The notes below the pieces were generated by a model, which did no database searches, was not told the origin of the DNA, and saw only the letters and a program-made list of their open reading frames with translations. Below, in pieces: positions 1 through 64,000 of a stretch of DNA of 64,000 nt. This DNA is from Candidatus Woesearchaeota archaeon. GTDB lineage: Archaea > Nanobdellota > Nanobdellia > Pacearchaeales > GW2011-AR1. The stretch covers positions 68,879-132,878 of the forward strand of contig CAZJEO010000002.1 of NCBI GenBank assembly GCA_964545065.1, written 5' to 3'. The translations under genes were made by a program, and so were the position numbers. Positions within the stretch are counted from its first letter, which is position 1; each line of letters starts with the position of its first letter.

Positions 1-2
1 TA

Positions 3-458
3 TTGAAATATTCTGCAGGAGATGAAATTACTATAACTACAATTGTTGATGATGAAACAAAAATTTATGATGTTGTTCTTGACGCGCATCCAGCTAAAGA
101 AAATACTGCTTACTTAGGAATTGGATTTTCAAATCAAAAGGGTTCAGGTGTGATGGGAAGTATTATTGCTAAAATATCTTCTTTCAAGAAACCTAATGTA
201 TTATATAATGCCAAGTTTGGAGCTGGAGAATTTATTTATGATTTATTATGGTGGTTGGTTTTAGTTAGCTTTAGTATTGCCTTGGTGAATATGCTTCCAG
301 TAGGAATCTTTGACGGAGGAAGATTTTTCTTCTTAACGATTTTGGCAATCACAAAAAGCGAGAAAGTTGCAAAGAAAGCATTTTCAATAATAACTTACTT
401 GTTCTTATTATTGCTTTTTGTTATTATGGCTTTTTGGGCTATAAGTTTTTTTAAGTGA
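3..458 (+). CDS. Peptidase M50 (site-2 protease) family membrane protein, C-terminal part (5' end lies outside the window)
   Basis: ORF is open to the window edge. LVNMLPVGIFDGGRFF resembles the M50 NxxPxxxLDGG motif and is followed by a hydrophobic C-terminal segment. Confidence 0.55.
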   Translation: MKYSAGDEITITTIVDDETKIYDVVLDAHPAKENTAYLGIGFSNQKGSGVMGSIIAKISSFKKPNVLYNAKFGAGEFIYDLLWWLVLVSFSIALVNMLPVGIFDGGRFFFLTILAITKSEKVAKKAFSIITYLFLLLLFVIMAFWAISFFK

Positions 459-509
459 TTATTTTTTCAGTATACAAATACTTATAAGTTAAAATATTGA
501 GTAAGAGGT

Positions 510-719
510 ATGGCAACTTTAGTAACAAAGTTTGAAAAAGGATATCAAGGTATGCAAGAAGGGATTTCGATAGATAATGAAGATATGGAGGAAGTTGGAA
601 GATTTACTTCTGGGAAAACTGCAGAGGAAAGAGATAATTTGGTAAGACTTCTTGGTGGAGATCATTATTGGGAAGATGATAGATGGACTTATGCTGGTAA
701 GTTTGAACCAAAGAGATAA
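510..719 (+). CDS. Hypothetical small protein (69 aa)
   Basis: Intact ORF in a gene-dense context. No recognisable motif. Confidence 0.35.
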   Translation: MATLVTKFEKGYQGMQEGISIDNEDMEEVGRFTSGKTAEERDNLVRLLGGDHYWEDDRWTYAGKFEPKR

Positions 720-749
720 TTTTAAAACATAATTCTTATTTCTTTTTTT

Positions 750-1808
750 ATGATACCAGAGAAAGTTAAGAAAGTTTTGAAGAAACAACATTATGGACTT
801 GTTGGTCGGCATTCTGCTGTGCAGATTTGTAGATGGACGAAGAAGTCGATGCGAGACGAGGGTGTTTGTTATAAGGAGAAGTTTTATGGGATTAAATCGC
901 ATCAATGTTGCCAGATGACGCCTGCTGTGATGTGGTGTCCGAATAAGTGTTTGCATTGTTGGAGGGCTGTTGAATTGACAATTGGAGATAAGTTGGGGGA
1001 GGGAATTGATTCGCCTAAGGAGATTATTGATGGTTGCATTAAAGCTCAGAGAAAATTGTTGACTGGTTTTAAGAAATCAAAAGAGAAGAGAAATTTTAGC
1101 AGAGCTAATATGGAAAAATGGGAAGAAGCTCAGGAGCCTATGCAGTTTGCTATTTCACTTTCGGGTGAGCCATTTATTTATGATAAGATTGGAGAGTTGA
1201 TTGAAGAGTTGAGGAAAAGAGGCAAGACAAATTTTGTTGTGACTAACGGACTTTATCCTGAAAAAATTAAAGAGTTGGCTGAGAAAAAACAATTGCCAAC
1301 ACAACTTTATATTTCTGTTAATACTCCGAATAAAGAAATGTATGAGAAGTTTCATAGGAGTTCTATGAAAGATGCTTGGGAAAAATTGAATCAGAGTTTG
1401 GAGATAATGTCTGAGTTGACACCACAGGCGTATACCCAAAAAGGGCACGAGAACCTCTCCCAAGGCCCCGATAAATCTTCTGCAAAGATTTCTACTAGGG
1501 GCAAATGTCGTACGATATTCAGAATGAACCTTGTTAAGGGTTTGAATATGGAAAATAAGATGATTAAAGAATATGCTGAGTTGATTAAAAAGGCGAAGCC
1601 TATGTTTGTCGAGGTTAAAGGATTTATGAGTGTGGGATTTGCGCGAGATAGGTTAGGTTATGACAAGATGCCTACAGACAAAGAGATGCTTGAGTTTGTA
1701 AAAAAGTTAGGAAAAGAAACTGGGTTGAAACTTTTGGATAGCCATGAATTTTCAAGAGCATATATTTTGGGAAAGAGTGGAGAGGGGATGAAGATTAAGG
1801 GGAATTAA
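750..1808 (+). CDS. taw1: tRNA 4-demethylwyosine synthase (Taw1/TYW1-type radical SAM)
   Basis: Cys-rich N-terminal segment (CRWTKKS..GVCYKEKFYG..CCQMTP) plus CPNKCLHCWR (CxxxCxxC), typical of TYW1/Taw1. Carries a repeat-element insertion at 1420-1505. Confidence 0.75.
   Translation: MIPEKVKKVLKKQHYGLVGRHSAVQICRWTKKSMRDEGVCYKEKFYGIKSHQCCQMTPAVMWCPNKCLHCWRAVELTIGDKLGEGIDSPKEIIDGCIKAQRKLLTGFKKSKEKRNFSRANMEKWEEAQEPMQFAISLSGEPFIYDKIGELIEELRKRGKTNFVVTNGLYPEKIKELAEKKQLPTQLYISVNTPNKEMYEKFHRSSMKDAWEKLNQSLEIMSELTPQAYTQKGHENLSQGPDKSSAKISTRGKCRTIFRMNLVKGLNMENKMIKEYAELIKKAKPMFVEVKGFMSVGFARDRLGYDKMPTDKEMLEFVKKLGKETGLKLLDSHEFSRAYILGKSGEGMKIKGN
1420..1505 (+). repeat. In-frame palindromic mini-element, long form, diverged copy (inside taw1)
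   Basis: CACCACAGGCGTATACC...GGCCCCGATAAATCTTCTGCAAAGATTTCTACTAGGGGCAAA aligns with the copies at 17558 and 25138. Inner stem AAATCTT/AAGATTT; outer stem GCCCC/GGGGC. Confidence 0.7.
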
Positions 1809-2038
1809 CTTAAATTTGGGTCGTATGTTGATTCTCCAACTAAAACAGTTTTATCTTTTTTTATTACAACGGCACCATCATATCTAATTTCTCTTTCTCC
1901 AGAGGAATCTTTAGCAACAATATAATGACTGCCATTTCTTATTACTGGTAAAAATTTTATCAAACCAACTTCATTTGGAAATGCTACTAAATCTCCTAAA
2001 TCTACATTTACTCTACAAGGTCTGCTTAACTCTTTCAT
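1805..2038 (-). CDS. Hypothetical protein (77 aa)
   Basis: ORF starts directly after the stop codon of the upstream minus-strand ORF. No motif recognised. Confidence 0.3.
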   Translation of the reverse strand: MKELSRPCRVNVDLGDLVAFPNEVGLIKFLPVIRNGSHYIVAKDSSGEREIRYDGAVVIKKDKTVLVGESTYDPNLS

Positions 2039-2398
2039 CTACAAATCCACCACGCCTAACTTAGTCAATGCGGCGAATCTTATTCCCACAGGCAAGTTGA
2101 TGAGGGCTGAGATAAGCGCCATGTGTTCTTTGCCATTGCCAGAGGCAATTGTAACTGCAACTTCAACGCCTTTGATTTTTCCCTTGAGGTTTTTTAAAAA
2201 TTCATCCTTTAAATCAACTAATCTTTTGTCCAAGTTTACTTTAATGAATTCGATTATTTCTGTTTTTCCTTGAACACTAAATTGAGACGAAGATTCATCT
2301 CCGAGAATTATAACTTTGTCCCAGTCGCCTTGTTTAATCAAACCAGAAACTTGTTCCCAAGTTCCTTTCCCTGATGATAAAAGTGCTATTAATTCCAT
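2039..2398 (-). CDS. Hypothetical protein (119 aa)
   Basis: Intact ORF, minus strand. No motif recognised. Confidence 0.35.
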   Translation of the reverse strand: MELIALLSSGKGTWEQVSGLIKQGDWDKVIILGDESSSQFSVQGKTEIIEFIKVNLDKRLVDLKDEFLKNLKGKIKGVEVAVTIASGNGKEHMALISALINLPVGIRFAALTKLGVVDL

Positions 2399-2485
2399 AC
2401 GAGAAAGAAATCAGATTTGTTTTTAAGCATTATTGTGATTATGAATTACATAAATATATTTATATTTAAAAAATGAGATGAGTTA

Positions 2486-2986
2486 ATGAATGATAAAGAT
2501 TTCATGCGTATTGCTTTGGAAGAAGCTGAAAAAGCTTATCTAAATGGGGAACTACCTATTGGGGCTGCATTGGTGATAGGAGGAAATCTTATTGGTGGCA
2601 ACAGTAGTTCACAAGTTGAAAATGCAAATTACTTTAATCATGCAGAAAATATTCTTATACAAAGACATGGAAGAGAAATAAAAAAAGCACACAAGAGATC
2701 TTTGTCTATTGAATTATACACCACTATGGAACCCTGCCTTATGTGTTTAGGGGCTATTGTTCATAATAGGATTACTAGAATTATTTATGCTTGCCCAGAT
2801 CCTATCGCAGGATCCTCCCAGATAGATCCTCCTACTGGATGGTATAGGAGGAAATGGCCAAATATAGAGCAAGGCCCTCTTATTGAAGAGAGTTATGAAA
2901 TTTTCATGAAACATCTTGAAGAGAATCAAGAAACATGGAAAAATGTTCTTTCTACTTATAGAGATTTAAAAGAAGAACTTTTATAA
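2486..2986 (+). CDS. CMP/dCMP-type zinc deaminase (TadA / guanine deaminase-like)
   Basis: HAE and PCLMC (PCxxC) zinc-binding motifs at the spacing typical of the cytidine/deoxycytidylate deaminase fold. Confidence 0.7.
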   Translation: MNDKDFMRIALEEAEKAYLNGELPIGAALVIGGNLIGGNSSSQVENANYFNHAENILIQRHGREIKKAHKRSLSIELYTTMEPCLMCLGAIVHNRITRIIYACPDPIAGSSQIDPPTGWYRRKWPNIEQGPLIEESYEIFMKHLEENQETWKNVLSTYRDLKEELL

Positions 2987-3073
2987 ACCCAAAACTTCTC
3001 TGAACTTTACCGTTAACTACATCGTCGAAGTTCACAATTCTGAACACAGACGCATCATGTAGGAGGTATTAAG

Positions 3074-3145
3074 ATGGCATTAAAGGAAGACTTACAAAGA
3101 GTAAATCAAAGATTTTCACTAATCAATTTTTCAAAATGGAATTAA
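3074..3145 (+). CDS. Leader uORF upstream of rpl1 (MALKEDLQRVNQRFSLINFSKWN)
   Basis: ATG preceded by GGAGG at 8-nt spacing. Its first 15 nt (ATGGCATTAAAGGAA) nearly duplicate the rpl1 start (ATGGAATTAAAAGAA at 3136). The stop overlaps the rpl1 start. It shares the GTAAATCAA..AGATTTTCA core with the uORFs at 15739 and 24078. Confidence 0.45.
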   Translation: MALKEDLQRVNQRFSLINFSKWN

Positions 3146-3765
3146 AAGAAAAATTAATCAAAGCATTAACAGAGCTTAGAAAGGAAAAGGAAAGAAAGTT
3201 TGATCAGACAGTGGATTTGATTTTGAATCTGCAAAAGTTTGATCATAAAAGGAATTCTATTAATTTGTCTGTCAATGTTCCGTTTAAAATTAAAGATAAA
3301 AAGATTGCTGGATTTTTTGAAACAAAGAAAGAAGGTGTTGAAACAATTACAAAAGAAATGTTCAAGAAATATTCTGATAAAAATGAAATGAAGAAACTTG
3401 TTAAGAATTTTGATTTTTTTATGGCTGAGGGGAAATTAATGCCAGTTGTTGCTACGACTTTTGGAAGAGTTCTTGGTCCTGTTGGTAAAATGCCGTCTCC
3501 GCAATTGGGTATTTTGATGCATGTTGACGATAAGGAAATTGAAGAATTGAAAAAGAGAATTAATAATAGTGTTAAAATTCGGGCAAAAGAAAGCAGCATT
3601 AAATTGTCTATTGGGAAGCAGAGTATGAAGGATGAGGAAATTATTGAAAATGTTATGGTTGTTTATAATGCAGTTTTGAAAGCTTTGCCAAGAGATAAAG
3701 AGAATATTAAGAATGTTGAAGTTAAATTCACCATGACTAAACCTCAGAAGATAAAGATAAGATGA
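3136..3765 (+). CDS. rpl1: 50S ribosomal protein L1 (uL1)
   Basis: Length and sequence typical of archaeal uL1. Followed by P0 and P1 in the conserved stalk operon order. Confidence 0.9.
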   Translation: MELKEKLIKALTELRKEKERKFDQTVDLILNLQKFDHKRNSINLSVNVPFKIKDKKIAGFFETKKEGVETITKEMFKKYSDKNEMKKLVKNFDFFMAEGKLMPVVATTFGRVLGPVGKMPSPQLGILMHVDDKEIEELKKRINNSVKIRAKESSIKLSIGKQSMKDEEIIENVMVVYNAVLKALPRDKENIKNVEVKFTMTKPQKIKIR

Positions 3766-4937
3766 GCGAACAAAAACAAACACATGTTTCAGAAGCAAAG
3801 AAAGAGATAGTTGGAAACTTAACTGATTTGATAAAAAGTAAGAAAACTGTGTTGATTGCTTCGATAAAAAATATTCCTGCTTCGCAATTTCAAGAGATTG
3901 GTAAAAAGCTTAGAGGAAAAGCTGTTGTTAAAGTTCCAAAAAAGAATTTGATTTTTAGAGCGATTGATGAATCTGGAAATGAAACTGTGAAGAAACTTAA
4001 GGAAAAAATCACAGATAGTGTAGCTGTTTTATTTTCTGATGTTGATGCTTTTGAACTTGCTGCAGATTTATTGAAGAAAAAAAGTCCAGTTAAAGCAAAG
4101 GCTGGTCAAGAAGCTCCAGAAGATATTTCTGTTCCAGCTGGTCCAACTGAATTGCTTCCAGGGCCTGCAATAAGTGAGCTTGGTGCATTGGGAATTCAAG
4201 TTCAAATTGAAAACGGAAAAATAACTATTAGAGAACCAAGAGTGATTGCAAAGCGAGGTGAAGAAATTACTTCGGGTGCTGCAGATGTTATGAACAAGTT
4301 AGACATAAAACCATTCTCAGTAGGTTTTGTTCCTTTGGCTGCGTTTGATTCTCAAGAAAATAAATTATACACAGATATTAATATTGATCAAGAAAAAACA
4401 ATTGAAGAACTTAAAATTGCATTTGGAAAGGCCTTACCTTTTGCTGTAGAGATTGGTTATTCAACTAGTGAGACAATTAGCTTCATGATTGGTAAAGCTG
4501 GGATGCATGAAAAGGCTTTGGAGAAGTTTGCTGGAGTGGAAGAGAAGGAAGAGGAAAAAGTGGAAGAGAAGGAAGGGGAAGAAAAAAATGCTGAAGCTGA
4601 CGCTTCAGGAAATAAAGAAGTAGTTAATGAGGAAATGCAGAGTGAAAGTGGTGAGAGTGATAGTGAAGAGAAAGTTGAAGAAGTGAAGGAAGAAGTTAAT
4701 GAGAAAACGCTGAGTGAAGAGGAAAAGAAAGACGAGAAAGAAAGTGCTGGCGCGGATGAGGGGGAAGTAATTAATCCAGATTCGCAGGGTGATGAGGTTA
4801 AGGTTGAAAGTGAAGAAGTTAAAGATGAGAAACCAGAGGAAACTGAAAATCAAACTCAACAAGGAGAATCTAAAGAAGAATCAAATGACAATCAAACTCC
4901 TGAAGAAAATAAATCTGACGGGGAGGAAAATAAATAA
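3762..4937 (+). CDS. rplP0: Ribosomal stalk protein P0 (uL10) with a long acidic low-complexity C-terminal extension
   Basis: N-terminal uL10 domain and position between L1 and P1. The C-terminal ~130 aa are E/K/S-rich and lack the GLxxLFG tail. Confidence 0.85.
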
Positions 4938-5227
4938 TGGAAAACATATACGCGGCACTTTTGTTGCACAAAGCTGGAAAAGAAGTTAATGAAGAAAACT
5001 TGAAAGCTGTTGTAACTGCTGCTGGTGTGCAAGTGGAGGAATCTCAAATCAAATCACTTGTTGCTAGCTTAAAAGGTGTTGACATTGATAAAGAGCTTGA
5101 AAGCGCAAGTTTAGCTGTGGCTGCTGCTCCTGCTGGAGAGGCTAAAGCTGAAGAAAAACCTGCTGAAAAGCCTAAGGAAGAAAAGAAAGAAGCTGCAGCA
5201 GAAGGCTTATCTGCATTATTCGGTTAA
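4937..5227 (+). CDS. rpl12: Ribosomal stalk protein P1 (aP1/L12)
   Basis: [11 protein letters not shown] start, Ala/Glu/Lys hinge and conserved C-terminal [13 protein letters not shown] overlap with P0. Confidence 0.9.
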
Positions 5228-5328
5228 TTTTAATTTGAATGTGGATAAGTCCGAGCTTCTTTTAGATGTAACTGGGGTGCAATAATTCTCCATAATATTT
5301 ATAACTCTAGATAAATTTTCTTTAATTC

Positions 5329-7314
5329 ATGGTGTGGAGTTTATATGAAAAAGACGGTAAAGCTCTTGAACCTTTGAAGTTCTCAAATGGGAAATCCCAA
5401 TCAGATGTTGTTGATGAAGTTTTGAAAGCAATTGAAGAGGGAAACAAGATAATTTTTATTCATGGTGTTTGCGGGACTGGAAAGAGTGCGATTGCTTTGA
5501 ATATTGCTCGGAAGCTTGGGAAAAGTTCTATAATTGTTCCTGGGAAAAATCTTCAGGCACAATATCAAAAAGATTATGAGGTGAATAAATATCTTTTGAA
5601 AGAATCTAATTTAAAAAATATTGATTTGGAGAAATTTCCTAAATTAAAAGCTTTGCAAGGGCAGCAAGATAAATTAAAAATTAAAGTGATTACTGGCAGA
5701 GGCAATCATAAGTGCAAGTTTTTAGAGGATAATAAGAATGCTGTTCCTGTTGTGAAAAAAGAGGTTAATGCTTCTTTGCATGATATTTTTGAGGGCAAGA
5801 GAGAAGGAGTTAAAGAGTTGATTGCAAAAGATTTATCTGCGAATAATAAAAATCTACCGTGCAAGATTGAGATTAAAGAAAAAAATTGGAATAGGATTAA
5901 GACATATTTGAAACAGAATAAGAAAATGAATGTTGAAAACTTGAATGATATAAGGGATGTTGGGAGGGCTGCGGTTGCGCTTGCTTGCCCTTATTGGAGT
6001 CCTGTGCTGCCTGAAAAATATTCGCTGAAGGTTTTTGCAGATTCAAAAAAAAGAAGTTATCTTGGGTTGGAGGATACAAGGTTTGTTTGCCATGCAGGAA
6101 AAGAAGGATGTAAATTCTATGAACAATTTGATTCATTTGTTAATTCTGATGTAATTGTTTTTAATTCTATGAAATATGTTTTAGAGTCTGCTATGAATAG
6201 GAAGCCTAGCACCGAAGTTGAAATCATTGATGAGTGTGATGAATTTTTAGATAAATTTTCTAATCAAAGGAACATTAATATTGATAGATTGCAAAATTCT
6301 CTGGTGTATGTATTTGGTGAAGAAAAAGTTGAGATGGCTATTAAGGAAATTAGTGAGTTAATTAAAGAATTCAAAAGAAATGAGAGAATTAATCATGCGG
6401 TTGAAAGTGGAGAGATAATTCCTCTTAAAGAAACTGGCATCTATGATTTGTTTAAGATTTTCTTAGGCTCTAAGGAGTTTCTTGATGAAATAGATGATGA
6501 AAGTTATTTGTTTGATGTTGAAGAAACTGCGAAAATGTTTGAAGATTTTCTCGATGAATCATATGTTACAATTAACAAGTCTGACACAGGTATTATTGCT
6601 AATGTTGTGACTACAAATCTTGCTAAAAAATTTCAAGAAATGATAAACAAAAATAAAATTTTAGTTTTAATGTCTGGAACTCTTCATTCTGATAGTGTCT
6701 TGAAAAATATTTTTGGATTAGAAGATTATATTATTATTGATGCTGAAACAGAGGGGCAGGGAAAAATAGAAGTTGTTAGAACTGGATTGGAAAAGGATTT
6801 TAAATATTCCAATAGAGGTAAATTTTCTAGAGGAGATTATTTGGAAGCGTTGGGCAAGTGTGTTGAAGTGGCGAAGAGGCCTGTGCTCGTTCATGTGAAT
6901 GCTTATGCTGATTTGCCTTCTGAAAGTGAGTTGGAAGAATATGATATTGATAATTTAATTTCTAGAGAGAAATTAAGAGAGACTCAAGAAGAAGATAAAA
7001 CTGGTGAATTAATTGAGAGATTTAAGGTTGGGCAAAGTGATATTTTATTTTCTACGCGTAGTGCGAGAGGAATGGATTTTCCAGGAGAGCAATGCAATAG
7101 TATTATTTTTACAAAATATCCTAATCCGAATGTGAGAGATGCGTTTTGGCAAATCTTGAACAAGACAAAGCCACAATTTTATTGGGATTTTTACAAAGAT
7201 AAGGCACGGAGAGAATTGTGGCAGAAAGTTTATCGTGGATTAAGATTTAAAGAGGACCATGTTTATTTGTTAAGTCCTGATGTGAGGGTGTTGGATGGTT
7301 TTAGCAATCCTTAA
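5329..7314 (+). CDS. Superfamily-2 helicase, XPD/DinG (DEAD_2)-like, tentative
   Basis: Walker A GVCGTGKS, Walker B/DExD-like IIDECDEF, and several Cys between the motifs (KCKF, LPCK, ACPYW, CHAGKEGCKF) suggesting an Fe-S domain. Confidence 0.5.
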   Translation: MVWSLYEKDGKALEPLKFSNGKSQSDVVDEVLKAIEEGNKIIFIHGVCGTGKSAIALNIARKLGKSSIIVPGKNLQAQYQKDYEVNKYLLKESNLKNIDLEKFPKLKALQGQQDKLKIKVITGRGNHKCKFLEDNKNAVPVVKKEVNASLHDIFEGKREGVKELIAKDLSANNKNLPCKIEIKEKNWNRIKTYLKQNKKMNVENLNDIRDVGRAAVALACPYWSPVLPEKYSLKVFADSKKRSYLGLEDTRFVCHAGKEGCKFYEQFDSFVNSDVIVFNSMKYVLESAMNRKPSTEVEIIDECDEFLDKFSNQRNINIDRLQNSLVYVFGEEKVEMAIKEISELIKEFKRNERINHAVESGEIIPLKETGIYDLFKIFLGSKEFLDEIDDESYLFDVEETAKMFEDFLDESYVTINKSDTGIIANVVTTNLAKKFQEMINKNKILVLMSGTLHSDSVLKNIFGLEDYIIIDAETEGQGKIEVVRTGLEKDFKYSNRGKFSRGDYLEALGKCVEVAKRPVLVHVNAYADLPSESELEEYDIDNLISREKLRETQEEDKTGELIERFKVGQSDILFSTRSARGMDFPGEQCNSIIFTKYPNPNVRDAFWQILNKTKPQFYWDFYKDKARRELWQKVYRGLRFKEDHVYLLSPDVRVLDGFSNP

Positions 7315-7341
7315 AAACACTTAATTTTTATATAGAATATT

Positions 7342-7422
7342 GCCTCTGTCGCATAATGGTAGTGCACCGGCCTTGAGAGCCGGGCCCTTACGGGCTTCCA
7401 GGTTCGATTCCTGGCGGGGGCG
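7342..7422 (+). tRNA. tRNA-Ser (anticodon UGA)
   Basis: Hand-folded cloverleaf. Acceptor GCCTCTG/CGGGGGC with two G-U pairs; D arm GCAT-AATGGTA-GTGC; anticodon arm CCGGC-CTTGAGA-GCCGG. Long variable hairpin GCCC-TTAC-GGGC; T arm CCAGG-TTCGATT-CCTGG. No encoded CCA. Confidence 0.8.
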
Positions 7423-7425
7423 TTT

Positions 7426-8220
7426 ATGATAATGGACAAACTTAAAACAAGTGAATTTAAATTAGAAATTTTGAAATCTTATATCAATATGTTTGATGGG
7501 AAGTTTATTAGTGAAGTAAAAGAAACAGAAAATATTATTTATGCTTATAGCGAAGTAAACCCTGAAGACTGGTGGAATTTTGCTCTTCTAAAAAAACCAA
7601 TTAAAAAAGAAGAAATAACTCTGATTGAAGATTTTTTTAAAAAAAGAAAAAGAAAGTCTGCGATATATTTTCATGATGGTTCAGAATTTGAGAAGGTTAA
7701 ATTAATTTTGGGTTATAGGGATTATAATGTGAGCGCGAAAGATTATTGGATGTTTTGGGAGAATGGAATTCCTAAAATAGATGACCAAGGCATTAAAGAA
7801 GTTAAAACAGATGATGACTTTGATGTGTGGTTTGAAACATTTATTAAAAGTTATCAAAAAGATGACCCGCAAAACCCTTATGGAGAGCAAACAGACTTCG
7901 CCCTATTGTTAAAAAAGCTTTGGAGAGAAAGAAAAACAAGAGGGGAAAAATATTTCTTGGCATTTGATGAAGATAAACCTGTGGCAGTAGGAATATTGAT
8001 GAGCTATGATAAAAAAGGATATATTTATTCAATAGGGTCGATTCCCTCGGTGAGAGGAAAAGGATTTGGAAAAAAGATTAGTCTTTATTGCATTAAAGAA
8101 AGTTTCAGGCAAGGAAATAAATTTCACTTTCTTGCGACAGAGAAGGGAGGATATCCTTTTGCTTTTTATGAAAGAATAGGTTTTAATCCAGAATTTGTTT
8201 CTTATTTATACACAAAATAG
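7426..8220 (+). CDS. GNAT-family N-acetyltransferase
   Basis: C-terminal SVRGKGFGKK matches the acetyl-CoA binding R/QxxGxG/A motif. Confidence 0.55.
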   Translation: MIMDKLKTSEFKLEILKSYINMFDGKFISEVKETENIIYAYSEVNPEDWWNFALLKKPIKKEEITLIEDFFKKRKRKSAIYFHDGSEFEKVKLILGYRDYNVSAKDYWMFWENGIPKIDDQGIKEVKTDDDFDVWFETFIKSYQKDDPQNPYGEQTDFALLLKKLWRERKTRGEKYFLAFDEDKPVAVGILMSYDKKGYIYSIGSIPSVRGKGFGKKISLYCIKESFRQGNKFHFLATEKGGYPFAFYERIGFNPEFVSYLYTK

Positions 8221-8490
8221 TTATATATCAAACAGTCTTTTCAAAAAAGATTTTCTCATGCGAATAGGCCTATCATGTTCATCAATTATCTCATATTTTA
8301 TGACTGGTTTTGTTTTTAGAATTGGAGCTTTTTCTACAAGCTCTTGAGTGACTTTTATCAATGCTTTTTCAACTGCGACTTTAGAGTAACCTTGACTTAT
8401 CAATGCAAATTTAAGAGTGTTAATATCATAACCTTTTTTTAGATTCTTCTTGAGATATTCTACCATCTTTTCCATAGGATTTTCTGTCAT
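8221..8490 (-). CDS. Hypothetical protein (89 aa)
   Basis: Intact ORF, no motif recognised. Confidence 0.35.
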   Translation of the reverse strand: MTENPMEKMVEYLKKNLKKGYDINTLKFALISQGYSKVAVEKALIKVTQELVEKAPILKTKPVIKYEIIDEHDRPIRMRKSFLKRLFDI

Positions 8491-8529
8491 AAAAAAGAAA
8501 GAGGATTTGGATTTAAAAATATAATTGTG

Positions 8530-9756
8530 CTAATTTCTTAACATAAAATCTATTTGATTTAGAAGTTTACCTGCAACATGTATGTGATTATAATTATTAA
8601 GTACTGCTTCTTTATTTTTTTCTATAAGGCTTGAGGATTTTTCTATTCTTTTGTTTAGACCTAAGAGGGTTTGTAGTTGATCCATCTTTTCATTGTCAGA
8701 TAAAAAAGTCTTTACTTTACTCATTCTTTCTTCTGGATTCTTGCTATTATGTAAAACAGAATTATCGTATAAAGCACTTAGATCTATTCCTGCTTCTTCA
8801 AAATCTTTTGTAATTTCTGGAATATTCCTTCCAATCAGGGGTGTTCCTGAAACCCAAGGTTCTATAAAAGCAAATCCAAAACCTTCCTTGATGCTTGTTG
8901 AAATAACTAAATCTGAGATTGCAAATAAATCAGCTGTTGTGAACTCCCCTTTACCATAATCAAGAAATTTGTAAGCTTCTCCTATTGAGCAAGGGACATC
9001 ATGTTTTTTTGCTAGGGATTTTATTTCTTCTGCATAATCATCTTCATGGGGAACAGTTATAATGAGTCTATGGTTTCCTCCAAAATTATTGAGTAGCTTT
9101 GTTATTAAAATTGCCTCTTCAATATTTTTTCTTCTCAAGACTCGCACAGGATATGAGATTATTTTTTCCCCTGGTTTAACTATCCCTGACTCTTCAAATT
9201 TTTCTCTTAATTTCTTAGCGTTTTCTTCACTTGTATATAAATTAGATTCCACAATTGAATTTGGAATCACAGAAACATTTTTCAGACCTTTTTGCAAAAG
9301 CCTGCCTTTATCAAAAGATGTTAAAGTTAGAAAATGAACATTATCTGATTTGGGGTAAACATCATTTATATCCTTGAAGAACTTTCTGAATTCTTCTGAA
9401 AGATGAGGACGGTCATCAATGAAATCATGAATTCTGTAAATTATTTTTTTGCTTAGATTTTTTTCTGCAAATTCTTTGAATGCTAGTGTTGCTCTTGGGT
9501 AGATTCCAACTACCGGATTTTCTATGATTAGAACATCTGAATCCGATGAAACTTTTTCTATTTCTGAAACTAGGTCTTCCGCTTCCCAATTAATAATTCT
9601 TTTTTCAGCATAATCTGGTATTGCTTCATTAAAAGGATTGCCTACGAACACAAATTCAATATCTGGCGATTGCTCCCTTAATCCCCTCACATTGTTCAGA
9701 ACCGTTCTTGTCACTCCATCTTTTTTGAAGTAATAATGCAAAAAACAAATCTTCAT
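8530..9756 (-). CDS. Glycosyltransferase (GT-B/GT4-like), tentative
   Basis: Size and C-terminal STSIKEGFGFAFIEPWVSG resemble the GT4 EX7E region. Confidence 0.5.
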   Translation of the reverse strand: MKICFLHYYFKKDGVTRTVLNNVRGLREQSPDIEFVFVGNPFNEAIPDYAEKRIINWEAEDLVSEIEKVSSDSDVLIIENPVVGIYPRATLAFKEFAEKNLSKKIIYRIHDFIDDRPHLSEEFRKFFKDINDVYPKSDNVHFLTLTSFDKGRLLQKGLKNVSVIPNSIVESNLYTSEENAKKLREKFEESGIVKPGEKIISYPVRVLRRKNIEEAILITKLLNNFGGNHRLIITVPHEDDYAEEIKSLAKKHDVPCSIGEAYKFLDYGKGEFTTADLFAISDLVISTSIKEGFGFAFIEPWVSGTPLIGRNIPEITKDFEEAGIDLSALYDNSVLHNSKNPEERMSKVKTFLSDNEKMDQLQTLLGLNKRIEKSSSLIEKNKEAVLNNYNHIHVAGKLLNQIDFMLRN

Positions 9757-9797
9757 TTATTAAAAGAAGAATCAAAGTTTAAAAATATGATTGTGAA

Positions 9798-11279
9798 TCA
9801 TCTTATCTTTATTGGATTGTTATTTCTATAAAAATGAGTTGCTTTCTTAAGTCTGGATCTAGATTCTGAATAAATTGTCAATATTTTATCTCCTTTTTTT
9901 ATTTTGTCTTTTGTGGAAACATAAATATACAATCCTGAAAGCTTGTCTACCGGGCAACCAGCAACTCTTGCTAAGGAATTTATTTTTTTATTATGAATTT
10001 CTTTGATTGTTCCTGATTTTTTTGCATAAATTGTTTTTTTGAACTTTGCTAAAGTTATTTTTTTCAACGAACCTTTTTGTGCTTTGATTATTTCATCGAA
10101 TTTTTTGAATGCTTTTCCAGATGAAAGGATTTCTTTTGCCATTTCAATTCCTTTTGCTTTTTTTGCTTTGCCTGTCATTTCTAACAATTGTCCTGCGAGA
10201 AACAAAGATTTTTCTTCTAAATCTTTTGGACCTTTGGTATGGGGATTTAGAACATTGATAACATCCATTAATTCTAATGCAGGACCGACCCCGTTTCCCA
10301 TTGGCTCATTTGCTTCAATTAGAACTACTTTTAATTTTTTCTTGAAAACTTTTCCTAGGTATTCAAATTTCTTTTTTAATTTTAGGGCTTGTTGTTTATT
10401 GACTTTTGCTGTTTTTCCATAAGGAATATCTATCAAAATATATTTGCTTCCTGTTGCAAGTTTTTTTGACATTATTGAAGCTAATAACTGAGATGGTGGG
10501 TCTATTTTTAAAATTCTTTCAATCCTAATTATTTTTGAATCTGCTGGAACCATCCCTACAGAACCTCCCCAAATAATACAACCATTTGTTTTTTGAACTA
10601 TTTTTTTTAGCTCTTCTGCAGAGAATTCAACTTTTGCGATTGTTTCTATAACGTCTGCTGTTCCTGCTGCGCTTGTGATTGCTCTTGAAGAAGTCTTTGG
10701 CATTAATAATCCTGCAGAAGCGCATATCGCAACCACAATTGGAGTTGTTCTATTTCCAGGGATACCTCCTACTGAATGTTTATCTACAACAAATTTACTT
10801 TTGAAGGTTATCTGATTTCCTGTTTGGGATATTGCTTTAATTAAATAAATCGTCTCTTTCATATCCATACCATTTTCATACATTGCTGAAATGAAAAGTG
10901 CTATTTCTGCTTCAGATAAAGAATTGTTTACTATATCTTGGATAATTTTACTTATTTCTTTTTGAGTAAGCTTTTTTTTATTTAGTTTTTTCTTTATGTA
11001 AACTAAACTGCCTGTGACTTGGGACAACTCTACTCTAACTTTTTGTCCTTGTTTTAATCCAAGTTTATTTTTGAGTTCAGAAGAAATTGCTATTTCGTCT
11101 TTTGAGATTAATTTACTAATTGTATCAATTATTGTGTAAAAACTTTTTGGTTTTTTGGAAACTGTTGTAATACAAACGCGGTCTTTTGTATGGATTCCCA
11201 TTTTTTTTGCAGTTTCTTTATCGAGCATAGCTACTGGAAGTCCTGCAGACCAATCAAGAAGTTTAATTTTTAATTCCAT
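9798..11279 (-). CDS. deoA: AMP phosphorylase (archaeal thymidine phosphorylase family, DeoA)
   Basis: ~490 aa with the extra N-terminal domain typical of archaeal AMP phosphorylase. Also HSVGGIPGNRTTP and SSRAITSAAGTAD motifs of the family. Confidence 0.8.
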   Translation of the reverse strand: MELKIKLLDWSAGLPVAMLDKETAKKMGIHTKDRVCITTVSKKPKSFYTIIDTISKLISKDEIAISSELKNKLGLKQGQKVRVELSQVTGSLVYIKKKLNKKKLTQKEISKIIQDIVNNSLSEAEIALFISAMYENGMDMKETIYLIKAISQTGNQITFKSKFVVDKHSVGGIPGNRTTPIVVAICASAGLLMPKTSSRAITSAAGTADVIETIAKVEFSAEELKKIVQKTNGCIIWGGSVGMVPADSKIIRIERILKIDPPSQLLASIMSKKLATGSKYILIDIPYGKTAKVNKQQALKLKKKFEYLGKVFKKKLKVVLIEANEPMGNGVGPALELMDVINVLNPHTKGPKDLEEKSLFLAGQLLEMTGKAKKAKGIEMAKEILSSGKAFKKFDEIIKAQKGSLKKITLAKFKKTIYAKKSGTIKEIHNKKINSLARVAGCPVDKLSGLYIYVSTKDKIKKGDKILTIYSESRSRLKKATHFYRNNNPIKIR

Positions 11280-11323
11280 CTCTTTTCAATAATTAGAAAG
11301 ATTGATTTTTATATTTAACTAGA

Positions 11324-12415
11324 TTACTCTTTCTTATCTTTAATGAATTTCTGAACAAGTGAATTTTTACTTTCAGGGACTTCTTCTTGAATTAGAATTC
11401 CTTTTATTTTCTTGTCTCTATAAATTTCAAGAAATATTAGAAGATATGCGATTATTAGCGGTCCTAAAATAAATCCAAGGAATCCAAACATAAACAATCC
11501 TCCAATCATTCCAATTAAAAGAATTGCTGGGTGAATTTTTGATTTTCTTGCTACAATTATCGGTCGCAGAAAATTGTCGACAGTTGAAGAAATAAGTCCG
11601 AAGATTGCTACTCCTATTGCTGCAAAAATATTTCCGGTAATGAGAAGATATAATGCCACTGGTACCCAAATTATTACTGTGCCGATAATTGGGAATATAC
11701 CTGCTAAACCTGCCATGAACGTAAGTATAAGCGCATTTGGAACCTTAAATATAAAAAATCCTGCCCCAGCAATAACTCCTTGAATAAGGCCAACAATTAC
11801 TTGCCCATAAATAACTGAAATTGTGATTGCTTTTGTAGATTTGACTATTTTGTTTTCAACTTCTTTTGAAAAAGGCATTAAACTCCGAGCATAAGAAAAA
11901 AGTTGTTCTTTGTCTTTAAGTACAAAATAAAATGTGAATAATACCATTGCTAATTGGATTAAAATATTTGGAAGATTAAGAATCATTGCAGATAGAGAAT
12001 TTACCACTCCGTTTGTGATTTTTGTTGCGAAATTTGAAAGTACAGAGGATATTTCTTGTGTGAATTTTTCTGAAGAGAAAAGAGATGGAAAAATAGCTTT
12101 TATAGGTGCAATAAAATCAGTTTGTTGGGCAGATGCATAAAATTTAACTGCTTGATCTACAAAAATTGGTACTAAAAACCAAAAAGGCAGAATGATTAAT
12201 ACAATTAGTATAAGACATATTAGAATTGCGGAGAGGTTTTTTGATTTTACAATCTTGAGAAGTCTTTTGTAAATTGGTTCAAAAATAAAAGCAAGAATTA
12301 TTCCAACAATTACAGCTAGTAAGATTGGTCTTATTAGAAAAAAAGATAAAACTAGCAAGGCTATCAAAAGTATAGCTGCTGTAATTTTCTTAAAATAATT
12401 CTCAAGCATTTTCAT
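11324..12415 (-). CDS. AI-2E family transporter (PerM/UPF0118)
   Basis: Multi-TM protein with the characteristic C-terminal G-rich TM bundle (GLAGIFPIIGTVIIWVP, VDNFLRP). Confidence 0.7.
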   Translation of the reverse strand: MKMLENYFKKITAAILLIALLVLSFFLIRPILLAVIVGIILAFIFEPIYKRLLKIVKSKNLSAILICLILIVLIILPFWFLVPIFVDQAVKFYASAQQTDFIAPIKAIFPSLFSSEKFTQEISSVLSNFATKITNGVVNSLSAMILNLPNILIQLAMVLFTFYFVLKDKEQLFSYARSLMPFSKEVENKIVKSTKAITISVIYGQVIVGLIQGVIAGAGFFIFKVPNALILTFMAGLAGIFPIIGTVIIWVPVALYLLITGNIFAAIGVAIFGLISSTVDNFLRPIIVARKSKIHPAILLIGMIGGLFMFGFLGFILGPLIIAYLLIFLEIYRDKKIKGILIQEEVPESKNSLVQKFIKDKKE

Positions 12416-12457
12416 TTATTAAAGGTGGTTAAAATTTATAAAGGTTTGTGAATAAGT

Positions 12458-13168
12458 ATGAAAATGAATTTTATAAAAAAGATTTTTGATAATGAAATCG
12501 ACGAAGAAGTACATTTACAGTTCCAGAAATTTAGTAAAGGTGAATTTAGAAATCGGGCTATGATAAGAGTTAAATGTTCTGGGAAAAAGTGTACAATTTA
12601 TACTTCGGCTGAGTTTGCAAATGGGTTTGTGAGAATGGCTGCTGAAAAACTTGGTGAGGAGAAAACGCAAGTTACTGGGGCAATTGTTTCAACTTCTGAT
12701 TTAACAGAAGAGTTAGAGTTTAAAGAGAAAAAACAATTCCAAGGTGTTAAGAGATATCTTATTGATACTGAAATGTCTGGTACTGAAATTCTTGGGCTTT
12801 TGGATAAATTTCCAAAGACATTTTTTGCTTTGACTTTTAATGTTGGTGATGAAAAATTAAAGATTAAGCCAAAGGCTCCGAAATCTGGGAAACCTGGAAA
12901 GGGGGATGCAGAACCTAAAATTAATTTTTGTAAATTTGTGACAACCGATGCAAAGATTAAGAATAGTTTTGTTTTTGAAGATGCTAATTTTAAAGAGGCA
13001 ATTATTGACCACACGTTTGTGATTGAGGATATAGTTGTTCCAGATGAATTGAAAGATGAGAAAGATTTTTCTAAAGTTCGTGAAATGGCTAAGAGAAAGG
13101 GGAAAATTATCCGAGAAGCTAAAATTGACGAGCAAATTGTGAAAGAAGAGAAGGAATTTGAAGCTTAG
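12458..13168 (+). CDS. Hypothetical protein (236 aa)
   Basis: Intact ORF, no motif recognised. Confidence 0.4.
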   Translation: MKMNFIKKIFDNEIDEEVHLQFQKFSKGEFRNRAMIRVKCSGKKCTIYTSAEFANGFVRMAAEKLGEEKTQVTGAIVSTSDLTEELEFKEKKQFQGVKRYLIDTEMSGTEILGLLDKFPKTFFALTFNVGDEKLKIKPKAPKSGKPGKGDAEPKINFCKFVTTDAKIKNSFVFEDANFKEAIIDHTFVIEDIVVPDELKDEKDFSKVREMAKRKGKIIREAKIDEQIVKEEKEFEA

Positions 13169-13242
13169 TGTGGCGTGAGGGTTAGATAAAATAGTCTAAA
13201 GAGAACATATATATTTATTAAAGAAAAAGGATAAGAAAATTT

Positions 13243-13650
13243 ATGGAGTTAATAGATATCTTGAAGAGAAACCCAAATTTAACACTTAAAGATTTTCAGG
13301 AACTTCAAGGAACATATGATGGAAAATTTGTGGCTCAAAAATTTTCGGGTTTTGATAAAATAAGACATACTTATGCTCATATGGGTAAACTAATGGGGAG
13401 ATTGGCAGAATATATTCATGACATGGAAGAACAGGAAGAAGGAAATGTTTCTTCTGAGGACATAGAAATTAAAGTTATCCCTGATTTATTAGTTTATTCT
13501 GCTTGGCTTGCTGAAGAATTTAGCATAGATATCGAAGAAGCTGGCCTTAAAAGATTTGTAGGAAACTTGAGAAGACTTCATGCTGATAAAGTTCCTGTAG
13601 AAGAACTTGAAGAACTTGAGAGGTATGTGAAAGAAAGATTTGAGGTTTAG
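13243..13650 (+). CDS. Hypothetical protein (135 aa), possibly MazG-like all-alpha fold
   Basis: Intact ORF. The helical, acidic pattern is only weakly reminiscent of MazG-type proteins. Confidence 0.3.
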   Translation: MELIDILKRNPNLTLKDFQELQGTYDGKFVAQKFSGFDKIRHTYAHMGKLMGRLAEYIHDMEEQEEGNVSSEDIEIKVIPDLLVYSAWLAEEFSIDIEEAGLKRFVGNLRRLHADKVPVEELEELERYVKERFEV

Positions 13651-13865
13651 GGTTGCTTGAGAATAACTGAAATTATCTGAAGAACATAACCAAGGATAAT
13701 AAAAATCCAACCCAAATTTCTTAAAAGAGGATTTTCGTATTTTAGGGAAATTGCGGGCTTGCCACTCATAAAAATTCCACTCGCCTTTTGGGTTTGAAAA
13801 CCTTTAGCCAAGAAGAGCACTCCAAAGAAATTTAATATTAATCCGAATAATAAAATTGCCTCCAT
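13647..13865 (-). CDS. Small membrane protein (72 aa)
   Basis: Two hydrophobic segments. Convergent with the upstream gene. Confidence 0.35.
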   Translation of the reverse strand: MEAILLFGLILNFFGVLFLAKGFQTQKASGIFMSGKPAISLKYENPLLRNLGWIFIILGYVLQIISVILKQP

Positions 13866-13954
13866 CTTTATTTAATTGCTCTAAAATTTAACTAATTTCC
13901 CCCTTCCAAAACCCTTAAAAACTCCCTTTTTCTTTGTATTTTATCCAGGGTAGA

Positions 13955-13962
13955 AATAAAAT
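13955..13962 (+). promoter_or_regulatory. Candidate TATA box for the ribosomal supercluster (possibly a leaderless transcript)
   Basis: AAATAAAA centred about 27 nt upstream of the rpl3 ATG. No Shine-Dalgarno-like motif before rpl3. Confidence 0.25.
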
Positions 13963-13985
13963 GATAATTTCCGCTATATTGAGAA

Positions 13986-14954
13986 ATGCCTACAAGAAAA
14001 AGTCCAAGAAAAGGAAGTTTGCAGTATTGGCCACGGAAAAGGGTCAATAAATTTTTGCCTAGTGTGAACTGGGACGCGATTTCTGAAGGAAAAACAATCA
14101 AGGGATTTATAGCTTACAAAGCTGGAATGGTTTCTGCTTATGTTAAAGATAATACAGAAGATTCAATGACTAAAGGGAAGCACATTGCAATTCCTGCCAC
14201 AATAATTGAATGTCCACCAATGAAGATTTTTTCTGTTAGATTTTACAAAAATGGTTTGGCTGTGAAAGATGTTTTGGCTGAAAATTTAGATAAGGAACTT
14301 AAAAGAAAAGTTAAGCTTCCAAAAGTAAAGAGGAAATTTGAAGAGTTTGTGGCACCCAAGGGTGTACCCTCTAAAGAGGGCAAAGATTATGATAATATTC
14401 ATGTGATTTGTTATTCTGTTGTTAAGAATACTGGGATAAAGAAAACCCCTGATTTGATTGAGCTGGATATTTCTGGAAGCAATGAAGAAAAATTGAATTT
14501 CATTAAAGAAAATATTACTAAAGAAATTTCTGTTTTGGATGTTTTTGAGAAAGACCAACTTGTTGATGCTCGTGGATTGACTACTGGAAGAGGTTTACAA
14601 GGACCTGTTAAAAGATTTGGTATAACTTTGAAAGCAAGCAAATCTGAAAAAGGTAGAAGGCGACCAGGATCTCTTGGTCCGTGGCATCCAGCTCGTGTAA
14701 CATTTAGGGCTCCGCAAGCAGGACAATTAGGAATGTTCACAAGAATTATTTACAATAATAAAATAATTGAAATGGGAAAAAGCGCAGACAAGGAATTAAA
14801 GAACATCAAGAACTTTGGAGATATTAAAACAGATTATGTTATTGTTCAAGGTTCTATTATGGGCCCTTCAAAAAGACAGCTACTTCTTACATCACCATTA
14901 CGAGGAACTAAAAAACAACTCAAGAAAAATTATGAGTTGGTGGATTTAAGATGA
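13986..14954 (+). CDS. rpl3: 50S ribosomal protein L3 (uL3)
   Basis: MPTRKSPRKGSLQYWPRKR start typical of archaeal uL3. First gene of the conserved L3-L4-L23-L2 order. Short repeat insertion at 14352-14385. Confidence 0.95.
   Translation: MPTRKSPRKGSLQYWPRKRVNKFLPSVNWDAISEGKTIKGFIAYKAGMVSAYVKDNTEDSMTKGKHIAIPATIIECPPMKIFSVRFYKNGLAVKDVLAENLDKELKRKVKLPKVKRKFEEFVAPKGVPSKEGKDYDNIHVICYSVVKNTGIKKTPDLIELDISGSNEEKLNFIKENITKEISVLDVFEKDQLVDARGLTTGRGLQGPVKRFGITLKASKSEKGRRRPGSLGPWHPARVTFRAPQAGQLGMFTRIIYNNKIIEMGKSADKELKNIKNFGDIKTDYVIVQGSIMGPSKRQLLLTSPLRGTKKQLKKNYELVDLR
14352..14385 (+). repeat. In-frame palindromic mini-element, short form (inside rpl3; peptide APKGVPSKEGK)
   Basis: GCACCCAAGGGTGTACCCTCTAAAGAGGGCAAAG contains two hairpins, CACCC-AA-GGGTG and CCCTC-TAAA-GAGGG. 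Nearly identical to 19703-19736. Confidence 0.85.
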
Positions 14955-15742
14955 AAACAAAAATATTAGATATAACAGGGAAAGAAAAAGCAAGCATTGA
15001 ACTTGCAGATTGTTTTAGTCAGGCTGTGAGAGAAGATATTGTTCATAAGGTGTTGGAGGCTAAGAAAACTCAACAGCCGTATTCTCCGTCACCTGTAGCA
15101 GGAAAGCAACACGCTGCAAAAGGAAAGATGGTTCATAGAAGACATGTTTGGAGAAGTGGTTATGGTCGTGGAGCAAGTAGGGTGCCAAGAAAGATTTTCT
15201 CAAGACGTGGAAGTCAATTTAATTGGGAAGCTGCAGAAGTTCCATTTGCAAGAGGTGGTATGAGAGCTCATCCTCCAAAAGTTTTAGGACATATTAATAC
15301 TTCAAAAATAAATAAGAGAGAATTAAAGGTTGCATTTATTTCTGCATTGAGTGCAACAGCAAATGACAAATATGTTGTGAAAAAATATCATACTATTGAA
15401 GATGTTAAGAATTTGCCAATTATTATTGAAGGAAAAATAATGTCTTTGAAAACAAAAGATATTCTTGTTTTATTGAAAAATATTCTTGGAGAAAATTTAT
15501 TTAATGTTGCTGTTAGAAAAAAATCTGTGCGAGCGGGAAAAGGAAAAGCTCGAGGAAGAAAATATAAGACAACTGCAGGAATGCTTTTGGTTGTTGGAGA
15601 AAAAGAAGAATTAAAGACAAATGTATTTGATGTTAAAAAAGTAAATAGCCTTGGTGTGACTGATTTGGCTCAAGGTGGTTTAGGAAGATTGGTTGTTTAT
15701 ACTGAAGAAGCAATTAAAGAAATTGGGGAGAAGTTGAAATGA
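14951..15742 (+). CDS. rpl4: 50S ribosomal protein L4 (uL4)
   Basis: Conserved position and uL4-like sequence. ATGA overlap with rpl3. Confidence 0.95.
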   Translation: MKTKILDITGKEKASIELADCFSQAVREDIVHKVLEAKKTQQPYSPSPVAGKQHAAKGKMVHRRHVWRSGYGRGASRVPRKIFSRRGSQFNWEAAEVPFARGGMRAHPPKVLGHINTSKINKRELKVAFISALSATANDKYVVKKYHTIEDVKNLPIIIEGKIMSLKTKDILVLLKNILGENLFNVAVRKKSVRAGKGKARGRKYKTTAGMLLVVGEKEELKTNVFDVKKVNSLGVTDLAQGGLGRLVVYTEEAIKEIGEKLK

Positions 15743-15792
15743 AAGTAAATAGGAAATTTTCATTCATCCGCCATAAGAGGTATGTCGAATGA
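15739..15792 (+). CDS. Leader uORF upstream of rpl23 (MKVNRKFSFIRHKRYVE)
   Basis: Its ATG overlaps the rpl4 stop (ATGA) and its stop overlaps the rpl23 ATG (ATGA). AATGAAA is duplicated at 15738 and 15788. Contains the GTAAAT..AAATTTTCA core and a GAGG 8 nt before rpl23. Confidence 0.45.
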   Translation: MKVNRKFSFIRHKRYVE

Positions 15793-16025
15793 AACCAATA
15801 GTAACTGAAAAAGCTGTTATGATGATTGAAAGAGAAAATGTTTTGACTTTTGAAATTGAAAGAAGAAAAACCAAGACTGAAATTCAAAAAGAAATTGCAG
15901 AGATGTTTGGTGTGAAAATTGAGAAGACACGAACTTTTATCAAGAATGGAAAAAAATATGCTTATGTTAAATTAAATGAAAAGTCGCCTGCGATTGATGT
16001 TGCGACAAAGTTGGGGTTAATTTAA
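15789..16025 (+). CDS. rpl23: 50S ribosomal protein L23 (uL23)
   Basis: 78 aa, conserved position, uL23-like sequence. Confidence 0.9.
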   Translation: MKPIVTEKAVMMIERENVLTFEIERRKTKTEIQKEIAEMFGVKIEKTRTFIKNGKKYAYVKLNEKSPAIDVATKLGLI

Positions 16026-16026
16026 A

Positions 16027-16728
16027 ATGGGGAAACGAATAATTCAACAGGCGCGTGGAAAGGGAAGTAAGACTTACAGAGTTCGAAGAAAGGCTTTTAG
16101 ATTTAAAATAAAATACCCTAGCAAGTTAGAAGGCGAAGGAACTGTTATCAAGTTGCTTAATTCTCCTGGGCATACTGCTCCTTTGGCAAAAGTGAAATAC
16201 AACGAAGGAATTTTCTACATGCCTGCGTTTAAGGGAATGATTGAAGAACAAAAAATAAGTTTTGACAATAAAGAAATAAAAGAAGGAAACATTTTAGAAC
16301 TTAGAAATATTCCAATAAAAACTCGGATTTATAATGTTGAATCGCGACCTAGAGATGGTGGGGTTTTCGTAAGAGGTGCGGGAAATGTTGCAGAAGTTAA
16401 GAGAATTTCAGAAGAAGGAATTTTTGTTGCATTGCCTTCGAAAAAAGAAAGGAAATTTAACCCAAGTTGTAGAGCAACTGTTGGAGTTATTGCTGGTTCA
16501 GGAAGATTAGAAAAGCCAATTGTTAAAGCTGGGAAAAAGCACCACATGAAAAAGGCTAAGAACAAGTTGTGGCCTAGAACATCTGCGGTTAAGATGAATG
16601 CTATTGATCATCCATTTGGTTCTGGTAGAGGAAAAGTTCCAAAAAGCAAAGTTGCTAAGAGGAATGCACCACCAGGAAGAAAGGTTGGATTGATAAGACC
16701 TGCAAGAACAGGTAGGAGAAAAAGATAA
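16027..16728 (+). CDS. rpl2: 50S ribosomal protein L2 (uL2)
   Basis: MGKRIIQQARGKGS start, GHTAPLAKV and the conserved C-terminal basic region. Confidence 0.95.
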   Translation: MGKRIIQQARGKGSKTYRVRRKAFRFKIKYPSKLEGEGTVIKLLNSPGHTAPLAKVKYNEGIFYMPAFKGMIEEQKISFDNKEIKEGNILELRNIPIKTRIYNVESRPRDGGVFVRGAGNVAEVKRISEEGIFVALPSKKERKFNPSCRATVGVIAGSGRLEKPIVKAGKKHHMKKAKNKLWPRTSAVKMNAIDHPFGSGRGKVPKSKVAKRNAPPGRKVGLIRPARTGRRKR

Positions 16729-16958
16729 TGGAATATGGAAAAATGTCTGATGATGAATTGATGAAAGTATACGAAAGTAGATTGGAAAAAGTAAATGAAA
16801 TTAGAAAAAATCAAGGTTTAGGCGATGAAGAACGATTATCAGTAACAAGGGCATCAAGGAACAACTTAATTATTGAAACATTATCTTTAGATTGCGTAAT
16901 CCTGCGTCACCGAGCAGCAGAATCAATTAAATCATCCGCAGAATCATTAAAATATTAA
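16728..16958 (+). CDS. Small lineage-specific ORF (76 aa) intercalated between rpl2 and rps19
   Basis: TAATG overlap with rpl2, 1-nt spacer to rps19. No homology recognised. Confidence 0.5.
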   Translation: MEYGKMSDDELMKVYESRLEKVNEIRKNQGLGDEERLSVTRASRNNLIIETLSLDCVILRHRAAESIKSSAESLKY

Positions 16959-16959
16959 A

Positions 16960-17361
16960 ATGGCAACAGAATTAAAGAAAAAAGAAGCATTGTATAAGGG
17001 AAAGACAATCGAAGAATTGAAGAATTTAGAGACTCGGGAGTTTGCTAATCTTGTTCCTTCTAGATCAAGAAGAACTATTCTTCGACAGTTTAGAGAGATT
17101 GAGGATTTTGTTAATCGGGCAAAGGAAAAATTAGGAAAGAAAAAATCGATAAGAACTCACCAGAGAAACCTTGTTGTTGTTCCGAAGATGGTTGGAATGA
17201 GGATTCAGGTTTACAACGGAAAAGAGTTTGTGGCTATGGAAGTTACAATGGAAATGCTCGGACATAAATTCGGTGAATTTGCACCGACACGAGGAAAAAT
17301 AAAGCACGGAAGTGCAGGAGTGGGAGCTACTAAAGGTTCTAGAGCCAACGCTAAGAAATAA
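16960..17361 (+). CDS. rps19: 30S ribosomal protein S19 (uS19)
   Basis: GHKFGEFAPTR motif and conserved position. Confidence 0.95.
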   Translation: MATELKKKEALYKGKTIEELKNLETREFANLVPSRSRRTILRQFREIEDFVNRAKEKLGKKKSIRTHQRNLVVVPKMVGMRIQVYNGKEFVAMEVTMEMLGHKFGEFAPTRGKIKHGSAGVGATKGSRANAKK

Positions 17362-17362
17362 A

Positions 17363-18070
17363 ATGACAGAAAAAGATTATAATCCAGAACAGAAAAATAA
17401 AAAAGTGATGAACACGCAAAAGGTAGTTGGAAAAGTAAATGAATCTCCTGTAAAAAAGGAAACTGCAAAAATTGCGCCAGAGGAAAAGAAAATAGCTTCG
17501 CCTGGAGACGAAGGAGATAAAGAAGTAATTAATAACAAAGACAGCGGCGCTATTAAGACACCCAAGGGTGTACACCAAGGAGGTGCGAGTACCTCTTCGA
17601 GGCCTCGAGAAACTTCTGGAGAAGTTTCTACTAGGGGCAAAAAACAACCTGTAACTTCTAAAGTAAAAAAGAGTGAAGCAATTGTTAATGGAGTTGGTTT
17701 GCCTCTTTCAACAAAAACATCTGTTGCTATTTGTAAATTTATTCGTGGAAAAAGCATTCCAAAAGCAATTGCAAATTTAGAGCAAGTTATTGCTAAGAAA
17801 AAAGCTGTTCCAATGAAAGGCGAAATTCCTCATAGAAAAGGAAAAATTATGTCGGGAAGATTCCCAAAAAATGCTGCAGAATATTTTATTAAATTATTAA
17901 AGAATTTGCAAGCAAATGCAAACGCTAATGGTTTGGACGAGCCAGTTGTTGCTGAAGCTATGGCAAATATTGCGTCTCAACCTTATGGAAGATTTGGAAG
18001 AGTTCGAAGAAAGAGAACTCATGTTTTACTTAAGGCTAAAGACAAGAAAATGAAGGGAGGAAACAAATAA
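17363..18070 (+). CDS. rpl22: 50S ribosomal protein L22 (uL22) with a ~95-aa N-terminal extension
   Basis: ATG 1 nt after the rps19 stop. The conserved uL22 core starts near GLPLSTKTSVAICKFIRGK. The extension contains the long repeat element. Confidence 0.85.
   Translation: MTEKDYNPEQKNKKVMNTQKVVGKVNESPVKKETAKIAPEEKKIASPGDEGDKEVINNKDSGAIKTPKGVHQGGASTSSRPRETSGEVSTRGKKQPVTSKVKKSEAIVNGVGLPLSTKTSVAICKFIRGKSIPKAIANLEQVIAKKKAVPMKGEIPHRKGKIMSGRFPKNAAEYFIKLLKNLQANANANGLDEPVVAEAMANIASQPYGRFGRVRRKRTHVLLKAKDKKMKGGNK
17558..17641 (+). repeat. In-frame palindromic mini-element, long form (rpl22 N-terminal extension; TPKGVHQGGASTSSRPRETSGEVSTRGK)
   Basis: ACACCCAAGGGTGTACACCAAGGAGGTGCGAGTACCTCTTCGAGGCCTCGAGAAACTTCTGGAGAAGTTTCTACTAGGGGCAAA. 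Inner stem AGAAACTTCT/AGAAGTTTCT. Confidence 0.9.
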
Positions 18071-18834
18071 TGGAAGAAAGAAATACAGTTAAATTTAGAA
18101 AAGATGAATTTGCTATCAAGGAATATATTAAAAAGCAACTTGGAAAAGGTAAGGTTAGCAAAGTTAGGATTGAATACACTCCTATTGGGGAGAAGATAAT
18201 TGTTTCAACAAGCAAGCCTGGTTTGGTTATTGGGAGAAAAGGAGAGAGAATTGAAGAGTTGACAATTATTTTGAAAAAGAAGTTCAAGCTTGAGAATCCG
18301 ATAGTTGAGATTGATGAGATTTTAAACCCAGAGTTTGATGCTCAGATTATTGCTGATGAGATTGCGCTTGGGTTAGAGAGGAGTGGGCCGTTGAAGTTTA
18401 AAGTTATTGCTTATCGGACATTGCAGAAAATAATGGGTGCAGGAGCTCTTGGAGCTGAGATAGTTATTGGGGGAAAATTGCCAGGAGCAAGGGCAAAATC
18501 CTGGAGGTTTGCTCAAGGATATTTAAAGAAAACAGGAGATAGTGCAAAGATTGTTGACAGAGCGAAATCAACTGCGCAAACAAAACCAGGAACTGTTGGA
18601 ATTAAAGTTAGTATACTTTCACCAGATGCTGTCTTTAAGGATAAAATAAAGATTGATGATGAAGTTATTGCAAAATTAAAGAATGCTGCAGAGGAAGTTG
18701 CGCCCAAGGGTGTACCCCGAGATATTTCTAAAGAAATATCTACCGAGGGCAAAGAGCAACAGAAAAAGAAAATAGTAAAAACTAAACTGGTATCTAAAGG
18801 TGTACCTTCTAAGGAAGGCAAGGCGGCGAAATAA
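18070..18834 (+). CDS. rps3: 30S ribosomal protein S3 (uS3)
   Basis: KH domain (LVIGRKGERIEEL) and conserved position. The C-terminal tail holds two repeat copies. Confidence 0.95.
   Translation: MEERNTVKFRKDEFAIKEYIKKQLGKGKVSKVRIEYTPIGEKIIVSTSKPGLVIGRKGERIEELTIILKKKFKLENPIVEIDEILNPEFDAQIIADEIALGLERSGPLKFKVIAYRTLQKIMGAGALGAEIVIGGKLPGARAKSWRFAQGYLKKTGDSAKIVDRAKSTAQTKPGTVGIKVSILSPDAVFKDKIKIDDEVIAKLKNAAEEVAPKGVPRDISKEISTEGKEQQKKKIVKTKLVSKGVPSKEGKAAK
18700..18754 (+). repeat. In-frame palindromic mini-element, medium form (rps3 tail; APKGVPRDISKEISTEGK)
   Basis: GCGCCCAAGGGTGTACCCCGAGATATTTCTAAAGAAATATCTACCGAGGGCAAAG. Inner stem GATATTTCT/AGAAATATC. Confidence 0.85.
18793..18823 (+). repeat. 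In-frame palindromic mini-element, short form, diverged (rps3 tail; SKGVPSKEGK)
   Basis: TCTAAAGGTGTACCTTCTAAGGAAGGCAAGG. The stem is CCTTC/GAAGG instead of CCCTC/GAGGG, a paired compensatory change. Confidence 0.65.
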
Positions 18835-18835
18835 A

Positions 18836-19048
18836 ATGGCAATACTTAAAACAAAAGAAATTAGAAACATGAGCGTTGGAGATAGAGAAAAGAAAATGAA
18901 AGAATTGAAAATGGAATTGGTTAAATCTCGATCTGGAAATTCAAAGACAGGTAACAAAACAAAAGAGATTAAAAGGATTATTGCAAAAATACTTACACTC
19001 AACAAAGCCGAGGAGAAATCACCTCAGGAGGTTGAGAAAAACAAATAA
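18836..19048 (+). CDS. rpl29: 50S ribosomal protein L29 (uL29)
   Basis: MAILKTKEIRNMS..ELKMEL is typical uL29. ATG 1 nt after the rps3 stop. Confidence 0.9.
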   Translation: MAILKTKEIRNMSVGDREKKMKELKMELVKSRSGNSKTGNKTKEIKRIIAKILTLNKAEEKSPQEVEKNK

Positions 19049-19049
19049 C

Positions 19050-19346
19050 ATGGAAATATGTCCGAAATGTGGTTTGCCTGAGCAAGCCTGCGTGTGTGAG
19101 CAGATTGTGAAAAGTTCACAAAGGATAAAGGTAACAACAGACCGTAAAAGATACGGTAAGATCGTCACTGTTGTTTCTGGATTTGGAGAGGGGATAGACG
19201 TGAAGAAGATCGCAAAAGCTCTGAAAAACGAGCTTGCTTGTGGGGGAACCTCCAAGGACAATGTGATCGAGCTTCAAGGCGACCACAGGAAGAAGATGAC
19301 AGGCCTGTTGGTTGAGTTAGGGTTTGAAGAAAACTCCATCGATTGA
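19050..19346 (+). CDS. Translation initiation factor SUI1 (aIF1)
   Basis: N-terminal CPKCGLPEQACVC zinc knuckle and the SUI1 core (GKIVTVVSGF..ELACGGT). G+C visibly higher than neighbouring genes. Confidence 0.85.
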   Translation: MEICPKCGLPEQACVCEQIVKSSQRIKVTTDRKRYGKIVTVVSGFGEGIDVKKIAKALKNELACGGTSKDNVIELQGDHRKKMTGLLVELGFEENSID

Positions 19347-19363
19347 ACACACAAAGAAACAAA

Positions 19364-19756
19364 ATGGAAAAAATAGAAGAAAAGAAACAGATAGAGAAAG
19401 AAACAGCTAAGACAGCTGGAGCTGGATGTGAAGATAAGAATTGTCATGTTCATGGTAGCTTGAAAGTTCGTGGAAAAATCTTTGAAGGAGAAGTTATCAA
19501 GAAATTCCCTAAGAGAGTTGTTATTCAATTTGAAAGAATGATTTATGTTAGAAAATATGAAAGATACAAAAAAAGTAAGACAAAGATTCACGCAAGACTT
19601 CAAGATTGTATGAAGGATGATGTTCAAGTTGGAGATATGATTAGGATTCAAGAATGTCGACCTTTGAGTAAGATTATACATTTTATAGTGCTAGGGAAAA
19701 TCACACCCAAAGGTGTACCCTCTAAAGAGGGCAAAGCCAAGGAGGAAAAGAAATGA
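19364..19756 (+). CDS. rps17: 30S ribosomal protein S17 (uS17)
   Basis: CEDKNCHVHG and RIQECRPLSK motifs. First ATG in the ORF. The tail carries the short repeat. Confidence 0.9.
   Translation: MEKIEEKKQIEKETAKTAGAGCEDKNCHVHGSLKVRGKIFEGEVIKKFPKRVVIQFERMIYVRKYERYKKSKTKIHARLQDCMKDDVQVGDMIRIQECRPLSKIIHFIVLGKITPKGVPSKEGKAKEEKK
19703..19736 (+). repeat. In-frame palindromic mini-element, short form (rps17 tail; TPKGVPSKEGK)
   Basis: ACACCCAAAGGTGTACCCTCTAAAGAGGGCAAAG, near-identical to the rpl3 copy. Confidence 0.85.
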
Positions 19757-20154
19757 AAGCAATAAGTGCAAAGATAACACCAGGAGTGAGTATAGGCTCA
19801 ACATTAATTGCAGCCAGTAATAGTGGAGCAAAGATTGTGCGGTTGGTTGGAGTAAAGAGAGCTAAGGCCAAGAAGGGTCACCATGTTTCAGCGAAAGTGG
19901 CTGACTTGGTTAAAGTTTCTGTAAGAAAAGGTGTGCCAGATATGAAAGGTCATGTGTTTGACGCAATTGTTGTAAGACAGAGAAAATCATACAGAAGACT
20001 TAATGGAGAAAGAATTGCATTTGAAGATAATGCTGTTGCGATTTTGAAAGATGATAAAGGAAATCCCAAGGGAACTCAGATTAAAGGACCTGTTGCAAGG
20101 GAGGTGCAAGAGCGATGGCCGCAAGTTGCGAAGATTGCTAGTGTGGTAGTTTAA
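19753..20154 (+). CDS. rpl14: 50S ribosomal protein L14 (uL14)
   Basis: Typical uL14 sequence. ATGA overlap with rps17. Confidence 0.95.
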   Translation: MKAISAKITPGVSIGSTLIAASNSGAKIVRLVGVKRAKAKKGHHVSAKVADLVKVSVRKGVPDMKGHVFDAIVVRQRKSYRRLNGERIAFEDNAVAILKDDKGNPKGTQIKGPVAREVQERWPQVAKIASVVV

Positions 20155-20155
20155 G

Positions 20156-20401
20156 ATGAAAGATAGAAAGACAGTATTATTAGAAAGGGCAGCAGGAATT
20201 GATTTTCTTGCAAGCGTAATCGGTGCTTTTGTGGGGGGAGAATATTTAGAAAGAGCAAAAAACCTGTATGAAAAAATAACAATAAAATATGAGGAAGAAA
20301 TAGGGGAAAAATGGCCAATTCAGTGGAGATTAAATGAAATAAGAAAACTGGAAGCAGAAGAATTTCCTTACCCAATAGAAACACATTCAACACTTTTATA
20401 A
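20156..20401 (+). CDS. Small lineage-specific ORF (81 aa) intercalated between rpl14 and rpl24
   Basis: 1-nt spacers on both sides. No homology recognised. Confidence 0.5.
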   Translation: MKDRKTVLLERAAGIDFLASVIGAFVGGEYLERAKNLYEKITIKYEEEIGEKWPIQWRLNEIRKLEAEEFPYPIETHSTLL

Positions 20402-20402
20402 A

Positions 20403-20918
20403 ATGAAACAAAAATTTAGTAAAGCATGGAAAGCAAGTTCACAGCCTCGGAAGCAGAGGAAATATGCAGCGAATGCTCCGATACATTTGAAGCGAAAACT
20501 TTTGAGTGTTAATCTTGCGAAAGATTTGAGAACAAGACATAAAAAGAAAAATATTCCTGTGCGAAAAGGAGATACTATTTTAGTTATGCGTGGGAAATTC
20601 AAAGGGAAAAAAGGAAAAGTAAATGAAGTTAAAACAAAAATGGAGAAAATTTATGTTGAAGGTATTCAAGTGAAAAAGCGAGATGGTACAACAGTTAATG
20701 TTCCGTTGAAGGCATCGAATTTGCAGATTATTGAATTGTATATGGAAGATGGGAAAAGAATTAAAAGGATGCAGGAAGAAAAGAAAGAGAGCAAGGGAAA
20801 AAAGAATGCTGAATCTAAAGATTCAGAAGATAAAAAAGATAATAAGAAAGACAGCGGGGTGGTGGATAAAGTGAAAAAGCAAGATAATAAAAAGGAAAAT
20901 GCGGAGGTAAAGAAATAA
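20403..20918 (+). CDS. rpl24: 50S ribosomal protein L24 (uL24) with a K/E-rich C-terminal extension
   Basis: KOW motif VRKGDTILVMRGKFKGKKGKV and conserved position. Confidence 0.9.
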   Translation: MKQKFSKAWKASSQPRKQRKYAANAPIHLKRKLLSVNLAKDLRTRHKKKNIPVRKGDTILVMRGKFKGKKGKVNEVKTKMEKIYVEGIQVKKRDGTTVNVPLKASNLQIIELYMEDGKRIKRMQEEKKESKGKKNAESKDSEDKKDNKKDSGVVDKVKKQDNKKENAEVKK

Positions 20919-21145
20919 TGAAAACAGAAACAAGAAATTTAATTAGAAATTGTAGAAAACTAAAAAAAGTGCATAAAATAGCTAAAAAATGTGTTTCTTT
21001 AAATGATTTGCAATTTTCTTTAAAGATTTTCGAAACAAACTTGGATCGACTTGGAAAAAGAGTACCCGAAGATCCCAGAGCAGGTCGTGCATTTAGGAAA
21101 TATCAAGCATTTTATAATAGAAAATGTGCGGAGGTTTATCGATAA
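20918..21145 (+). CDS. Small lineage-specific ORF (75 aa) intercalated between rpl24 and rps4e
   Basis: TAATG overlaps at both ends. Basic helical protein, no homology recognised. Confidence 0.5.
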   Translation: MKTETRNLIRNCRKLKKVHKIAKKCVSLNDLQFSLKIFETNLDRLGKRVPEDPRAGRAFRKYQAFYNRKCAEVYR

Positions 21146-21789
21146 TGGCATACTTAAAACGACAAAAAGTTCCGAAGAATTGGCCTATTCATAGAAAAGG
21201 CACAACTTATGTAGTTAGGCCTGGTTTTAGTATTGGGAAGGGAATTCCTATTTTGATTATTTTGCGGGATATTTTGAAAGTTGCAGCAAATCGAAGAGAA
21301 GCTAAAAGAATAATTCACGCGAAACAAGTTTTATTGAATAATAAACCTGTAATGGATGACAAGCACAATGTTTTGTTACTTGATTGTATAAGTATTGTTC
21401 CATCAAATAAATTCTATAGAATGAATTTATCAGATAAAGGAAAATTCAAACTTGAAGAAGTTAAAGCTGAGGAAGCAGGAAGAAAAGTTTCTAAGATAGT
21501 AAATAAGAAAACTTTGAAAGGAAAAAAGACTCAATTGAATTTGAGTGATGGGAGAAATTTCTTGTCTGATTTGAAATGTAATGTTAATGATTCTGTTTTG
21601 ATTAATCTTTTAGAAAAGAAATTAGAAAAATGTATCCCATTACAAGAAAAAGCAAAGGTTCTTGTTTTTGAAGGAAAACACGCTGGTGAAAAAGGTGTAA
21701 TCGATAAGCTTAAAGACAAAACAGCAGAGATAAAGATGGAAGATAGAACAGTTGATATTTTAATTAAACAGTTGATGGTGGTTGAATAA
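21145..21789 (+). CDS. rps4e: 30S ribosomal protein S4e (eS4)
   Basis: MAYLKRQKVPKNWPIHRKGTTYVVRP is the typical eS4 N-terminus. Confidence 0.9.
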   Translation: MAYLKRQKVPKNWPIHRKGTTYVVRPGFSIGKGIPILIILRDILKVAANRREAKRIIHAKQVLLNNKPVMDDKHNVLLLDCISIVPSNKFYRMNLSDKGKFKLEEVKAEEAGRKVSKIVNKKTLKGKKTQLNLSDGRNFLSDLKCNVNDSVLINLLEKKLEKCIPLQEKAKVLVFEGKHAGEKGVIDKLKDKTAEIKMEDRTVDILIKQLMVVE

Positions 21790-22102
21790 AATGGATGAAA
21801 CAAAAATAAGAAGGCAATTGGGAGTAGAACAACAACTTGTTGATATGGCAAAGTCAGCAGCTGAAGCTAGTTGTTATCAAGAAACTGCAGAATTATTAGA
21901 TAAGGCGAAAAGGTGTAAGGATGTAGTTTATGGATTGTTGATGGAGGCTGAACCAGATGAAAACGGGCTTGCTAGGATGACATGTGAAGTTCCCTCAAAC
22001 ATGGAAAGGACAAGAAACCATCCTTTTGCTAAGGATACTCAAAGAATCTATTCAGAAGGAGAAAAATATTGTATGCATAAACTTCAAAGGATATGTAATT
22101 AA
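21782..22102 (+). CDS. Small lineage-specific ORF (106 aa, several Cys) intercalated between rps4e and rpl5
   Basis: 8-nt overlap with rps4e, 1-nt spacer to the rpl5 ORF. No homology recognised. Confidence 0.5.
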   Translation: MNKMDETKIRRQLGVEQQLVDMAKSAAEASCYQETAELLDKAKRCKDVVYGLLMEAEPDENGLARMTCEVPSNMERTRNHPFAKDTQRIYSEGEKYCMHKLQRICN

Positions 22103-22103
22103 A

Positions 22104-22769
22104 ATGACAGATAAAGAAGAAGAAACTAAAATGGCAGAAGAAACAGCACCCAAGGGTGTACACCAAGGAGGCGCGAGTACCTCTTCGCCAAGTAGGTCTG
22201 AAAGAAGGCCCCTAGACATTTCTCAAGAAATGTCTACTGAGGGCAAAGAAAAACAAATGGCATCCAAGGAGAATCCAATGCGAGAAATAAAAATCGAGAA
22301 GATTGTTCTTAGCATAGGTGGGATTGGAGAAGACTTGGAAAAGGGTGTTAAGCTTTTGAAACTTATTACTGGAAGAGTTCCTGCTAAAAAAAGATCAAAC
22401 AAAAGAATTCCAACTTTGAATGTTCGACCGAAACTTGAAATTGGAGCAATGGTTACAATCAGGCAAAACATAAAAGAGTTTTTGGAAAAAATGCTTGTTG
22501 CTATTGATAATACTTTGAAGAGAAAACAAATAAGTGAAAATAATTTTTCATTTGGAATCCATGAATATATTGAGATTCCAGGAGTAGAATATCAGAGAGA
22601 ACTTGGAATCATGGGATTTGATGTTACTGTTGTTTTCAAAAGAGCAGGACGAAGAGTTAAGTTGAGAAAAGTGAAGCGAGGAAAAGTTTCAAAGCGACAA
22701 GTTATAAGCAAAGAAGAAATAATTAAATTCATGGAAGAAAATTTTAATACGGAGTTTGTGGGGAAATGA
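22104..22769 (+). CDS. rpl5: 50S ribosomal protein L5 (uL5); alternative start at 22257
   Basis: The conserved uL5 core begins at MASKENPMREIKIEKIVLSIG (ATG 22257). The in-frame upstream 51 codons from ATG 22104 consist mostly of the long repeat element. Confidence 0.85.
   Translation: MTDKEEETKMAEETAPKGVHQGGASTSSPSRSERRPLDISQEMSTEGKEKQMASKENPMREIKIEKIVLSIGGIGEDLEKGVKLLKLITGRVPAKKRSNKRIPTLNVRPKLEIGAMVTIRQNIKEFLEKMLVAIDNTLKRKQISENNFSFGIHEYIEIPGVEYQRELGIMGFDVTVVFKRAGRRVKLRKVKRGKVSKRQVISKEEIIKFMEENFNTEFVGK
22146..22248 (+). repeat. In-frame palindromic mini-element, long form with an extra 18-nt module (5' of the rpl5 core)
   Basis: GCACCCAAGGGTGTACACCAAGGAGGCGCGAGTACCTCTTCG[CCAAGTAGGTCTGAAAGA]AGGCCCCTAGACATTTCTCAAGAAATGTCTACTGAGGGCAAAG. 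Inner stem TAGACATTTCT/AGAAATGTCTA. Confidence 0.9.
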
Positions 22770-23467
22770 TGATGAAGATTGCAGAAAAAATATTTGAGAA
22801 ATATCCTGAATTTGAAGTGGGGGTTATTATAGCGAGAGATTTGGATAATTCAAAATATAATGAAGAAATCCAAGGATTAATAAGGGGAATTGAAAAAGAA
22901 ACTAGGGAAAAAATAGATCCAGAAGAAGTTACTCAGAATCCAACTATTGCTAAGTGGAGAGAAATATATAAATCATTTGGAGCAAAGCCAAGCGATTATA
23001 GAAATTCTGTTGAAGCATTAATTAAAAGGGTCCTTAAAACAGAATTATATAAAATAAATCCTCTTGTGGATTTGTATAATTATATTTCTATAAAATATAT
23101 AATGACTGCTGGCGGAGAAGATATTGACAAAATAGAAGGTGACTTAATATTAGATTTTGCTAATGGAGATGAAGAGTTTATTCCGCTTGGAGAAGAAGAG
23201 AACAAATCTCCTTGGGAAGGAGAAGTTGTGTATAAAGATGATAAGGGCGCTATTTGTAGATGTTGGAATTGGAGAGAGGGCGATAGAACAAAACTTACAG
23301 AAGACACTAAAAATGCTGTGTTAGTTATTGAGAACATAATTCCAGAAGATAATGAAAAGTTAAAAGAAGCTTTAGAAGAACTTAAATCATTAATTGAAAA
23401 ATATTGTGGAGCAAAATGTGAAACTCATATTTTAAATAAAGAAAATTCAGAGGTGGATTTAAAATGA
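22766..23467 (+). CDS. Free-standing B3/B4 (PheRS-beta editing-like, tRNA-binding) domain protein
   Basis: NPLVDLYNYISIKYIMTAGGEDIDKIEG resembles the B3_4 domain signature. ATGA overlaps with rpl5 and rps14. Confidence 0.55.
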   Translation: MMMKIAEKIFEKYPEFEVGVIIARDLDNSKYNEEIQGLIRGIEKETREKIDPEEVTQNPTIAKWREIYKSFGAKPSDYRNSVEALIKRVLKTELYKINPLVDLYNYISIKYIMTAGGEDIDKIEGDLILDFANGDEEFIPLGEEENKSPWEGEVVYKDDKGAICRCWNWREGDRTKLTEDTKNAVLVIENIIPEDNEKLKEALEELKSLIEKYCGAKCETHILNKENSEVDLK

Positions 23468-23694
23468 CTGCAAGTGATTGGAAAAAGGTTTTGAAACAGA
23501 TACGGAACAAACCAGCGAAAGCTGCACGGTTTTTGAAACACAACAAGCCGAAAGAAAGGAAGATTGGAATCGCTGTGAATAAATGCGAGAGGTGTGGAAG
23601 ATTTGGCGCTCACATAAAATCATACGGATTAAATTTATGCCGACACTGTTTTCGAGAAATCGCGACAGAAATAGGTTTTCAAAAATATAGTTAA
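23464..23694 (+). CDS. rps14: 30S ribosomal protein S14 (uS14, zinc form)
   Basis: CERCGR...CRHCFRE zinc-ribbon motif and conserved position. Confidence 0.9.
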   Translation: MTASDWKKVLKQIRNKPAKAARFLKHNKPKERKIGIAVNKCERCGRFGAHIKSYGLNLCRHCFREIATEIGFQKYS

Positions 23695-23695
23695 A

Positions 23696-24076
23696 ATGAG
23701 TCAAGATATAGTCGCTGATGCGTTGAACATGTTACGAAATGCAAAGAAAGCTAGAAAGGATGTTGTTGAAATTAAGAAAATTTCAGATTTATTAATCGAG
23801 ATTTTAAAAATAATGAAACAGAAAGGCGCGATAAAGAAATACAAGATTGATGCTAAGAATAGAAGCATTGAAGTTACAATTGGAGACTTGTCAGAATGTA
23901 AAGCGATTAAGCCAAGGTTTACTGTTAAGAAAGAAGATGTTGAAAAGTACGTGAGACGATATTTGCCTGCGAGAAATTTGGGAACAATGGTTGTTTCTAC
24001 TAACAAAGGTTTGATGACTCACACAGAAGCTCAAGAAGAAAAAACGGGGGGATGCTTGATTGCATTTTTTTATTAA
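23696..24076 (+). CDS. rps8: 30S ribosomal protein S8 (uS8)
   Basis: DIVADALNMLRNA start, GGCLIAFFY end and conserved position. Confidence 0.95.
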   Translation: MSQDIVADALNMLRNAKKARKDVVEIKKISDLLIEILKIMKQKGAIKKYKIDAKNRSIEVTIGDLSECKAIKPRFTVKKEDVEKYVRRYLPARNLGTMVVSTNKGLMTHTEAQEEKTGGCLIAFFY

Positions 24077-24077
24077 A

Positions 24078-24152
24078 ATGAAAAAAGTAAATCAACCAAG
24101 TAGGTCTGAAGGAAGATTTTCATGTTTTCCTTTTTGGAGGAACCGAAAATGA
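24078..24152 (+). CDS. Leader uORF upstream of rpl6 (MKKVNQPSRSEGRFSCFPFWRNRK)
   Basis: ATG 1 nt after the rps8 stop. AAAATGAAAAAAG is duplicated at 24075-24087 and 24146-24158. Its stop overlaps the rpl6 ATG (ATGA), and GGAGG lies 8 nt before rpl6. Contains the GTAAATCAA..AGATTTTCA core plus the 18-nt module. Confidence 0.45.
   Translation: MKKVNQPSRSEGRFSCFPFWRNRK
24096..24115 (+). repeat. 18-nt module CCAAGTAGGTCTGAAGGA(AG), second copy (inside the rpl6 leader uORF)
   Basis: Matches 22188-22208 (CCAAGTAGGTCTGAAAGAAGG) with one mismatch. It is absent from the otherwise homologous leaders at 3101 and 15745. Confidence 0.7.
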
Positions 24153-24691
24153 AAAAAGAAATATTTCAAACAATAGAAATTCCTGAGGGAGTTGAAGCGA
24201 ATTTAGAAAAAGATATTCTTACTGTGAAGGGACCTGAAGGAGAGAATAAGAGAGAATTTGATATTACGAATCTTTCACTTGAGAAAAAAGATAATCAAAT
24301 AATTGTTGGGAATGCTAAGGCGACAAAAAAAGAAAAGAAAAGAATTGGAACTCTTGCTGCACATATTAAGAATATGATTAAAGGTGTTCAGGAAAAGTTT
24401 GAATACAAGTTGAAAATTTGTTTTAGCCATTTCCCTATGACTGCTGAGATGCAAGGAAAGGAAGTTATAATCAAGAATTTCTTAGGAGAAAAAATTCCTA
24501 GAAAGGTTGCGATTCGAGATGGCGCTGAAGTTAAGATAGAGAAAGATATTATTACTGTTACTTCTGTGGATAAAGAAATCGCTGGACAAGTTGCGGCTAA
24601 TTTTGAAACAGCTACAAAGGTTCCTTTGAAAGATAGAAGAGTTTTCCAAGATGGAATTTATATTACAAATAAAGCAGGGAGGGAAATGTAA
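24149..24691 (+). CDS. rpl6: 50S ribosomal protein L6 (uL6)
   Basis: MKKEIFQTIEIPEGV is the typical uL6 start. SD-like GGAGG upstream. The longer track ORF from 24122 is less likely. Confidence 0.9.
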   Translation: MKKEIFQTIEIPEGVEANLEKDILTVKGPEGENKREFDITNLSLEKKDNQIIVGNAKATKKEKKRIGTLAAHIKNMIKGVQEKFEYKLKICFSHFPMTAEMQGKEVIIKNFLGEKIPRKVAIRDGAEVKIEKDIITVTSVDKEIAGQVAANFETATKVPLKDRRVFQDGIYITNKAGREM

Positions 24692-25227
24692 TGGCTCCAA
24701 CATTTTTAAGACGAACAAGTTTTAGGTATTCAAAACTTGGAAAGGGTAGAAAGAAAAAACAAGTTTGGAGAAGACCGACTGGAAGAGATAATAAAATGCG
24801 GGAAAGAAGGAAAGGATATCCTGCTGTGGTTAGTGTTGGATACAAGACAAATAAAAAAGAACACAAAAATATTGTGAATGTTGAAAATTTAAAGGATTTG
24901 GCAAAAGTACAAAAAGGAGATGTTGTTGTTTTTGGAAATATTGGAAAAAAGAAAAAAATAGAACTTGCAAAAAAGGCAAAAGAAATGAAAATTGAAATCA
25001 GTAATTTAAATATTGAAAAGTTTTTAAAAAAGATTAAAGAGAAGGAAGAGAAGAAAGTTGAAGTTGAGACAAAAGGAAAAAAGATAGTTAAGAAAACTGG
25101 AGTGAAGAAGAAAGAAGAAACTAAATCAGATGGAGTCGCACCCAAGGGTGTACACCAAGAAGGTGCGAGTACCTCTTCGAGGCCCCGAAACATTTCCAAG
25201 GAAATGTCTACTGGGGGCAAAAAATGA
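24691..25227 (+). CDS. rpl32e: 50S ribosomal protein L32e (eL32) with a C-terminal extension
   Basis: FLRRTSFRYSKLG..WRRPTGRDNKMR is the eL32 core. The tail ends with the long repeat element. Confidence 0.9.
   Translation: MAPTFLRRTSFRYSKLGKGRKKKQVWRRPTGRDNKMRERRKGYPAVVSVGYKTNKKEHKNIVNVENLKDLAKVQKGDVVVFGNIGKKKKIELAKKAKEMKIEISNLNIEKFLKKIKEKEEKKVEVETKGKKIVKKTGVKKKEETKSDGVAPKGVHQEGASTSSRPRNISKEMSTGGKK
25138..25221 (+). repeat. In-frame palindromic mini-element, long form (rpl32e C-terminus, abutting the rpl19e start)
   Basis: GCACCCAAGGGTGTACACCAAGAAGGTGCGAGTACCTCTTCGAGGCCCCGAAACATTTCCAAGGAAATGTCTACTGGGGGCAAA. Inner stem ACATTTCC/GGAAATGT. Confidence 0.9.
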
Positions 25228-25631
25228 ATTTAGCAAAAAAGAAAAACTTAGCAGCAAGAACATTAGGAGTTGGAAGAAAGAGAATTGTTTTCTTAGCTCC
25301 GCGAATGGATGAAATCAAAGAAGCCATTACTAAACAAGATATTCGAGATTTGAAAGAAGAAGGAGCAATAATTATCAAAGATGTTAAAGGGAAGAAAAAA
25401 GTTGAGAAGAGAAACAGACGAAGAAGTACTGGGAAGATTCGAAAGAAAGTTAATATTCGAAAAAAGCAATATGTTATTATGACTAAAAAATTGAGAACTT
25501 ATGTTGTTGGTTTGGTTGAAGCAGGAAAAATAACTAAAGAAGATTCTGTGGATATGAGAAAGAAAATAAAGAATAAATTTTTCAGAAGTAAAGCTCACAT
25601 GAAAGAATATGTTGGAGGATTGGAGAAATGA
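25224..25631 (+). CDS. rpl19e: 50S ribosomal protein L19e (eL19)
   Basis: MNLAKKKNLAARTLGVGRKRI is the typical eL19 start. Confidence 0.95.
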   Translation: MNLAKKKNLAARTLGVGRKRIVFLAPRMDEIKEAITKQDIRDLKEEGAIIIKDVKGKKKVEKRNRRRSTGKIRKKVNIRKKQYVIMTKKLRTYVVGLVEAGKITKEDSVDMRKKIKNKFFRSKAHMKEYVGGLEK

Positions 25632-26137
25632 CAGTAAAAAAAATGCCGAAACGAAGAAGACGAGAAAATAAAACAGATTATGGTAAGAGACTTAAGTTGC
25701 TGAAGGCAGGAGTTCCGAGAATTGTTTTTAGAAAAAGTAACAAATATATTATTGCACAATATGTGACAAGCAAAGAAGCTCAAGACAAGATTGAATTCGG
25801 AGTGATTTCAAAAGATTTGGTGAACTTTGGTTGGCCAAAAGAAAACCAAGGAAGTTTGAAATCAATTCCTGCTGCGTATTTGATTGGATTGTTAATGGGT
25901 AAAAAAATTACAGAGAAAGGATTAGAAAACCCAATAATTGATTTTGGGATGAACAGAATGTTATATAAAACTAAAACTTATGCTTTCTTGAAGGGAGTTG
26001 TTGACGCTGGAATTCAAATTAATGCCAAAGATGAAATTTTCCCAGAACAAGATAGAATTCAAGGAAAACATATGAAAAAAGATTTTTCAAGTATGTTCGA
26101 ACAAATTAAATCAAATATTGATAAAAATGGAAAGTAA
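25628..26137 (+). CDS. rpl18: 50S ribosomal protein L18 (uL18)
   Basis: RRRRENKTDYGKRLKLL motif and conserved position. Confidence 0.95.
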   Translation: MTVKKMPKRRRRENKTDYGKRLKLLKAGVPRIVFRKSNKYIIAQYVTSKEAQDKIEFGVISKDLVNFGWPKENQGSLKSIPAAYLIGLLMGKKITEKGLENPIIDFGMNRMLYKTKTYAFLKGVVDAGIQINAKDEIFPEQDRIQGKHMKKDFSSMFEQIKSNIDKNGK

Positions 26138-27005
26138 AATTACAGAAAAAGCTAAACAAATAGATGCTGGAAATAGAAGAGCCTTTGGTGGTTCTCCAGA
26201 AGATAGAAAGAAAAGATTTCAGCAAAGAATTGAAGAAGAAGAAAGAGAAAGATTAGCTAGTTGGAAACCAAAAACAAAACTTGGAAGAGAAGTAAGAGAA
26301 GGGAAGATAAAAAATATTGATGAAATTCTTGATTCAGGAAGAAAAATTATGGAATCTGAAATTGTTGATTTGGTTGCAAATGTTAAATCTGATTTAATTT
26401 TCGTTGGACAATCAAAAGGAAAGTTCGGTGGTGGAAAGAGAAGAGTTTGGAGACAAACGCAGAGAAAAACTCGTGAAGGAAATGTTCCTACTTTTTCAAC
26501 AATGGCTGTTATAGGAGATGGGAATGGGCATATTGGAATTGGCGATGGGAAGTCTAAGGAAACTTTGCCTGCAAGAGATAAAGCAACAAAGAAAGCTAAG
26601 TTGAATATTTTTAGAATTACAAGAGCTTGTGCTGGTTTTGATTGTGCTTGTTCTGAATTACATTCTGTTCCATTCAAAGTTACTGGAAAATCTGGAAGTG
26701 TTAGAGTTACATTAATCCCTGCACCACAAGGAACTGGATTGGTTGTGGCAAATGAATTAAAGAAAATTTTGAAACTTGCTGGAATCAAAGATGTTTATAG
26801 TAGAACTTCGGGTAAACAGCGAACATCTTTTAACTTGATTAAGGCTTGTATTGAAGCTTTAAAGAAAACAAATGGTGATAAGCAAGTTGTTGCAAAACAA
26901 GTGATTAAAAAAGTTGAAAAGAAAGAAGAAGTTGTAGAAAAGAAACCTGTGAAAACTGACGAAAAGAAAACAGAATCAAAAGAAGTTAAGGAGGTTGGGA
27001 AATGA
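26127..27005 (+). CDS. rps5: 30S ribosomal protein S5 (uS5) with a K/E-rich C-terminal extension
   Basis: uS5 core (GDGNGHIGIGDGKSKE) and first ATG in the ORF. Confidence 0.9.
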   Translation: MESKITEKAKQIDAGNRRAFGGSPEDRKKRFQQRIEEEERERLASWKPKTKLGREVREGKIKNIDEILDSGRKIMESEIVDLVANVKSDLIFVGQSKGKFGGGKRRVWRQTQRKTREGNVPTFSTMAVIGDGNGHIGIGDGKSKETLPARDKATKKAKLNIFRITRACAGFDCACSELHSVPFKVTGKSGSVRVTLIPAPQGTGLVVANELKKILKLAGIKDVYSRTSGKQRTSFNLIKACIEALKKTNGDKQVVAKQVIKKVEKKEEVVEKKPVKTDEKKTESKEVKEVGK

Positions 27006-27229
27006 ATTTAGTTGAAACTGCAGTTGTAGCTTTGGAAAAGGTTGTTAATGTGTATTGTGATGATAAGTCCCGAAAAGGGATGGATGAAGTTAGAGATTAC
27101 TATGCTACTTATGAGAAAGTTCTTTCAAGTGAAGGAGAGGGTTTGCCAGAAGAAACTATTCTGGAACTTGAAGGGCGAGCTAAAACTGCTTATAAAACAT
27201 TTTGGGAGAATAAAACACCATGCTGGTAG
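27002..27229 (+). CDS. Small lineage-specific ORF (75 aa) intercalated between rps5 and rpl30
   Basis: ATGA overlap with rps5 and a 10-nt overlap with rpl30. No homology recognised. Confidence 0.5.
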   Translation: MNLVETAVVALEKVVNVYCDDKSRKGMDEVRDYYATYEKVLSSEGEGLPEETILELEGRAKTAYKTFWENKTPCW

Positions 27230-27567
27230 TAATTAGAATACGAGGACAAGTTGGATTGGATGAACACATAGTAAATACTTTGTACAGATTAAGACTTAGA
27301 AAAAAATACACTTGTATTGTTTTGGAAAATCCTGGTAAGGAACAACTTGGAATGATAGAGAAGGTAAAGAATTTTGTGGCTTATGGTGAAATAGATGAAG
27401 CTACTTACAAAAAACTTGTTGAAGCACGAGCAGGGAAAATAAAGAATTTCTTTAGATTGCATCCTCCGAGAAAAGGAATTGATAGTAAGAAACATTTTGG
27501 AGTTGCTAAAGGTGTTTTAGGAAATCATGGTAAGGAAATAAATAAATTAGTGGAGAGAATGTTATGA
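27220..27567 (+). CDS. rpl30: 50S ribosomal protein L30 (uL30)
   Basis: MLVVIRIRGQVG start and conserved position. Confidence 0.9.
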   Translation: MLVVIRIRGQVGLDEHIVNTLYRLRLRKKYTCIVLENPGKEQLGMIEKVKNFVAYGEIDEATYKKLVEARAGKIKNFFRLHPPRKGIDSKKHFGVAKGVLGNHGKEINKLVERML

Positions 27568-28118
27568 TAACTAAAAAACGAACAAAAGCATCTCGACAAC
27601 ATGGAAGAAACATGGGAACACACGGAGGCGGAGCTAGGAAAAAGCGAAAAGGTTCAGGGCATAGAGGAGGAAAAGGAATGTCTGGAAGTGGAAAGCGAGC
27701 AGACCAGAAGAAAACTCTTGTGATAAAACTTTATGGTCATGAGTATTTCGGTAAGCAGGGAATCACAAGCAGGGGAACAAAAAGAGATACAAGACAAAGA
27801 ATTAATCTTCAACAAATTGAAAATAATTTAGAGAAATATGGACACCAAGGGCGTACCCCGAAAGATTTTGATAAAAAATCTTTACAAGGGGCAAAGCAAG
27901 GAAAAGATGGTTGGGAAATTGAATTAGGAAAATATAAAATTCTTGGAAATGGCGAAGTTAAGAATAAATTAATTATTACAGCTATGGAAGCTTCTGCATC
28001 TGCGGTTGAGAAAGTGAAGAAAGCTGGCGGGGAGATAATTGTTAATGCTCACCGCTCGGTGTACCCCAAATTGCAGAATAAAGGGGCAAAAAAAGAGGAA
28101 AACATTGAAGAAAAATGA
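27564..28118 (+). CDS. rpl15: 50S ribosomal protein L15 (uL15)
   Basis: G/R/K-rich N-terminus (GGGARKKRKGSGHRGGKG) and conserved position. Holds two repeat copies. Confidence 0.9.
   Translation: MITKKRTKASRQHGRNMGTHGGGARKKRKGSGHRGGKGMSGSGKRADQKKTLVIKLYGHEYFGKQGITSRGTKRDTRQRINLQQIENNLEKYGHQGRTPKDFDKKSLQGAKQGKDGWEIELGKYKILGNGEVKNKLIITAMEASASAVEKVKKAGGEIIVNAHRSVYPKLQNKGAKKEENIEEK
27842..27896 (+). repeat. Palindromic mini-element, medium form, read in a different frame (inside rpl15; HQGRTPKDFDKKSLQGAK)
   Basis: ACACCAAGGGCGTACCCCGAAAGATTTTGATAAAAAATCTTTACAAGGGGCAAAG. Inner stem AAAGATTTT/AAAATCTTT; outer stem CCCC/GGGG. Confidence 0.75.
28050..28090 (+). repeat. Palindromic mini-element, short/diverged form, third reading frame at the 5' arm (rpl15 C-terminal region)
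   Basis: CACCGCTCGGTGTACCCCAAATTGCAGAATAAAGGGGCAAA retains the GGTGTACCCC and GGGGCAAA arms. Confidence 0.55.
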
Positions 28119-29554
28119 GCCTAAGAAAGATATTTAATTTTATTCCAGAAGTTAAGAGTCCAGATGAGAAGAAAGTTAGTTTCAAGGTTAAGGTAAAATG
28201 GACTTTGATAATTCTTGCGAGTTTTTTTGTACTTGCGAATATCCCGCTTTTTGGTCTTTCTAATAATGCACTCGAGAGATTCGAGTACCTTGCGATGATT
28301 ATGGGTACTGATTTCGGGAGTATTATCTCGCTGGGAATTGGGCCAATTGTAATGGCTTCGATTATTCTGCAGTTGCTGACTGGTTCAGGGATTGTGAATA
28401 TTGACCAGTCCACTACAGAAGGTAAGAAATTTTTTCAGGGAATTCAGAAACTTTTGGTTTTCTTTTTTATAATTCTCGAAGCAGTGATTTATGTTGTAAT
28501 GGAAGGTTTACAAGCGATGCCAGGTCTTGCTCCTCTTGTTATTCTGCAGTTAATACTCGGAGGTCTGGCAATTTTTTATATGGATGATGTTGTGACAAAG
28601 TGGGGATTTGGCTCTGGTGTTTCGTTATTTATTGGGGCAGGAGTTTCGTGGAGACTTATTACAAGTGCGTTCCAGTTCATAAATCAACAAGGAAAGAATT
28701 GTTTGTTTGATTTTTCTAATACAGCTTGTTCTGGTAAGGTTTTTGTGGTTGTTCAGTCAATAATTAATAAATATCCTTTAGAACTCGCATCTGCGCTGGG
28801 AGCAATTATTGCAACAGCTGTAATTTTCTTGGTTGTTGTTTGGGCGCAGTCTTTGAAAGTTGAGATTCCTCTTAGCTATGGGCGGGTAAGAGGCTATGGT
28901 GTTAAATGGCCGTTGTCGTTCTTTTATGCTTCTGTAATTCCTGTTATTTTGACTGCTGCATTGATTGCTAGTATGCAGTTGTTTGGCGGTATTTTGGAAA
29001 ATGCTGCTGCTCCGTGTTTGATTGAAGGAGCAGCGTGTACTGGGTTGGCTAAGTTTGCTTCTTATTTTGGATTTTTAGGGCATTTTATAGATGGTCAAGC
29101 TGTTTCTGGTTTGGCATTCTGGGTGGGTTCTACTAATTTATTGGAACTAGCTATTCGTGGAGGATTTATTCCAAAATATTTGCTTCAGGGTCTAGTGCAT
29201 GTTTTATTTTTTGTGGGGTTGTCAACTTTGTTTGCTGTGTTTTGGGTTAAAACATCTGGAATGGATGCTAAAGCGCAAGCACATAAAATTGCTTCATCTG
29301 GTTTACAAATAGCAGGTTTTAGACAGGACGAAAGGGTTTTGGAAAGTATTCTCAAAAGGTACATCATGCCTTTGACTGTGATGGGGGGTATGGCTATTGG
29401 ATTATTGGCTTCTATTACAGATTTGATGGGCGCTTTGGTTTCAGGAACAGCTATATTATTAGTAATTATGATATTTTTCCAATTCTACCAGAACATTGCT
29501 CAACAGCATATGACTGATATGAATCCTGCAATGAGGAAGTTTGTTGGAAGTTAA
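28115..29554 (+). CDS. secY: Preprotein translocase subunit SecY
   Basis: 10-TM protein at the canonical position after rpl15. SecY-like sequence. Confidence 0.95.
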   Translation: MSLRKIFNFIPEVKSPDEKKVSFKVKVKWTLIILASFFVLANIPLFGLSNNALERFEYLAMIMGTDFGSIISLGIGPIVMASIILQLLTGSGIVNIDQSTTEGKKFFQGIQKLLVFFFIILEAVIYVVMEGLQAMPGLAPLVILQLILGGLAIFYMDDVVTKWGFGSGVSLFIGAGVSWRLITSAFQFINQQGKNCLFDFSNTACSGKVFVVVQSIINKYPLELASALGAIIATAVIFLVVVWAQSLKVEIPLSYGRVRGYGVKWPLSFFYASVIPVILTAALIASMQLFGGILENAAAPCLIEGAACTGLAKFASYFGFLGHFIDGQAVSGLAFWVGSTNLLELAIRGGFIPKYLLQGLVHVLFFVGLSTLFAVFWVKTSGMDAKAQAHKIASSGLQIAGFRQDERVLESILKRYIMPLTVMGGMAIGLLASITDLMGALVSGTAILLVIMIFFQFYQNIAQQHMTDMNPAMRKFVGS

Positions 29555-29584
29555 TTTTAAAAACCAAGTTTTGTTGATTTTAAA

Positions 29585-30376
29585 ATGGAAGAAAGAAACG
29601 AGAAGAATGGAGAAGGGAATAATACTGAATCTGAAGGTTCAGATAATAGGGAAACTGATAATCTAGATTCTCAGAGTGATGAGAGCAAGGTAGAAATAAC
29701 TGATAACCCCGCGTCCCAAGATGAAAATTCTGAGCCGGCAGGCGAAGCTAATTCTGATGATAAACCAGAAGAAGTGAAAGAAGAACCAGTGAGTGAGCCA
29801 GAAGTGAAAGAAGAGGCTCCTGCAGTTCCAAAAAGTAAAAAAGGTAAGGAAGGAAGTTGGATGCCTATGATTATTGTTATGGGTTTGTCGCTTGTTATTG
29901 CATTTTCTTGGGATAAAGTTTCTTTTATTAGTGATACTGTTCATAAAGTTCTTGACCCGAGTGCAGGATGGTTATTGGATTGGAATACTACTGCGGGTAT
30001 GTTAATTATTGTTCTTGCTATTGGATTATTGACTACTCTTATTCAGAAATATGCAACAGATCAAGATGCTCTTAGGGAGTTGAAGAAAGAACAAAAGATT
30101 TTGCAGGCAGAAATGAAAAAGTACAAAGATGATCCTGGAAGAGTCGCTGAATTATCAAAAAAGCAGATGCAGTTTATTCCAAAGACAATGAAACTCACAA
30201 GCAGAGCGATTATGTTTACAGGTGTGCCGTTTATTTTATTCTTTAGATGGTTTAGTGACTATTTCCTTAAGATTCCAGATTTCAAGTTTTTTGGGTTCTT
30301 GAGTTGGTTTTGGTTTTACTTGATTTTCACAATGGTCTTTAGTGGCTTTTTGAGGAAGTGGATGAAGGTTGTTTAA
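29585..30376 (+). CDS. DUF106 / EMC3-TMCO1-like (Oxa1 superfamily) membrane protein with an acidic N-terminal extension
   Basis: TM-coiled coil-TM-TM layout (LRELKKEQKILQAEMKKYKDDP) and the conserved archaeal position near secY. Confidence 0.6.
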   Translation: MEERNEKNGEGNNTESEGSDNRETDNLDSQSDESKVEITDNPASQDENSEPAGEANSDDKPEEVKEEPVSEPEVKEEAPAVPKSKKGKEGSWMPMIIVMGLSLVIAFSWDKVSFISDTVHKVLDPSAGWLLDWNTTAGMLIIVLAIGLLTTLIQKYATDQDALRELKKEQKILQAEMKKYKDDPGRVAELSKKQMQFIPKTMKLTSRAIMFTGVPFILFFRWFSDYFLKIPDFKFFGFLSWFWFYLIFTMVFSGFLRKWMKVV

Positions 30377-30398
30377 TTAATAATTTTTATAAATTAAT

Positions 30399-30650
30399 TT
30401 AGAAACCTAAAAATTTTTTACATCTCTCATAAGATGCTATGGCTTTTGAATTTCCTTGTTGAATTAAATCTAAATAATTATGAATGCTCTTAACACCAAC
30501 CTCTTCAAGAGGATCATATCCCCCAAAAGTGCTATAACGAGTTATTGCAGTTCCTCTCAAGAAATTCGCTACATGTTCTATTGCAGGATGTTGCCTTTGA
30601 AAATCTTCATCTAAAAGAAGGGGACAATCGTATGTTAAACTATTAGCCAT
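30399..30650 (-). CDS. Hypothetical protein (83 aa)
   Basis: Intact ORF, no motif recognised. Confidence 0.35.
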   Translation of the reverse strand: MANSLTYDCPLLLDEDFQRQHPAIEHVANFLRGTAITRYSTFGGYDPLEEVGVKSIHNYLDLIQQGNSKAIASYERCKKFLGF

Positions 30651-30727
30651 ATAAAAAATTAGTAACCGAATATATAAGGATTTATGTAATCCAAAACTCT
30701 TAAAAACCCTTTATTTCTTTACCAAAC

Positions 30728-31228
30728 ATGGAAAACGAACAACAAGAAATGATGTTTAAGATGCAAATGTTTGATCAACAGATTAAGCAGTTGCAACAAC
30801 AATTACAAGCAATTGATCAAGGGATTTCAGAAATGACTGCTTTGAACGAAGGACTTAGTGAACTAGTTGGGAAAGAAGGGAAAGAAATTTACGCTCCAAT
30901 TGGTAGGGGCATATTTGCAAAAGCTAAACTTATTTCAGAAGATTTGAATGTTGATGTTGGTGGAGGAAACATGGTTAAGAAAACTATTCCTGAAACTAAA
31001 AAGATAATTGAAGACCAACTTAAGAAACTTGATGAAGTTAAGAAAGAGCTTGAAACTGGTATGGAAAAAATGGGCGAAGAATTTAAGGTCCTGATTGAAG
31101 ATGCTCAGGCTAAAGAAGCTGGGAATATTGGAAAGAAAGAGGAAGGGAAAGAAAAGAAACCAACAAAGACATCAAACATTTCCCAAGAAATGTCTACTAA
31201 AGGCAAGAAAATTGATGAGTTGGTTTAA
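30728..31228 (+). CDS. pfdA: Prefoldin alpha subunit
   Basis: Coiled coil, beta-hairpin region (IYAPIGRGIFAKAKL..VDVGGGNMV), coiled coil. The tail carries a partial repeat. Confidence 0.7.
   Translation: MENEQQEMMFKMQMFDQQIKQLQQQLQAIDQGISEMTALNEGLSELVGKEGKEIYAPIGRGIFAKAKLISEDLNVDVGGGNMVKKTIPETKKIIEDQLKKLDEVKKELETGMEKMGEEFKVLIEDAQAKEAGNIGKKEEGKEKKPTKTSNISQEMSTKGKKIDELV
31174..31207 (+). repeat. Palindromic mini-element, 3' half only (prefoldin tail; NISQEMSTKGK)
   Basis: AAACATTTCCCAAGAAATGTCTACTAAAGGCAAG. Stem ACATTTC/GAAATGT followed by CTACTA-AGGCAAG, as in the long copies. Confidence 0.6.
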
Positions 31229-31275
31229 AAAAAGAAAAATAAATATTTAAGTTTTTTGGGAATTGATATTCTCAA

Positions 31276-31485
31276 TTATTTCTTAATATATCCTCTATAC
31301 AAAGGTCTTGCAACAATTATTGCAAATGCTACAAAAAAATACCAAGGATTAACTGTATGAACCCAAGTCATTGCAGCAGGCCAAATCGTTATCACAAACA
31401 ATGTAAGTGCTGCAAAAGCAAACTTGATTAAACCAATATCCCAAATATCTAATTTTTTAAGTGCTCTTTTCCAAATTTTTATCAT
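31276..31485 (-). CDS. Small membrane protein (69 aa)
   Basis: Two hydrophobic helices. Intact ORF. Confidence 0.35.
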   Translation of the reverse strand: MIKIWKRALKKLDIWDIGLIKFAFAALTLFVITIWPAAMTWVHTVNPWYFFVAFAIIVARPLYRGYIKK

Positions 31486-31491
31486 CTATTT

Positions 31492-32268
31492 TCACCTCCT
31501 TTCATTTTCTGTTATCACTTTTGTGATATATTTTTTCTTAACAAATTCAAATGCAGGATTTTTGATCTTAATCCCCTTCGGAGCCTTGCCCCAAACTTCG
31601 TTCAACTTTCTATTTTCAAGTGGAATCTTTTTGGTGGTGAACTTCCAAGAATCTGCAATTACATAAACAGGTATCTTTTCTTGGCGAGCAATTCGGGCAA
31701 TGACTTCACTGCCAACTTTGTTGATAACGCCTTTTTTGAGAAGTGCGTCTGCGCCGAGAAAAACTTTTGTTGCTCTTTTTGTTCCCTGCTCTTTACTCAA
31801 TGCAATACCTAACGCAGAATCCACAAACATTGTAACTTTTATTCCTGCTTTTTTTAATTCTCTCGCTGTTTTCCTTCCTTGAAACATTGGACGAGTTTCT
31901 GTATTATAAATTTCGAACTTTTTTCCATTTTTCTTAGCATAAATTAAAGCATTAACAACATTTGTCGAATGACAATGAGTAAAAATCACATCTTTATTTT
32001 TGATTAGTTTTAAAACTTTTTTATTTATTTTATCTTGGGCTTCGTCAAAGTGTGCACGAATTTCTGTAAGGGATTTTTTGTCTGCCATGTCTAAAACATT
32101 TTCCATCATTGGCTCTGTGGGTCTAAGAGAAAGTAATTTCTTTTTTGTGGATTCAGAAGGAAAAAGCGAATAAGCTTCGAGTGCAGATTTTGCGATGTTT
32201 CTTGCTCCTTGAATTTTAAGATCTTTGATATCCTTCGCTATCTTATTGAACTTACCTCTTTTATTCAT
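31492..32268 (-). CDS. eIF-2B alpha/beta/delta-like family protein (candidate ribose-1,5-bisphosphate isomerase)
   Basis: IQGARNIAKSA near the N-terminus and a Rossmann-like C-terminal half with LGADALL, typical of the e2b2 family. Shorter than usual. Confidence 0.55.
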   Translation of the reverse strand: MNKRGKFNKIAKDIKDLKIQGARNIAKSALEAYSLFPSESTKKKLLSLRPTEPMMENVLDMADKKSLTEIRAHFDEAQDKINKKVLKLIKNKDVIFTHCHSTNVVNALIYAKKNGKKFEIYNTETRPMFQGRKTARELKKAGIKVTMFVDSALGIALSKEQGTKRATKVFLGADALLKKGVINKVGSEVIARIARQEKIPVYVIADSWKFTTKKIPLENRKLNEVWGKAPKGIKIKNPAFEFVKKKYITKVITENERR

Positions 32269-32531
32269 AATTGAGGTAAGAGGTTAAGATTTAAAAAATT
32301 ACCTGCTCCCAATCTCACTCGTATCAAGGACGATTTGGAAGACTCGTGAAATTGCTCGTGCTCACTACGTTCGCAGATTGATATAATTGATAATATGAAA
32401 ACGCGATAAATCAGAAACCTCTTGATAGAATTCCTAAGCGGAGCGCCTTGAACTTGTTTTGGTGCGGAGCGGTTTAACATCACCTTGCATTATGCAAATA
32501 ACTTTAAAAACAAATTTTCCCTCTACAAAAT

Positions 32532-33386
32532 ATGCTAGAGTCTTTGATTAATCCAAAAAGAGTTGAAAAAGGTCCATGGAAAATGTTTTTCATCGGGATG
32601 CTTTATGCGTCGCTTTCATTGTTACTTGTTCATTGGTTTTTTTCAGGAGATGCTGTTTTATCTAAATTTTCTGGAATGATTGTTGTGACTTTTTGTGTTA
32701 TGTTCTCTCTTCCTTTTATGTATTTTATAATTAAAACAGAAGAAAAACAAGATGAGACAACAGAAGGATTTCGAGGCGTTTGGAGAACCCATAAAGATGC
32801 TATCTATGCGTTTATGTGGCTCTTCATTGGATTTATTGTTGCTTTTTCATTTTGGTATATTCTCTTGGGAAATTCATTTTTGTTCAATGCTCAAATAGAG
32901 ACCTATTGTAGTATAAATAGTCCTGGAAGTGTTGAAGATTGTGTCTCTAGATATGATATAGGAAATGCAGCGACTGGCTCTGCTACAAGAGGGAAAAGAG
33001 TTCTATCAATTTTAACAAATAATATTTATGTTATGATTTTCACGCTTATTTTTTCATTAATCTTTGGTGCAGGGGCTATTTTTATCTTAGCTTGGAATGC
33101 AAGTGTAATCGCGGCAGCAATTGGTATTTTTACAAGATATAAATTAATTGACATCCCGCTGGGAATCGCGCGATACATGATTCACGGCTTCCCTGAAATA
33201 GCTGCTTATTTCATAACTGCGCTCGCTGGCGGGATATTCGGAGTGGGAATTTTAAGAAATGGGATTAGGGACAAGAAGTTTCTTCATGTTCTGGAGAATG
33301 TAATCTTGCTTCTTTTCATGGCAATAATTATCTTAATCATTGCTGCAGTAATAGAAGTATACTTTACTCCGCTTCTTTTCGGATAA
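32532..33386 (+). CDS. Integral membrane protein, DUF95/SpoIIM-like, tentative
   Basis: Multi-TM protein with TNNIYVMIFTLIFSLIFGAG and HGFPEIAAYF segments reminiscent of DUF95. Confidence 0.4.
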   Translation: MLESLINPKRVEKGPWKMFFIGMLYASLSLLLVHWFFSGDAVLSKFSGMIVVTFCVMFSLPFMYFIIKTEEKQDETTEGFRGVWRTHKDAIYAFMWLFIGFIVAFSFWYILLGNSFLFNAQIETYCSINSPGSVEDCVSRYDIGNAATGSATRGKRVLSILTNNIYVMIFTLIFSLIFGAGAIFILAWNASVIAAAIGIFTRYKLIDIPLGIARYMIHGFPEIAAYFITALAGGIFGVGILRNGIRDKKFLHVLENVILLLFMAIIILIIAAVIEVYFTPLLFG

Positions 33387-33435
33387 TAAATAAATATTTA
33401 AATAGGATTTATCTCTGGTTTTTACGAGGCTTTTA

Positions 33436-36294
33436 ATGGATGAAAAAATAAACGAGGACATTAGTGAAGAAATTCAAAGAACTCCTGAACCTGTTGTTAC
33501 AGAAGACATTGCAGAAAAAGAAGAAAAGATTGCAAAAAGTGTTGTGGAGGTTCCTGTTTCAAGAGATGATTTAGAAATAAGAAAAGAAAAATTAATTAAT
33601 TTCTTGAAGAAAAAGAAAGATTGGATTTATTACCTAATTCTATCATTTATTGTTTTTGTTGGGATGCTCATAAGAACAAGAAACATTCCAGGGCTGAAAG
33701 ACATAACAACTGGAACCTGGACCTTAGGACCGGATTTAGATCCTTTTTTATTTTTAAGGTGGGCAAAATATATTGCTGAACATGGGAAATTATTTTTATT
33801 TGATACTATGAGGTATGTCCCATTAACAGACATTTGTTCTGGAATTCAATGTAACCCAGTTAATACTGCTGGTGAAATGAACCTACTCTCTTATCTAATA
33901 GCGTGGCTGTATAAATTCTTAGCTATTTTCTCCAAAGATGTTACAGTTACATATGCTGCTATTATTTTTCCAGTAATTATGTTTGGTTTGACTACAGTTG
34001 CCTTTTTCCTTTTTGCAAGAAAGATATTTTACAAACAAAATAAAAAAATAAGAAACCTTATTGCTTTAGTTTCTACTGCATTTTTTGTAGTTATCCCCTC
34101 GTTGCTTCCGCGAACAATTGCAGGAATTCCAGAGAAAGAATCTGCAGCTTTCTTTTTTATATTTATTGCTTTTTATTTTTTCTTAGAGGCATTCACTTCT
34201 GAAAAATTAAAAAGAGGGTTAATATTCGGAACTTTGGCAGGAATATCAACAGGGTTGCTTGGATTAATATGGGGAGGAGTAACCTATGTTATCATGACAA
34301 TTGCAGGAGCTGTTTTATTTTCTTTCATACTGGGTAAGATTGACACAAAAAAGATGTGTTCATTTGGGTTGTGGATCATTAGTTTTGCGGTAATTTTAAT
34401 CTCTTTCTCCACAAGATATACCTTGACAAGTTTATTTACATCAGTTTCAACAGGTTTAGTATTTTTAGTTTTTTTCATTTTACTGTTTGATTTTTTGTTG
34501 TTTAAGAAAAAAATATTTAAGATAAGTGAAAAAATAAGAAGAAAGGTTCCGACACCAATTATCTCTTTGGTCCTTGCAGGAATCCTCTTGGTTATTTTGT
34601 CTAGCGTGGTATTTGGGATTTCATTTATTCCTGGACAAATATCCAATGTTATTGACCAAACAATTAATCCATTGGCACAAAGCAGATTTGGAGTTACTGT
34701 TGCAGAAAATAGACAGCCTTATTTTGTAAATGATTGGAAAAATAACTTTGGTCCTGTCTGGAAGGGTATTCCTGTTTTCTTTTGGTTATTTTTTATTGGT
34801 TCTGTTTTTCTTTTTAATTATATGGTGAAATCCTTAACCAAAAAAGAGCAGGGAATTTTAACATTTGGTTATATTCTTTTCTTATTGGGATTAGTGTTCA
34901 GTAAATATTCTTCAGGAAGTGTACTTAATGGAGATACTACTCTTAGTTTTGTTGTTTATTTTGGAGGAATTATTGCATTTCTGGGAATCTTTGGATATTT
35001 TTATTATAAAAGGCATAAAGAAGGAGGATTCTCTGATTTTAAGGGATTTGAATTTTCCCATATTTTATACTTTGTTGTTTTAACCATGGCAGCTATAGGT
35101 GCAAGAGGGGCTGTAAGATTAATTATGGTTCTTGGTGCTGTGAGCCCAATTGCTGTTGGATTCTTAATAGTTATGAGTTGCAAGAAATATCCAAGAAAAG
35201 GAGAAGACACGAAAAAGTTTTTTATTGGAATTGTTGTGCTATTAATATTACTCGCATCTATATTTACTGTGTGGACATACTATCAAAGTGACAAGAGGGT
35301 TGCAGAAAATTATGTTCCTGGAACATATCAATGGCAATGGCAAAAAGCCATGTCTTGGGTAAGAGAAAATACGCAAGAAGATGCTGTATTTGCTCACTGG
35401 TGGGATTATGGTTATTGGCTCCAATCTATAGGTGAAAGAGCTACTATTTTAGATGGAGGAAATGCTATTGGGTATTGGAACCATTTAATGGGGAGGCATG
35501 TGCTAACTGGAGAAGATGAGATAAAAGCCTTAGAATTTCTATATACTCATAATGGAACGCACCTCTTAATTGATTCTACTGAAATAGGAAAATATACTGC
35601 ATTTTCTAGTATTGGTTCTAATGAAGATTATGATAAGTTTTCATGGATTACGACTTTTTTGCTAGATGAATCACAAACGCAAGAAACAAAAGATGAAATA
35701 ATTTATTTCTACCCTGGAGGAACTATGACAGATGAAGATATTATCTGGGAAGAAAATGGAGAAGACATTATCTTACCTAGAAAAAATGCTGCTCTCGGGG
35801 GAATACTTTTGAGAAGAAAACCTAATGGAGAGATAATAGGTCTAGAAGGGGTATTTATGTACAATAATAATCGACATATTATACCCTTAAGATTTGCATA
35901 TTTAGGAGATACTTTGTATGACTTTGAAATTGGATTAGACGCCGGAGTATTTTTATTTCCAAAATTAGAACAAACTAGTGGAGGACTTAATATAAATGAG
36001 GTCGGAGCATTATTATATCTTAGTGAGAGAACCATTCATTCACAATTAGCAAGACTATATTTATTTGAAGAAGAGTCAAATTACTTCAAGATTGCCCATG
36101 TTGAAAGCAATTTTTTAATTGAAGATTTAAAAAACCAAGGCACAGATCTTGGAGAATTTGTATATTACCAAGGAATTCAAGGACCTATAAAGATATGGGA
36201 AATTGAATATCCAGAAGGAATGAAATTAAATGAAGAATTTTTAAGTACAGACTATCCAGAAGAACTAAGATTAATAAAACCTGGGGAATATTAA
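33436..36294 (+). CDS. aglB: Dolichyl-(mono/di)phosphooligosaccharide-protein glycosyltransferase AglB (STT3 family)
   Basis: ~13 TM N-terminal domain and the canonical WWDYGYW motif (AHWWDYGYWLQ). 952 aa. Confidence 0.9.
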   Translation: MDEKINEDISEEIQRTPEPVVTEDIAEKEEKIAKSVVEVPVSRDDLEIRKEKLINFLKKKKDWIYYLILSFIVFVGMLIRTRNIPGLKDITTGTWTLGPDLDPFLFLRWAKYIAEHGKLFLFDTMRYVPLTDICSGIQCNPVNTAGEMNLLSYLIAWLYKFLAIFSKDVTVTYAAIIFPVIMFGLTTVAFFLFARKIFYKQNKKIRNLIALVSTAFFVVIPSLLPRTIAGIPEKESAAFFFIFIAFYFFLEAFTSEKLKRGLIFGTLAGISTGLLGLIWGGVTYVIMTIAGAVLFSFILGKIDTKKMCSFGLWIISFAVILISFSTRYTLTSLFTSVSTGLVFLVFFILLFDFLLFKKKIFKISEKIRRKVPTPIISLVLAGILLVILSSVVFGISFIPGQISNVIDQTINPLAQSRFGVTVAENRQPYFVNDWKNNFGPVWKGIPVFFWLFFIGSVFLFNYMVKSLTKKEQGILTFGYILFLLGLVFSKYSSGSVLNGDTTLSFVVYFGGIIAFLGIFGYFYYKRHKEGGFSDFKGFEFSHILYFVVLTMAAIGARGAVRLIMVLGAVSPIAVGFLIVMSCKKYPRKGEDTKKFFIGIVVLLILLASIFTVWTYYQSDKRVAENYVPGTYQWQWQKAMSWVRENTQEDAVFAHWWDYGYWLQSIGERATILDGGNAIGYWNHLMGRHVLTGEDEIKALEFLYTHNGTHLLIDSTEIGKYTAFSSIGSNEDYDKFSWITTFLLDESQTQETKDEIIYFYPGGTMTDEDIIWEENGEDIILPRKNAALGGILLRRKPNGEIIGLEGVFMYNNNRHIIPLRFAYLGDTLYDFEIGLDAGVFLFPKLEQTSGGLNINEVGALLYLSERTIHSQLARLYLFEEESNYFKIAHVESNFLIEDLKNQGTDLGEFVYYQGIQGPIKIWEIEYPEGMKLNEEFLSTDYPEELRLIKPGEY

Positions 36295-36298
36295 TAAG

Positions 36299-37303
36299 AT
36301 GGAAATTATTTTAGCTCTTCCGATTCTTTTTGGTTTTTGCTTAACGTTTTTTTCTATTCCCTTGTGGATGACTCGTGCAAAGAGAGTGGGACTTTTCGGG
36401 GGAGATATGCACAAAACCGATAAGAAAAAAGTTGTAGAGGCTGGAGGAATTTGTGTTATGATGGGATTTATTTTTGGGGTATTAATTTATATTGCGATAA
36501 AAACATTTTATTTCAGTGCCAATCCAGATGATAAAATTGTTGAGATACTTGGATTGGTGAGTGTGATACTTATAACATCATTTATTGGTTTTACTGACGA
36601 TATTCTTGGGTGGAAAATAGGACTGAATAGAAAAGTTAGAATTCTGCTTTTGCTTTTTGCTGCCTTGCCTTTGATAGTTATAAATGCCGGGGAGTCAAGC
36701 AGGATGGGGATGAGTTTGGGATTATTTTATCCTTTGGTTTTAATTCCTCTTGGGATTATAGGTGCTTCTACAACATTTAATTTTCTTGCGGGGTATAATG
36801 GGCTGGAAGCAAGTCAAGGAATCATAATTTTGTTTGGTCTTTCAGTTGTAAATTTCTTTATAGGGAAAACATGGTTGAGCATGATTGGGTTGGTCATGAT
36901 GGCTTGTTTAGCGGCTTTTTATATCTTTAATAAAAATCCTGCTCAAATTTTTCCTGGAGATACTATGACTTATTCTGTGGGAGCTTTAATTGCTGGAATT
37001 GCCATTTTAGGGGGCACTGAAAAAATAGCTATTTTCTTTTTCATTCCTTATATCTTAGAAACTGGATTAAAATTAAGGGGTAAATTGAAAAAAGAGAGTT
37101 TTGCGAAATTAAATGAAGAAGGGGGATTGGAAATGCCCTATAAAAAAATCTATGGGCTTGAGCATTTGGCGATATATATTCTCAAGAAAATAAGACCAAA
37201 AAAGAATGTCTGTGAAAGAGATGTTGTTTATCTTATCAACTTTTTTCAGATTTTAATAATTATAGTTGGATTCATTTTATTTAGGAGTATGTTGTTTCAA
37301 TGA
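36299..37303 (+). CDS. UDP-GlcNAc:dolichyl-phosphate GlcNAc-1-phosphate transferase (MraY/WecA/AglH family)
   Basis: Polytopic protein with GFTDDILG and NFLAGYNGLEA motifs of the glycosyltransferase family 4 (MraY-like) enzymes. Confidence 0.75.
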   Translation: MEIILALPILFGFCLTFFSIPLWMTRAKRVGLFGGDMHKTDKKKVVEAGGICVMMGFIFGVLIYIAIKTFYFSANPDDKIVEILGLVSVILITSFIGFTDDILGWKIGLNRKVRILLLLFAALPLIVINAGESSRMGMSLGLFYPLVLIPLGIIGASTTFNFLAGYNGLEASQGIIILFGLSVVNFFIGKTWLSMIGLVMMACLAAFYIFNKNPAQIFPGDTMTYSVGALIAGIAILGGTEKIAIFFFIPYILETGLKLRGKLKKESFAKLNEEGGLEMPYKKIYGLEHLAIYILKKIRPKKNVCERDVVYLINFFQILIIIVGFILFRSMLFQ

Positions 37304-38223
37304 GAATTAAAAAATATCTTCCAATCATTGGAATTGGTTTGTTTATTTATATCTTGATAAAAGTTGGGATTTCTCAGATTTTTGATGAAGTAATTCAAGC
37401 AAATTTATTTTTCCTATTAGTCGCTATGTTTTTTGTTTTTGCTGCACTCATTACTGGAACATTAAAATGGTTTGTAATTGCCCACAAGCAAAAGATAAAA
37501 GTTCCATTTTGGAAGGCTTTTAGAATAAATTTAATTTGTTTCTTTTATGGATTTATAACTCCTTCAAAAGTAGGACATATTATGCGTGCGGGTTATTTAA
37601 AAAAATATAATAATCAGCATCTGGGCAAAGGTATTAGCAATTATGTTTTAGATAAAATTATGGATTTATTTTCTTTAGTTTTTCTTGCAATAGTATTTTC
37701 ATTTGTATTTAGAAATTTAATATCAATAAATTATCTTTATTATGCTCTTGGAGGATTAGCTTTGCTTATATCTCTCTTAATAATCTTTAGAAAAGAGGGT
37801 AGAAGCAGATCAATATTAAAAATATTTTATAGACTAATTCCAAAAAAAAGGAGAGACAAAGTAAAACACGAGTTCCATTTATTCTATAAAGATATGCCTA
37901 AGAAAAGATATTTTCTTTTATTCCTTTTATTTCATGTGATAAACTGGGTTGTTATATACACTATCACTTTTTTTGTAGGAATTTCCTTGGGAATAAATAT
38001 TTCTTTCTTTTATTTTTTAGCGATCCTCCCAATTGCAACCCTCATTGGGCAGATTCCTATTACAATAAGTGGGCTTGGAATAAGAGAAGCAACCATGATT
38101 AAGTTGTTTGGATTGTTGGGAATCGGTGCTACAAAAATATTTTCAATGTCAATAATAACCTTATTTCTTGCGGGGATAATTCCTGCTATTATTGGAAGTT
38201 TTTTGAGTTTCAAACATAAGTAA
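37300..38223 (+). CDS. UPF0104 / lysylphosphatidylglycerol-synthase-TM-like (flippase-like) membrane protein
   Basis: 8-TM protein. ATGA overlap with the upstream transferase, and GLGIREA near the C-terminus. Confidence 0.5.
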   Translation: MRIKKYLPIIGIGLFIYILIKVGISQIFDEVIQANLFFLLVAMFFVFAALITGTLKWFVIAHKQKIKVPFWKAFRINLICFFYGFITPSKVGHIMRAGYLKKYNNQHLGKGISNYVLDKIMDLFSLVFLAIVFSFVFRNLISINYLYYALGGLALLISLLIIFRKEGRSRSILKIFYRLIPKKRRDKVKHEFHLFYKDMPKKRYFLLFLLFHVINWVVIYTITFFVGISLGINISFFYFLAILPIATLIGQIPITISGLGIREATMIKLFGLLGIGATKIFSMSIITLFLAGIIPAIIGSFLSFKHK

Positions 38224-38268
38224 TTCCATTATAACAATGCTTTTAAGTTTTGATAAAAAAGATAATTT

Positions 38269-39039
38269 ATGCAAAAGGTGTCAATTATCATTCCTGCTTA
38301 TAATGAAGAAGGGAGGATTGGAAGAATTCTTGAAAAGTATTGTAAATTTTTTAGAGAGAGAAAAGAAATCATTGAGATCATTGTTGTGGTAAACAATACA
38401 AAAGACAAAACAGAGGAAATTGTCAAAGAATTTTCAGGAAGATATCCTGAAGTTAGATGTTTAAATTTTGGGCAAGGGGGCAAGGGTTTTGCAATAATAA
38501 AAGGATTTGAAGATGCGCTGAAAAGGGACGCAGAGTTCATTGGATTTGCTGATGCAGATATGGCAACTCCTCCAGAAGCTTTTTATGATTTGGTTAGGAA
38601 TATTCCTGGACATGATGGGATAATTGCAGATCGGTGGCACAAGAATAGTAAAATCATACCTAAGCAAAGCTTGTTTAGGAGATTTATTAGTAGGGCATAT
38701 AATTTAGTTGTTAGAACCTTGTTTTTATTTCCTTATAGAGACACACAATGTGGAGCGAAGTTATTTAAGAGGAAGATTATTGAAGAAAATTATAAAAAAT
38801 TGGTGACGAGTAATTGGGGCTTTGATGTTGCTTTATTATATTGCTTAAGGAGAGAGAGTCGTGCGAGGATAAAATCAATCCCAACTATTTGGCATGATCA
38901 AGAAGGGTCAAAAATAAATCTAAAGAAAACCCCGTTGAGGATGCTTGTGTCTTGCATCAGATTAAGGCTTATTCACTCTCCTTTCAAGGATTTTGTCAGA
39001 TTATATAGAAGATTGCCTGAGAAATTAAAAATTCATTGA
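38269..39039 (+). CDS. GT2 glycosyltransferase (dolichyl-phosphate hexose synthase-like)
   Basis: VSIIIPAYNEE start and DAD (FADADM) motif, typical GT-A GT2. Confidence 0.75.
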   Translation: MQKVSIIIPAYNEEGRIGRILEKYCKFFRERKEIIEIIVVVNNTKDKTEEIVKEFSGRYPEVRCLNFGQGGKGFAIIKGFEDALKRDAEFIGFADADMATPPEAFYDLVRNIPGHDGIIADRWHKNSKIIPKQSLFRRFISRAYNLVVRTLFLFPYRDTQCGAKLFKRKIIEENYKKLVTSNWGFDVALLYCLRRESRARIKSIPTIWHDQEGSKINLKKTPLRMLVSCIRLRLIHSPFKDFVRLYRRLPEKLKIH

Positions 39040-39088
39040 ATTTTTTGAGTATACAAAAACTTATAAAATAATTCTTCCATAAAAAATT

Positions 39089-39997
39089 ATGGGAATTGGA
39101 AACACTAAAACAGATCTGCAAATTGAAAACGTCAAGGCAGACTTGCATACACATGGATGGCCTGGACAAGAACCTGGGCCAGGACAAGTTGTATTGAAAA
39201 TGCTTGGAGAAACTGGAGAAAGAAACCTTCAATCAATTGCTGAAAGAGGATTTAGGGAAGGGCAGAACACATTAATTGCATTGGTTAATTTTAATGATAC
39301 AAGATATCAAAAAATAGTAAATACAAGAGGGGATGTTCCAAAAGGATTTGATATTTATGATGATCATGTAGAAAGATTTGTTGGTGTTTATGACAAGCAA
39401 AGAGAACTCTGGAACTTTGTTCTAAGAGGTCAGGAAGTTCCGACAGACCAGGGACATTTGTTAGTTTTAGGAGGAAATGAAGAAATTGAAAGAAGGGTGG
39501 TTGAAGATGTCTTGAAAGAAGCAGAGGATATGGGTGCTTTAATTGGTGGAGACCATGTTCTTGCAAAAGAGCCGGGGAAAATATTTAATAAAATAGGTTC
39601 TAAGGAAAGTGAGAGGTATTCTCTTGGGGAAGAAAACGTGAGGAAATATGGAAAGAGATTTGATTTTATTGAATATGGAAATTCAAATGTTTGGAAATTA
39701 ACTGAAGAAACAGAAAATTTTGGTGAGGAAACAGGAATTCCTGGTTTTTACAGTTCAGATTCTCATGACCTTAAAAGAATCTTTAGTTCTTATAGGGTTT
39801 TTCCAGAACTAGATTTTTCTGATTTTCAAACATTGAGACAAGGCATAATTGAATGCATAGAATCTGAAACAGTTTCACATTATTCTGGTGGAAATAGGAG
39901 ATTAGAAAATTTGTGGCATGGTTTAGCAGTTCTTTATAATATTGCAAGACAAAGAATAGGCATTGTTAAGAAACCTATTTATGAAATAGAGTACTAA
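39089..39997 (+). CDS. PHP-domain-like metal-dependent phosphoesterase, tentative
   Basis: ADLHTHGWPG (HxH) near the N-terminus, then GGDHV and SSDSHD. Confidence 0.4.
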   Translation: MGIGNTKTDLQIENVKADLHTHGWPGQEPGPGQVVLKMLGETGERNLQSIAERGFREGQNTLIALVNFNDTRYQKIVNTRGDVPKGFDIYDDHVERFVGVYDKQRELWNFVLRGQEVPTDQGHLLVLGGNEEIERRVVEDVLKEAEDMGALIGGDHVLAKEPGKIFNKIGSKESERYSLGEENVRKYGKRFDFIEYGNSNVWKLTEETENFGEETGIPGFYSSDSHDLKRIFSSYRVFPELDFSDFQTLRQGIIECIESETVSHYSGGNRRLENLWHGLAVLYNIARQRIGIVKKPIYEIEY

Positions 39998-40038
39998 AGC
40001 TCCAAAATCTTTAAAACCTAATTAATTCACTATGGAAT

Positions 40039-41493
40039 ATGAAAATCTTGGTTGGATATCCTCCGACAGAATCTGAGAAAGGGATTGCGACACTTGGGCA
40101 AAATAGGCAGTTCCAGTGGTTTAGTAATCCTTGTTTAATTTACCCAATTGTTCCTGCAACTGCTGCAACATTATTAAAGGAAAAATATGATGTGGGGTGG
40201 ATTGATTGTATTGCTGAAAATATTTCGTGGCAGGATTTTCTGAAAAAGATTGAAAAAGAAAAACCAGACCTATTTGCGTTTGAAACAAAAACTCCTGTGA
40301 TTAAACAGCATTGGAAAACAATTGACAAGTTGAAGGAAGAGTTTCCTGAAATGAAAATTGCGATTATGGGGGACCATGTAACTTCTTTTCCAGAAGAAAG
40401 TATGAAAAATTCAAAAGTTGATTTTGCTATTTGTGGGGGGGATTTTGATTTTGCTCTTAGTGATTTATGTGCTTGGCTTGAGAAAAAAGGGAAGGTTCCC
40501 ACAGGAATTTATTATAGGAAAAAAGGGGAGATTGTTGGTTCTGGGAAGTTTGAATTAAGGCATGATTTAGATGAGCTTCCTTTTATTGACCGCGAGTTGA
40601 CAAAATGGGATTTGTATCAGAAGGAGTATAATATTTCGCGGAAGCCGTATTTTTATATTATGTCTGGAAGAGATTGCTGGTGGGGAAAGTGTAAGTTTTG
40701 TTCTTGGCCGAGAATGTTTCCGAAATTTAGGGTTCGGAGTGTTGAGAATGTTTTGGATGAAATTGGAATGTTAATTGAGAAGTATAATGCTCGAGAGATT
40801 TTTGATGATTCTGGAACTTTGATGATAGGTGAGTGGTTGAAACAACTTTGTGAAGGATTGATAAGCAGAGGATATAATAAAAAAATAAGGTATTCGTGTA
40901 ATATGCGGTTCGGTGCTTTAGATCAAGAAGATTATGTTCTAATGAAAAAGGCGGGGTTTCGGTTGTTGAAATTTGGGCTGGAATCAGGAAATCAGGATAC
41001 GCTTAATAAATTGGATAAGGGAATAAAGGTGGGAGATATTGTTGAAGGTTGTAAGATGGCTCAGAAAGCTGGTTTGACTGTGCATTTGACTATGATTGTG
41101 GGTTATCCTTGGGAAACAAAAGAAGATGCTATGAAGACATTTAAACTTGCGAAGAAGTTGATGCAATCTGGAAAGGCTGATTTGTTGCAATCGACTGTTC
41201 TTATCCCATACCCTGGGACGCCACTATGGAAAGATGCGAAAAAGAGTGATTGGTTTTTGTTTGGCCCAGAAGATTATGAGAGATATGATCAAAAAGAACC
41301 TGTCTTAAAAACAAAAAATTCTGATCCAAAAGAAGTTGCTGCTGTTTGTGGAAAAATTTATACTATTTTTTTAAGTCCTCAATATATATTTGCAAGACTA
41401 AAATCTATAAAGAGTTGGGAAGATTTTAAATTTAATCTAAGGGGTGTTAAGGCTGTTTTTGGGCATCTCAAGGATTTTTTAATAAAAAAATGA
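40039..41493 (+). CDS. B12-binding-domain radical SAM protein (paralogue 1, atypical Cys spacing)
   Basis: N-terminal Rossmann-like B12-binding region, then CWWGKCKFC (Cx4Cx2C) in place of CxxxCxxC. Confidence 0.65.
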   Translation: MKILVGYPPTESEKGIATLGQNRQFQWFSNPCLIYPIVPATAATLLKEKYDVGWIDCIAENISWQDFLKKIEKEKPDLFAFETKTPVIKQHWKTIDKLKEEFPEMKIAIMGDHVTSFPEESMKNSKVDFAICGGDFDFALSDLCAWLEKKGKVPTGIYYRKKGEIVGSGKFELRHDLDELPFIDRELTKWDLYQKEYNISRKPYFYIMSGRDCWWGKCKFCSWPRMFPKFRVRSVENVLDEIGMLIEKYNAREIFDDSGTLMIGEWLKQLCEGLISRGYNKKIRYSCNMRFGALDQEDYVLMKKAGFRLLKFGLESGNQDTLNKLDKGIKVGDIVEGCKMAQKAGLTVHLTMIVGYPWETKEDAMKTFKLAKKLMQSGKADLLQSTVLIPYPGTPLWKDAKKSDWFLFGPEDYERYDQKEPVLKTKNSDPKEVAAVCGKIYTIFLSPQYIFARLKSIKSWEDFKFNLRGVKAVFGHLKDFLIKK

Positions 41494-42581
41494 GTAATTT
41501 AACTAAACATATGCTAAATTTTTTGCTGTTTTCTTTTGGAAAAACCAAACCAATTATAGGCCCGATAAGAGTCCATTGGGATATAACAGAATTATGCAAT
41601 TCAAGATGTAAACATTGCACACGATGGAAATTAAAAAATTCAAAAAACGACTTAAGTACTAAGGAAGCTATGAGGGTGATGAGAGAATTAAAAGAGGTTG
41701 GTGTCAGGTCGATATCCTTTTCGGGGAATGAGCCCTTGATGAGAAGAAATATTTATGATTTAGTAAAATATGCTAATAGCCTTAAAATTTTTACCTCTAT
41801 AAACACCAATGGAATATTATTAAACAAGAAAAATACAGAAACCTTGATAAGAAACGGTATTGGAACTTTTATTTTTTCCTTGGATAGCTCTAACAAAAAA
41901 GACCATGATTTTATAAGGGGAGTCTCTGGTTCTTTTGATAAAATTTTCGAATGTGTTAGTTTAATAAAGAAAATTAGAAAAGAAGATGGGAAAAAAGTAG
42001 ATATCCAAGTTACAACTGTTGCAAATAGAAAAAATGTAAAACAACTTTATGATATTGTAAAACTTTGCAAAGAAAAAGGATTTGATAAAATTATCATCCA
42101 GCCAATTCATCATATCAAAAAATATTTTGAATCAGAAGAATCTCTTTTATTGAGAAAAGAAGATGTTGCTGAAATGCAAAAACAAATTGACAAGATTAAA
42201 AAAGATTTTGAAGATTTTGTAGCTGTACCCAATCAATATTTGGATAATTTCAAAACTTTTATTGAAAATCCAAATGAAATGTATAAATACAGATGTACTG
42301 CATTTTTTATTACCGGCGATATAAGGTCCAACGGAGATGTTGTCCCATGCCCTGTGGGTTTTAGAAAATTAGGAAATTTAAAAGAAAAATCTTTTAAGGA
42401 AATTTGGTATTCAAAAGAAGCAACTAAATTAAGATTGGATATAAAAAATAATAAACATCCCATGTGCTGGTTTTCTTGTATACAACCCATAAATTTAATT
42501 GCAGATAATGTTAAAAGACTCAATATATTTGGGTTATTAAATATAAAATTTTTGAAACATGCATTTTCAAAAATAAAATGA
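41490..42581 (+). CDS. Radical SAM protein with a C-terminal SPASM/twitch-like domain
   Basis: CNSRCKHC (CxxxCxxC) near the N-terminus. C-terminal C-x12-G-x4-C (CTAFFITGDIRSNGDVVPC) and CWFSC. Confidence 0.7.
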   Translation: MSNLTKHMLNFLLFSFGKTKPIIGPIRVHWDITELCNSRCKHCTRWKLKNSKNDLSTKEAMRVMRELKEVGVRSISFSGNEPLMRRNIYDLVKYANSLKIFTSINTNGILLNKKNTETLIRNGIGTFIFSLDSSNKKDHDFIRGVSGSFDKIFECVSLIKKIRKEDGKKVDIQVTTVANRKNVKQLYDIVKLCKEKGFDKIIIQPIHHIKKYFESEESLLLRKEDVAEMQKQIDKIKKDFEDFVAVPNQYLDNFKTFIENPNEMYKYRCTAFFITGDIRSNGDVVPCPVGFRKLGNLKEKSFKEIWYSKEATKLRLDIKNNKHPMCWFSCIQPINLIADNVKRLNIFGLLNIKFLKHAFSKIK

Positions 42582-43864
42582 AACACAAATATACTAGATT
42601 TCCTGAAGCAGATGAATTGGTGCAAAGATATTTAGACATAATTGTTGGGGAAGTAAAGGAATCTGTTCATGGGTTAAAAGCAATAATTCTTTCTGGAGGT
42701 TATGGAAGAGGAGAAGGGGCAATAGAACTAATAAATAAAAAACCAAAACTGATAAATGATTTTGATATTTATTTGATAACAAAAAAACAATTATCAGATC
42801 ATTTTCTTGAGGGATTAGGTAAAAAATGTTCGAGATTAATTGGTAAGGGGGGATTGGAATATCCCGAGAATTGTAATATGAAGTTTGATTTCAATACTTT
42901 CTTTAATGTGGATTTAAGATGTATAACCTCTCGAAAATTAAAATATCTCTCTCCACTTGTGAGGTATTTTGAAATGAAAAATTCTACAACTCTGCTTTGG
43001 GGAGAAGATGTTAGAAAATTGATTCCAGATATGAAACCTTCGGATTTGCCTTTTTCTGAGGGTCTTCGTTTATTATCCAACAGGATGATGAATATGTTCT
43101 TATCTATGAAACCAGAATATTTAGAGAAAAAACCATCCCATGATGAAATTGGTATTGCGAATTATTACATATGCAAAGTATATCTTGCTTGTTGTGAAGC
43201 TTTATTGTTGTATTCGGGGGAATTTAGAGCAACTTATAATGGAAGAAAAGAAAGATTTTTAGAAGTTTATGAAAAAAAATTTCCTGATCTGTTCAAAATT
43301 CTTCCGACACTTGCAGAAAAAGTCAATTTTATGACTGAATACAAATTTAATCCGGATATTAAAAAATTTAATTATCAAACAGAATGGTTTATTGCAAGAA
43401 AACATGTTACAGAAATTTTCAAATATATAATTTTAAGAACTATAAAGAAAAAATTTACCAATTGGATTGGATTAAGCAAAGATATTAAAAGAGAATTGGA
43501 AAAATATTACTTTGAAGATTATGCGGGATTTATTCTTAAGAGATTTAAATTAAATTTCAAGCTTAATCGTCTTATTTTGGGCAAACTTATGGCAAGTGTC
43601 CTAAGTTTCTTATATTTTTTGAAGATAAAAGAAGAAACTGGAAAATTGTATTTTAAAGGTTTTTCTTTTAAGGACCCTGGGTTAAAAATTCTTAGTTTGA
43701 CTCCACTTGTTCTGTTCAGCATTGATCAAAATGAAAAATATAAAAATTACATTGAGAAAGAATTAAAAAAAGTTTATCCCATCAAAAAAATTGATTCTTG
43801 GAACTCTGTAAAAGAAAATTATCTCGACGTTTATAAATTATATTACCTAAGGAGATTTGTATGA
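42578..43864 (+). CDS. Nucleotidyltransferase-fold (Pol-beta-like) protein, tentative
   Basis: SGGYGRGEG...NDFDIYL matches the GS/G-x(n)-DxD minimal NTase motif. The rest is unrecognised. Confidence 0.4.
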   Translation: MKHKYTRFPEADELVQRYLDIIVGEVKESVHGLKAIILSGGYGRGEGAIELINKKPKLINDFDIYLITKKQLSDHFLEGLGKKCSRLIGKGGLEYPENCNMKFDFNTFFNVDLRCITSRKLKYLSPLVRYFEMKNSTTLLWGEDVRKLIPDMKPSDLPFSEGLRLLSNRMMNMFLSMKPEYLEKKPSHDEIGIANYYICKVYLACCEALLLYSGEFRATYNGRKERFLEVYEKKFPDLFKILPTLAEKVNFMTEYKFNPDIKKFNYQTEWFIARKHVTEIFKYIILRTIKKKFTNWIGLSKDIKRELEKYYFEDYAGFILKRFKLNFKLNRLILGKLMASVLSFLYFLKIKEETGKLYFKGFSFKDPGLKILSLTPLVLFSIDQNEKYKNYIEKELKKVYPIKKIDSWNSVKENYLDVYKLYYLRRFV

Positions 43865-45078
43865 AAACATTAATTCTCTTTCTTGATGCATTTAGTTTTT
43901 CTGATTTTAATGAAAGAAATTGTCCTTTTTTGTATAAACTTGCTAAGGAAGAAGTTTACGGACCTCTTGAAATAATCCCTGCAGGATATCATACAGAGTA
44001 TAGCATGCTTTCTGGATGTCTCCCAATAAAACATGGAGTTTGGACTTGGTATTATCTAAAAGCAAATTCTTCATTTTCAAAAATTAAACATATTTTTCCA
44101 TTAGTAAAAATTCTTGAAAAATTAAAACAAAATGAATTGAAAAAGAAAATAATAGATATTTACATTAGTTCTATTCGGTTATTGCAAGGAAAAACAAGAT
44201 TCTTAAGTGTAAATAAAATTCCCATTAATCTCATTAAGAAATTTGAAATTTCTGTTGATAAATCTTATGTTGATCACAATCCGATTTCTGTTCCAACTCT
44301 TTTTGATTTATTGAGAAAAAACAAAAAAAAATATATTGCAATGGACTATCCAACAATCTCAGATTATAAACGAACCTGGTTTTTTACTGGAAAAGATGAT
44401 TTCAAGCAGTTAAAAAAAGTAAATAAATTATTGAAAAAATATCCCTTGGTTTATGCCCATGTTTGGGAATTAGATGCTATTGAGCATAAATTTGGATTAC
44501 ATAGTAAACAAGCTTTAGAGCATATTAAAAAACTCGATGATGCTATTAAAAAAATTGTTCTTTCTCAAAAAGAAAAAACAAGGTTAGTTATTTTTTCAGA
44601 TCATGGGGGTTGTAGTATTGAAAGAACAAAAGATATTCAAAAGATATTCAAAAGATATGATGGGGATTATTTTATTGGTTCAACTAATGCTCATATGTGG
44701 TTAAAAAATCCTGATGAAAAAATTAAAGAGAAACTTAAAAAAGAATTGAAAGAACAGGGTTGTCTAATTTATGACGAAACTAATATTGAAAAAGAATTGA
44801 AAATCCCTTACAAAAGAGAATTTGTTGGAGATATTTTAGCTTTTGCAAAGCCTCATGAACAATTTTATCCTGACTTTTTTAGAGATACTGCAAAAGTGAA
44901 ATCAATGCATGGTTATACAAAAAAAGTTCCTGAATTGGACGGAATATTTATCATGAATGGTTTTGGATTAAAAAAGAAAAAAATTGAAGACATCAAACTC
45001 TATGATATTACACCAACCATCTTAAAAGCAATGGGAATGAAAATTCCTGAAATTTGCGACGGAAAAGCTAAAATATAA
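43861..45078 (+). CDS. Alkaline-phosphatase-superfamily protein (type I phosphodiesterase/nucleotide pyrophosphatase-like)
   Basis: LILFLDAFSF near the N-terminus and VIFSDHGG later, typical metal-ligand motifs of the superfamily. Confidence 0.55.
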   Translation: MKTLILFLDAFSFSDFNERNCPFLYKLAKEEVYGPLEIIPAGYHTEYSMLSGCLPIKHGVWTWYYLKANSSFSKIKHIFPLVKILEKLKQNELKKKIIDIYISSIRLLQGKTRFLSVNKIPINLIKKFEISVDKSYVDHNPISVPTLFDLLRKNKKKYIAMDYPTISDYKRTWFFTGKDDFKQLKKVNKLLKKYPLVYAHVWELDAIEHKFGLHSKQALEHIKKLDDAIKKIVLSQKEKTRLVIFSDHGGCSIERTKDIQKIFKRYDGDYFIGSTNAHMWLKNPDEKIKEKLKKELKEQGCLIYDETNIEKELKIPYKREFVGDILAFAKPHEQFYPDFFRDTAKVKSMHGYTKKVPELDGIFIMNGFGLKKKKIEDIKLYDITPTILKAMGMKIPEICDGKAKI

Positions 45079-45100
45079 AAATTAAAACAGGATATAAAAT

Positions 45101-45151
45101 TAGAATAAAATTTAAAAGCTTCTTTATTAATTTAATAAAATGAAAATAATG
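45101..45151 (+). repeat. Left arm of a 51-nt inverted repeat covering the promoter/5' end of a B12-radical SAM gene
   Basis: TAGAATAAAATTTAAAAGCTTCTTTATTAATTTAATAAAATGAAAATAATG is 50/51 identical to the reverse complement of 50039-50089. Confidence 0.85.
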
Positions 45152-46534
45152 TTAATTCAACCTAACTATAGAAGAATATATGCTTATGTTAAAAATAAAA
45201 ATATTACTCCCATTCATATTCCAATGGGAATTGCATATATTGCTGCTATTTTAGAGAAAAACAATATTGAAGTGGAAATTCTTGAAGCAAATGCCCATGA
45301 TTTAAATCATCAACAAATCAAAAAAGCCATAGAAAAATACAACCCCTCTATTGTGGGAATAACTTCAACAACTTCCTTGATTGAAGAAGCGAGCGAAATT
45401 GCGGAGCTGTGCGATAAAAAGATTTGTGTTGTAATTGGGGGAATACACGCAAGTTCCATGCCTGTTGACACCCTGAAGGAATTTGAAAGGTTTGATATTT
45501 TAACTCAGGGTGAAGGAGAATTTAGTTTTTTAGAAATTGCGCTGGGAAAACCTCTATCTAAAATTAAGGGGGTGTATTACAGAAAAAATAAAAAAATTAT
45601 TGCCAATGAACCAAGAGAACTAATAAAAGACTTAGATATTCTTCCTTTTCCTGCTAGGCATTTACTACCGATGGATAAATATTTTAGCGCAGGAGCAAAA
45701 GAAAAACCCATAGATTATATTTTAAGCTCAAGAGGATGCCCTTATGGTTGTTTATTTTGTGCAGATCATCTAGTTCATGGGAAGAAATTTAGGTATAGAA
45801 GTCCCGAAAATATAGTCAAGGAAATTGAAGAATTAAGAGATAGGGGGGTTAGAGATTTTAATTTTTTAGATGATAATTTTACTCTTTTAATTGATAGGGC
45901 TGATAAAATCTGTGACTTAATAATTAAAAAAGGGCTAAATAAAGATATGATTTGGAGGTGCACAAATGGTATAAGAGTTGATAAAGTTAGTTTAGAGCTT
46001 TTAAGGAAGATGAAAAAAGCAGGTTGTTATCTTATTGCTTTGGGAATTGAATCTGGAAATGAAGAAATTTTAAAGAAAATGAAAAAAAATATTGATCTTA
46101 AAAAGGTAAGAATGGCCGTGGAGTTTTGTAACAAAGTGGGAATAGAAACAAAAGGATTATTTATGCTGGGAAATCTTGGGGAAAATGAAAAGACGATGCA
46201 AGATACAATTGACTTCGCTAAAAGCCTAAATTTGGATACTGCAACATTTAGTATAACTACTCCTTATCCGAATACAGATTATTGGAAAATTATCAAACAG
46301 GAAGGAGAAATTTTCCCAAAAAAATTTAGAGATTATATCACGTATGGGAATGTGATTTTCAAACACGGTGAATTAAATGAAGATATCTTGGTTAAGATGC
46401 AAAAGAAAGCATATAGAGAATTTTATTTGCGTCCTACAATTTTTTTAAAAGCCGCAAAGAGAATGAAAAATCTAAAACAAACTAAACTATATGTTAGTGC
46501 TGTCCTTAGTTTTATGGGATTAAATAAAAAATGA
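45140..46534 (+). CDS. B12-binding-domain radical SAM protein (paralogue 2)
   Basis: MKIMLIQPN start, CPYGCLFC (CxxxCxxC) and ELIKDLDILPFPARHLL shared with paralogue 3. Confidence 0.75.
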   Translation: MKIMLIQPNYRRIYAYVKNKNITPIHIPMGIAYIAAILEKNNIEVEILEANAHDLNHQQIKKAIEKYNPSIVGITSTTSLIEEASEIAELCDKKICVVIGGIHASSMPVDTLKEFERFDILTQGEGEFSFLEIALGKPLSKIKGVYYRKNKKIIANEPRELIKDLDILPFPARHLLPMDKYFSAGAKEKPIDYILSSRGCPYGCLFCADHLVHGKKFRYRSPENIVKEIEELRDRGVRDFNFLDDNFTLLIDRADKICDLIIKKGLNKDMIWRCTNGIRVDKVSLELLRKMKKAGCYLIALGIESGNEEILKKMKKNIDLKKVRMAVEFCNKVGIETKGLFMLGNLGENEKTMQDTIDFAKSLNLDTATFSITTPYPNTDYWKIIKQEGEIFPKKFRDYITYGNVIFKHGELNEDILVKMQKKAYREFYLRPTIFLKAAKRMKNLKQTKLYVSAVLSFMGLNKK

Positions 46535-47064
46535 AATATGAAAGCAGTGCTTATCATACGGTGTTGCATAAAAATCCTTTAATAAAAACCTTTTTTAGAT
46601 TGAAATTTAAAGAGATTATTAAACTTGCAAATCTAAAAAAAACAGATCTTATATTAGATTTTGGGTGTGGGGATTGCTGGTTGAAACAAATTCTCCCAGA
46701 ATATAAAATCATTGGTTATGATTTAAATCCTAAACAGACAGAGATTGAGGATTATACTAAATTAAAACCAGATAAAATCTTTGTGATAGATGTTTTTGAA
46801 CACATTCCAAAAGAAGAAATAGAAAAAATTTTAAAAAATTTTAAAAAAATGAATCCTGATTTTGAATTAATAACTTCTATTCCTACTGAAAACCTGATTT
46901 CCAGAAAGGTGAGAAGACTGGTTGGAAAACGCGAGAGAGCCCCAGATCATATAACTCCCCTAAAACAAATATGGCCAATTCTAAAATCTGAATTAAAATT
47001 AATTAAAAAAATAAATTTTTTAACCATTGGCTGGCTTGCAAAATTTAAGAACATGCCCAACTAA
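46531..47064 (+). CDS. Class I SAM-dependent methyltransferase
   Basis: ILDFGCGDC motif I. ATGA overlap with the upstream radical SAM gene. Confidence 0.6.
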   Translation: MKYESSAYHTVLHKNPLIKTFFRLKFKEIIKLANLKKTDLILDFGCGDCWLKQILPEYKIIGYDLNPKQTEIEDYTKLKPDKIFVIDVFEHIPKEEIEKILKNFKKMNPDFELITSIPTENLISRKVRRLVGKRERAPDHITPLKQIWPILKSELKLIKKINFLTIGWLAKFKNMPN

Positions 47065-47157
47065 CTGGAATTATCAAATGAGTACGAATAATTTTATAAA
47101 GAATATTTCTATTGTAATTATCTTGATTAAACAATATATTGTTTATGAAAAGTTAAA

Positions 47158-48540
47158 ATGAAAATAATGTTAATTTCTCCACCAAATATTTTAAATGGGA
47201 ACACCCGAGAAGAATCTAATTTTGAAAATAGAATAACCCCGTTAGATTTAGCGATTATTGGTGCAGTTTTAGAAAAAAAACATCAAGTGGAAATTTTAGA
47301 TGCCCTAGCTTTAGGATTAAATAAGGAAGAAATATTAAAAAATATTGAGCGGTTTGATCCAGACTTAATTTGTTTAACTGCCTTCGATAGGTGCAGATGG
47401 GGGGTGGATATTGCGAACGAATTGAGTAAATATATTGAACATAGAAATAAAAAACTGGGATTAATTTGGAGTTATAAACCAGAATTTATGATATCTATGA
47501 TGGAGAATAATCGAAGTATTGATTTTTCAATTTATGGAGATCCTGAATACACCTTATTAGAATTAGCAGATAAAAATAGTTTTAAGGATATTGAAGGAGT
47601 AATTTACAGGGAAGGAGAGAACATAATTAAGAATAATCCCCGAGAATTAATTAAAGATTTAGATATATTACCCTTCCCTGCTCGGCACTTATTAAACCTA
47701 AATACTTACAAAAGACTTCCACATGAACTTATGAAAGAACCAAATTTTGATGTGTTGGCCAGTCGAGGATGCCCTTACAATTGTATTTTTTGTTTATTGA
47801 AGATAGTTGGGGGGAAGATATGGAGAACAAGAAGCCCAAATAAGGTAATCGAGGAAATAAAAATGTTGAAAGAACAAGGGGCAAGACAAATACATTTCCA
47901 TGATTTAACATTCACGTTAGACCGGGAATGGACAATCGAATTATGTAATTTATTGATTAAGGAGAATTTGGGATTGGTCTGGACCTGTCAGACGAGAGTA
48001 GACAAAGTTGATTCAGATTTATTAAAGCTTATGAAAAAAGCAGGGTGTCGTTCAATTTTGTATGGCATTGAATCCTTAGACCAAGAAGCTTTAGACAAAA
48101 TAAAGAAAGGTGTTAAAAGGTCGGATATAGAGAAAGCAATTACGATGACAAAAAAACAAGGGATAGAATCACGATGTAGTTTAATGATTGGATTACCCGG
48201 AGAAACTAAAGAATCTGTTTTTAAAACAATTGATTTATTAATTAAACTTAATCCTTCTTTTATTCAGGTCCATACTACAATGGCTTTTCCAGGAACAGAA
48301 CTTTATGAAAATAGCAGTGAATATGGAAAAATCATAGAAGGTAAAACAATAAAAAAATATGATTTAAGCGGCCATCCTTTTATTCCAAAAGCATATCAAA
48401 ATGAAGAAGAGATTTTAGAAATACAAAAAGCAGCTTATAAGAAATTTTATTTTAGACCAAAATATATTTTAGGAAAGGTGTTGAACATAAAACAATTATC
48501 CAGAAACTGGAGAGGGTTAAAGATCTTTTCCAAAATGTAG
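47158..48540 (+). CDS. B12-binding-domain radical SAM protein (paralogue 3)
   Basis: MKIMLISPPN start and CPYNCIFC motif. Confidence 0.75.
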   Translation: MKIMLISPPNILNGNTREESNFENRITPLDLAIIGAVLEKKHQVEILDALALGLNKEEILKNIERFDPDLICLTAFDRCRWGVDIANELSKYIEHRNKKLGLIWSYKPEFMISMMENNRSIDFSIYGDPEYTLLELADKNSFKDIEGVIYREGENIIKNNPRELIKDLDILPFPARHLLNLNTYKRLPHELMKEPNFDVLASRGCPYNCIFCLLKIVGGKIWRTRSPNKVIEEIKMLKEQGARQIHFHDLTFTLDREWTIELCNLLIKENLGLVWTCQTRVDKVDSDLLKLMKKAGCRSILYGIESLDQEALDKIKKGVKRSDIEKAITMTKKQGIESRCSLMIGLPGETKESVFKTIDLLIKLNPSFIQVHTTMAFPGTELYENSSEYGKIIEGKTIKKYDLSGHPFIPKAYQNEEEILEIQKAAYKKFYFRPKYILGKVLNIKQLSRNWRGLKIFSKM

Positions 48541-48556
48541 AAAGATTTACCTGTTT

Positions 48557-50050
48557 TTAGGAAGAATTAGGATTGATAATCCCCTTATCTGCAACGTTCT
48601 CTTTTTCCAGTTCCTTTGAAATTTTTTCCAAATTATATTTGTTTATTGTAAATCTCCAAACATGGTCAATCGTAAGCTTATACAATTGTTTGTAATATAA
48701 GAAGATAAGTAAATCCAAGATGAATCTGAGATGTTTCATTTTCCAACCCTTTAAAAAATATTTTTTTATTTGATACTTTCTTATTTTGTTTACAAACTTT
48801 TGTAGCTCCTTTCTTGAAATATATTTTGTTCTCACGACCGGTTTGCAAAACATATCCGAAAAGTTTTCAAAACTATCTTTTTCAATTAAATTTTCTTTCA
48901 CACACATCTTTCTAATATCTGTTTCTGGGAGGGGGACTAAGATAGGAAATAGGGTATATTCTGCGTCATGCTTTTTTGCCATAGCAAAACTTTCTTCCAT
49001 AGTCTCAATAGTATCATAAGGACTTCCCAAAATAAAAGTCAATCTTAACTGCAATCCATTCCTTTTTATTATATCAATCGCATTAGAAAGTTGTTCCTTT
49101 GTCAAATTTCTTTTATAAATTTCATTTCTTATATAATCATTTCCTGCTTCGTATCCCATTCGCACTTCGTAACACCCAGCATCCCTCATAGCTTTGATAA
49201 TTTCTTCTGTAACTAAGTCTGCTCTAACATTAACTTCCCATTTTATTTTTTTATCAAATCCTCTTTTTTTATATTCTTCACAGAATTTAAGAATAAATTT
49301 TCTATCAAGTATGAATGTATCATCGTAAAAGAATAAAAATCTAAATCCTTCTTTGTAATAAAGTTTTATGTTCAATTCTATTTCTTCCATGATATTCTCA
49401 ACGCTTCTAAACCGGACATATTTTCCATTTAATTTTTTCTTTAAAGCATGGTTACTGCAATAAGTACAATTATAAGGGCATCCTCTAGAAGCCATTATTG
49501 GAAGATGATTGTCATTGATTAAGAAATATTTTTTTAAATCAAAACTATCCCATTCTGGAAATGCACGACCATCCAAATCTTCTACTAGTTTTTTTTGAGG
49601 ATTTTTTATTATTTCCCCGTCTTTCTTATACCAAATTCCTTGTATGTTTTTACAGTTAAGAGAATTATCCATAAGTTTTTCCAATGTTTCTTCCCCTTCC
49701 CCAATACATACCATATCCACTTCTTTATTTTTGATAACTTCTTCTGGAGAAAGAATACAATGAATTCCCCCAAAAATGATTTTAATATCAAAATTATCTT
49801 TAATGAATTTTGCAATCGTTAGTGCTTGGGTGTAATTAAAACTTAAGACAGACATTCCAATCAAGGCAGGATTATACTTTTTGATCCTGTTCAACAAACT
49901 CTGTTTCCAATCTTTCTTGTGGAATGCCAAATCAACGATATCTGCTTCATGATTTGTCTTTTTATTTAAATATCCCTTTAAAACTCCCAAGGACATCGTA
50001 GGGAATATTGCATACCCTTCTATATTCGGCTCAATCAGCATTATTTTCAT
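48557..50050 (-). CDS. B12-binding-domain radical SAM protein (paralogue 4)
   Basis: MKIMLIEPN start and CPYNCTYC motif. Confidence 0.75.
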   Translation of the reverse strand: MKIMLIEPNIEGYAIFPTMSLGVLKGYLNKKTNHEADIVDLAFHKKDWKQSLLNRIKKYNPALIGMSVLSFNYTQALTIAKFIKDNFDIKIIFGGIHCILSPEEVIKNKEVDMVCIGEGEETLEKLMDNSLNCKNIQGIWYKKDGEIIKNPQKKLVEDLDGRAFPEWDSFDLKKYFLINDNHLPIMASRGCPYNCTYCSNHALKKKLNGKYVRFRSVENIMEEIELNIKLYYKEGFRFLFFYDDTFILDRKFILKFCEEYKKRGFDKKIKWEVNVRADLVTEEIIKAMRDAGCYEVRMGYEAGNDYIRNEIYKRNLTKEQLSNAIDIIKRNGLQLRLTFILGSPYDTIETMEESFAMAKKHDAEYTLFPILVPLPETDIRKMCVKENLIEKDSFENFSDMFCKPVVRTKYISRKELQKFVNKIRKYQIKKYFLKGWKMKHLRFILDLLIFLYYKQLYKLTIDHVWRFTINKYNLEKISKELEKENVADKGIINPNSS

Positions 50051-50089
50051 TTTATTAAATTAATAAGGAAGCTTTTAAATTTTATTCTA
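50039..50089 (-). repeat. Right arm of the 51-nt inverted repeat (promoter/5' end of paralogue 4)
   Basis: Its reverse complement matches 45101-45151 with one mismatch. Confidence 0.85.
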
Positions 50090-51644
50090 CTCTATTCCAA
50101 TCTTGATTTTCATATATGATTAATAGAGGCTGACCTTCTGGTGAAGGGTATACTTTAACAGGAACCCAAGTTTCATTATGTATTTGAGGATATTGTAATA
50201 GCCATGGTGGGTGAGGCTCAAACATTGATAAAACTAAGTATCTTGGTTCTAATTCTTTCAGTCCTTCTTCAAAAAAAGATTCATTTCCCCATAATCCATC
50301 AATATTTCTCTCGGCATAATAAACGAGCTGTGGTTGAGACCTACTTATAATCATATCTTCTGGATTGGAATTCTCTTTTAACCATAAGCCTGCTTGTTTT
50401 ACTTCTAAATAAGAAGATTTTTTCGATTCTATTAATTCGTTTGCCCACAAAATATTTGAAACAAGGAGCACAACCATCACAAGACAAAGTGCAAAAATTA
50501 AAAATTTCTTATTCAATTTCAATTGTTTAAACACAAAGGTTACTATTTTTAAAACGCCTGCAGATACTATTAAAAATAGAAATGGGAGTGTGGGCATAAT
50601 GTATCTCTGTTCAATATAACTATCAGCAGCCATATAGCTTAAAATTAAAAAAGGTATTACAATCCATAAAAAGACAAAGAATTTTTTTTGGATATTTTTA
50701 TTTTTGAAAATTTTATCAAAACCCAGAAAAAGATTAATAAAAAAACAAAAGACTCCGATTAAAAAGGCTACAAAAACAGACTTTGATAAAATATAAGGTA
50801 AATCACGAAAATAATCATCTAATTTGGGAAGAAATGGCTCCACTGCTCCTGCTTCTGATGTGCTTGCTGTACCTCCTATTTTAAAATAATATTGGCCTAT
50901 ATCAACTAGTGGATTGCCATAATGATTCCCATAACTAATAAAAAATGGCAACAACATTAATAAAAATATTCCAAGACAAATCCACAATTGTTTATTCTTA
51001 AAAAATTTGAATTTCTCTTTGATAAAGAAATAAATTAGAAATATTGGGGCGAACATCAAATACTGCATCCTTGTTAAACATGCTATGGCATAAAAGACAG
51101 CAAATAAATAGAGAAATTTATTCCCTTGCTTTAATTCATAACCTTTCCAAAAAAACAAAAGAGATAATAGAAGGAAAAAACTTGCAGGAATTGAATTCAT
51201 AGGTCTTCCAACAAAAAATAACATAATCCAAGAAAAGGTTACTCCGATGCTGGTTAATAATGCTAATTTTTTATTAAACATGTCTTTTATTAAAAAATAA
51301 GAAATAGCGACGGTTCCTGTTGCAAATAAAACTTCTGTAAATCTTATTGCAATCTCTCCTAGCCTTATCTTAAAAAAGAAGGCACTAAATACTGGCCAGA
51401 AAAATCCTCTTCTGTAATACCATATGTCGTTTAAATTTAGACCAAGTCCCCAGTTCTTTGCAGTAGCCAAATAATTTGCAGCATCTTGCCACACAGGTTG
51501 ATTCATTGTTTTTAAGAAAATAATAAAACGTAATATGAAAGCGATAATTAAAACCGCTATAAACACCTTGTCATAATTTCCTTTTACCCATCCAAAAAGC
51601 TTATCTTTAATCCAATCTTTTCTTTTTTTAATGTCCTCTTCCAT
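50082..51644 (-). CDS. GT-C fold glycosyltransferase (GT39/ArnT/PMT-like)
   Basis: ~12 TM N-terminal region plus a soluble C-terminal domain. General resemblance to dolichyl/undecaprenyl-phosphate-sugar dependent transferases. Confidence 0.5.
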   Translation of the reverse strand: MEEDIKKRKDWIKDKLFGWVKGNYDKVFIAVLIIAFILRFIIFLKTMNQPVWQDAANYLATAKNWGLGLNLNDIWYYRRGFFWPVFSAFFFKIRLGEIAIRFTEVLFATGTVAISYFLIKDMFNKKLALLTSIGVTFSWIMLFFVGRPMNSIPASFFLLLSLLFFWKGYELKQGNKFLYLFAVFYAIACLTRMQYLMFAPIFLIYFFIKEKFKFFKNKQLWICLGIFLLMLLPFFISYGNHYGNPLVDIGQYYFKIGGTASTSEAGAVEPFLPKLDDYFRDLPYILSKSVFVAFLIGVFCFFINLFLGFDKIFKNKNIQKKFFVFLWIVIPFLILSYMAADSYIEQRYIMPTLPFLFLIVSAGVLKIVTFVFKQLKLNKKFLIFALCLVMVVLLVSNILWANELIESKKSSYLEVKQAGLWLKENSNPEDMIISRSQPQLVYYAERNIDGLWGNESFFEEGLKELEPRYLVLSMFEPHPPWLLQYPQIHNETWVPVKVYPSPEGQPLLIIYENQDWNRVE

Positions 51645-51653
51645 AATTAATCA

Positions 51654-52226
51654 TTAGAATAATTGATTTTTATTTGTTTGTGTCTTTTTTATTATATAAC
51701 TTGCTGCTTCGATTAAATCTTTCGCCACAAAATCTGCTTCTTTCACAGGTTCCTTAAATTCTCCTGTTAAAACATGAATTGTTTTACATCCTGCAGAATT
51801 TCCTGCTTGAATGTCAGAAAGATTATCTCCAATCACCCAACTTTGAGATAGATCTAGATTAAAATCCTCTGCAGCTTGGTCTAACATTCCTGTTTTTGGT
51901 TTTCTGCAATTGCAATTTATTCTATATTCTCCAACCCCTTTTTCTGGATGATGGGGGCAAAAATATTCTCCTGTTATGAAAATTTCTTGTTGACCCAATC
52001 TTTTGTTCATCTCTTTTTTAAACGTAAAATAGTCTTCTGGGCCATACATCCCTCTGCCAATTCCTGCCTGATTTGTAATAATGACTAATTTATAATCTGT
52101 TCCTTGTAATTCTCTTAATCCTTCTACAGCTCCTTGAACAAACTCTAAATCTTCAATTCTATGTATATTATCTCCTGCCAAAGTAACAGTTCCATCTCTA
52201 TCTAAAAAAATTGCTCTATTTTTCAT
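51654..52226 (-). CDS. gmhB: D-glycero-D-manno-heptose 1,7-bisphosphate phosphatase (GmhB, HAD family)
   Basis: FLDRDGT (DxDxT) plus the Zn-binding CPHHP...CNCRKPKTGM signature of GmhB/histidinol-phosphatase-like HADs. Confidence 0.8.
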   Translation of the reverse strand: MKNRAIFLDRDGTVTLAGDNIHRIEDLEFVQGAVEGLRELQGTDYKLVIITNQAGIGRGMYGPEDYFTFKKEMNKRLGQQEIFITGEYFCPHHPEKGVGEYRINCNCRKPKTGMLDQAAEDFNLDLSQSWVIGDNLSDIQAGNSAGCKTIHVLTGEFKEPVKEADFVAKDLIEAASYIIKKTQTNKNQLF

Positions 52227-52329
52227 TGGAAAGATAAATTAAAAACGTTTATAAATTTAATTGCGAAAAATTGTATAATTAGAATCTTAACATACAAATC
52301 CTTAAAAGCATTCAGCTATCCGTTTTAAA

Positions 52330-53100
52330 ATGTCTGAAATACTTGAATTTGAAATAAATTATGCAAGAGCTTATAAAACTGGAGACAATCTTGTAGTTCA
52401 ACTCGTTTATCCTGCTGTAAAAAAACAGTTAACTCAAAGATTAGCTGCAAATCCTGAATTTGGTTCAAGGGTCTTAGATAATTTGATTGCAAAAGGCGAG
52501 GCAATCATTGCAGATAAAGACCACCCATTCAAACCTGCTGGAGGAGGTTCCTTGTATGTCACAAAGGATAATAAGGTAATTTGTCATAGAAGAGATGCGG
52601 GGGCAGGATTTCATCCAATGCATCATTCTGCTTATGGAGGTTTTCCTGATTCTGATGAGGGTGTTTCAAGTGCTCAAGGAATAAGAGATACAGCATTAAG
52701 AGAAACAGGGGAAGAATGTATTTTAATAACAAGAGAGAAACCCCATAGAATTTATGTTCCGAGAGACACAAAAGAATATACAGAACGGGCAGCTAAAAGG
52801 CTTGGATTGGATTTAAAACCAGAATATATAGACGTAGAAACTCTTCTTGGAACAGATACATTAGAAGTTTATAATGAAAAAGGGAGGCTTTTATTTAAAA
52901 CAAAAGCTCTTCTTGGTATGATTTGGGATTCTTCTACAACTTTTGACGCACTTTTTTTAAGACGATTGCCTCTTTTTTCAGAAGAAATTTTACCAATAGA
53001 TGCGGAAGGCATGACAAAAAATGATGGCAGATTCATACATTTTAACAGAGAATCTTATATAATTTCATTAGATGATTTAAGAGGGAAAAAAACCTTTTGA
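52330..53100 (+). CDS. Hypothetical protein with an atypical Nudix-like box
   Basis: GGFPDSDE-x13-RETGEEC resembles Gx5Ex7REUxEExGU, but with a longer spacer. Confidence 0.35.
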   Translation: MSEILEFEINYARAYKTGDNLVVQLVYPAVKKQLTQRLAANPEFGSRVLDNLIAKGEAIIADKDHPFKPAGGGSLYVTKDNKVICHRRDAGAGFHPMHHSAYGGFPDSDEGVSSAQGIRDTALRETGEECILITREKPHRIYVPRDTKEYTERAAKRLGLDLKPEYIDVETLLGTDTLEVYNEKGRLLFKTKALLGMIWDSSTTFDALFLRRLPLFSEEILPIDAEGMTKNDGRFIHFNRESYIISLDDLRGKKTF

Positions 53101-53116
53101 AAGTGTTCTTGAAAAT

Positions 53117-53392
53117 GTGGAAGTTTATCAAACAAGAATTGTTGAGGGAATTCCACAAGTGTTCACGCCAGAATATCATGCTCCTTTCGAAGGTCCGGAA
53201 ACAATCAAAGTAGAGAATCCTGTTCAAGTAATTCATCCGCATGTTTGGGCTCCTGAAACTCACCTAACTGTCTGTTTAGATGCTCTGGGGGTTGAAGGAT
53301 TCAAAGGAAGAAAACTTGAAATTCAATTGAAGAAAGAAAGATGTGTTCTTGAAGGAAGGAAACTTGTTCCAGAATCAATGATTTCTAAATAA
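53117..53392 (+). CDS. Hypothetical protein (91 aa); possibly the 3' part of the upstream gene
   Basis: GTG-start ORF. Its frame is open back to 53081, so it overlaps the end of 52330-53100 across an A7 run. Confidence 0.3.
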   Translation: MEVYQTRIVEGIPQVFTPEYHAPFEGPETIKVENPVQVIHPHVWAPETHLTVCLDALGVEGFKGRKLEIQLKKERCVLEGRKLVPESMISK

Positions 53393-53530
53393 TTTCTTTA
53401 GAACTATTTTGCTTCTCGGCTAAATCTTTCAAGAGAAAACATTTGAATGTTTCAAACCAAAATACATATTTAGGTTACATAATCTTTTTAAAGATTAGCT
53501 GATTTTGTCCATCATCTTCGAGGTATTAAA

Positions 53531-54484
53531 ATGAATGTTTTGATAACAGGAATTACTGGATTTGTGGGTTCTCATTTAGCTGAGTTTTTATTGAAAAAAG
53601 GCGGATATGAAATTTATGGTTTAAAAAGATGGAGAAGTCCCTTAAATAATATTCAGGAGATTAAAGACCAAGTTAATTTAGTGGATGGTGATTTACGGGA
53701 TGGGAAATCTATGTCTAGAATAATTAGTGACATTAGTCCGGATAGGATATTCCACTTGGCTGCCCAATCTTATGTTCCGACAAGTTTCACTGCTCCGACA
53801 GATACAATTGAAACCAATGTAAATGGAACTATAAATCTTTTGGAAGCTGTAATGGCTGCCAAGATAAATCCAAAAATCCATATTTGCTCCTCTTCTGAAG
53901 TATATGGGCAAGTGACTGAAGATGAGCTTCCAATTAAGGAGACTAATGCTTTCAGACCTCAGAGCCCTTATGCTGTTAGTAAAGTTGGGGAGGACCTAAT
54001 TTCCTTCCAATACTTTAAAAGCTATGGCTTACAGACTATAATGAGCAGAGCATTCACCCATACTGGTCCAAGAAGAGGGAGTGTTTTTGTTGTTTCAGCT
54101 TTTGCTAAACAAATTGCTGAAATAGAGGCTGGGAAGAAAGAACCTATCCTAAATGTTGGGAATTTAGAAAGTGTAAGAACTTTTTTAGATGTCAGAGATA
54201 TTGTGGGGGCCTATGATTTATTAATTGAAAAATGCGAACCAGGGCAAGCATATAATATCGGGGGCAATGCTTCTATGAAAATTGGTGAAATGCTTGATAA
54301 ACTTTTACAAATGAGTGATAAGCAAATTGAAGTGAGGGTGGATCCTAAATTATTGCGTTCTTCTGATGTAACATTACAAATCCCGGATGTTTCAAAATTT
54401 AAACAAGCGACAGGGTGGGAACCAAAAATCCCTTTTGAAAAAACCTTGAAAGATACCTTAGATTATTGGAGAGAAAATATTTAA
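53531..54484 (+). CDS. NAD(P)-dependent sugar-nucleotide epimerase/dehydratase (GDP-sugar 4,6-dehydratase/reductase-like SDR)
   Basis: ITGITGFVGSH Rossmann motif and YAVSK (YxxxK) catalytic motif. Confidence 0.7.
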   Translation: MNVLITGITGFVGSHLAEFLLKKGGYEIYGLKRWRSPLNNIQEIKDQVNLVDGDLRDGKSMSRIISDISPDRIFHLAAQSYVPTSFTAPTDTIETNVNGTINLLEAVMAAKINPKIHICSSSEVYGQVTEDELPIKETNAFRPQSPYAVSKVGEDLISFQYFKSYGLQTIMSRAFTHTGPRRGSVFVVSAFAKQIAEIEAGKKEPILNVGNLESVRTFLDVRDIVGAYDLLIEKCEPGQAYNIGGNASMKIGEMLDKLLQMSDKQIEVRVDPKLLRSSDVTLQIPDVSKFKQATGWEPKIPFEKTLKDTLDYWRENI

Positions 54485-54544
54485 GAAGATGGTAGTTGAT
54501 GTGTGGATTTTTACAAGATTAAAAAAAATTAAGATTTTTAAAAA

Positions 54545-56326
54545 ATGAAGGCATTAATTTTAGTTGGAGGGATTGGAACAAGACTAAGACCCCTCACCGA
54601 AAAAGTTCCTAAACCCATGGTGGAAATTAATGGCAAACCTTTCTTAGAATTTAATATTGAGAATTTAAAAAAACAAGGTATCACTGATATTGTTCTTTGT
54701 GTGGCATATTTAGGCCATATTGTCGAAGAATATTTTGGTAATGGTGAAAGATTCGGAGTTAATATCACTTATTCATATGAAAACCCGCCTTTAGGTACTG
54801 CAGGAGCGATTAAAAATGCCGAGCATTTAATTGATGATGATTTTATTGCCATGAACGGTGATACTTTTATGGATGTAGATATTAGTAAACTTTTAGACTT
54901 TCATAAAAACCACGATTCTCCGTTCACAATGGTGATTTGTGATGCAAATCATGCAAGAACTCAAGAAATTATTGAACTAGATGAAAAGAAATCTGTAAAA
55001 ATTTATAAAAGAGGCACTATTGAACATGAAAATCGTTTAATATCTAATCCAAAAGTTTTAGCGAATGGGGGATTATATGTTATGAGTAAGGAAATCCTAG
55101 AGAAGATTCCTGCTTTAAAAAAGACCTCTTTAGAAATAGATATTTTTCCACAAATTGTCGAAAATATGAGAGCATTTATCCACGAGGGGTATATGTTGGA
55201 TGTTGCTGATGAAGGAGATTTAAAAGAATTTAAAAAAGATGTCAGGAATGGATTAATAATGCCCAGTATTACCGGATATCAGAAGATAATAAGAAGCCGT
55301 GCTCCGGTTAGAATAACTTTTGGAGGAGGGGGAACAGATATTTCTCCATATGATAAAAGCCATGGCGGGATTTGTGTTAATGCCACTATCAATAGATATG
55401 TTTATTCTTCATTAAAACTAAGAGAAGATAAAAGAATACATATCAAATCAGATATTATTAATATCCACGGGGGATTTGAGACTCATGAAAGCAGTTTTGA
55501 AAATATTGGAGAAGTCGAAATGCTTGATGGTGACAAGCTTAATATCATAAGAGCGGTGATCCTTGAAATGAATCCAACCCATGGTTTTGATCTCTATGTA
55601 AGGAGCGAGGTTCCTCCCCATTCTGGTCTTGGGGCAAGTGCTTCATTATGTGTTTCAATTATTGGTGTTCTTAATCATCTAAGGAAAAAAAATAAACTGA
55701 CAAAGCATGAAATAGCAGAAACAGCTTTTGAAATTGAAAAAGAGCGATTGAAAAATAAAGGGGGGAAACAAGACCAATATGCTGCTGCTTTCGGAGGAAT
55801 AAATCTTTATGAATTTAAAAACGAAGAGGTAAGGGTAAATCCAGTAAATATGGCTAAAGATGATTTATTAGAATTTGAAAAAAATATTTTAGTGGTTTCT
55901 TTTGCGAGAAAAGTTAAATCCTCTGGGCAAATCCATAAATATGAATTTGAAAATAAATTTTTTGAAGACGATCAAAAAGTTAAAAGACTTCATGAAATAA
56001 AAAATATTGCGAGAGATATAGAGTTCAATCTCCGACGGGGAAATTTTAAGAAATTTGGGGAATTAATTGATATTGGCTGGGATAAAAAGAAAAAATTTAA
56101 TCCTTTAGTGACTAACACCTACGTTGATGCATTAATTGAAGAAGCTTTATTAAACGGTGCAATTGGAGCAAGATTAATGGGGGCTGGCGGAGGCGGACAT
56201 TTACTTCTCTATTGTAACCCAGATCAGGAACATAGAGTAAGAGAAATCTTGGCAGAAAGAGGGGCAAAATCAATTGATTTTAGTTTTGATTTTGAGGGAT
56301 TAAAAATCTGGGAGATTGAAGGATAA
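54545..56326 (+). CDS. Bifunctional sugar-1-phosphate nucleotidyltransferase / GHMP sugar kinase (HddC-HddA-like fusion)
   Basis: N-terminal LILVGGIGTRLRPLT..KPMV NTP-transferase motif. C-terminal GHMP motif PPHSGLGASASL and GAGGGGH. Confidence 0.75.
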   Translation: MKALILVGGIGTRLRPLTEKVPKPMVEINGKPFLEFNIENLKKQGITDIVLCVAYLGHIVEEYFGNGERFGVNITYSYENPPLGTAGAIKNAEHLIDDDFIAMNGDTFMDVDISKLLDFHKNHDSPFTMVICDANHARTQEIIELDEKKSVKIYKRGTIEHENRLISNPKVLANGGLYVMSKEILEKIPALKKTSLEIDIFPQIVENMRAFIHEGYMLDVADEGDLKEFKKDVRNGLIMPSITGYQKIIRSRAPVRITFGGGGTDISPYDKSHGGICVNATINRYVYSSLKLREDKRIHIKSDIINIHGGFETHESSFENIGEVEMLDGDKLNIIRAVILEMNPTHGFDLYVRSEVPPHSGLGASASLCVSIIGVLNHLRKKNKLTKHEIAETAFEIEKERLKNKGGKQDQYAAAFGGINLYEFKNEEVRVNPVNMAKDDLLEFEKNILVVSFARKVKSSGQIHKYEFENKFFEDDQKVKRLHEIKNIARDIEFNLRRGNFKKFGELIDIGWDKKKKFNPLVTNTYVDALIEEALLNGAIGARLMGAGGGGHLLLYCNPDQEHRVREILAERGAKSIDFSFDFEGLKIWEIEG

Positions 56327-56336
56327 AAAGATTTAA

Positions 56337-57236
56337 TCAGACTTTTGTACTTTCTACTCTTTCCCAATCATCCTTGTGATATTTTTTTTTAAAATAAACA
56401 TCTTCAAAAGCCTTAACCCACACATAAAGTCTTAAGAAAATTAATTGGAAACTCCAAAACATTTCTTTAATATTTTCTGGGTATTTGATAACATCCAAAA
56501 CCCCCTTTGTTTCTGCTTTAAATGTCTTGGCCCTTGGGAAGACTTTTGTATCTATGTACTTACTTAAGGTTTCATGGGCTCTAATTGTTCTTGTTTTTTG
56601 GGATATCCATTCTCTTAAGTTATTTACATTTTTGACATAAACTTTAGCATTTTCTGCATATTCCATTTGATATCCTTTTTCCCACAGATAATAAGGGATT
56701 ATCCCATCATCTGCTGTGTCTAAGGGAATTTTATTCACTTTATTTCCTTTAATGGCATATAAGTAACCGGTACAAAAAATAAAAGAGTTTTCCTTAGCAG
56801 CTTGTTTTCTTAGTTTGTGTGCTGCATCAAATAAAAAATTTGCCCAATAACCATATTTTGTTTTTTTATCTTCCTCTGGAATCGTCCTTCCAATTACGCA
56901 TCCCATCTTTTGATTTAGGAACATACTAGTAATTTCCTCAACTGCATTATCTGAAATCCAAACATCTCCATCAGTTAAAATTAAAATATCTGTTTTAATT
57001 TTGGGTAAAATTAAATTTAAGGCATTAGCTTTACCATTTCCTAAATCTTGGAAAAGTTTTATTCTTTTATCTTTCTTTGAATATTCTTTTGCTATGTCAA
57101 GAGTTTCTTTGTCTGAAGCGCAGATAATTATTTCATAATTAAGATTTGTTTTTTGATTTAATGCAGCTTCTATTGCCTTAGAAATTGTAGGTTCTTTGTG
57201 TGCTAACATCAGTAAAGTAATTTTTTTATTTTTCAT
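56337..57236 (-). CDS. GT2 glycosyltransferase
   Basis: GT-A N-terminal region with a TDGD (DxD) motif. Confidence 0.6.
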   Translation of the reverse strand: MKNKKITLLMLAHKEPTISKAIEAALNQKTNLNYEIIICASDKETLDIAKEYSKKDKRIKLFQDLGNGKANALNLILPKIKTDILILTDGDVWISDNAVEEITSMFLNQKMGCVIGRTIPEEDKKTKYGYWANFLFDAAHKLRKQAAKENSFIFCTGYLYAIKGNKVNKIPLDTADDGIIPYYLWEKGYQMEYAENAKVYVKNVNNLREWISQKTRTIRAHETLSKYIDTKVFPRAKTFKAETKGVLDVIKYPENIKEMFWSFQLIFLRLYVWVKAFEDVYFKKKYHKDDWERVESTKV

Positions 57237-57252
57237 TTTACTAAATTATTTG

Positions 57253-58608
57253 CTATAAATCCACCCCATATAATTCTTTATCTGCTTTTTTTCTAAAATC
57301 TTTATAGAGCTTAGTAAATTTTTCTTTTGTTACTTCATAAGGTAATTTTATGAGTTCTTGTAAGATTCCAGAAGAATATAATTCTGGATGTTTTACTACA
57401 ATTGCGAATAATTTTTGTAAATTTGCTATTTCATTTTTATTGGCTATATCAATTGGAGAAGTGTCAAAAAAATCACCTATATCTGAAAAATCTCCTGTAT
57501 AAACTTTTTCTTTCACGCATCTTTCTCCTAATTTTGTCCGGGGATAGGGTTGAAAAATAGCTGCCCAAGCATAATCGGGTTGGCATTCAATATTTAATTC
57601 TAAAGTCTCCAAATCATTTTTAAGAGAAGTGAAAGGTAATCCTAAAATGTTGTGGGCCATGACTTTAATATTAGATTCTTTTAGCAACGCTATGGCATCT
57701 TTAATTTGTTGGTTGGAAATATTTCTATTTAAGATATCCCTTCGGATATTCTCATGTCCAGATTCTATGCCTATGTTAACCCCGTAACATCCTGCGTTTT
57801 TTAAATCTTTTATAATCTCCTCCCTAACTAAATTTGGCCTAACATGGCAATAAAATGGAAGCTTTATTCTTTTGGGATACTTTCCTGAAAATTCTTTTAT
57901 CCAATCGGGTTTTAAAATAAAAGTATCATCTTGAAAACAAACTACTTTTGTTGGTGAAGAGGAGATCACTTGTTCAACTTCATCCAATAAATTATCTACA
58001 GAACGAAATCTTACCCTTTCTCCTTTTCCTTCATACAGTTTTGAATAAGATTCATTAAAACAAAAAGAACAATTATACGGGCAACCTCTTGAAGCAATAA
58101 AATGTTTTATTGGTCCTTCATCAATGTGGGGATATTTGAATACAAGATTCCTATCTGGGTAATGAATCTTATCTAAATCTTCCACAAGTGGTTGAACAGA
58201 ATTTTTGATTACCCCTCCTCCAATCTTAAACCAAAAATTAGGAATGCTTTGAGAATTCGGATGTTCCAAAAGATTTTTTATCGCTTTTTCTCCTTCTCCA
58301 ATGCAAATTGCATCAAAACTTGATTTACCTAACATTTCTGGGAAGAATGTTGGATGAGGTCCCCCTGCAATAGAGAAAAAATCAAATTTTTCTTTTAATT
58401 TTTTATTTATATTATCATAAAAATCTTGATCTCCTGTCATTATACTGTATCCAACAAAATCTGGCTTGTATTCAACAAATTTTTTTTCTAAGTTTTCTGA
58501 TGTTGTGATCAAATCCACCTCATGCCCTTCCTCCCTAATAGACGAAGCTAGGTACATTATCCCTAGTGGTTCAAGTAAAAACGGTTTATTAATAAATAAA
58601 AATTTCAT
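57253..58608 (-). CDS. B12-binding-domain radical SAM protein (paralogue 5)
   Basis: CPYNCSFC motif about 175 aa in, with a B12-binding-like N-terminus. Confidence 0.75.
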   Translation of the reverse strand: MKFLFINKPFLLEPLGIMYLASSIREEGHEVDLITTSENLEKKFVEYKPDFVGYSIMTGDQDFYDNINKKLKEKFDFFSIAGGPHPTFFPEMLGKSSFDAICIGEGEKAIKNLLEHPNSQSIPNFWFKIGGGVIKNSVQPLVEDLDKIHYPDRNLVFKYPHIDEGPIKHFIASRGCPYNCSFCFNESYSKLYEGKGERVRFRSVDNLLDEVEQVISSSPTKVVCFQDDTFILKPDWIKEFSGKYPKRIKLPFYCHVRPNLVREEIIKDLKNAGCYGVNIGIESGHENIRRDILNRNISNQQIKDAIALLKESNIKVMAHNILGLPFTSLKNDLETLELNIECQPDYAWAAIFQPYPRTKLGERCVKEKVYTGDFSDIGDFFDTSPIDIANKNEIANLQKLFAIVVKHPELYSSGILQELIKLPYEVTKEKFTKLYKDFRKKADKELYGVDL

Positions 58609-59771
58609 TTTTTAATCCTTAAAAGATTCTTATATTCACCCATATATTTTTTATAAATAATATCCCAATCAAAGTTCTTTGCTTTATTAAGATTGTTTTT
58701 TGAAATCTTTTTCCTTAAATCTGAATTATTTATTAGTTTTAATATGTTTTCCTTAAGTTTTTCTATATCCCCATAGTCTGCAAAAAAACCGTTTTCAGGT
58801 TCTTTCATTTCATAAGGAATTCCATTAACAGGTGAGGCAACAATGGGCAATCCCGAAGCCATGGCCTCAAATAGAGTTAATGGCAACCCTTCTCTATAAC
58901 TAGGCAATGCATAGATGTCCGCTGCCTGATACATTTCTGCTATTTTTTCCTTGCCTTTTATTGGCCCGAGATATTTCATATTTTTGTAAGGTTTTATCAG
59001 TTTTTTTACTTCTTGTGCTTTTCCTTCATCAGGACCAACCCAAACAAAAGCCACATCTTTTCTTTTTTTTGTTATATCTATTGCAGTTTGAGCCAGCATC
59101 TCTGGACCTTTTGTTGGATTTAATCTTCCAAAAAACAAAACAAGATATTTTTCTTTTATATTATTATTTTTCTTGAATTGGTTTTTCTCTACTTTTTTAA
59201 AAAGTATTTTGTCTGTTCCGTTAGGGATAACTTTAATTTTATTTTCATCTGTATATCTATTTAATGTATCTAATTCCCAGGGGGTTATTGATATTACTTT
59301 ATGAATCATTGAAAAAGAAATCTTATTAAAAATCAGGTCGTTCAAAAACAAAAATGGTCTTAAAATTTTTGGTCTAAACGAAGTATCTGTCCATGGACAG
59401 TGGGTTGTATGGAGATGTTTGAATCCATAAATCTTTGATAATAAACCTGTAAAAAGAATATATGCATGCCCTGAAACGTGAGTATGAAGTATGTCAAATT
59501 TTCCAGCCTTGTTGAATTTTCCAAATCTCCATAATAAAGAGGGCCATATAAAAGTATTAAAAGATAATCTGAACCAATAAGGAAAGCGATGAATATGAAC
59601 CCCCTTAATTATTTCCTCTTTAACTTCTAGTCTTGCATTTTTGTCAGAATCGCAACAGAACACATGGACTTCATGTCCTTCGATTACTTGCCGTTCTGCC
59701 AATTCTACTATAACTCTTCCAACCCCTCCAAAAGTTGGTAGGTAAAACATATTTATGTGGGCTATTTTCAT
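58605..59771 (-). CDS. GT4 glycosyltransferase
   Basis: MKIAHINMFYLPTFGGV start and EGLPLTLFEAMASGLPIVAS (EX7E). The upstream 67 codons of the track ORF are Phe-rich read-through of AT-rich intergenic DNA. Confidence 0.8.
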   Translation of the reverse strand: MKIAHINMFYLPTFGGVGRVIVELAERQVIEGHEVHVFCCDSDKNARLEVKEEIIKGVHIHRFPYWFRLSFNTFIWPSLLWRFGKFNKAGKFDILHTHVSGHAYILFTGLLSKIYGFKHLHTTHCPWTDTSFRPKILRPFLFLNDLIFNKISFSMIHKVISITPWELDTLNRYTDENKIKVIPNGTDKILFKKVEKNQFKKNNNIKEKYLVLFFGRLNPTKGPEMLAQTAIDITKKRKDVAFVWVGPDEGKAQEVKKLIKPYKNMKYLGPIKGKEKIAEMYQAADIYALPSYREGLPLTLFEAMASGLPIVASPVNGIPYEMKEPENGFFADYGDIEKLKENILKLINNSDLRKKISKNNLNKAKNFDWDIIYKKYMGEYKNLLRIKK

Positions 59772-59885
59772 GAAGTTGAAATAAAAGGCAAGTTTATAAA
59801 AACATACAAGGAAAAATATATGTTTAAAGATTGTTATAAAATTAAGTATAGTAAAATTTAAAAAGATTAAAGAATGATAAGAAAA

Positions 59886-59990
59886 ATGGAAGAAAAAGAA
59901 CAAGAAGAAAACAAAGAGGAAGAAATTATGAACAAGAAAGATGAAGAAGTGCTTAAAAGTAGGCTTAAGCAATTAGGTTATCTGGACTAG
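59886..59990 (+). CDS. Small acidic ORF (34 aa) ending in RLKQLGYLD
   Basis: Below the ORF-track cutoff. Ends 1 nt before the sulfatase-like gene. Its C-terminal motif resembles the end of the 61205 ORF (RRLENLGY). Confidence 0.35.
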   Translation: MEEKEQEENKEEEIMNKKDEEVLKSRLKQLGYLD

Positions 59991-59991
59991 G

Positions 59992-61182
59992 ATGAAAAAT
60001 GTGGTAATAATCATTGTAGACGCCCTTAGACCAAAAAACCTTAGTTTATTTGGATACAAGAAGGAGAATGATACAAATTTAAAGATTCTTTCTAAGGAAA
60101 GTTTATTATTCATACAACATTTCTCTTCTTCTAATTCCACATTTCCTTCATTAACCTCTTTATTTACTGGCAAATATCCCAATAATCATGGGATAATTCA
60201 TCAATTCCCCTACACACAACAATCAGAAATTGAAAAATTTAAGAAAAACAAATTTTGGCTTCCCTCCTATCTTCAAAATAGAGGCTATAACACAATTGCA
60301 ATAGACTGGATTGGTATGTGGCTTAAAAATGGTTTTAACTATTATGAAGAAAAAGAAGATCAACCAAAGAAATTTTTGAATTATCCATTTGTTAAAAAAA
60401 TTCTCCTTAATTTACCTAGTTGTTTATATAAATTAGGTAAGAAAGTTGTAAAGGTTCGAACTTCTACCCCTTTTTCTTCTGCTGAGAAGAGTACAGATTT
60501 AGCTATCTCTAAAATCAAAACAACGAAGATGCCTTTTTTCTTATTTATTCATTTTTGGGACACTCATTTTCCTTTTCCGACAATTAAAAAACCGAAAGAT
60601 ATTGGAATTATTTCAAGAAAAAATATATTAGGAAAAATAGAGAATAATTCTCAGAGAGACTATGTTCGGAAAAGATTTGATGATATTTCTTTAAACTACT
60701 TAGAACCTATTGAAGAAAAATATGATTTGGCTATTAAAAAAGTGGACGAACAAATTGGAAGACTTATTAGTTTTTTAAAAAGACAAAATTTATGGGAAGA
60801 TATAATTTTTATTGTCCTTGGAGACCATGGCGAAAGTCTAAAAGAAAATGGAATTTATTTTAGCCACTCTGGACTTTATGAAGAATCTATCCATGTTCCA
60901 TTAATTATGAAATTTCCTGGACAAAAGAGTAGAAAGATAAAAGAATTCGCACAAAATACAGATGTTGTTCCCACCTTGTTAGATTATTTTAAAGATAAAA
61001 CAATAAAGGAAAAGTTTGATGGTGCATCTTTACTTCAAAAATCCAAAAGGAAAAAAATATTTGCAATTGATGGACTTGCAGAAGATGTTCAATTAATGAT
61101 GACAAAAAATAAGAAGATTATAACTGCTAAATCTCCAAAATGCCATTTATGCAAATCAATTCACCATACAGAAAATTTATAA
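59992..61182 (+). CDS. Sulfatase-like / alkaline-phosphatase-superfamily hydrolase or phosphotransferase
   Basis: VIIIVDALRP, SSNSTFPSLTSLFTG (no Cys-x-Pro-x-Arg formylglycine motif) and LGDHGES. Confidence 0.6.
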   Translation: MKNVVIIIVDALRPKNLSLFGYKKENDTNLKILSKESLLFIQHFSSSNSTFPSLTSLFTGKYPNNHGIIHQFPYTQQSEIEKFKKNKFWLPSYLQNRGYNTIAIDWIGMWLKNGFNYYEEKEDQPKKFLNYPFVKKILLNLPSCLYKLGKKVVKVRTSTPFSSAEKSTDLAISKIKTTKMPFFLFIHFWDTHFPFPTIKKPKDIGIISRKNILGKIENNSQRDYVRKRFDDISLNYLEPIEEKYDLAIKKVDEQIGRLISFLKRQNLWEDIIFIVLGDHGESLKENGIYFSHSGLYEESIHVPLIMKFPGQKSRKIKEFAQNTDVVPTLLDYFKDKTIKEKFDGASLLQKSKRKKIFAIDGLAEDVQLMMTKNKKIITAKSPKCHLCKSIHHTENL

Positions 61183-61204
61183 ATTTAGTAAGTTATACTG
61201 GATT

Positions 61205-61441
61205 ATGAAAATAGCAAAAAAGAAACAAGATAACAAAGTCGAATATGGAACTATCTCATTACCCCTCCCATTAATTGAATTAATTAAAAAAAGAATTAAG
61301 GGTACTGGTATTACTTCTGTATCGGCTTATATTTCATTTATTTTAAGGCAGATACTTTCATCTTCTGCAGATAAATCAGAAGTTATAAGTAAGGAAGCTG
61401 AAGAAGAAACTAGGAGAAGATTGGAGAATCTGGGATATTAA
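61205..61441 (+). CDS. Ribbon-helix-helix (CopG-like) protein, tentative
   Basis: ISLPLPLIELIKKRIKGTGITSVSAYISFILRQ fits a beta-strand-helix-helix pattern. Ends in RRLENLGY. Confidence 0.4.
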   Translation: MKIAKKKQDNKVEYGTISLPLPLIELIKKRIKGTGITSVSAYISFILRQILSSSADKSEVISKEAEEETRRRLENLGY

Positions 61442-61509
61442 TCTGTATTCTTATAACTTATTAGTACTAAATAAGATTTAAATACTGTAATTATATATAA
61501 TTATATATA

Positions 61510-63399
61510 ATGACAAATAAAAAAGGGTATAATGTGGTTATGGTTACTCTCGATGGTGCACGTCTTGATAGAATCAAACAATTTGAAAATTTTAATAAAT
61601 TTGTGAACAAAGGTACTTTTTTTTCAAAAACAATAACTTATGGGCCCCAAACAGTTACTTCATTGTATGCTATTTTTACGGGGATTTATGGAAATAAAAC
61701 TAAAGCAAATAATTATTTTGGAAGCATTAAATTTAGAAAAGATTGTTTTAAAACACTTCCACAATATCTTCAAGAAGCAGGGTTTTATACAGAGGGAGAC
61801 ATAATAAATAAAATAGTTCTTCCAGACCAGGGATTTGACAAATTAAGGATTCATGATGAGCATAAAGATAATCTCACGCAAAGACACATAGATATGATTA
61901 AAGAGATTAGTAAATTGCGGGATCAAAATAAAAACTTTTTTTTATATTTGCATTATAGCAATATTCATACAGGCGTAATTCAATCAGTTGTAAAAAAATA
62001 TGGTGATTTTGATGAAGTTTATTTTAATAATAGAGAAAAAAATATTGAAAACTATGATAAATATGTTAAAAAAGCAGATGAATATCTTGGAGAATTACTT
62101 AAGGTTTGTGAAGAATTGGATTTATTTAAAGATACTATTTTTGTTGTTTTTTCTGATCATGGAGCAAGCGTTGGTGAAAAAAAAGGAGAAAAAGGATATG
62201 GAAGATATTGTTATGATTATACTTTGAAAACTTTTGTTAGTTTTATTCAACCAGATATTTTTCCAATAAAACAGATAGACAAATTAAATAGAACAATAGA
62301 TATAATGCCAACAATTTTAGATGTTTTAGAAATCCCTGAAGATAGTAATTATGAAAAAATACAAGGAAAGTCGTTAATACCCCTCATGAATGATGAACCT
62401 GATGAAAGAGTAGCATTTTCCGAATCTGCGGGAATTGAAGAAGAACCTTCCAATACTGACCCTTCTATTAAATGTATCAGAACAAAAAATTGGAAATTAA
62501 TTTATAATATTGATACAAAAGAAAAAGAACTTTATAATTTAATAGAGGATCCTGAAGAAATTAATAATCTTTCAGAGAAGAATCTTAAAAAAACAGATGA
62601 ACTATTTGATAAATTAGTTGATTTAAGTCCAGAAATAGGGAAAATAAAAAAAGCCGTAATTCTTGCAGGAGGCTTAAGCTTAAGAATGGGGGAATCAACG
62701 AATGGTACTATCAAATGTTTGCTTCCAATAGATGAAGAAGAATCAATCATTAAGAGAGTAATAAGATTATTAAAAAAGAATGGGATTGAAGATATTGTTT
62801 TAGTTACAGGTTATAAAAGTAAGGAACTAGAAAAGGTGTTTGGAAATTCTGTTAGATATATAGAAGAGCCACTCTACAAAAAAGAGGGGATGTTAGATTC
62901 TTTATGTTATGCAATGGAAGAATTCAATGAGCCATTTTTATTTATGTATGCAGATTCTGTTTTTTCTGAAAGAGCCCTTAAAAAAATCGTCAATAGTAAT
63001 GCGGGAGAAATTACCTGTTTGATCAGCGATAAAGATGTTGATGATGAATCTGAAAAAATAAAATTTGAAAATGGTAGGATTATTCAATGCAATAAAGAAC
63101 TCTCAAATGAAGAAGCAGACGGAGAATTTACGGGGATGATCAAAAATAATTTTGAAGGTGTAAAAGAGTTTAAACATTCTTTAAAAAAAATGAGAGATTT
63201 AAATATTATAGAAGGTAAAAATGTGAGAGATCTTATAGAATTCATGGTTGGGCAAGGTACAGAAATCGGGGCGGAAAAGGTTTCTGGAGAGGATTGGATG
63301 GAAATAGATTTTGAAGGAGAATATGAGTTGGCTAAAAATAGTTTTATTCATCAAATAAAAAAAATGGATTTAGAAAATGACAAGAATAATATTAATTGA
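61510..63399 (+). CDS. Fusion of a sulfatase-like (alkaline phosphatase superfamily) domain and a LicC/MobA-like nucleotidyltransferase domain
   Basis: N-terminal VVMVTLDGARLD and FSDHGAS. C-terminal KAVILAGGLSLRMG nucleotidyltransferase P-loop-like motif. Confidence 0.6.
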   Translation: MTNKKGYNVVMVTLDGARLDRIKQFENFNKFVNKGTFFSKTITYGPQTVTSLYAIFTGIYGNKTKANNYFGSIKFRKDCFKTLPQYLQEAGFYTEGDIINKIVLPDQGFDKLRIHDEHKDNLTQRHIDMIKEISKLRDQNKNFFLYLHYSNIHTGVIQSVVKKYGDFDEVYFNNREKNIENYDKYVKKADEYLGELLKVCEELDLFKDTIFVVFSDHGASVGEKKGEKGYGRYCYDYTLKTFVSFIQPDIFPIKQIDKLNRTIDIMPTILDVLEIPEDSNYEKIQGKSLIPLMNDEPDERVAFSESAGIEEEPSNTDPSIKCIRTKNWKLIYNIDTKEKELYNLIEDPEEINNLSEKNLKKTDELFDKLVDLSPEIGKIKKAVILAGGLSLRMGESTNGTIKCLLPIDEEESIIKRVIRLLKKNGIEDIVLVTGYKSKELEKVFGNSVRYIEEPLYKKEGMLDSLCYAMEEFNEPFLFMYADSVFSERALKKIVNSNAGEITCLISDKDVDDESEKIKFENGRIIQCNKELSNEEADGEFTGMIKNNFEGVKEFKHSLKKMRDLNIIEGKNVRDLIEFMVGQGTEIGAEKVSGEDWMEIDFEGEYELAKNSFIHQIKKMDLENDKNNIN

Positions 63400-63417
63400 A
63401 AGGGGGTACAAAAATAG

Positions 63418-64000
63418 ATGAAAAAAGGAATACTTATTTTAATTGGATTGGTAGCTATTCTATTAGTTAATGGCCTTATTTTTGGTTGGTTTAATGGTAG
63501 TATGACTGGTCAAACTGTTTCACCAAATGGAAAAATTGAGGTTTTAAAAATGGGGCTTATACCAGCAGATGATGCTGATGAAATGTTAAGAAATTACGAG
63601 CCAATTAAAGAATATTTATCTAATGAACTTGGAATTCCTGTGGAAATACAAGTAACCTCAGATTATACAGCTGCAATTGAAGCTATGCGAGCTGAACACA
63701 TTGATATGGCTTGGTTTGGTCCATTTTCGTATATTATTGCTGCAAATGTTGCTAATGCTGAAGCCATTGTTAATGGTGTGAAAGCCAGTACTGGACGTGC
63801 TACATACAAATCAGTAATCATTGTTAATGCGGATAGTGGTATCGAAAGTCTTGAAGATTTAAAAGGAAAAAGCTTTGCTTTTGTTGATCCAGCTTCTACT
63901 TCTGGTAATCTTATTCCACGAAAAATGTTAATTGAAAATCAGATAGATCCAGATAATGATTTTAGTGCAAGTTATTATGCAGGAACACACAATGCTGTGC
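63418..64000 (+). CDS. phnD: Phosphonate/phosphite ABC transporter substrate-binding protein PhnD (3' end outside the window)
   Basis: Not in the ORF track because no stop lies in the window. ATG after AGGGGG. Signal-anchor, then LKMGLIPADDA..YTAAIEAMRAEHIDMAWFGPFSY..DPASTSG, typical of PhnD. Confidence 0.7.
   Translation, partial: MKKGILILIGLVAILLVNGLIFGWFNGSMTGQTVSPNGKIEVLKMGLIPADDADEMLRNYEPIKEYLSNELGIPVEIQVTSDYTAAIEAMRAEHIDMAWFGPFSYIIAANVANAEAIVNGVKASTGRATYKSVIIVNADSGIESLEDLKGKSFAFVDPASTSGNLIPRKMLIENQIDPDNDFSASYYAGTHNAV

Follow-up and report, generated by a model that had tools for sequence, protein, structure and literature searches.

The DNA analysed here is a single stretch of 64,000 nt (the window), in which 11 copies of a short hairpin-forming repeat were located, all on the + strand and each within an ORF (Table 1). 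The ribosomal-protein cluster, which occupies 22% of the window, holds 9 of the 11. The copy in the Taw1 gene is delimited by a solved structure, residues 225-252 being a clean 28-aa insertion between the consecutive residues 236/237 of P. horikoshii Taw1 (2yx0), and the uL3 copy brings no net length gain over homologs when aligned to a solved uL3.

Table 1. Repeat copies in the 64,000-nt window, with host genes, hairpin arms and covariance-model E-values.
Position	Strand	Form	Host and location	Hairpin arms	Further features	E
1420..1507	+	diverged long	within Taw1/TYW1-like radical-SAM gene, ORF 750-1808	inner AAATCTT/AAGATTT; outer GCCCC/GGGGC	mixed frame, ..TPQAYTQKGHENLSQGPDKSSAKISTRGK..	
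14353..14385	+	short, CACCCAAGGGTGTACCCTCTAAAGAGGGCAAAG	within uL3, ORF 13986-14954	CCCTC/GAGGG	peptide APKGVPSKEGK	2.6e-6
17559..17643	+	long, three hairpin modules	N-terminal extension of uL22, ORF ending at 18070	inner AGAAACTTCT/AGAAGTTTCT		
18701..18755	+	medium	C-terminal tail of uS3, ORF 18070-18834	inner GATATTTCT/AGAAATATC	fold z=-3.9	5e-17
18791..18823	+	degenerate short	extreme end of uS3	CCTTC/GAAGG	peptide SKGVPSKEGK	0.13
19704..19736	+	short	C-terminal tail of uS17, ORF 19343-19756			
22147..22249	+	long plus extra 18-nt insert	N-terminal extension of uL5, probable start 22104, end 22769	inner TAGACATTTCT/AGAAATGTCTA		
25139..25223	+	long	makes up C-terminus of eL32, ORF 24691-25227	inner ACATTTCC/GGAAATGT		
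27842..27897	+	subfamily-B medium	within uL15, ORF 27564-28118	inner AAAGATTTT/AAAATCTTT	other frame, HQGRTPKDFDKKSLQGAK	6e-13
28050..28092	+	probable extra copy	near uL15 C-terminus	no inner hairpin; 5′ palindrome CACCG-CT-CGGTG	then GTACCCC ... GGGGCAAA; motifs visible in sequence	0.36 (weak)
31161..31209	+	5′ motif lost	prefoldin subunit C-terminus, ORF 30728-31228	inner ACATTTC/GAAATGT retained		1.3e-5

The hairpins singled out by an earlier note on this DNA are the 3′ module of a modular, GC-rich palindromic repeat of 30-100 nt. Its 5′ part is the hairpin CACC-CAAG-GGTG, a second, optional hairpin may follow, and the 3′ hairpin consists of a CCCC/GGGG outer stem, a small internal loop and a variable AT-rich inner stem of 7-10 bp. 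The internal loop is asymmetric (2/5 nt, GA / YTAC-NR); YTAC comes after the inner stem in almost every copy, those outside the search pattern's selection included, and conservation extends to the unpaired positions YTAC and CGA. The retention of the outer stem (G)CCCC/GGGG(C) and of a 3′ CTAC, as the note had described, was borne out across copies. In the window, CCCAAGGGTGTAC occurs seven times (≤2 mismatches) versus 0.31 expected, and GGTGCGAGTACCTCTTC three times versus 0.03 expected, all on the + strand. The predicted folds are more stable than those of shuffled sequences (z -2 to -3.9) and comprise two or three separate local hairpins without pairing between the 5′ and 3′ termini. The two ends of the element, CACCCAAGG... 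and ...GGGGCAA, have no inverted-repeat relation, so that it lacks the terminal inverted repeats of a MITE. The repeat is foreign to its host in GC content (49% versus 33%) and in codon usage, with CCC at 71% versus 8%, GGC at 41% versus 7% and GTA at 89% versus 15%.

All nine arm pairs quoted in the earlier note, among them the short forms CCCTC/GAGGG (14367/14376) and CCTTC/GAAGG (18805/18814), lie where it placed them, and in each pair the arms are exact reverse complements. That the inner stems always pair is true of the window and not of the repeat at large, for a few copies elsewhere depart from it: those of L080 and L083 have G.T wobbles, those of L091 and L093 two mismatches, and L058:6586 a bulge, while L062:4860 is decayed. 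Covariance-model searching gathered 68 matches (58 distinct) from the window, 3 MAGs and 35 metagenome contigs; with these additional copies, the extension on which the note had made its claim depend, pairing and covariation held, 92.6% of the cells being paired among the 58 distinct copies (93.1% in a first set of 50 copies, 41 distinct). Double-change cells numbered 36 in the first set, versus 8.4 ± 2.2 in shuffled controls (0/500) and 1-7 in slid controls, and 63 in the 68-match set, versus 15.2 ± 3.0 (0/500) and 2-8, respectively, and these cells are not independent events because many copies share subfamilies. In the larger set double changes affected 9 of 13 stem pairs, one of which appeared as CG in 29, AU in 14, UA in 6, GC in 4 and UG in 1 copies and was never unpaired. 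Inner stems of 7 bp or more with perfect Watson-Crick pairing were present in 86% of 56 distinct copies versus 9.6% of chimeras joining left and right arms from different copies; about a dozen stem haplotypes and 31 distinct right arms were counted. The outer GC stem covaries too (CCTC/GAGG in L091 and L082), as does the 5′ palindrome (CACCG/CGGTG at window position 28050, CGCAC/GTGCG in L094). A.C and C.A mismatches are at least as common as G.U, so that the signature of a sense-strand RNA is missing.

A feature that the earlier note had missed is the reading frame: copies differ in length by multiples of 3, are stop-free and lie in sense orientation, most of them in one frame. In the consensus four of six frames are open, and yet none of the ~58 distinct copies is antisense and ~85% use a single frame. 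The 68 matches, which came from the window and 42 related loci, lie in sense within long ORFs except for two intergenic copies in L062; one intergenic copy is intact, has stop codons in the usual frame and is co-oriented with its operon. The contig L058 carries two copies on opposite DNA strands, each in sense to its gene. Random insertion plus tolerance alone does not explain this bias; either a transcription-strand-specific mechanism or strong selection is needed. In the usual frame most copies yield ...PKGVPRDISKEMSTRGK, a hydrophilic Lys/Ser-rich peptide; the uL15 and Cbf5 copies read ...HQGRTPKDFxKKSLxxAK, and those in Taw1, L096 and L078 are in mixed frames (e.g. APQAYPETF...). One DNA element thus gives unrelated peptides in different frames, and the conserved unit is therefore the nucleic acid, not the peptide. 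The covariation ties the third positions of D/E codons to those of M/I/V codons, a linkage that a constraint on the peptide would not predict; pairing is a property of the nucleic acid, not of the peptide. The earlier note had concluded that selection acts on nucleic-acid structure rather than on the peptide. Its identification of the nucleic acid as the conserved unit stands, given the copies in several frames, the intergenic copy and the foreign codons, while selection acting locus by locus on a functional structure, RNA or ssDNA, goes further than the evidence, as copies come and go, cassettes appear to be replaced, and palindrome-correcting template switching could also produce such changes.

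Outside the window the repeat was found in at least 25 further gene families. The ribosomal-protein hosts include uL3, uL22, uS3, uS17, uL5, eL32, uL15, uL24, eS1(S3Ae) and uS11; the others include prefoldin, Taw1, GT1 glycosyltransferase, LMW phosphatase, diphthamide synthase, deoxyhypusine synthase, P-type ATPase, a HerA-like protein, Cbf5, RNA methyltransferase, Orn/Arg decarboxylase, a Laminin_G giant protein, class I aaRS, MetRS, ThiI-like, Elp3-like, ATP-grasp, ScpB, GatD, GatE, RadC and T2SSF. These hosts are unrelated and have no common function, and the copies lie at protein termini or in variable regions. The distribution is narrow: 3 of 185,579 GTDB species representatives and 35 JGI contigs carry the repeat, protein-cluster representatives gave 7 true matches among 1.84 billion, and viral contigs gave none. 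The host MAGs are labelled Woesearchaeota or Nanoarchaeota.

Comparison of orthologous sites showed that close relatives can have one site empty or filled with a short, medium or long form. The uS17 site is empty in L067, short in the window and medium in L074; an RNA methyltransferase site is filled in L084 and empty in L078 and L083; uL24 has none, a medium copy, or a short plus a medium one, depending on the relative; and some Cbf5 sites are filled in only one of three orthologs. These states differ by 21, 30 or 33 nt, each a multiple of 3. As for other copies of the window, the uL22 ortholog of L067 has the extension and lacks the element, the uL5 ortholog of L082 has a medium form at the corresponding place, and the uL15 copy 27842..27897 shares its subfamily and frame with the Cbf5 copies of L078 and L083. 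At the site of the uS3 copy 18701..18755, L074 has the stem GACATTTC/AAAATGTC and L067 a decayed short form, and L067 also has a decayed long-like copy at the position of 18791..18823. Most of the sites examined showed gain and loss of copies between close relatives. In two deoxyhypusine synthases of 92% identity, the closest pair of hosts, the whole hairpin cassette including its loop differs by two fully compensated pairs, and the hairpin has diverged faster than the 150-nt flanks (4-11% diverged); this looks like replacement by another subfamily, through conversion or re-insertion, rather than stepwise compensation. The stem cassette GAAACTTCTGAAGAAGTTTC is identical in a deoxyhypusine synthase, a ThiI-like gene and the gene of a 925-aa protein, and variants with the same arms and another loop occur in uL22, in ScpB and adjoining uL5. 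Divergence of the element is uncoupled from that of its flanks. Several orthologous copies are more conserved than their surroundings (85-100% in hp3 versus 55-66%). The inner hairpin is intact despite decayed flanking motifs at window positions 31161-31209 and 1420-1507, which hints at maintenance in place.

We consider it probable that the hairpins are copies of a small non-autonomous palindromic repeat, RPE-like in function, which has spread within a narrow Woesearchaeota-type group of DPANN archaea. The modular anatomy, the insertion into many unrelated genes, the presence or absence and form switching at single sites, the foreign composition, the use of several frames, the sense orientation and the stem covariation were all observed directly. 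On this reading the repeat persists within protein genes by having no stop codons and a length divisible by three and so is simply translated, probably being tolerated as 10-33 extra hydrophilic residues at termini or in variable regions. Its hairpins may be recognised by a propagation machinery (copying, conversion or transposition) that would probably act on single-stranded DNA or on the transcript; only pairing-competent variants would then spread, giving about a dozen stem subfamilies that all pair, and old copies would slowly decay. A bolder version, tentative and rather doubtful at present, makes the repeat the substrate of a structure-specific DPANN machinery that recognises the hairpin flanked by YTAC and is confined to the coding strand of genes under transcription. 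A single-strand DNA (HUH/Y1-like) or transcript-templated system would be a candidate for it, and in essential genes, at least 10 ribosomal proteins included, short hairpin cassettes that encode peptide would continually be written, exchanged and removed.

Filled and empty sites were compared for uS17, uL24, the methyltransferase and the deoxyhypusine synthase; no consistent target-site duplication was seen across these flanks, which are too diverged or of too low complexity, and no consistent insertion target was definable. A tblastn search of ~300 kb of host genomes with IS608 TnpA and E. coli RAYT queries, a weak test, gave no match. Missing terminal inverted repeats, the lack of a definable target or target duplication in the sites compared, the lack of a transposase match in these ~300 kb and the strict sense bias are points against a propagating element, and so are the uL3 copy without length gain and the inner hairpins that outlast their flanking motifs.

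An unlikely account accepts the same element and makes the apparently compensatory pattern purely mutational, quasipalindrome template switching at replication or gene conversion between dispersed copies keeping the stems perfect without any fitness effect of pairing, by transferring a change from arm to arm or exchanging whole cassettes. Quasipalindrome mutagenesis by template switching is established in bacteria, and the whole-cassette difference with its loop at one site of the 92%-identical hosts, the faster change of the stem than of the flanks in that pair, the occurrence of one cassette in many unrelated genes and the rare but real intermediates with a single mismatch or wobble (L080, L083, L091/L093) would all fit. 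It leaves unexplained, however, the covariation of the outer GC stem and of the 5′ palindrome and the conservation of the unpaired YTAC and CGA, and no direct evidence of conversion tracts was obtained.

Quite unlikely, in our estimate, is a functional cis-acting structure in the mRNA or transcribed single strand, kept by purifying selection at each locus with the peptide as a passenger; such a structure might, for example, be bound by an RNA-binding or processing factor, affect stability or make translation pause. The strict sense orientation, extending to the opposite-strand copies of L058 and the operon-co-oriented intergenic copy, speaks for such a role, as do the enrichment in the ribosomal-protein cluster, the conservation of orthologous hp3 above its flanks, the stable folds and the survival of the inner hairpin where other parts decayed. 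Against it weigh the gain and loss of copies at most sites examined, hosts without a common function, the mismatch spectrum and the fast divergence of the hairpin in the closest host pair. Rfam 15 returned only a tRNA-Ser at gathering score in the window, and no family overlapped an element even at a permissive threshold (E≤5).

The peptide itself could be the selected module (PKGV...STxGK), for instance a linker or interaction tag with an incidental DNA palindrome, as the prevalent frame with its hydrophilic product and the location at termini or variable regions might suggest; this is very improbable, being largely refuted by the unrelated peptides from the same DNA in different or mixed frames, and further disfavoured by synonymous codons that are frozen and atypical for the host, by the intact intergenic copy and by covarying codon positions that alter amino acids (D/E with M/I/V). 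Excision from the mRNA as a bulge-helix-bulge (BHB) intron or the like, before translation, is scarcely credible: archaea do splice BHB introns, DPANN archaea have many unusual tRNA introns and the element folds into a stable hairpin interrupted by an internal loop, but that loop is asymmetric (2/5 nt) instead of two 3-nt bulges on opposite strands separated by a 4-bp helix, and excision does not require stop-free copies in multiples of three.

Of the known systems, the yeast mitochondrial G+C-rich palindromic clusters, optional elements reportedly described by de Zamaroczy & Bernardi in 1986, Weiller in 1989 and Wenzlau & Perlman in 1990, are similar to the propagating repeat proposed here. 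Some of them lie in-frame within the ribosomal-protein gene var1, most are intergenic, and their spread was shown genetically. They share with the repeat GC-rich hairpins in an AT-rich genome, optionality between strains, possible in-frame residence in a ribosomal-protein gene and a conversion-like spread without a classical transposase, but are organellar and of other sequence, and for the archaeal repeat a spread of this kind is putative. The RPEs (Ogata et al. 2000 Science 290:347) are described in PMC2229807 and PMC10969869 as bacterial elements of 105-146 bp with ~12-bp terminal inverted repeats that form one long 5′-3′ stem, frequent in intergenic regions and also present within RNA genes. 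Like them, the archaeal element is a small palindromic repeat of a reduced AT-rich genome, inserted in-frame in many unrelated conserved housekeeping genes, translated as an extra peptide, mobile without a known mechanism and present in some orthologs and absent from others. Unlike them, it measures 30-100 nt, folds into two or three local hairpins without terminal pairing, is almost only intragenic and strictly sense, and switches between short, medium and long forms at one site; common descent is very unlikely, the hosts being archaeal.

REP/REPIN elements (RAYT, HUH Y1) and IS200/IS605-derived PATEs likewise have a hairpin of variable sequence and conserved structure adjoining a conserved tetranucleotide, and lack terminal inverted repeats; they also lack target duplication, of which the filled and empty archaeal sites gave no consistent case. 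The bottom strand of the repeat presents GTAG/GTAA (GTAR) beside its hairpin, which is a resemblance only, and transposition through single-strand DNA would be expected to give such strand specificity. REPs, however, are extragenic, bacterial and usually inverted doublets, whereas the archaeal copies are intragenic and single, with no inverted doublets seen among them, and their orientation follows transcription and not obviously replication. The small dispersed repeats (SDR) of cyanobacteria, reportedly the subject of Elhai et al. in 2008, are very short hairpin-forming repeats that can nest and occasionally fuse in-frame within conserved coding sequence. The same applies to the ERIC/Correia MITEs, for which intragenic cases are described (PMC2229807); both groups differ in being mostly intergenic, in both orientations and bacterial. 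PARCELs are dispersed coding DNA with dyad symmetry too, but occur in surface or unknown ORFs as domains of 25 residues in tandem, under selection as protein repeats, rather than single insertions in housekeeping genes. Our search found no published description of the archaeal repeat.

The repeat occurs in organisms among those with the smallest cellular genomes, where a process at the nucleic-acid level remodels ribosomal proteins and translation enzymes of DPANN archaea. This matters for annotation, for phylogenies that use ribosomal-protein indels as characters and for structural work on DPANN ribosomes. Strong covariation alongside copy turnover argues against a fixed functional RNA and calls for caution in covariation-based RNA discovery. 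With its sense orientation, modular nesting and empty, short, medium and long states, the repeat is an unusually tractable natural system for studying how hairpins propagate and whether stem covariation requires selection at all. If the bolder version were true, the hairpins would belong to a mobile system that is transcription-strand-specific, inserts in a nested, modular way and has no described archaeal counterpart.

Every stem arm quoted in the earlier note was found at the position assigned to it, with each pair an exact reverse complement. The hairpins are not isolated, and constitute the 3′ portion of a dispersed repeat, the window copies of which were sorted by a repeat finder into families D1–D7; searching the window by covariance model, with the filters disabled, returned 10 copies and one weaker candidate, all on the + strand. 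The word CCCAAGGGTGTAC occurs seven times in the window versus 0.31 expected, and the long-form core GGTGCGAGTACCTCTTC three times versus 0.03. Single-sequence folds yielded a modular structure, i.e. a 5′ hairpin (hp1, CACC-CAAG-GGUG), a second hairpin of ∼30 nt (hp2) that is confined to long forms and resembles the short-form unit, and a 3′ hairpin (hp3) with a CCCC/GGGG outer stem, an AT-rich inner stem of 7–10 bp and an internal loop reading GA on its 5′ side and YTAC-NR on its 3′ side. These folds were preferred over the GGGT/ACCC and CCC/GGG pairings given by RNAalifold on a mixed alignment, which would close a 2-nt loop in medium forms and were dropped. In a pair of deoxyhypusine synthases (92% identical), adding a 30-nt block between GGGTGTA and CCCCGA converts the medium form into the long one. 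Archaeal bulge-helix-bulge intron and K-turn readings were both rejected on loop geometry, and Rfam gave no match to the element at gathering score or E ≤ 5.

Exact scans with gapped patterns yielded copies at seven loci in three GTDB genomes and in 35 metagenome contigs from JGI. Further copies in the flanks, independent of the search pattern, came from nhmmer and the covariance model, giving 68 hits in all, 58 of them distinct. Covariation was scored on a structure that we had defined ourselves. Among 41 distinct sequences, 93.1% of the cells were paired, and 36 cells were changed on both arms while still pairing, versus 8.4 in shuffles and 1–7 in slid controls; for the 58 distinct sequences, pairing was 92.6%, and such double changes numbered 63 versus 15.2 in shuffles and fell in 9 of the 13 pairs, although the copies group in subfamilies, so that the independent events are about a dozen rather than 63. 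One inner-stem pair displayed all four Watson-Crick types with no unpaired case in the 58 sequences, and an inner stem perfectly paired over ≥7 bp was present in 86% of the distinct copies versus 9.6% of chimeras joining arms from different copies. Compensated variants were also observed in the outer stem (CCTC/GAGG in the related loci L091 and L082) and in the 5′ palindrome (CACCG/CGGTG at window position 28050, CGCAC/GTGCG in L094), and the stem GAAACTTC/GAAGTTTC recurs in at least six unrelated genes. Thus, the compensatory pairing claimed in the earlier note persisted over many more copies, in both covariation and pairing.

All window copies lie within ORFs, namely those of Taw1, uL3, uL22, uS3 (two copies), uS17, uL5, eL32, uL15 (two copies) and prefoldin, and the hosts over all loci comprise ∼35 unrelated gene families. 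About 85% of the copies use one frame (..PKGV[HQGGASTSSRP]R-x-IS-x-EMST-x-GK...), while a uL15 and Cbf5 subfamily is shifted by one base (HQGRTPKDFxKKSLxxAK), the window copy at 28050–28092 uses an alternative frame reading HRSVYPKLQNKGAK, and 1-nt indels change the frame inside the element in Taw1, L096, L078 and L063. Because of these multiple frames, a peptide module was rejected as a reading. The codons are foreign to the host as well: CCC makes up 71% of the element's proline codons versus 8% in the host, with GGC at 41% versus 7%, GTA at 89% versus 15%, and a G+C content of 49% versus 33%. Moreover, an intact medium-form copy occupies an intergenic spacer (L062:414–465, minus strand), co-oriented with the flanking genes, having a stop codon directly before it, a TGA within and stops in the usual frame, so the element can exist untranslated. 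Together, foreign codons, multi-frame copies and this intergenic copy show that the conserved unit is the nucleic acid.

Except for two in L062, every copy across all loci is sense to a long ORF, and because the consensus is open in four of the six frames, the fact that none is antisense reflects a true bias. Two copies on one 8-kb contig (L058) lie on opposite strands, each sense to its own gene, indicating that orientation tracks transcription; replication-strand bias as the cause is disfavoured by this one contig. Large Lys-rich or surface-type proteins carrying 3–5 copies or variants were also encountered (P0001, 1186 aa; P0006, 699 aa; L096:2453–5227; L068:5916–9431), and P0006 has forms of differing loop content, e.g. 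APKGVPSVEGDINTEGKK, which suggests further subfamilies.

In the window (G+C 33%), the + strand encodes a ribosomal-protein cluster of archaeal type, which reaches from uL3 (13986) to SecY (29554). A 107-kb metagenome scaffold (ENA ERZ23499938) encodes a SecY identical to that of the window, and stops at window position ∼22206, the start of L001; the window therefore belongs to another and longer assembly of this organism. Of the small ORFs within the ribosomal-protein cluster, that of 106 aa shows 74% conservation in the L067 ortholog of the cluster, and that of 75 aa has no Pfam hit on record.

Comparison with homologs located the element as a clean 28-residue insertion between neighbouring residues of a solved homolog of Taw1; for deoxyhypusine synthase and uL15 it falls in variable segments, and uL3 is not lengthened on balance by its copy. 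Judged from the sequences of orthologous sites, turnover is rapid. Identity of hp3 was 82% where the flanks were 89–96% identical, and 85–100% where these were 55–66%; on such identities, the element diverges independently of its host. Filled and empty pairs gave no consistent target site or duplication, the flanks being too diverged or low in complexity.

Length forms, located features and site occupancy of the repeat and its surroundings (positions in the window unless a locus is named)
Feature	Position	Details
Short form		∼30 nt; hairpin CCCTC/GAGGG
Medium form		∼52 nt
Long form		82–100 nt
Eleventh, element-like copy near uL15 C-terminus	28050–28092	5′ palindrome CACCG-CT-CGGTG, compensated; GTACCCC...GGGGCAAA kept; without inner hairpin
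L058 copy	106–157 (+)	sense to host, LMW phosphatase
L058 copy	6586–6637 (−)	sense to host, diphthamide synthase
uS17 tail		L067 empty; window short; L074 medium
uL24 tail		window none; L067 medium; L082 short + medium
uL22 extension		window long form; L067 none
RNA methyltransferase		L084 filled; L078 and L083 empty; L091 degenerate
Cbf5		three sites, occupancy differs
uS3 tail		window and L074 medium, their stems differing in a compensated manner; L067 decayed
Small ORFs between canonical ribosomal-protein genes (n = 5)	16728–16958, 20156–20401, 20918–21145, 21782–22102, 27002–27229	75–106 aa, no assigned family
B3_4-domain gene (PF03483; domain family of phenylalanyl-tRNA synthetase beta subunits)	22766–23467	inserted in the ribosomal-protein operon, flanked by uL5 and uS14
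Ribosomal stalk protein P0 homolog	3762–4937	C-terminal extension of ∼140 aa, acidic, Glu/Lys/Ser-rich

The genomes sharing the repeat were only MAGs labelled Candidatus Woesearchaeota or Nanoarchaeota (CAZRXO01, CAYZVU01 and JBDLJZ01), which places the organism of the window among the DPANN archaea of that group. When a profile built from the window peptides was run over 1.84 billion cluster representatives, only seven true hosts emerged, some with 2–4 copies. Concatenated element peptides found no match in a protein word-index search. In viral contigs, a 14-base pattern gave 55 single matches, at chance level, and the specific gapped pattern gave none, so a viral or plasmid vector is without evidence. 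A crude tblastn search for a Y1/HUH transposase in ∼300 kb, weak as a test, returned no match, and no prior description of the element in DPANN or archaea was found in the literature.

The arms may stay paired through selection among propagating copies. That a palindrome-correcting mutation or conversion matches the two arms seems improbable to us, and an RNA function of the hairpins in place slightly less probable. For the earlier note's proposal of selection on nucleic-acid structure and not on the peptide, support is partial: it extends to the nucleic-acid level, by virtue of the codons and the multi-frame and intergenic copies, and not to a locus-specific functional structure. The substrates of REP/RAYT and IS200/IS605 systems are alike in combining a hairpin with an adjacent GTAG-type motif (on the element's bottom strand) and in lacking terminal repeats, which we take as a lead only. 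On the best-supported reading, which we consider fairly probable, the repeat resembles the Rickettsia palindromic elements, i.e. a non-autonomous palindromic element tolerated in coding sequence, whose hairpins would be the feature recognised for its propagation.

Follow-up and report, generated by a model that had tools for sequence, protein, structure and literature searches.

The window, a stretch of 64,000 nt of contig CAZJEO010000002.1 from a Candidatus Woesearchaeota archaeon, carries genes for ribosomal proteins, a prefoldin and a Tyw1-like radical-SAM protein, and within, at the ends of or ahead of these genes lie at least 12 copies of a hairpin-forming repeat family that has many more copies in other loci and keeps its stems through compensatory changes (Table 1). 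Two of these elements contain an 18-nt module, here M (CCAAGTAGGTCTGAARGA), with the loop sequence CCAAGUAGGUC; the L5 stretch that spans it reads STSSPSRSERRPLD. M has two exact occurrences in the window, the AAAGA form in L5 and the AAGGA form ahead of L6. No further match was found in the window with up to 3 mismatches allowed, and none of 100 shuffled sequences held two or more matches. AG follows directly 3' of both copies, and the local open frames add PSRSER and PSRSEG, as the initial annotation had described.

Table 1. Elements of the hairpin repeat family and copies of M, in window coordinates.
Feature	Coordinates	Strand	Remarks
Divergent full element in Tyw1-like radical-SAM gene (750-1808)	1420..1505	+	Compensatory stem changes
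M-less leader cassette before rpl1, uORF MALKEDLQRVNQRFSLINFSKWN (then stop)	3074..3145	+	Stop overlaps L1 start (ATG 3136)
Minimal element (APKGVPSKEGK) inside L3	14353..14384	+	Orthologous site: present in L057, absent in L050
Full element without M, L22 N-terminal extension	17559..17641	+	L006 orthologue: M variant in hp2 loop, M in hp3 loop
Intermediate element (hp1+hp4), S3 C-terminal extension	18701..18753	+	
Minimal element, S3 C-terminus	18791..18823	+	
Minimal element, S17 C-terminus	19704..19735	+	
Composite element, L5 N-terminal extension	22147..22247	+	hp1, hp2, hp3 containing M, hp4, GGGCAAA tail
48-nt block (30-nt hp2+hp3 block + M)	22162..22209	+	Missing from otherwise identical orthologous L5 element in L054
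M copy 1 (CCAAGTAGGTCTGAAAGA)	22188..22205	+	hp3 loop of L5 N-terminal element; read PSRSER
Leader cassette with M, 24-codon uORF MKKVNQPSRSEGRFSCFPFWRNRK (then stop)	24078..24152	+	uORF stop overlaps L6 ATG as ATGA
M copy 2 (CCAAGTAGGTCTGAAGGA)	24096..24113	+	Leader-cassette hairpin tip between S8 and L6; uORF reading PSRSEG
Full element without M, L32e C-terminus	25139..25221	+	L050 orthologue without 30-nt hp2+hp3 block
Intermediate element inside L15	27843..27895	+	Different reading frame (HQGRTPKDFDKKSLQGAK)
Additional family member, L15 C-terminus	28050..28090	+	
hp4 + tail only, prefoldin C-terminus	31176..31211	+	L039 orthologue: extra upstream element containing M

The initial annotation had held the L5 element to be equal to those of L22 and L32e but for exactly 18 extra nt, and the rpl6 leader to be equal to the core of the rpl1 leader with the same 18 nt added. 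Both statements were borne out. In a MAFFT alignment the L5 element differs from the other two by one gap of exactly 18 columns, CTCTTCG[18]AGGCC; outside it 72/83 positions match L22 and 75/83 match L32e, so that equality here amounts to some 87-90% identity apart from the insert. The two leaders share a flank of 19 nt, AGTAAATCAA followed by AGATTTTCA. The M-less junction GTAAATCAAAGATTTTCA occurs once in the window, at 3101-3118 upstream of rpl1 (shuffles matching, 0/100), within a shared core at 3100-3118, and a GGAGG motif lies upstream of the uORF at 3062-3066. A search of the loci with the M-less leader core gave one match (L018). The flank AGATTTTCA is identical to the left arm of hp4 as found in the L024 and L002 contexts, and the two 'families' therefore share building blocks.

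Public scans queried the exact 20-mer in GTDB species representatives and metagenome contigs. It was present in eight species-representative genomes, one copy each and every copy at a different locus; all eight are DPANN MAGs, labelled Woesearchaeota, Pacearchaeota, Nanoarchaeota or uncultured archaeon. It was also present in 41 metagenome contigs, about 34 of which are family contexts. Because the scans used the exact sequence, the conservation of M among the matches is partly ascertainment. The 40 distinct contexts span at least seven hairpin types of one GC-rich repeat family: M sits in the loops of hp1, hp2-like hairpins, hp3 and the hp4 base, in the leader cassette, in a TCCCCA/AGGGA hairpin and, in L024 and L016, inside another copy of M, at the CCA/AG site of M itself. 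The leader cassette with M recurs between S8 and L6 (L008), L1 and L10 (L013) and S13 and S4 (L033), and M is also present in a degenerate tRNA-half repeat. In every context M lies on the transcribed strand. The preceding base is always a purine (A in 29, G in 11), the flanks (R/AG) show no target-site duplication in any of the 40 contexts, and they form a stem of at least 5 bp in 17/40 contexts against 10% of control positions. Scans of viral collections with the 20-mer and hp1 gave chance matches only (a giant-virus MAG, a GC-rich phage), and a protein-level search with the L5 extension peptide yielded no candidates. The nested 18-nt module is thus confirmed as real, with related copies well beyond the two window sites, and the range of loop types, together with M inside M, supports the proposal that a single short unit, repeatedly nesting in itself, connects the two families of inserts.

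Comparison of close relatives, which the initial annotation had suggested, revealed presence/absence polymorphism: orthologous sites with near-identical flanks differ cleanly by 18, 30 or 48 nt, and one and the same operon carries markedly different sets of elements from one relative to the next. Within one L5 cluster (at least 90% identity) there are four N-terminal states, namely none, minimal, intermediate and full with M. These data bear on the proposal that a single insertion of M, into one master element, gave rise to all copies by duplication of composites, M itself being immobile. Whole composites do recur: hp3 with M is the commonest context (10 contexts, two of them in L036), and part of the spread is therefore of composites rather than of M alone; likewise, what distinguishes L5 of the window from that of L054 is a block of 48 nt rather than only the 18 nt of M. 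However, given that M occupies at least seven loop types, that it lies within M, and that clean 18-nt-only differences were found at orthologous hairpins, in the hp2 loop of L22 (window against L006), between L009 and L045 and at hp1 of an EMC3-like N-terminal end (L055 against L050), we believe a single master insertion to be improbable.

M consists of a conserved core, CCAAGTAGGTC, followed by a mini-hairpin, TCY-NNN-RGA, whose 3-bp stem comprises a covarying U/C-A/G pair, a C-G pair and a U-A pair. Among variants of M, Y12 and R16 change together and the 11-nt core is retained; in the hp4 stem one position shows four pair types. On its own M has a minimum free energy of 0 and no stable fold, and it stands unpaired atop the host stems. 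Judged from CCAAGGAGGTGCGAGTAC against CCAAGTAGGTCTGAAAGA, M is a paralogue of the 18-nt hp2 unit, and other 18-nt units exist, such as TACCCAAAGAGGCACAAG in L050. K-turn or L7Ae sites, loop E (AGUA/GAA) and anticodon-loop mimicry were considered by inspection, and none fits the covarying 12-16 pair.

Such a sequence could be a host-selected cis-acting RNA motif, a single-stranded loop presented on stable hairpins in mRNAs and bound by protein or RNA. It would act mainly in translation-gene mRNAs and operon leaders, be kept by purifying selection and spread by recombination among elements. In non-bait copies the host stems vary but the core hardly changes, if at all; M lacks a fold of its own, and its core resembles the Shine-Dalgarno context CCAAGGAGG used in this operon. 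A motif of this kind would also fit the constancy of the core between species, the restriction of M to the sense orientation and the placing of leader cassettes ahead of L1 (M-less) and of L6, L10 and S4 (with M). Yet M comes and goes at the same site between close relatives, its hosts are unrelated genes and proteins (Pfam), it lies in a degenerate tRNA-half repeat, the exact sequence is found in just eight species representatives in the GTDB scan, and seven different loop types are beyond the reach of recombination alone. Nor did Rfam 15 offer a match: only tRNAs reached the gathering score, and a permissive scan of 17400-25400 gave chance-level matches only. We regard host selection of this kind as unlikely.

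The reading frames of M speak to its translation. Of its three frames, the one with TAG and TGA was seen only in short or non-coding contexts; in the 24 contexts within long ORFs, M is read in frame F1 in 10, in F2 in 14 and in the stop-containing frame in none, giving PSRSER or QVGLK. Since M never occupies the stop frame in these 24, its open frames predict that it is translated, not spliced. Alignment of Kae1 from L002 with PDB 2ivn places the element with M as a 25-residue insertion. A mini-intron, whether of the archaeal bulge-helix-bulge (BHB) type or self-splicing, or a bypassed insert would instead remain untranslated. Archaeal tRNA introns offer a precedent as short, near-identical inserts at differing positions of structured RNAs. 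For bypass, the precedent is the GC clusters of Magnusiomyces mitochondria, which are bypassed in translation (PMC8811140). However, M has one of the two open frames in 24/24 long-ORF contexts, every coding-region insertion is a multiple of 3, and no canonical BHB could be drawn by inspection at either window site: the exon stems (CCTC/GAGG, AAATC/GATTT) lie directly against the insert, and drawing by hand left no room for a 4-bp central helix and 3-nt bulges. Computed folds contained no such motif, and the frame statistics oppose splicing. We therefore consider removal or bypass of M very improbable.

If M is translated, its function might lie in the peptide, with PSRSER either under selection as a protein motif or expanded as low-complexity sequence. 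In favour of this, the peptides of the sense frames have a hydrophilic character (Kyte-Doolittle -1.3 to -2.6) and their sites are tails and loops. Against this, the same nucleotides are preserved in two reading frames, as PSRSER or QVGLK, and in non-coding copies, and identity is kept at the nucleotide level, synonymous positions included; a conserved peptide with synonymous variation was not seen. This leaves the peptide next to no likelihood as the object of selection.

On balance we lean slightly towards M being the smallest sub-unit of a family of in-frame, nested, GC-rich hairpin repeats in AT-rich genomes of Woesearchaeota/Pacearchaeota-type DPANN, a selfish or accretionary module. The comparisons show that this family grows through short units joined on precisely: hp4 palindromes, the block of 30 nt that combines hp2 and hp3, and units of 18 nt, either M or hp2-like. 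Each new unit enters a loop or junction of a pre-existing hairpin. Orientation is constant, target-site duplication is absent and a purine precedes M, often at CCA/AG; because M itself carries CCA/AG, it can nest inside M. Copies persist only where the reading frame remains open; there they are predicted to add hydrophilic residues (PSRSER or QVGLKE) to the tails and loops of proteins, or they form mini-uORFs that bridge adjacent cistrons through ATGA overlap. At the DNA level the units would be selfish or accretionary, with seamless gain and loss. As to the mechanism of insertion, the likeliest route that we infer is an action on single-stranded hairpin loops, HUH/RAYT-like 'peel and paste'; alternatively, a replication or repair process at extruded hairpins may be responsible. 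Target-site duplication and microhomology models (AAG, AG, CCA) were also considered, and none reproduces the observed junctions; M has neither the terminal inverted repeats nor the target-site duplication of a MITE.

A stronger form of this explanation, in which M, at 18 nt the smallest known mobile DNA (or RNA-templated) unit, hops into the single-stranded loops of hairpins, its own included, we put forward tentatively, as possible but doubtful. Two points count against our explanation in either form: the exact sequence has a low copy number, one per species genome in the GTDB scan, and 18 nt with a 3-bp stem is, to our knowledge, far smaller than any known substrate of mobilisation. A tblastn search with approximate IS200/IS608 TnpA queries against 370 kb of partly sampled genomes found no match. 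If the hopping reading is true, DPANN archaea would possess a new insertion/excision activity that builds translated, self-similar hairpin arrays in essential genes.

If our explanation is right, streamlined DPANN genomes hold proliferating, translated hairpin repeats in ribosomal proteins, aminoacyl-tRNA synthetases and tRNA-modification enzymes, in a family pieced together from units down to 18 nt, each set into the loops of others. Orthologous sites in close relatives offer a clean growth series, from none through minimal, intermediate and full to full with M. How tiny palindromic units move has long been an open question; with a short unit, an invariant core and defined targets, this family puts it within direct reach of experiment. 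The repeats also matter in practice for annotating DPANN MAGs, where they bear on 'extensions' at N- and C-termini, on uORFs and on differences in protein length, and for phylogenetic work that takes indels of universal proteins as markers. Our search of the literature on the M sequence and on in-frame repeats in DPANN found no description.

Several known systems share features with M. IS200/IS605 elements move by 'peel and paste': hairpins are recognised as single strands, excision is precise, and insertion is specific to one strand and duplicates no target. These elements depend on TnpA, on two subterminal hairpins, each tens of nucleotides long, and on a fixed tetra- or pentanucleotide 5' of the insertion site. 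M resembles them, and the derived PATE elements, in its seamless gain and loss without target-site duplication, fixed orientation and hairpin substrate. In contrast, the 5' flank of M is variable save for the purine at -1, and no TnpA was found with approximate queries in 370 kb. Archaeal BHB introns, which may be as short as 12-20 nt or longer, are near-identical inserts at varied positions that have transposed among tRNA genes and are cut from the RNA at the BHB. M is similarly very short, near-identical and variously placed in structured archaeal sequences, but it lacks a BHB and stays in frame. Coding palindromes of Nematomorpha mitochondria and PARCEL repeats are hairpin sequences tolerated and translated in protein genes (PMC6649704, PMC2996958); they consist of long inverted repeats or of repeat units near 100 nt and are not known as nested sets of 18-nt units.

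REPs have stems of 5-13 bp (Table 1 of PMC3733652) and occur in bacteria with RAYT genes, some within genes but mostly outside them and often as head-to-head dimers (PMC3733652). Like GTAG-REPs, M is a short stem-loop, seamless and orientation-specific. GTAG-REPs carry a conserved GTAG next to the stem; in M, GTAG is followed by G and then TCT-GAA-AGA, the hp4 palindrome is followed by CTAC and other units carry GTAC. The 3-bp stem of M, however, lies outside the REP range, M forms no dimers, and no RAYT gene turned up in the 370 kb searched with approximate TnpA queries. The GC clusters of yeast mitochondria are inserted in frame in var1 with AG/TAG motifs at their ends, undergo 'merger and shuffling' into new clusters and are presumed mobile by an unknown mechanism (PMC8811140). 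The M family likewise comprises short, GC-rich, palindromic and polymorphic units in an AT-rich genome. GC clusters differ in being organellar and in having terminal AG/TAG direct repeats read as target duplication, and the 'byps' of Magnusiomyces break the frame and are bypassed, whereas coding copies of M all keep it open.

Rickettsial RPEs are about 100-150 bp long, and we know of no reports of 18-nt RPE units nested in each other's loops. They too are inserted in frame within ORFs (PMC3733652). Both RPEs and the M family are dispersed, hairpin-forming repeats that lie in frame in functional protein genes, are translated (as predicted from open frames for the M family) and also occur in non-coding DNA. 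Unlike RPEs, which belong to a bacterium, the M family matches are all from DPANN archaea and its growth is modular; we regard M as an analogue of RPEs only, claim no sequence relation and set the two apart by description. By analogy, then, the M family appears to resemble the RPEs of Rickettsia, REPs and the GC clusters of yeast mitochondria and, if our explanation is right, it extends the RPE and GC-cluster phenomenon to archaea.

Module M, an 18-mer present in the L5 element and in the rpl6 leader (Table), has no other match in the window even when 3 mismatches are allowed, and two matches were reached in 0 of 100 shuffles. As the initial annotation had proposed, the L5 element equals the L22 and L32e elements plus exactly 18 nt: the alignment contains a single gap of exactly 18 columns, CTCTTCG(18)AGGCC, and without these 18 nt L5 is identical to L22 at 72 of 83 positions and to L32e at 75 of 83. 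The same annotation equated the rpl6 leader insert with the rpl1 leader core plus these 18 nt, and the M-less junction was indeed found once in the window, upstream of rpl1, with no match in shuffles. AG directly follows both copies and the peptides read PSRSER and PSRSEG, again as claimed.

The window is AT-rich (GC about 33%) and carries an archaeal ribosomal-protein operon; Pacearchaeota and other DPANN archaea supply the closest matches to the window's proteins. The + strand holds one family of GC-rich elements with at least 14 members (12 core copies and two leader cassettes), all in the open frame of the host gene, and the core copies are assembled from up to four hairpin parts, hp1 to hp4. 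Since the stems are maintained by compensatory changes (one hp4 pair is AU in 8, CG in 7, GC in 2 and UA in 1 of 18 copies), and since the L15 copy uses a different reading frame from the others, the family is constrained as nucleic acid and not as peptide. The hp2 arm contains a perfect Shine-Dalgarno (SD)-like sequence paired to CACC, the 16S 3'-tail sequence; GGAGG is the SD ahead of many genes in this operon, and SD regions may have given rise to the 18-nt units.

Locations and composition of the features (window coordinates unless a locus is named; a slash marks the insertion point)
Feature	Position	Sequence or junction	Host, context or number
M, two copies	22188-22205; 24096-24113	CCAAGTAGGTCTGAARGA	L5 element; rpl6 leader
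M-less junction	3101-3118	GTAAATCAAAGATTTTCA	upstream of rpl1
M-less cassette	3074-3145	own GGAGG (3062-3066)	upstream of rpl1
L1 ATG	3136		inside uORF end
Cytidine/tRNA deaminase gene	2486-2986		upstream of rpl1 region
rpl6-leader uORF	24078-24152		24 codons
Cassette with M	L008; L013; L033	ATGAAAG(Y)AAATCAA(M)AGATTTTCATTCAT...	S8/L6; L1/L10; S13/S4
Operon	13986 (L3) to 27564 (L15)		then SecY
Minimal form		hp1 CACCCAAGGGTG-TAC plus CCCTC-TAAA-GAGGG-CAAAG (APKGVPSKEGK)	L3, S3, S17
Intermediate form		variable palindrome hp4 within second stem	S3, L15
Full form		adds hp2 (CACC-AAGGA-GGTG) and hp3 (CCTC-TTCG-AGG)	L22, L32e, L5, Tyw1-like gene
hp2 arm	17574-17586; 22162-22174	AAGGAGGTG	SD-like
L14	19741	CCAAGGAGG	actual SD context upstream
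48-nt block	22162 to 22209		missing from L5 in L054
Other 18-nt unit	L050 (16741-16810); L039	TACCCAAAGAGGCACAAG in loop CCTCTAA/CGAGGG	EMC3-like N-terminus
hp1 loop		CACCCA/AGGGTG or CACCTAA/AGGTG	n=13
hp2-like loop		TACCCAA/AGGGCACGAG	n=4
hp3 loop		CCTCTTCG/AGGCC	n=10
Foot of hp4		CCCCGAA/AGATTTT	n=2, plus 2 with variant modules
Leader cassette		AAATCAA/AGATTTTCA	n=4
Other hairpin		TCCCCA/AGGGATGACTC	n=2
Within another M	L016; also L024, with variant	CCA/AGTAGG of M itself	n=1
Unclassified			n=4
tRNA-half repeats	L007, 1962, 3275, 3791 of reverse complement	CCGAGTAGATCGCAGGTTCGATTCCTGCTGGGTCCA	resemble 3' half of tRNA
Small ORFs (75-106 aa)	16728-16958; 20156-20401; 20918-21145; 21782-22102; 27002-27229		no Pfam match; between ribosomal-protein genes
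B3/4-domain protein	22766-23467		PF03483, E 4e-33; between L5 and S14
65-nt inverted repeat	45101-45165; 50025-50089		91% complementary

An exact 20-mer (M plus AG) matched 8 of 185,579 species genomes, scanned at one genome per species, all of them DPANN MAGs labelled Woesearchaeota, Pacearchaeota, Nanoarchaeota or 'uncultured archaeon'. Each held a single copy, at a different locus in each of the 8; copy numbers are lower bounds because the exact 20-mer was required, and the MAGs scanned are incomplete genomes. Among metagenomes 41 contigs matched, seven of which were evident chance matches (L010, L021 and a non-archaeal sequence that recurs in L028, L034, L035, L038 and L040), and viral scans gave chance matches only. 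The 40 distinct contexts of M were sorted into junction classes (Table). The base 5' of M is a purine in 40/40 (A 29, G 11), no target duplication was seen at these sites, and the flanks form a stem of at least 5 bp in 17/40, versus 10% of control positions. The search pattern included the AG 3' of M; in variant modules recovered without this requirement, the next two bases are AG, GG or AC. The variants (CCGAGTAGGTCCAGAGGA, ...TCCCGAGGA, ...TCCGTGGGA, ...TCTGGAGGA, ...TCTAGAAGA and ...TCTTGAAGA) retain an 11-nt core, with positions 12 and 16 covarying (U-A, C-G or U-G). Conservation among the exact matches is partly ascertainment. By itself M has no stable fold (MFE 0), and in context folding prediction retains the host stem and leaves M largely unpaired. 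The leader-cassette arm AGATTTTCA is identical to the hp4 left arm in L024, which ties the two insert 'families' together. On the minus strand of L007, three direct tRNA-half repeats, arranged like att sites, delimit gene cassettes; in the third, family elements including M are inserted in the T-loop and after the T-arm.

Orthologous sites differ in these units. The L5 gene of L054 has hp1 and hp4 as in the window, with identical flanks, and lacks 48 nt that comprise the 30-nt hp2+hp3 block and M; that of L050, 94% identical in its core, has no element at all. One L5 protein cluster (at least 90% identity, including the window's own L5, P0122) spans four N-terminal states: none, minimal (APEGVPQEGK), intermediate, and full with M. 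In L22, L006 carries M in hp3 and, in the hp2 loop, a variant module of 18 nt whose flanks are identical to the window; L057 has the minimal form only. Orthologous genes of L009 and L045 show a clean 18-nt module difference at CCCCGAA/AGATTTT, and L045 has an 18-nt tail fragment, CTTTACAAGGGGCAAAAA, that L009 lacks. At an EMC3-like N-terminus, where the window has nothing, L055 has an M-less hp1 and the 30-nt block, and in both L050 and L039 hp1 contains M and the second hairpin contains TACCCAAAGAGGCACAAG; this unit and CTTTACAAGGGGCAAAAA are 18-nt units or indels other than M. The same operon holds at least 12 elements in the window, 4 in L050, 2 in L055 and 2 in L057/L058. Read from these alignments, units appear to be gained and lost precisely at hairpin loops or junctions in a fixed orientation, with the core sequence and an open frame kept and with fast turnover among relatives.

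Two frames of M are open (PSRSER and QVGLK) and one contains TAG and TGA. In 24 long-ORF contexts the first was used in 10, the second in 14 and the stop frame in none, the last occurring only where no long ORF exists; M is thus probably translated and not spliced. Among the host proteins are Kae1, IscU, class I and class II aminoacyl-tRNA synthetases, HisRS, TRM5/TYW2, a ThiI-like protein, TFE-alpha, L22, prefoldin and membrane proteins. Compared with P. abyssi Kae1 (PDB 2ivn), the element and M form a 25-residue insertion after HCIAHxEI in L002 Kae1, and a second family element, ETPQAYPEKSSAKIFTNGK, corresponds to a 17-residue gap elsewhere. All coding copies are in sense orientation, though the antisense strand also has open frames; as the antisense peptides are more hydrophobic, this bias may come from peptide selection, an RNA-level role or a strand-specific mechanism.

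The 'rpl6 leader' is a uORF whose start lies one base past the stop codon of S8 and whose end overlaps the start of L6 as ATGA. By inspection, the 5' and 3' parts of the cassette pair in a long, imperfect hairpin, which takes in the uORF AUG and has M at its tip; RNAfold gave weak support for this hairpin. S8 of L050 is 90.5% identical to that of the window, with a plain TGATG overlap and no cassette, yet the more distant L008 (71%) has one, which argues that the cassette is likewise gained or lost. A strong SD of its own precedes the rpl1 uORF, whereas the L1 ATG lacks one, which suggests that L1 depends on termination-reinitiation for its translation; the upstream gene is not L11. The main rival explanation, that M is a host-selected RNA loop motif, would account for the invariance of its core and its presence in operon leaders, but sits poorly with its patchy and polymorphic distribution.

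The operon also looks like a hot spot for the insertion of small genes: in the close relatives L050, L055 and L057/L058, other small ORFs occur at other junctions (in L057, for example, one of 121 aa lies between S8 and L6). The B3/4-domain protein is missing between L5 and S14 in L050, L055 and L057. Elsewhere, the 65-nt inverted repeat corresponds to the upstream region and first codons (MKIML...) that two genes in opposite orientation, probably paralogues, have in common.

We regard M and its paralogues as putative selfish or accretionary modules at the DNA level, which would act on extruded single-stranded hairpins, the survival of copies being filtered by the need for ribosome read-through; this filter would account for the in-frame copies as well as for mini-uORFs that keep termination-reinitiation coupling. 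We infer the mobility of M from sequence comparison; tblastn of 370 kb with IS200/IS608 TnpA queries, a weak test, found no insertion enzyme. By analogy, the nearest mechanistic models would be HUH/RAYT-type single-strand transposition and whatever mobilizes yeast mitochondrial GC clusters. Our literature search found no paper with the M sequence and none describing such elements in DPANN. Among the closest analogues are the RPEs of Rickettsia and intragenic REPs (PMC3733652), together with the yeast GC clusters, for which in-frame insertion in var1, AG/TAG termini, and merger and shuffling are described (PMC8811140), and the palindromes within coding sequences of Nematomorpha mitochondria (PMC6649704). 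Unlike the M family, these analogues all come from outside the archaea, and for none of them have 18-nt units nested in one another's loops been reported. We would class the M family with the in-frame palindromic repeat elements, as a putative archaeal form built of nested 18-nt units.

Follow-up and report, generated by a model that had tools for sequence, protein, structure and literature searches.

Rickettsia palindromic elements (RPEs; Ogata et al. 2000, 2002, as summarised in PMC10969869 and PMC3733652) are found in frame in unrelated genes, with each family encoding one conserved peptide (PMC10969869), and in R. felis 85 of 728 RPEs lie in open reading frames (PMC1166351). REPs inside genes have also been described (Di Nocera et al. 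2013, PMC3733652). In yeast mitochondria, GC clusters occur in the ribosomal protein gene VAR1, and bypass elements evolved from GC clusters (PMC4464245), while double-hairpin elements are known from fungi (PMC2800124). In the literature that we searched, we found no description of such a repeat family in DPANN archaea.

The stretch of DNA analyzed here, referred to as the window, comprises 64,000 nucleotides (contig C2, positions 68879-132878) of a 782 kb genome, G000, which consists of 27 contigs, has 33% GC and is 85% complete. By Pfam, the window includes the archaeal ribosomal-protein supercluster. We catalogued 31 copies of a repeat across the 0.78 Mb of G000, with a few more added by a looser scan, and these form a family of short (30-111 bases), modular, GC-rich hairpin repeats in an AT-rich, DPANN-type archaeon.

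Like RPEs, these units are palindromic hairpin repeats that lie in frame in many unrelated housekeeping genes of a small, AT-rich, reduced genome, contribute a tolerated extra peptide and have no known transposase. RPEs, however, are bacterial, measure approximately 100-150 bases, encode one peptide per family and are common between genes too, as the R. felis figures illustrate, whereas the archaeal units are modular or nested, nearly all intragenic and read in three sense frames, even within one subfamily. On this comparison, multiple-frame use, small modular size and an archaeal host distinguish the family from RPEs. The likeness to REPs lies in a short GC-rich imperfect palindrome with a conserved tetranucleotide by the stem, in the archaeal case GTAC, located 5' of CCCC...GGGG; some REPs are also intragenic and translated, and neither REPs nor the archaeal units have target duplications. 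REP tags are GTAG or CGTC rather than GTAC, REPs are mostly located between genes and often form inverted pairs, whereas the archaeal copies have one orientation, and GTAG REPs are accompanied by a RAYT tyrosine transposase gene, which we did not find in G000.

The GC clusters and double-hairpin elements, which are mobile, resemble the archaeal units as GC-rich hairpins of 30-80 bases with small-indel subclasses in a very AT-rich, small genome, and the GC clusters in VAR1 are in frame and not removed from transcripts. They differ in being organellar, mostly located between genes and limited to one affected protein gene, and the accessible part of the source reports no multiple-frame use; the archaeal copies, with 53% GC in a 33% GC genome, are polymorphic among congeners. 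Classical MITEs are also small, non-autonomous, structured and multi-copy, with filled and empty sites among relatives, but they have terminal inverted repeats and target-site duplications, neither of which was detected at the uL15 and Kae1 junctions when filled and empty sites were compared.

RESULTS

Anatomy and distribution of the repeat

Each unit consists of a 5' arm, one or more inner hairpin modules and a 3' arm, RGGGCAAAG. The 5' arm, RCACC-CAAG-GGTG-TAC (with CAAG as the loop), folds as a small hairpin that occurs in three covarying forms, CACCC/GGGTG, CCCCC/GGGGG (in NifU) and CACCG/CGGTG. The minimal form measures 30 bases, and added modules give forms of 39, 51, 72, 81, 84, 99 and 111 bases. 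Among ten aligned single-hairpin copies, which include all three reading frames, mean column identity is 81%. The inner AT-rich stem varies among copies with pairing maintained (columns 23/40 as AU, GC, CG or UA; 21/42 as AU or GC; 26/37 as UA, CG or AU). Predicted folds of six copies with 25-base flanks are stacked hairpins, with z from -1.5 to -4.1. Measured from CACC to GCA, 26 of the 29 copies that could be measured have a length divisible by three (binomial p=4.5e-10). Subfamilies that are one base short in the 5' arm (CACCACGG versus CACCCAAGG) have gained one base in the hairpin, so that 51 bases are kept.

Several variants were noted outside this general scheme. In G001, the orthologue of the host gene at G000 C8:14387 carries the same copy (locus L092), in which half of the inner hairpin has been lost and another module gained (GCGCACAAGAACCTGCAAGCAGGTAC), a change that, from the sequences, looks like nested turnover inside a unit. 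A partial unit with the inner hairpin and 3' arm lies between two co-directional genes at G000 C1:8790-8880, where a 14-base direct repeat on either side, ATTGGAAAATGAAA, is a duplicate of the stop/start overlap. By eye, a K-turn reading of CCC-CGA-GA...GA-GGG fits a single copy and is not conserved across copies. Long composite elements, in which the two arms would lie far from each other on either side of a gene, were also sought in G000, and none was convincing.

All 31 catalogued copies lie within long open reading frames in sense orientation. Their hosts, mostly confirmed by Pfam, are unrelated, intact housekeeping genes, and the 14 kb ribosomal operon holds 10 of the 31 (p=1e-10). Four other genomes together yielded 21 copies, of which 20 lie within open reading frames in the sense direction. 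A 12-mer of the 5' arm was found in 16 of the 301 genomes of the order. These all belong to one family, and a few scattered genera carry the 12-mer in multiple copies. Within the window, there are two matches to the pattern GTACCCC..GGGGCAAA, compared to 0 in 100 shuffles, and the 5' core GKGTACCCC, allowing at most one mismatch, has 18 occurrences compared to 4 expected. An Rfam gathering scan of the window returned only tRNA-Ser, and the repeat copies match no Rfam family.

Two copies in the uL15 gene

The gene for ribosomal protein uL15 (27564-28118, forward strand) was identified by its Pfam match to Ribosomal_L27A, PDB uL15 matches that align over residues 5-160, and an orthologue alignment. 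It hosts two copies on the same strand. Copy 1 (27843-27893) is a 51-base single-hairpin element, CACCAAGGGCGTACCCCGAAAGATTTTGATAAAAAATCTTTACAAGGGGCA, read in frame 2 as HQGRTPKDFDKKSLQGA between the codons for ..LEKYG and KQGKDGW.., with a predicted fold of -12.7 kcal/mol (z=-2.8). Copy 2 (28050-28088) is a 39-base element of the CACCGCTCGG subfamily, CACCGCTCGGTGTACCCCAAATTGCAGAATAAAGGGGCA, read in frame 1 as HRSVYPKLQNKGA in a C-terminal tail past the conserved end of uL15. That tail is private to G000 in the orthologue alignment and lies beyond residue 160, where the PDB uL15 chains end.

It had been left open in the preliminary description that the uL15 segments might not be homologous to the element at the nucleotide level. 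A profile of nine single-hairpin copies, with copy 1 left out, matched copy 1 over its full length (nhmmer E=1.5e-14), and four CACCGCTCGG-type copies, taken from other contigs and stripped of their inner modules by hand, gave a profile that matched copy 2 (E=1.1e-12). Since profiles built from other copies match both segments, the objection of non-homology fails.

When 30 uL15 orthologues are aligned, copy 1 stands out as a block of 17 codons between LEKYG and K. The site is filled in G000, G001 and G009:C71 and empty in G002, G003, G004 and 24 other relatives aligned, so that of the genus's four other genomes three lack the copy, as do 24 of 25 further relatives. Copy 1 is thus a clean 51-base insertion. 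The uL15 of G009:C71, a 3.7 kb contig, is 76% identical to that of G000, compared to 63% for four concatenated proteins (uL15 included), and this contig probably comes from a closer relative of G000 and G001 and was mis-binned; homoplasy, considered as an explanation for a copy in G009 and not in three congeners, was set aside on these grounds. The uL15 gene of G003 has no copy 1 and carries another mini-insert, CTCCAAGGAGGAGTACCCCATAAAGGGGCAAAA, read as LQGGVPHKGAK after the codons for ..ILSEGEV, at a different site in the same gene.

Other copies in the window

The remaining copies in the window are also on the forward strand. An 84-base copy in the Taw1 gene (1420-1503; nhmmer E=4.6e-10; host with Pfam Wyosine_form and Radical_SAM) has its 5' arm in frame 1 (TPQAYT), whereas its 3' arm follows the phase of frame-0 copies (STRGK), so the frame switch between its arms that was originally described is real. 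Further copies are in frame 0 in ribosomal protein genes identified by Pfam. The uL3 copy (14353-14382) has the minimal 30-base form, folds as two short hairpins and is read as PKGVPSKEG; it is present in G000 and G001 and absent in G004. An 81-base copy in uL22 (17559-17639; PKGVHQGGASTSSRPRETSGEVSTRG) is found at its site only in G000. The uS3 tail holds two copies, one of 51 bases (18701-18751; PKGVPRDISKEISTEG; nhmmer E=7.6e-15) that is missing from G001, G003 and G004, and a degenerate minimal form (18791-18823; KGVPSKEGK) that is missing from relatives. At the uS17 tail (19704-19733; 30 bases), G003 has a longer variant and G001 and G004 have none. The 99-base copy in an N-terminal extension of uL5 (22147-22245), missing from G001, G003 and G004, is the only copy with all five other frames closed. 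An 81-base copy in the eL32 tail (25139-25219), found in G000 only, ends where the next gene starts.

A partial copy in the tail of a prefoldin-like gene (31173-31208) matches model positions 22-54 (nhmmer E=0.0014) and consists of no more than the inner hairpin and 3' arm. We also observed a 75-codon open reading frame of no recognized family at 27002-27229, between the S5 and L30 genes and overlapping both.

Reading frames of the repeat in its hosts

The same element is read in different frames in different hosts, as first described from the window sequence. Seventeen of the 31 copies are in frame 0, reading GGT GTA (PKGV...GK); nine are in frame 1, reading G GTG TAC (RVYP, SVYP, QAYP); and five are in frame 2, reading GG CGT ACC or GG TGT ACC (GRTP, GCTP). 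In the four other genomes, 13, 3 and 4 copies are in frames 0, 1 and 2, respectively. The CACCGCTCGG subfamily alone uses all three frames, and five combinations of 5'-arm and 3'-arm phase were seen. The frame-1 and frame-2 hosts are genuine genes, encoding HisRS, NifU, the CCA-adding enzyme, Kae1, TFE-alpha, a GNAT domain and Trm5/Taw2.

Pairs of copies read in the same frame are 85-90% identical in DNA and 75-81% in peptide, whereas cross-frame pairs are 76-90% identical in DNA and 22-42% in peptide. The C23 copy in Trm5 (frame 1) and the C26 copy (frame 0), for example, share 90% DNA and 42% peptide identity over 99 bases, and the copy on contig C7 (frame 1) and the uL22 copy (frame 0) share 90% and 22% over 81 bases. 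The second copy in the CCA-adding enzyme (frame 2) is 92% identical in DNA to the copy at C8:14114 (frame 1). Together with stem covariation and an almost complete lack of synonymous change, these comparisons strongly support the earlier proposal, apparent at the level of sequence, that the conserved unit is the DNA or RNA and not the peptide.

Stop codons and composition of the encoded peptides

The copies contain 30 stops in sense and 46 in antisense, compared to approximately 71 and 73 in dinucleotide shuffles, and this roughly two-fold sense depletion is overstated by the test because the copies share ancestry. All 31 copies have an open host frame (14 expected), while 37 of 62 non-host sense frames (27.7 expected) and 62 of 93 antisense frames (42 expected) are open. 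Overall, 68 of 93 sense frames are open, with a typical copy open in two of three, and uL15 copies 1 and 2 each have a stop in one sense frame. The statement that all three frames stay open thus holds for the family as a whole but not for each copy. Likewise, of the suggestion that the element was built or filtered to be stop-free in several frames, filtering is reasonable given the depletion of stops, while building is not borne out by copies that are mostly open in two of three frames. That the host frame is always open reflects survivorship, with no sign of design.

Mean hydropathy is -1.18 for host-frame peptides, -0.80 for other open sense frames and +0.04 for open antisense frames. The hydrophilicity of the host-frame translations indicates a probable filter at the peptide level.

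Orientation, strand and candidate mobilizing enzymes

Sense orientation extends from the 31 copies of G000 to all 51 when the intragenic copies of the other genomes are included, and the same holds for three untranslated or edge copies relative to the neighboring gene. Stop codons do not explain this sense-only orientation because 62 of 93 antisense frames are open. The G000 copies (contigs C1, C2, C3, C5, C7, C8 and C12) are all on the contig-dominant strand, which carries about two thirds of coding bases and has a positive background GC skew; this copy-bearing strand is probably the leading one. The trend is weaker in other genomes, where the locally dominant strand holds 18 of 20 copies compared to approximately 13 expected, and this is confounded with gene expression, and we keep the strand trend as a hint.

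No Y1_Tnp (PF01797) domain, TnpB domain or reverse transcriptase (RVT_1) was found in the 85% complete G000 assembly. IS200-like Y1 transposase (TnpA) genes are present in two genomes with many element copies, G225 (locus L096, C20:163-603) and G236 (locus L097, contig C2), the latter gene having an internal TGA. We considered these TnpA proteins as mobilizing partners and rejected them, as their flanking hairpins are unrelated to the element.

Comparison of orthologous sites

Occupancy varies among close relatives. A 63-base block in Kae1 is found in G000 only, the NifU and uL3 copies are common to the sister genomes G000 and G001 only, and the two uS3 copies and those in eL32 and uL5 are private to G000. 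The site in the PolD large subunit (G000 C2:189283-189317; loci L085-L089) holds differing variants in G000, G001, G003 and G009 and is empty in G002 and G004, which points to either a hot spot for insertion or turnover of the unit in place. The host site on C8 is filled in G000, G001, G003 and G225 and empty in G002 and G004.

Where orthologous copies exist, they have diverged little. Across five orthologous loci, codons for the same amino acid are identical in 62 cases and different in 3 inside the element, compared to 965 and 572 in the flanks (p=2.5e-9). The 53-base copy in the C8 host is identical in G000 and G003 and matches at 52 of 53 bases in another genus, while its flanks are 67% identical. 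This low divergence may reflect either nucleotide-level selection on inserted copies or a conserved master sequence that re-inserts at preferred sites, perhaps with precise loss.

DISCUSSION

On the simplest account, the repeat is likely a mobile unit of 3n bases that lands in any phase, an archaeal counterpart of RPEs, intragenic REPs and yeast mitochondrial GC clusters. Units would be gained, and perhaps lost, as blocks of 3n bases, presumably through mobility, and would sit only in the direction of the host gene. A 3n unit landing in any codon phase would leave the downstream host frame intact, while its own frame would be set by that phase. The survivors would be copies whose frame lacks stops and gives a hydrophilic, probably disordered loop or tail, presumably filtered by selection. 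Landing in any phase combined with a filter for stops and hydrophilicity would make one nucleotide sequence appear as three unrelated peptides, and one-base differences between the arms of subfamilies would be compensated elsewhere, which would give rise to the apparent frame switch in Taw1.

Several observations count against a mobile passenger. The orthologous copies show far more conservation than would be expected of a selfish insert in decay, no transposase was found in the 85% complete G000, the uL15 and Kae1 junctions have no target duplications or terminal inverted repeats, and the sense-only bias does not come from stops. In addition, enrichment in the ribosomal operon could mean function as well as tolerance. 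A stronger proposal, which we consider rather unlikely, is that inserted copies are under nucleotide-level selection or undergo repeated, precise excision and re-insertion at preferred sites through a strand-specific mechanism acting on single-stranded DNA. If nucleotide selection is true, the repeat would be a structured nucleic-acid element with a polarity, sense to transcription and located on what is presumed to be the leading strand, and essential genes would have to encode around it in any of the three frames. It would then impose overlapping nucleic-acid and protein information on its hosts, and a decaying selfish insert would be ruled out.

A first alternative is that the units are functional nucleic-acid signals that coding sequences accommodate, either as structured mRNA involved in processing, stability, operon coupling or protein binding, or as single-stranded DNA hairpins that are polar in replication. 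The frozen synonymous sites, the near-identity of the 53-base copy across genera, covarying stems, the sense orientation of every copy (the three untranslated or edge copies included), enrichment in the ribosomal-protein operon and the placement of all G000 copies, and 18 of 20 elsewhere, on the G-rich dominant strand or its local equivalent all fit such a role. However, most copies are private to one genome among close relatives (those in uS3, eL32, uL5 and Kae1 to G000), which suggests no conserved role per site, and none matches an Rfam family. Expression level and the tolerance of disordered tails both confound the strand and operon biases, and the low divergence could result from repeated insertion of a conserved master at preferred sites, as the PolD variants in four genomes and the C8-host site illustrate. 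On balance, we consider a signal function unlikely.

Removal or skipping of the units at the RNA level, as bulge-helix-bulge introns or ribosome-bypass elements whose "translations" are never made, would account for frame-indifferent conservation at the nucleotide level and for strict sense orientation, and there is a precedent in the bypass elements that evolved from GC clusters (PMC4464245). However, an open host frame in every copy (31 compared to 14 expected) and a 3n length in 26 of 29 would not be needed if units were removed, and the hydrophilicity of host-frame peptides, the highest among open frames, suggests selection on a translated product. The archaeal bulge-helix-bulge motif (two 3-base bulges and a 4-bp helix) is absent from the junctions in the six folds with 25-base flanks, and the exon flanks are not complementary. 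A translational bypass element (byps), which would be a frame-breaking or stop-bearing insert, was likewise rejected on the open host frames and 3n lengths. We regard RNA-level removal as highly improbable.

Finally, selection for a peptide motif, in the form of a lysine- and glycine-rich low-complexity tail or linker, can in practice be dismissed despite the similar PKGV...GK peptides of 17 of 31 copies and the many copies in charged tails of ribosomal proteins, as DNA that is 90-92% identical yields unrelated peptides in other hosts, which already contradicts such a motif, and as hairpin stems covary and synonymous sites are frozen.

The reading that we favor, a mobile 3n unit that lands in any phase, would have direct consequences for its hosts. 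A nucleic-acid element is adding length to essential archaeal proteins, among them at least eight ribosomal proteins, two tRNA synthetases and the DNA polymerase D large subunit, and its sequence is preserved whatever peptide results. If the units are translated, peptides spanning three frame-specific sequences are expected, HQGRTPKDFDKKSLQGAK in frame 2, HRSVYPK... in frame 1 and APKGVPR... in frame 0. With its frozen synonymous sites and strict polarity, the family makes the question of passenger or signal directly testable. It also offers an archaeal system for the spread of REP- or RPE-like repeats without a recognizable transposase, and can mislead alignments and phylogenies of DPANN proteins through apparent "conserved motifs" and variation in length. 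The repeat also serves as a natural experiment on the peptide insertions that proteins tolerate.
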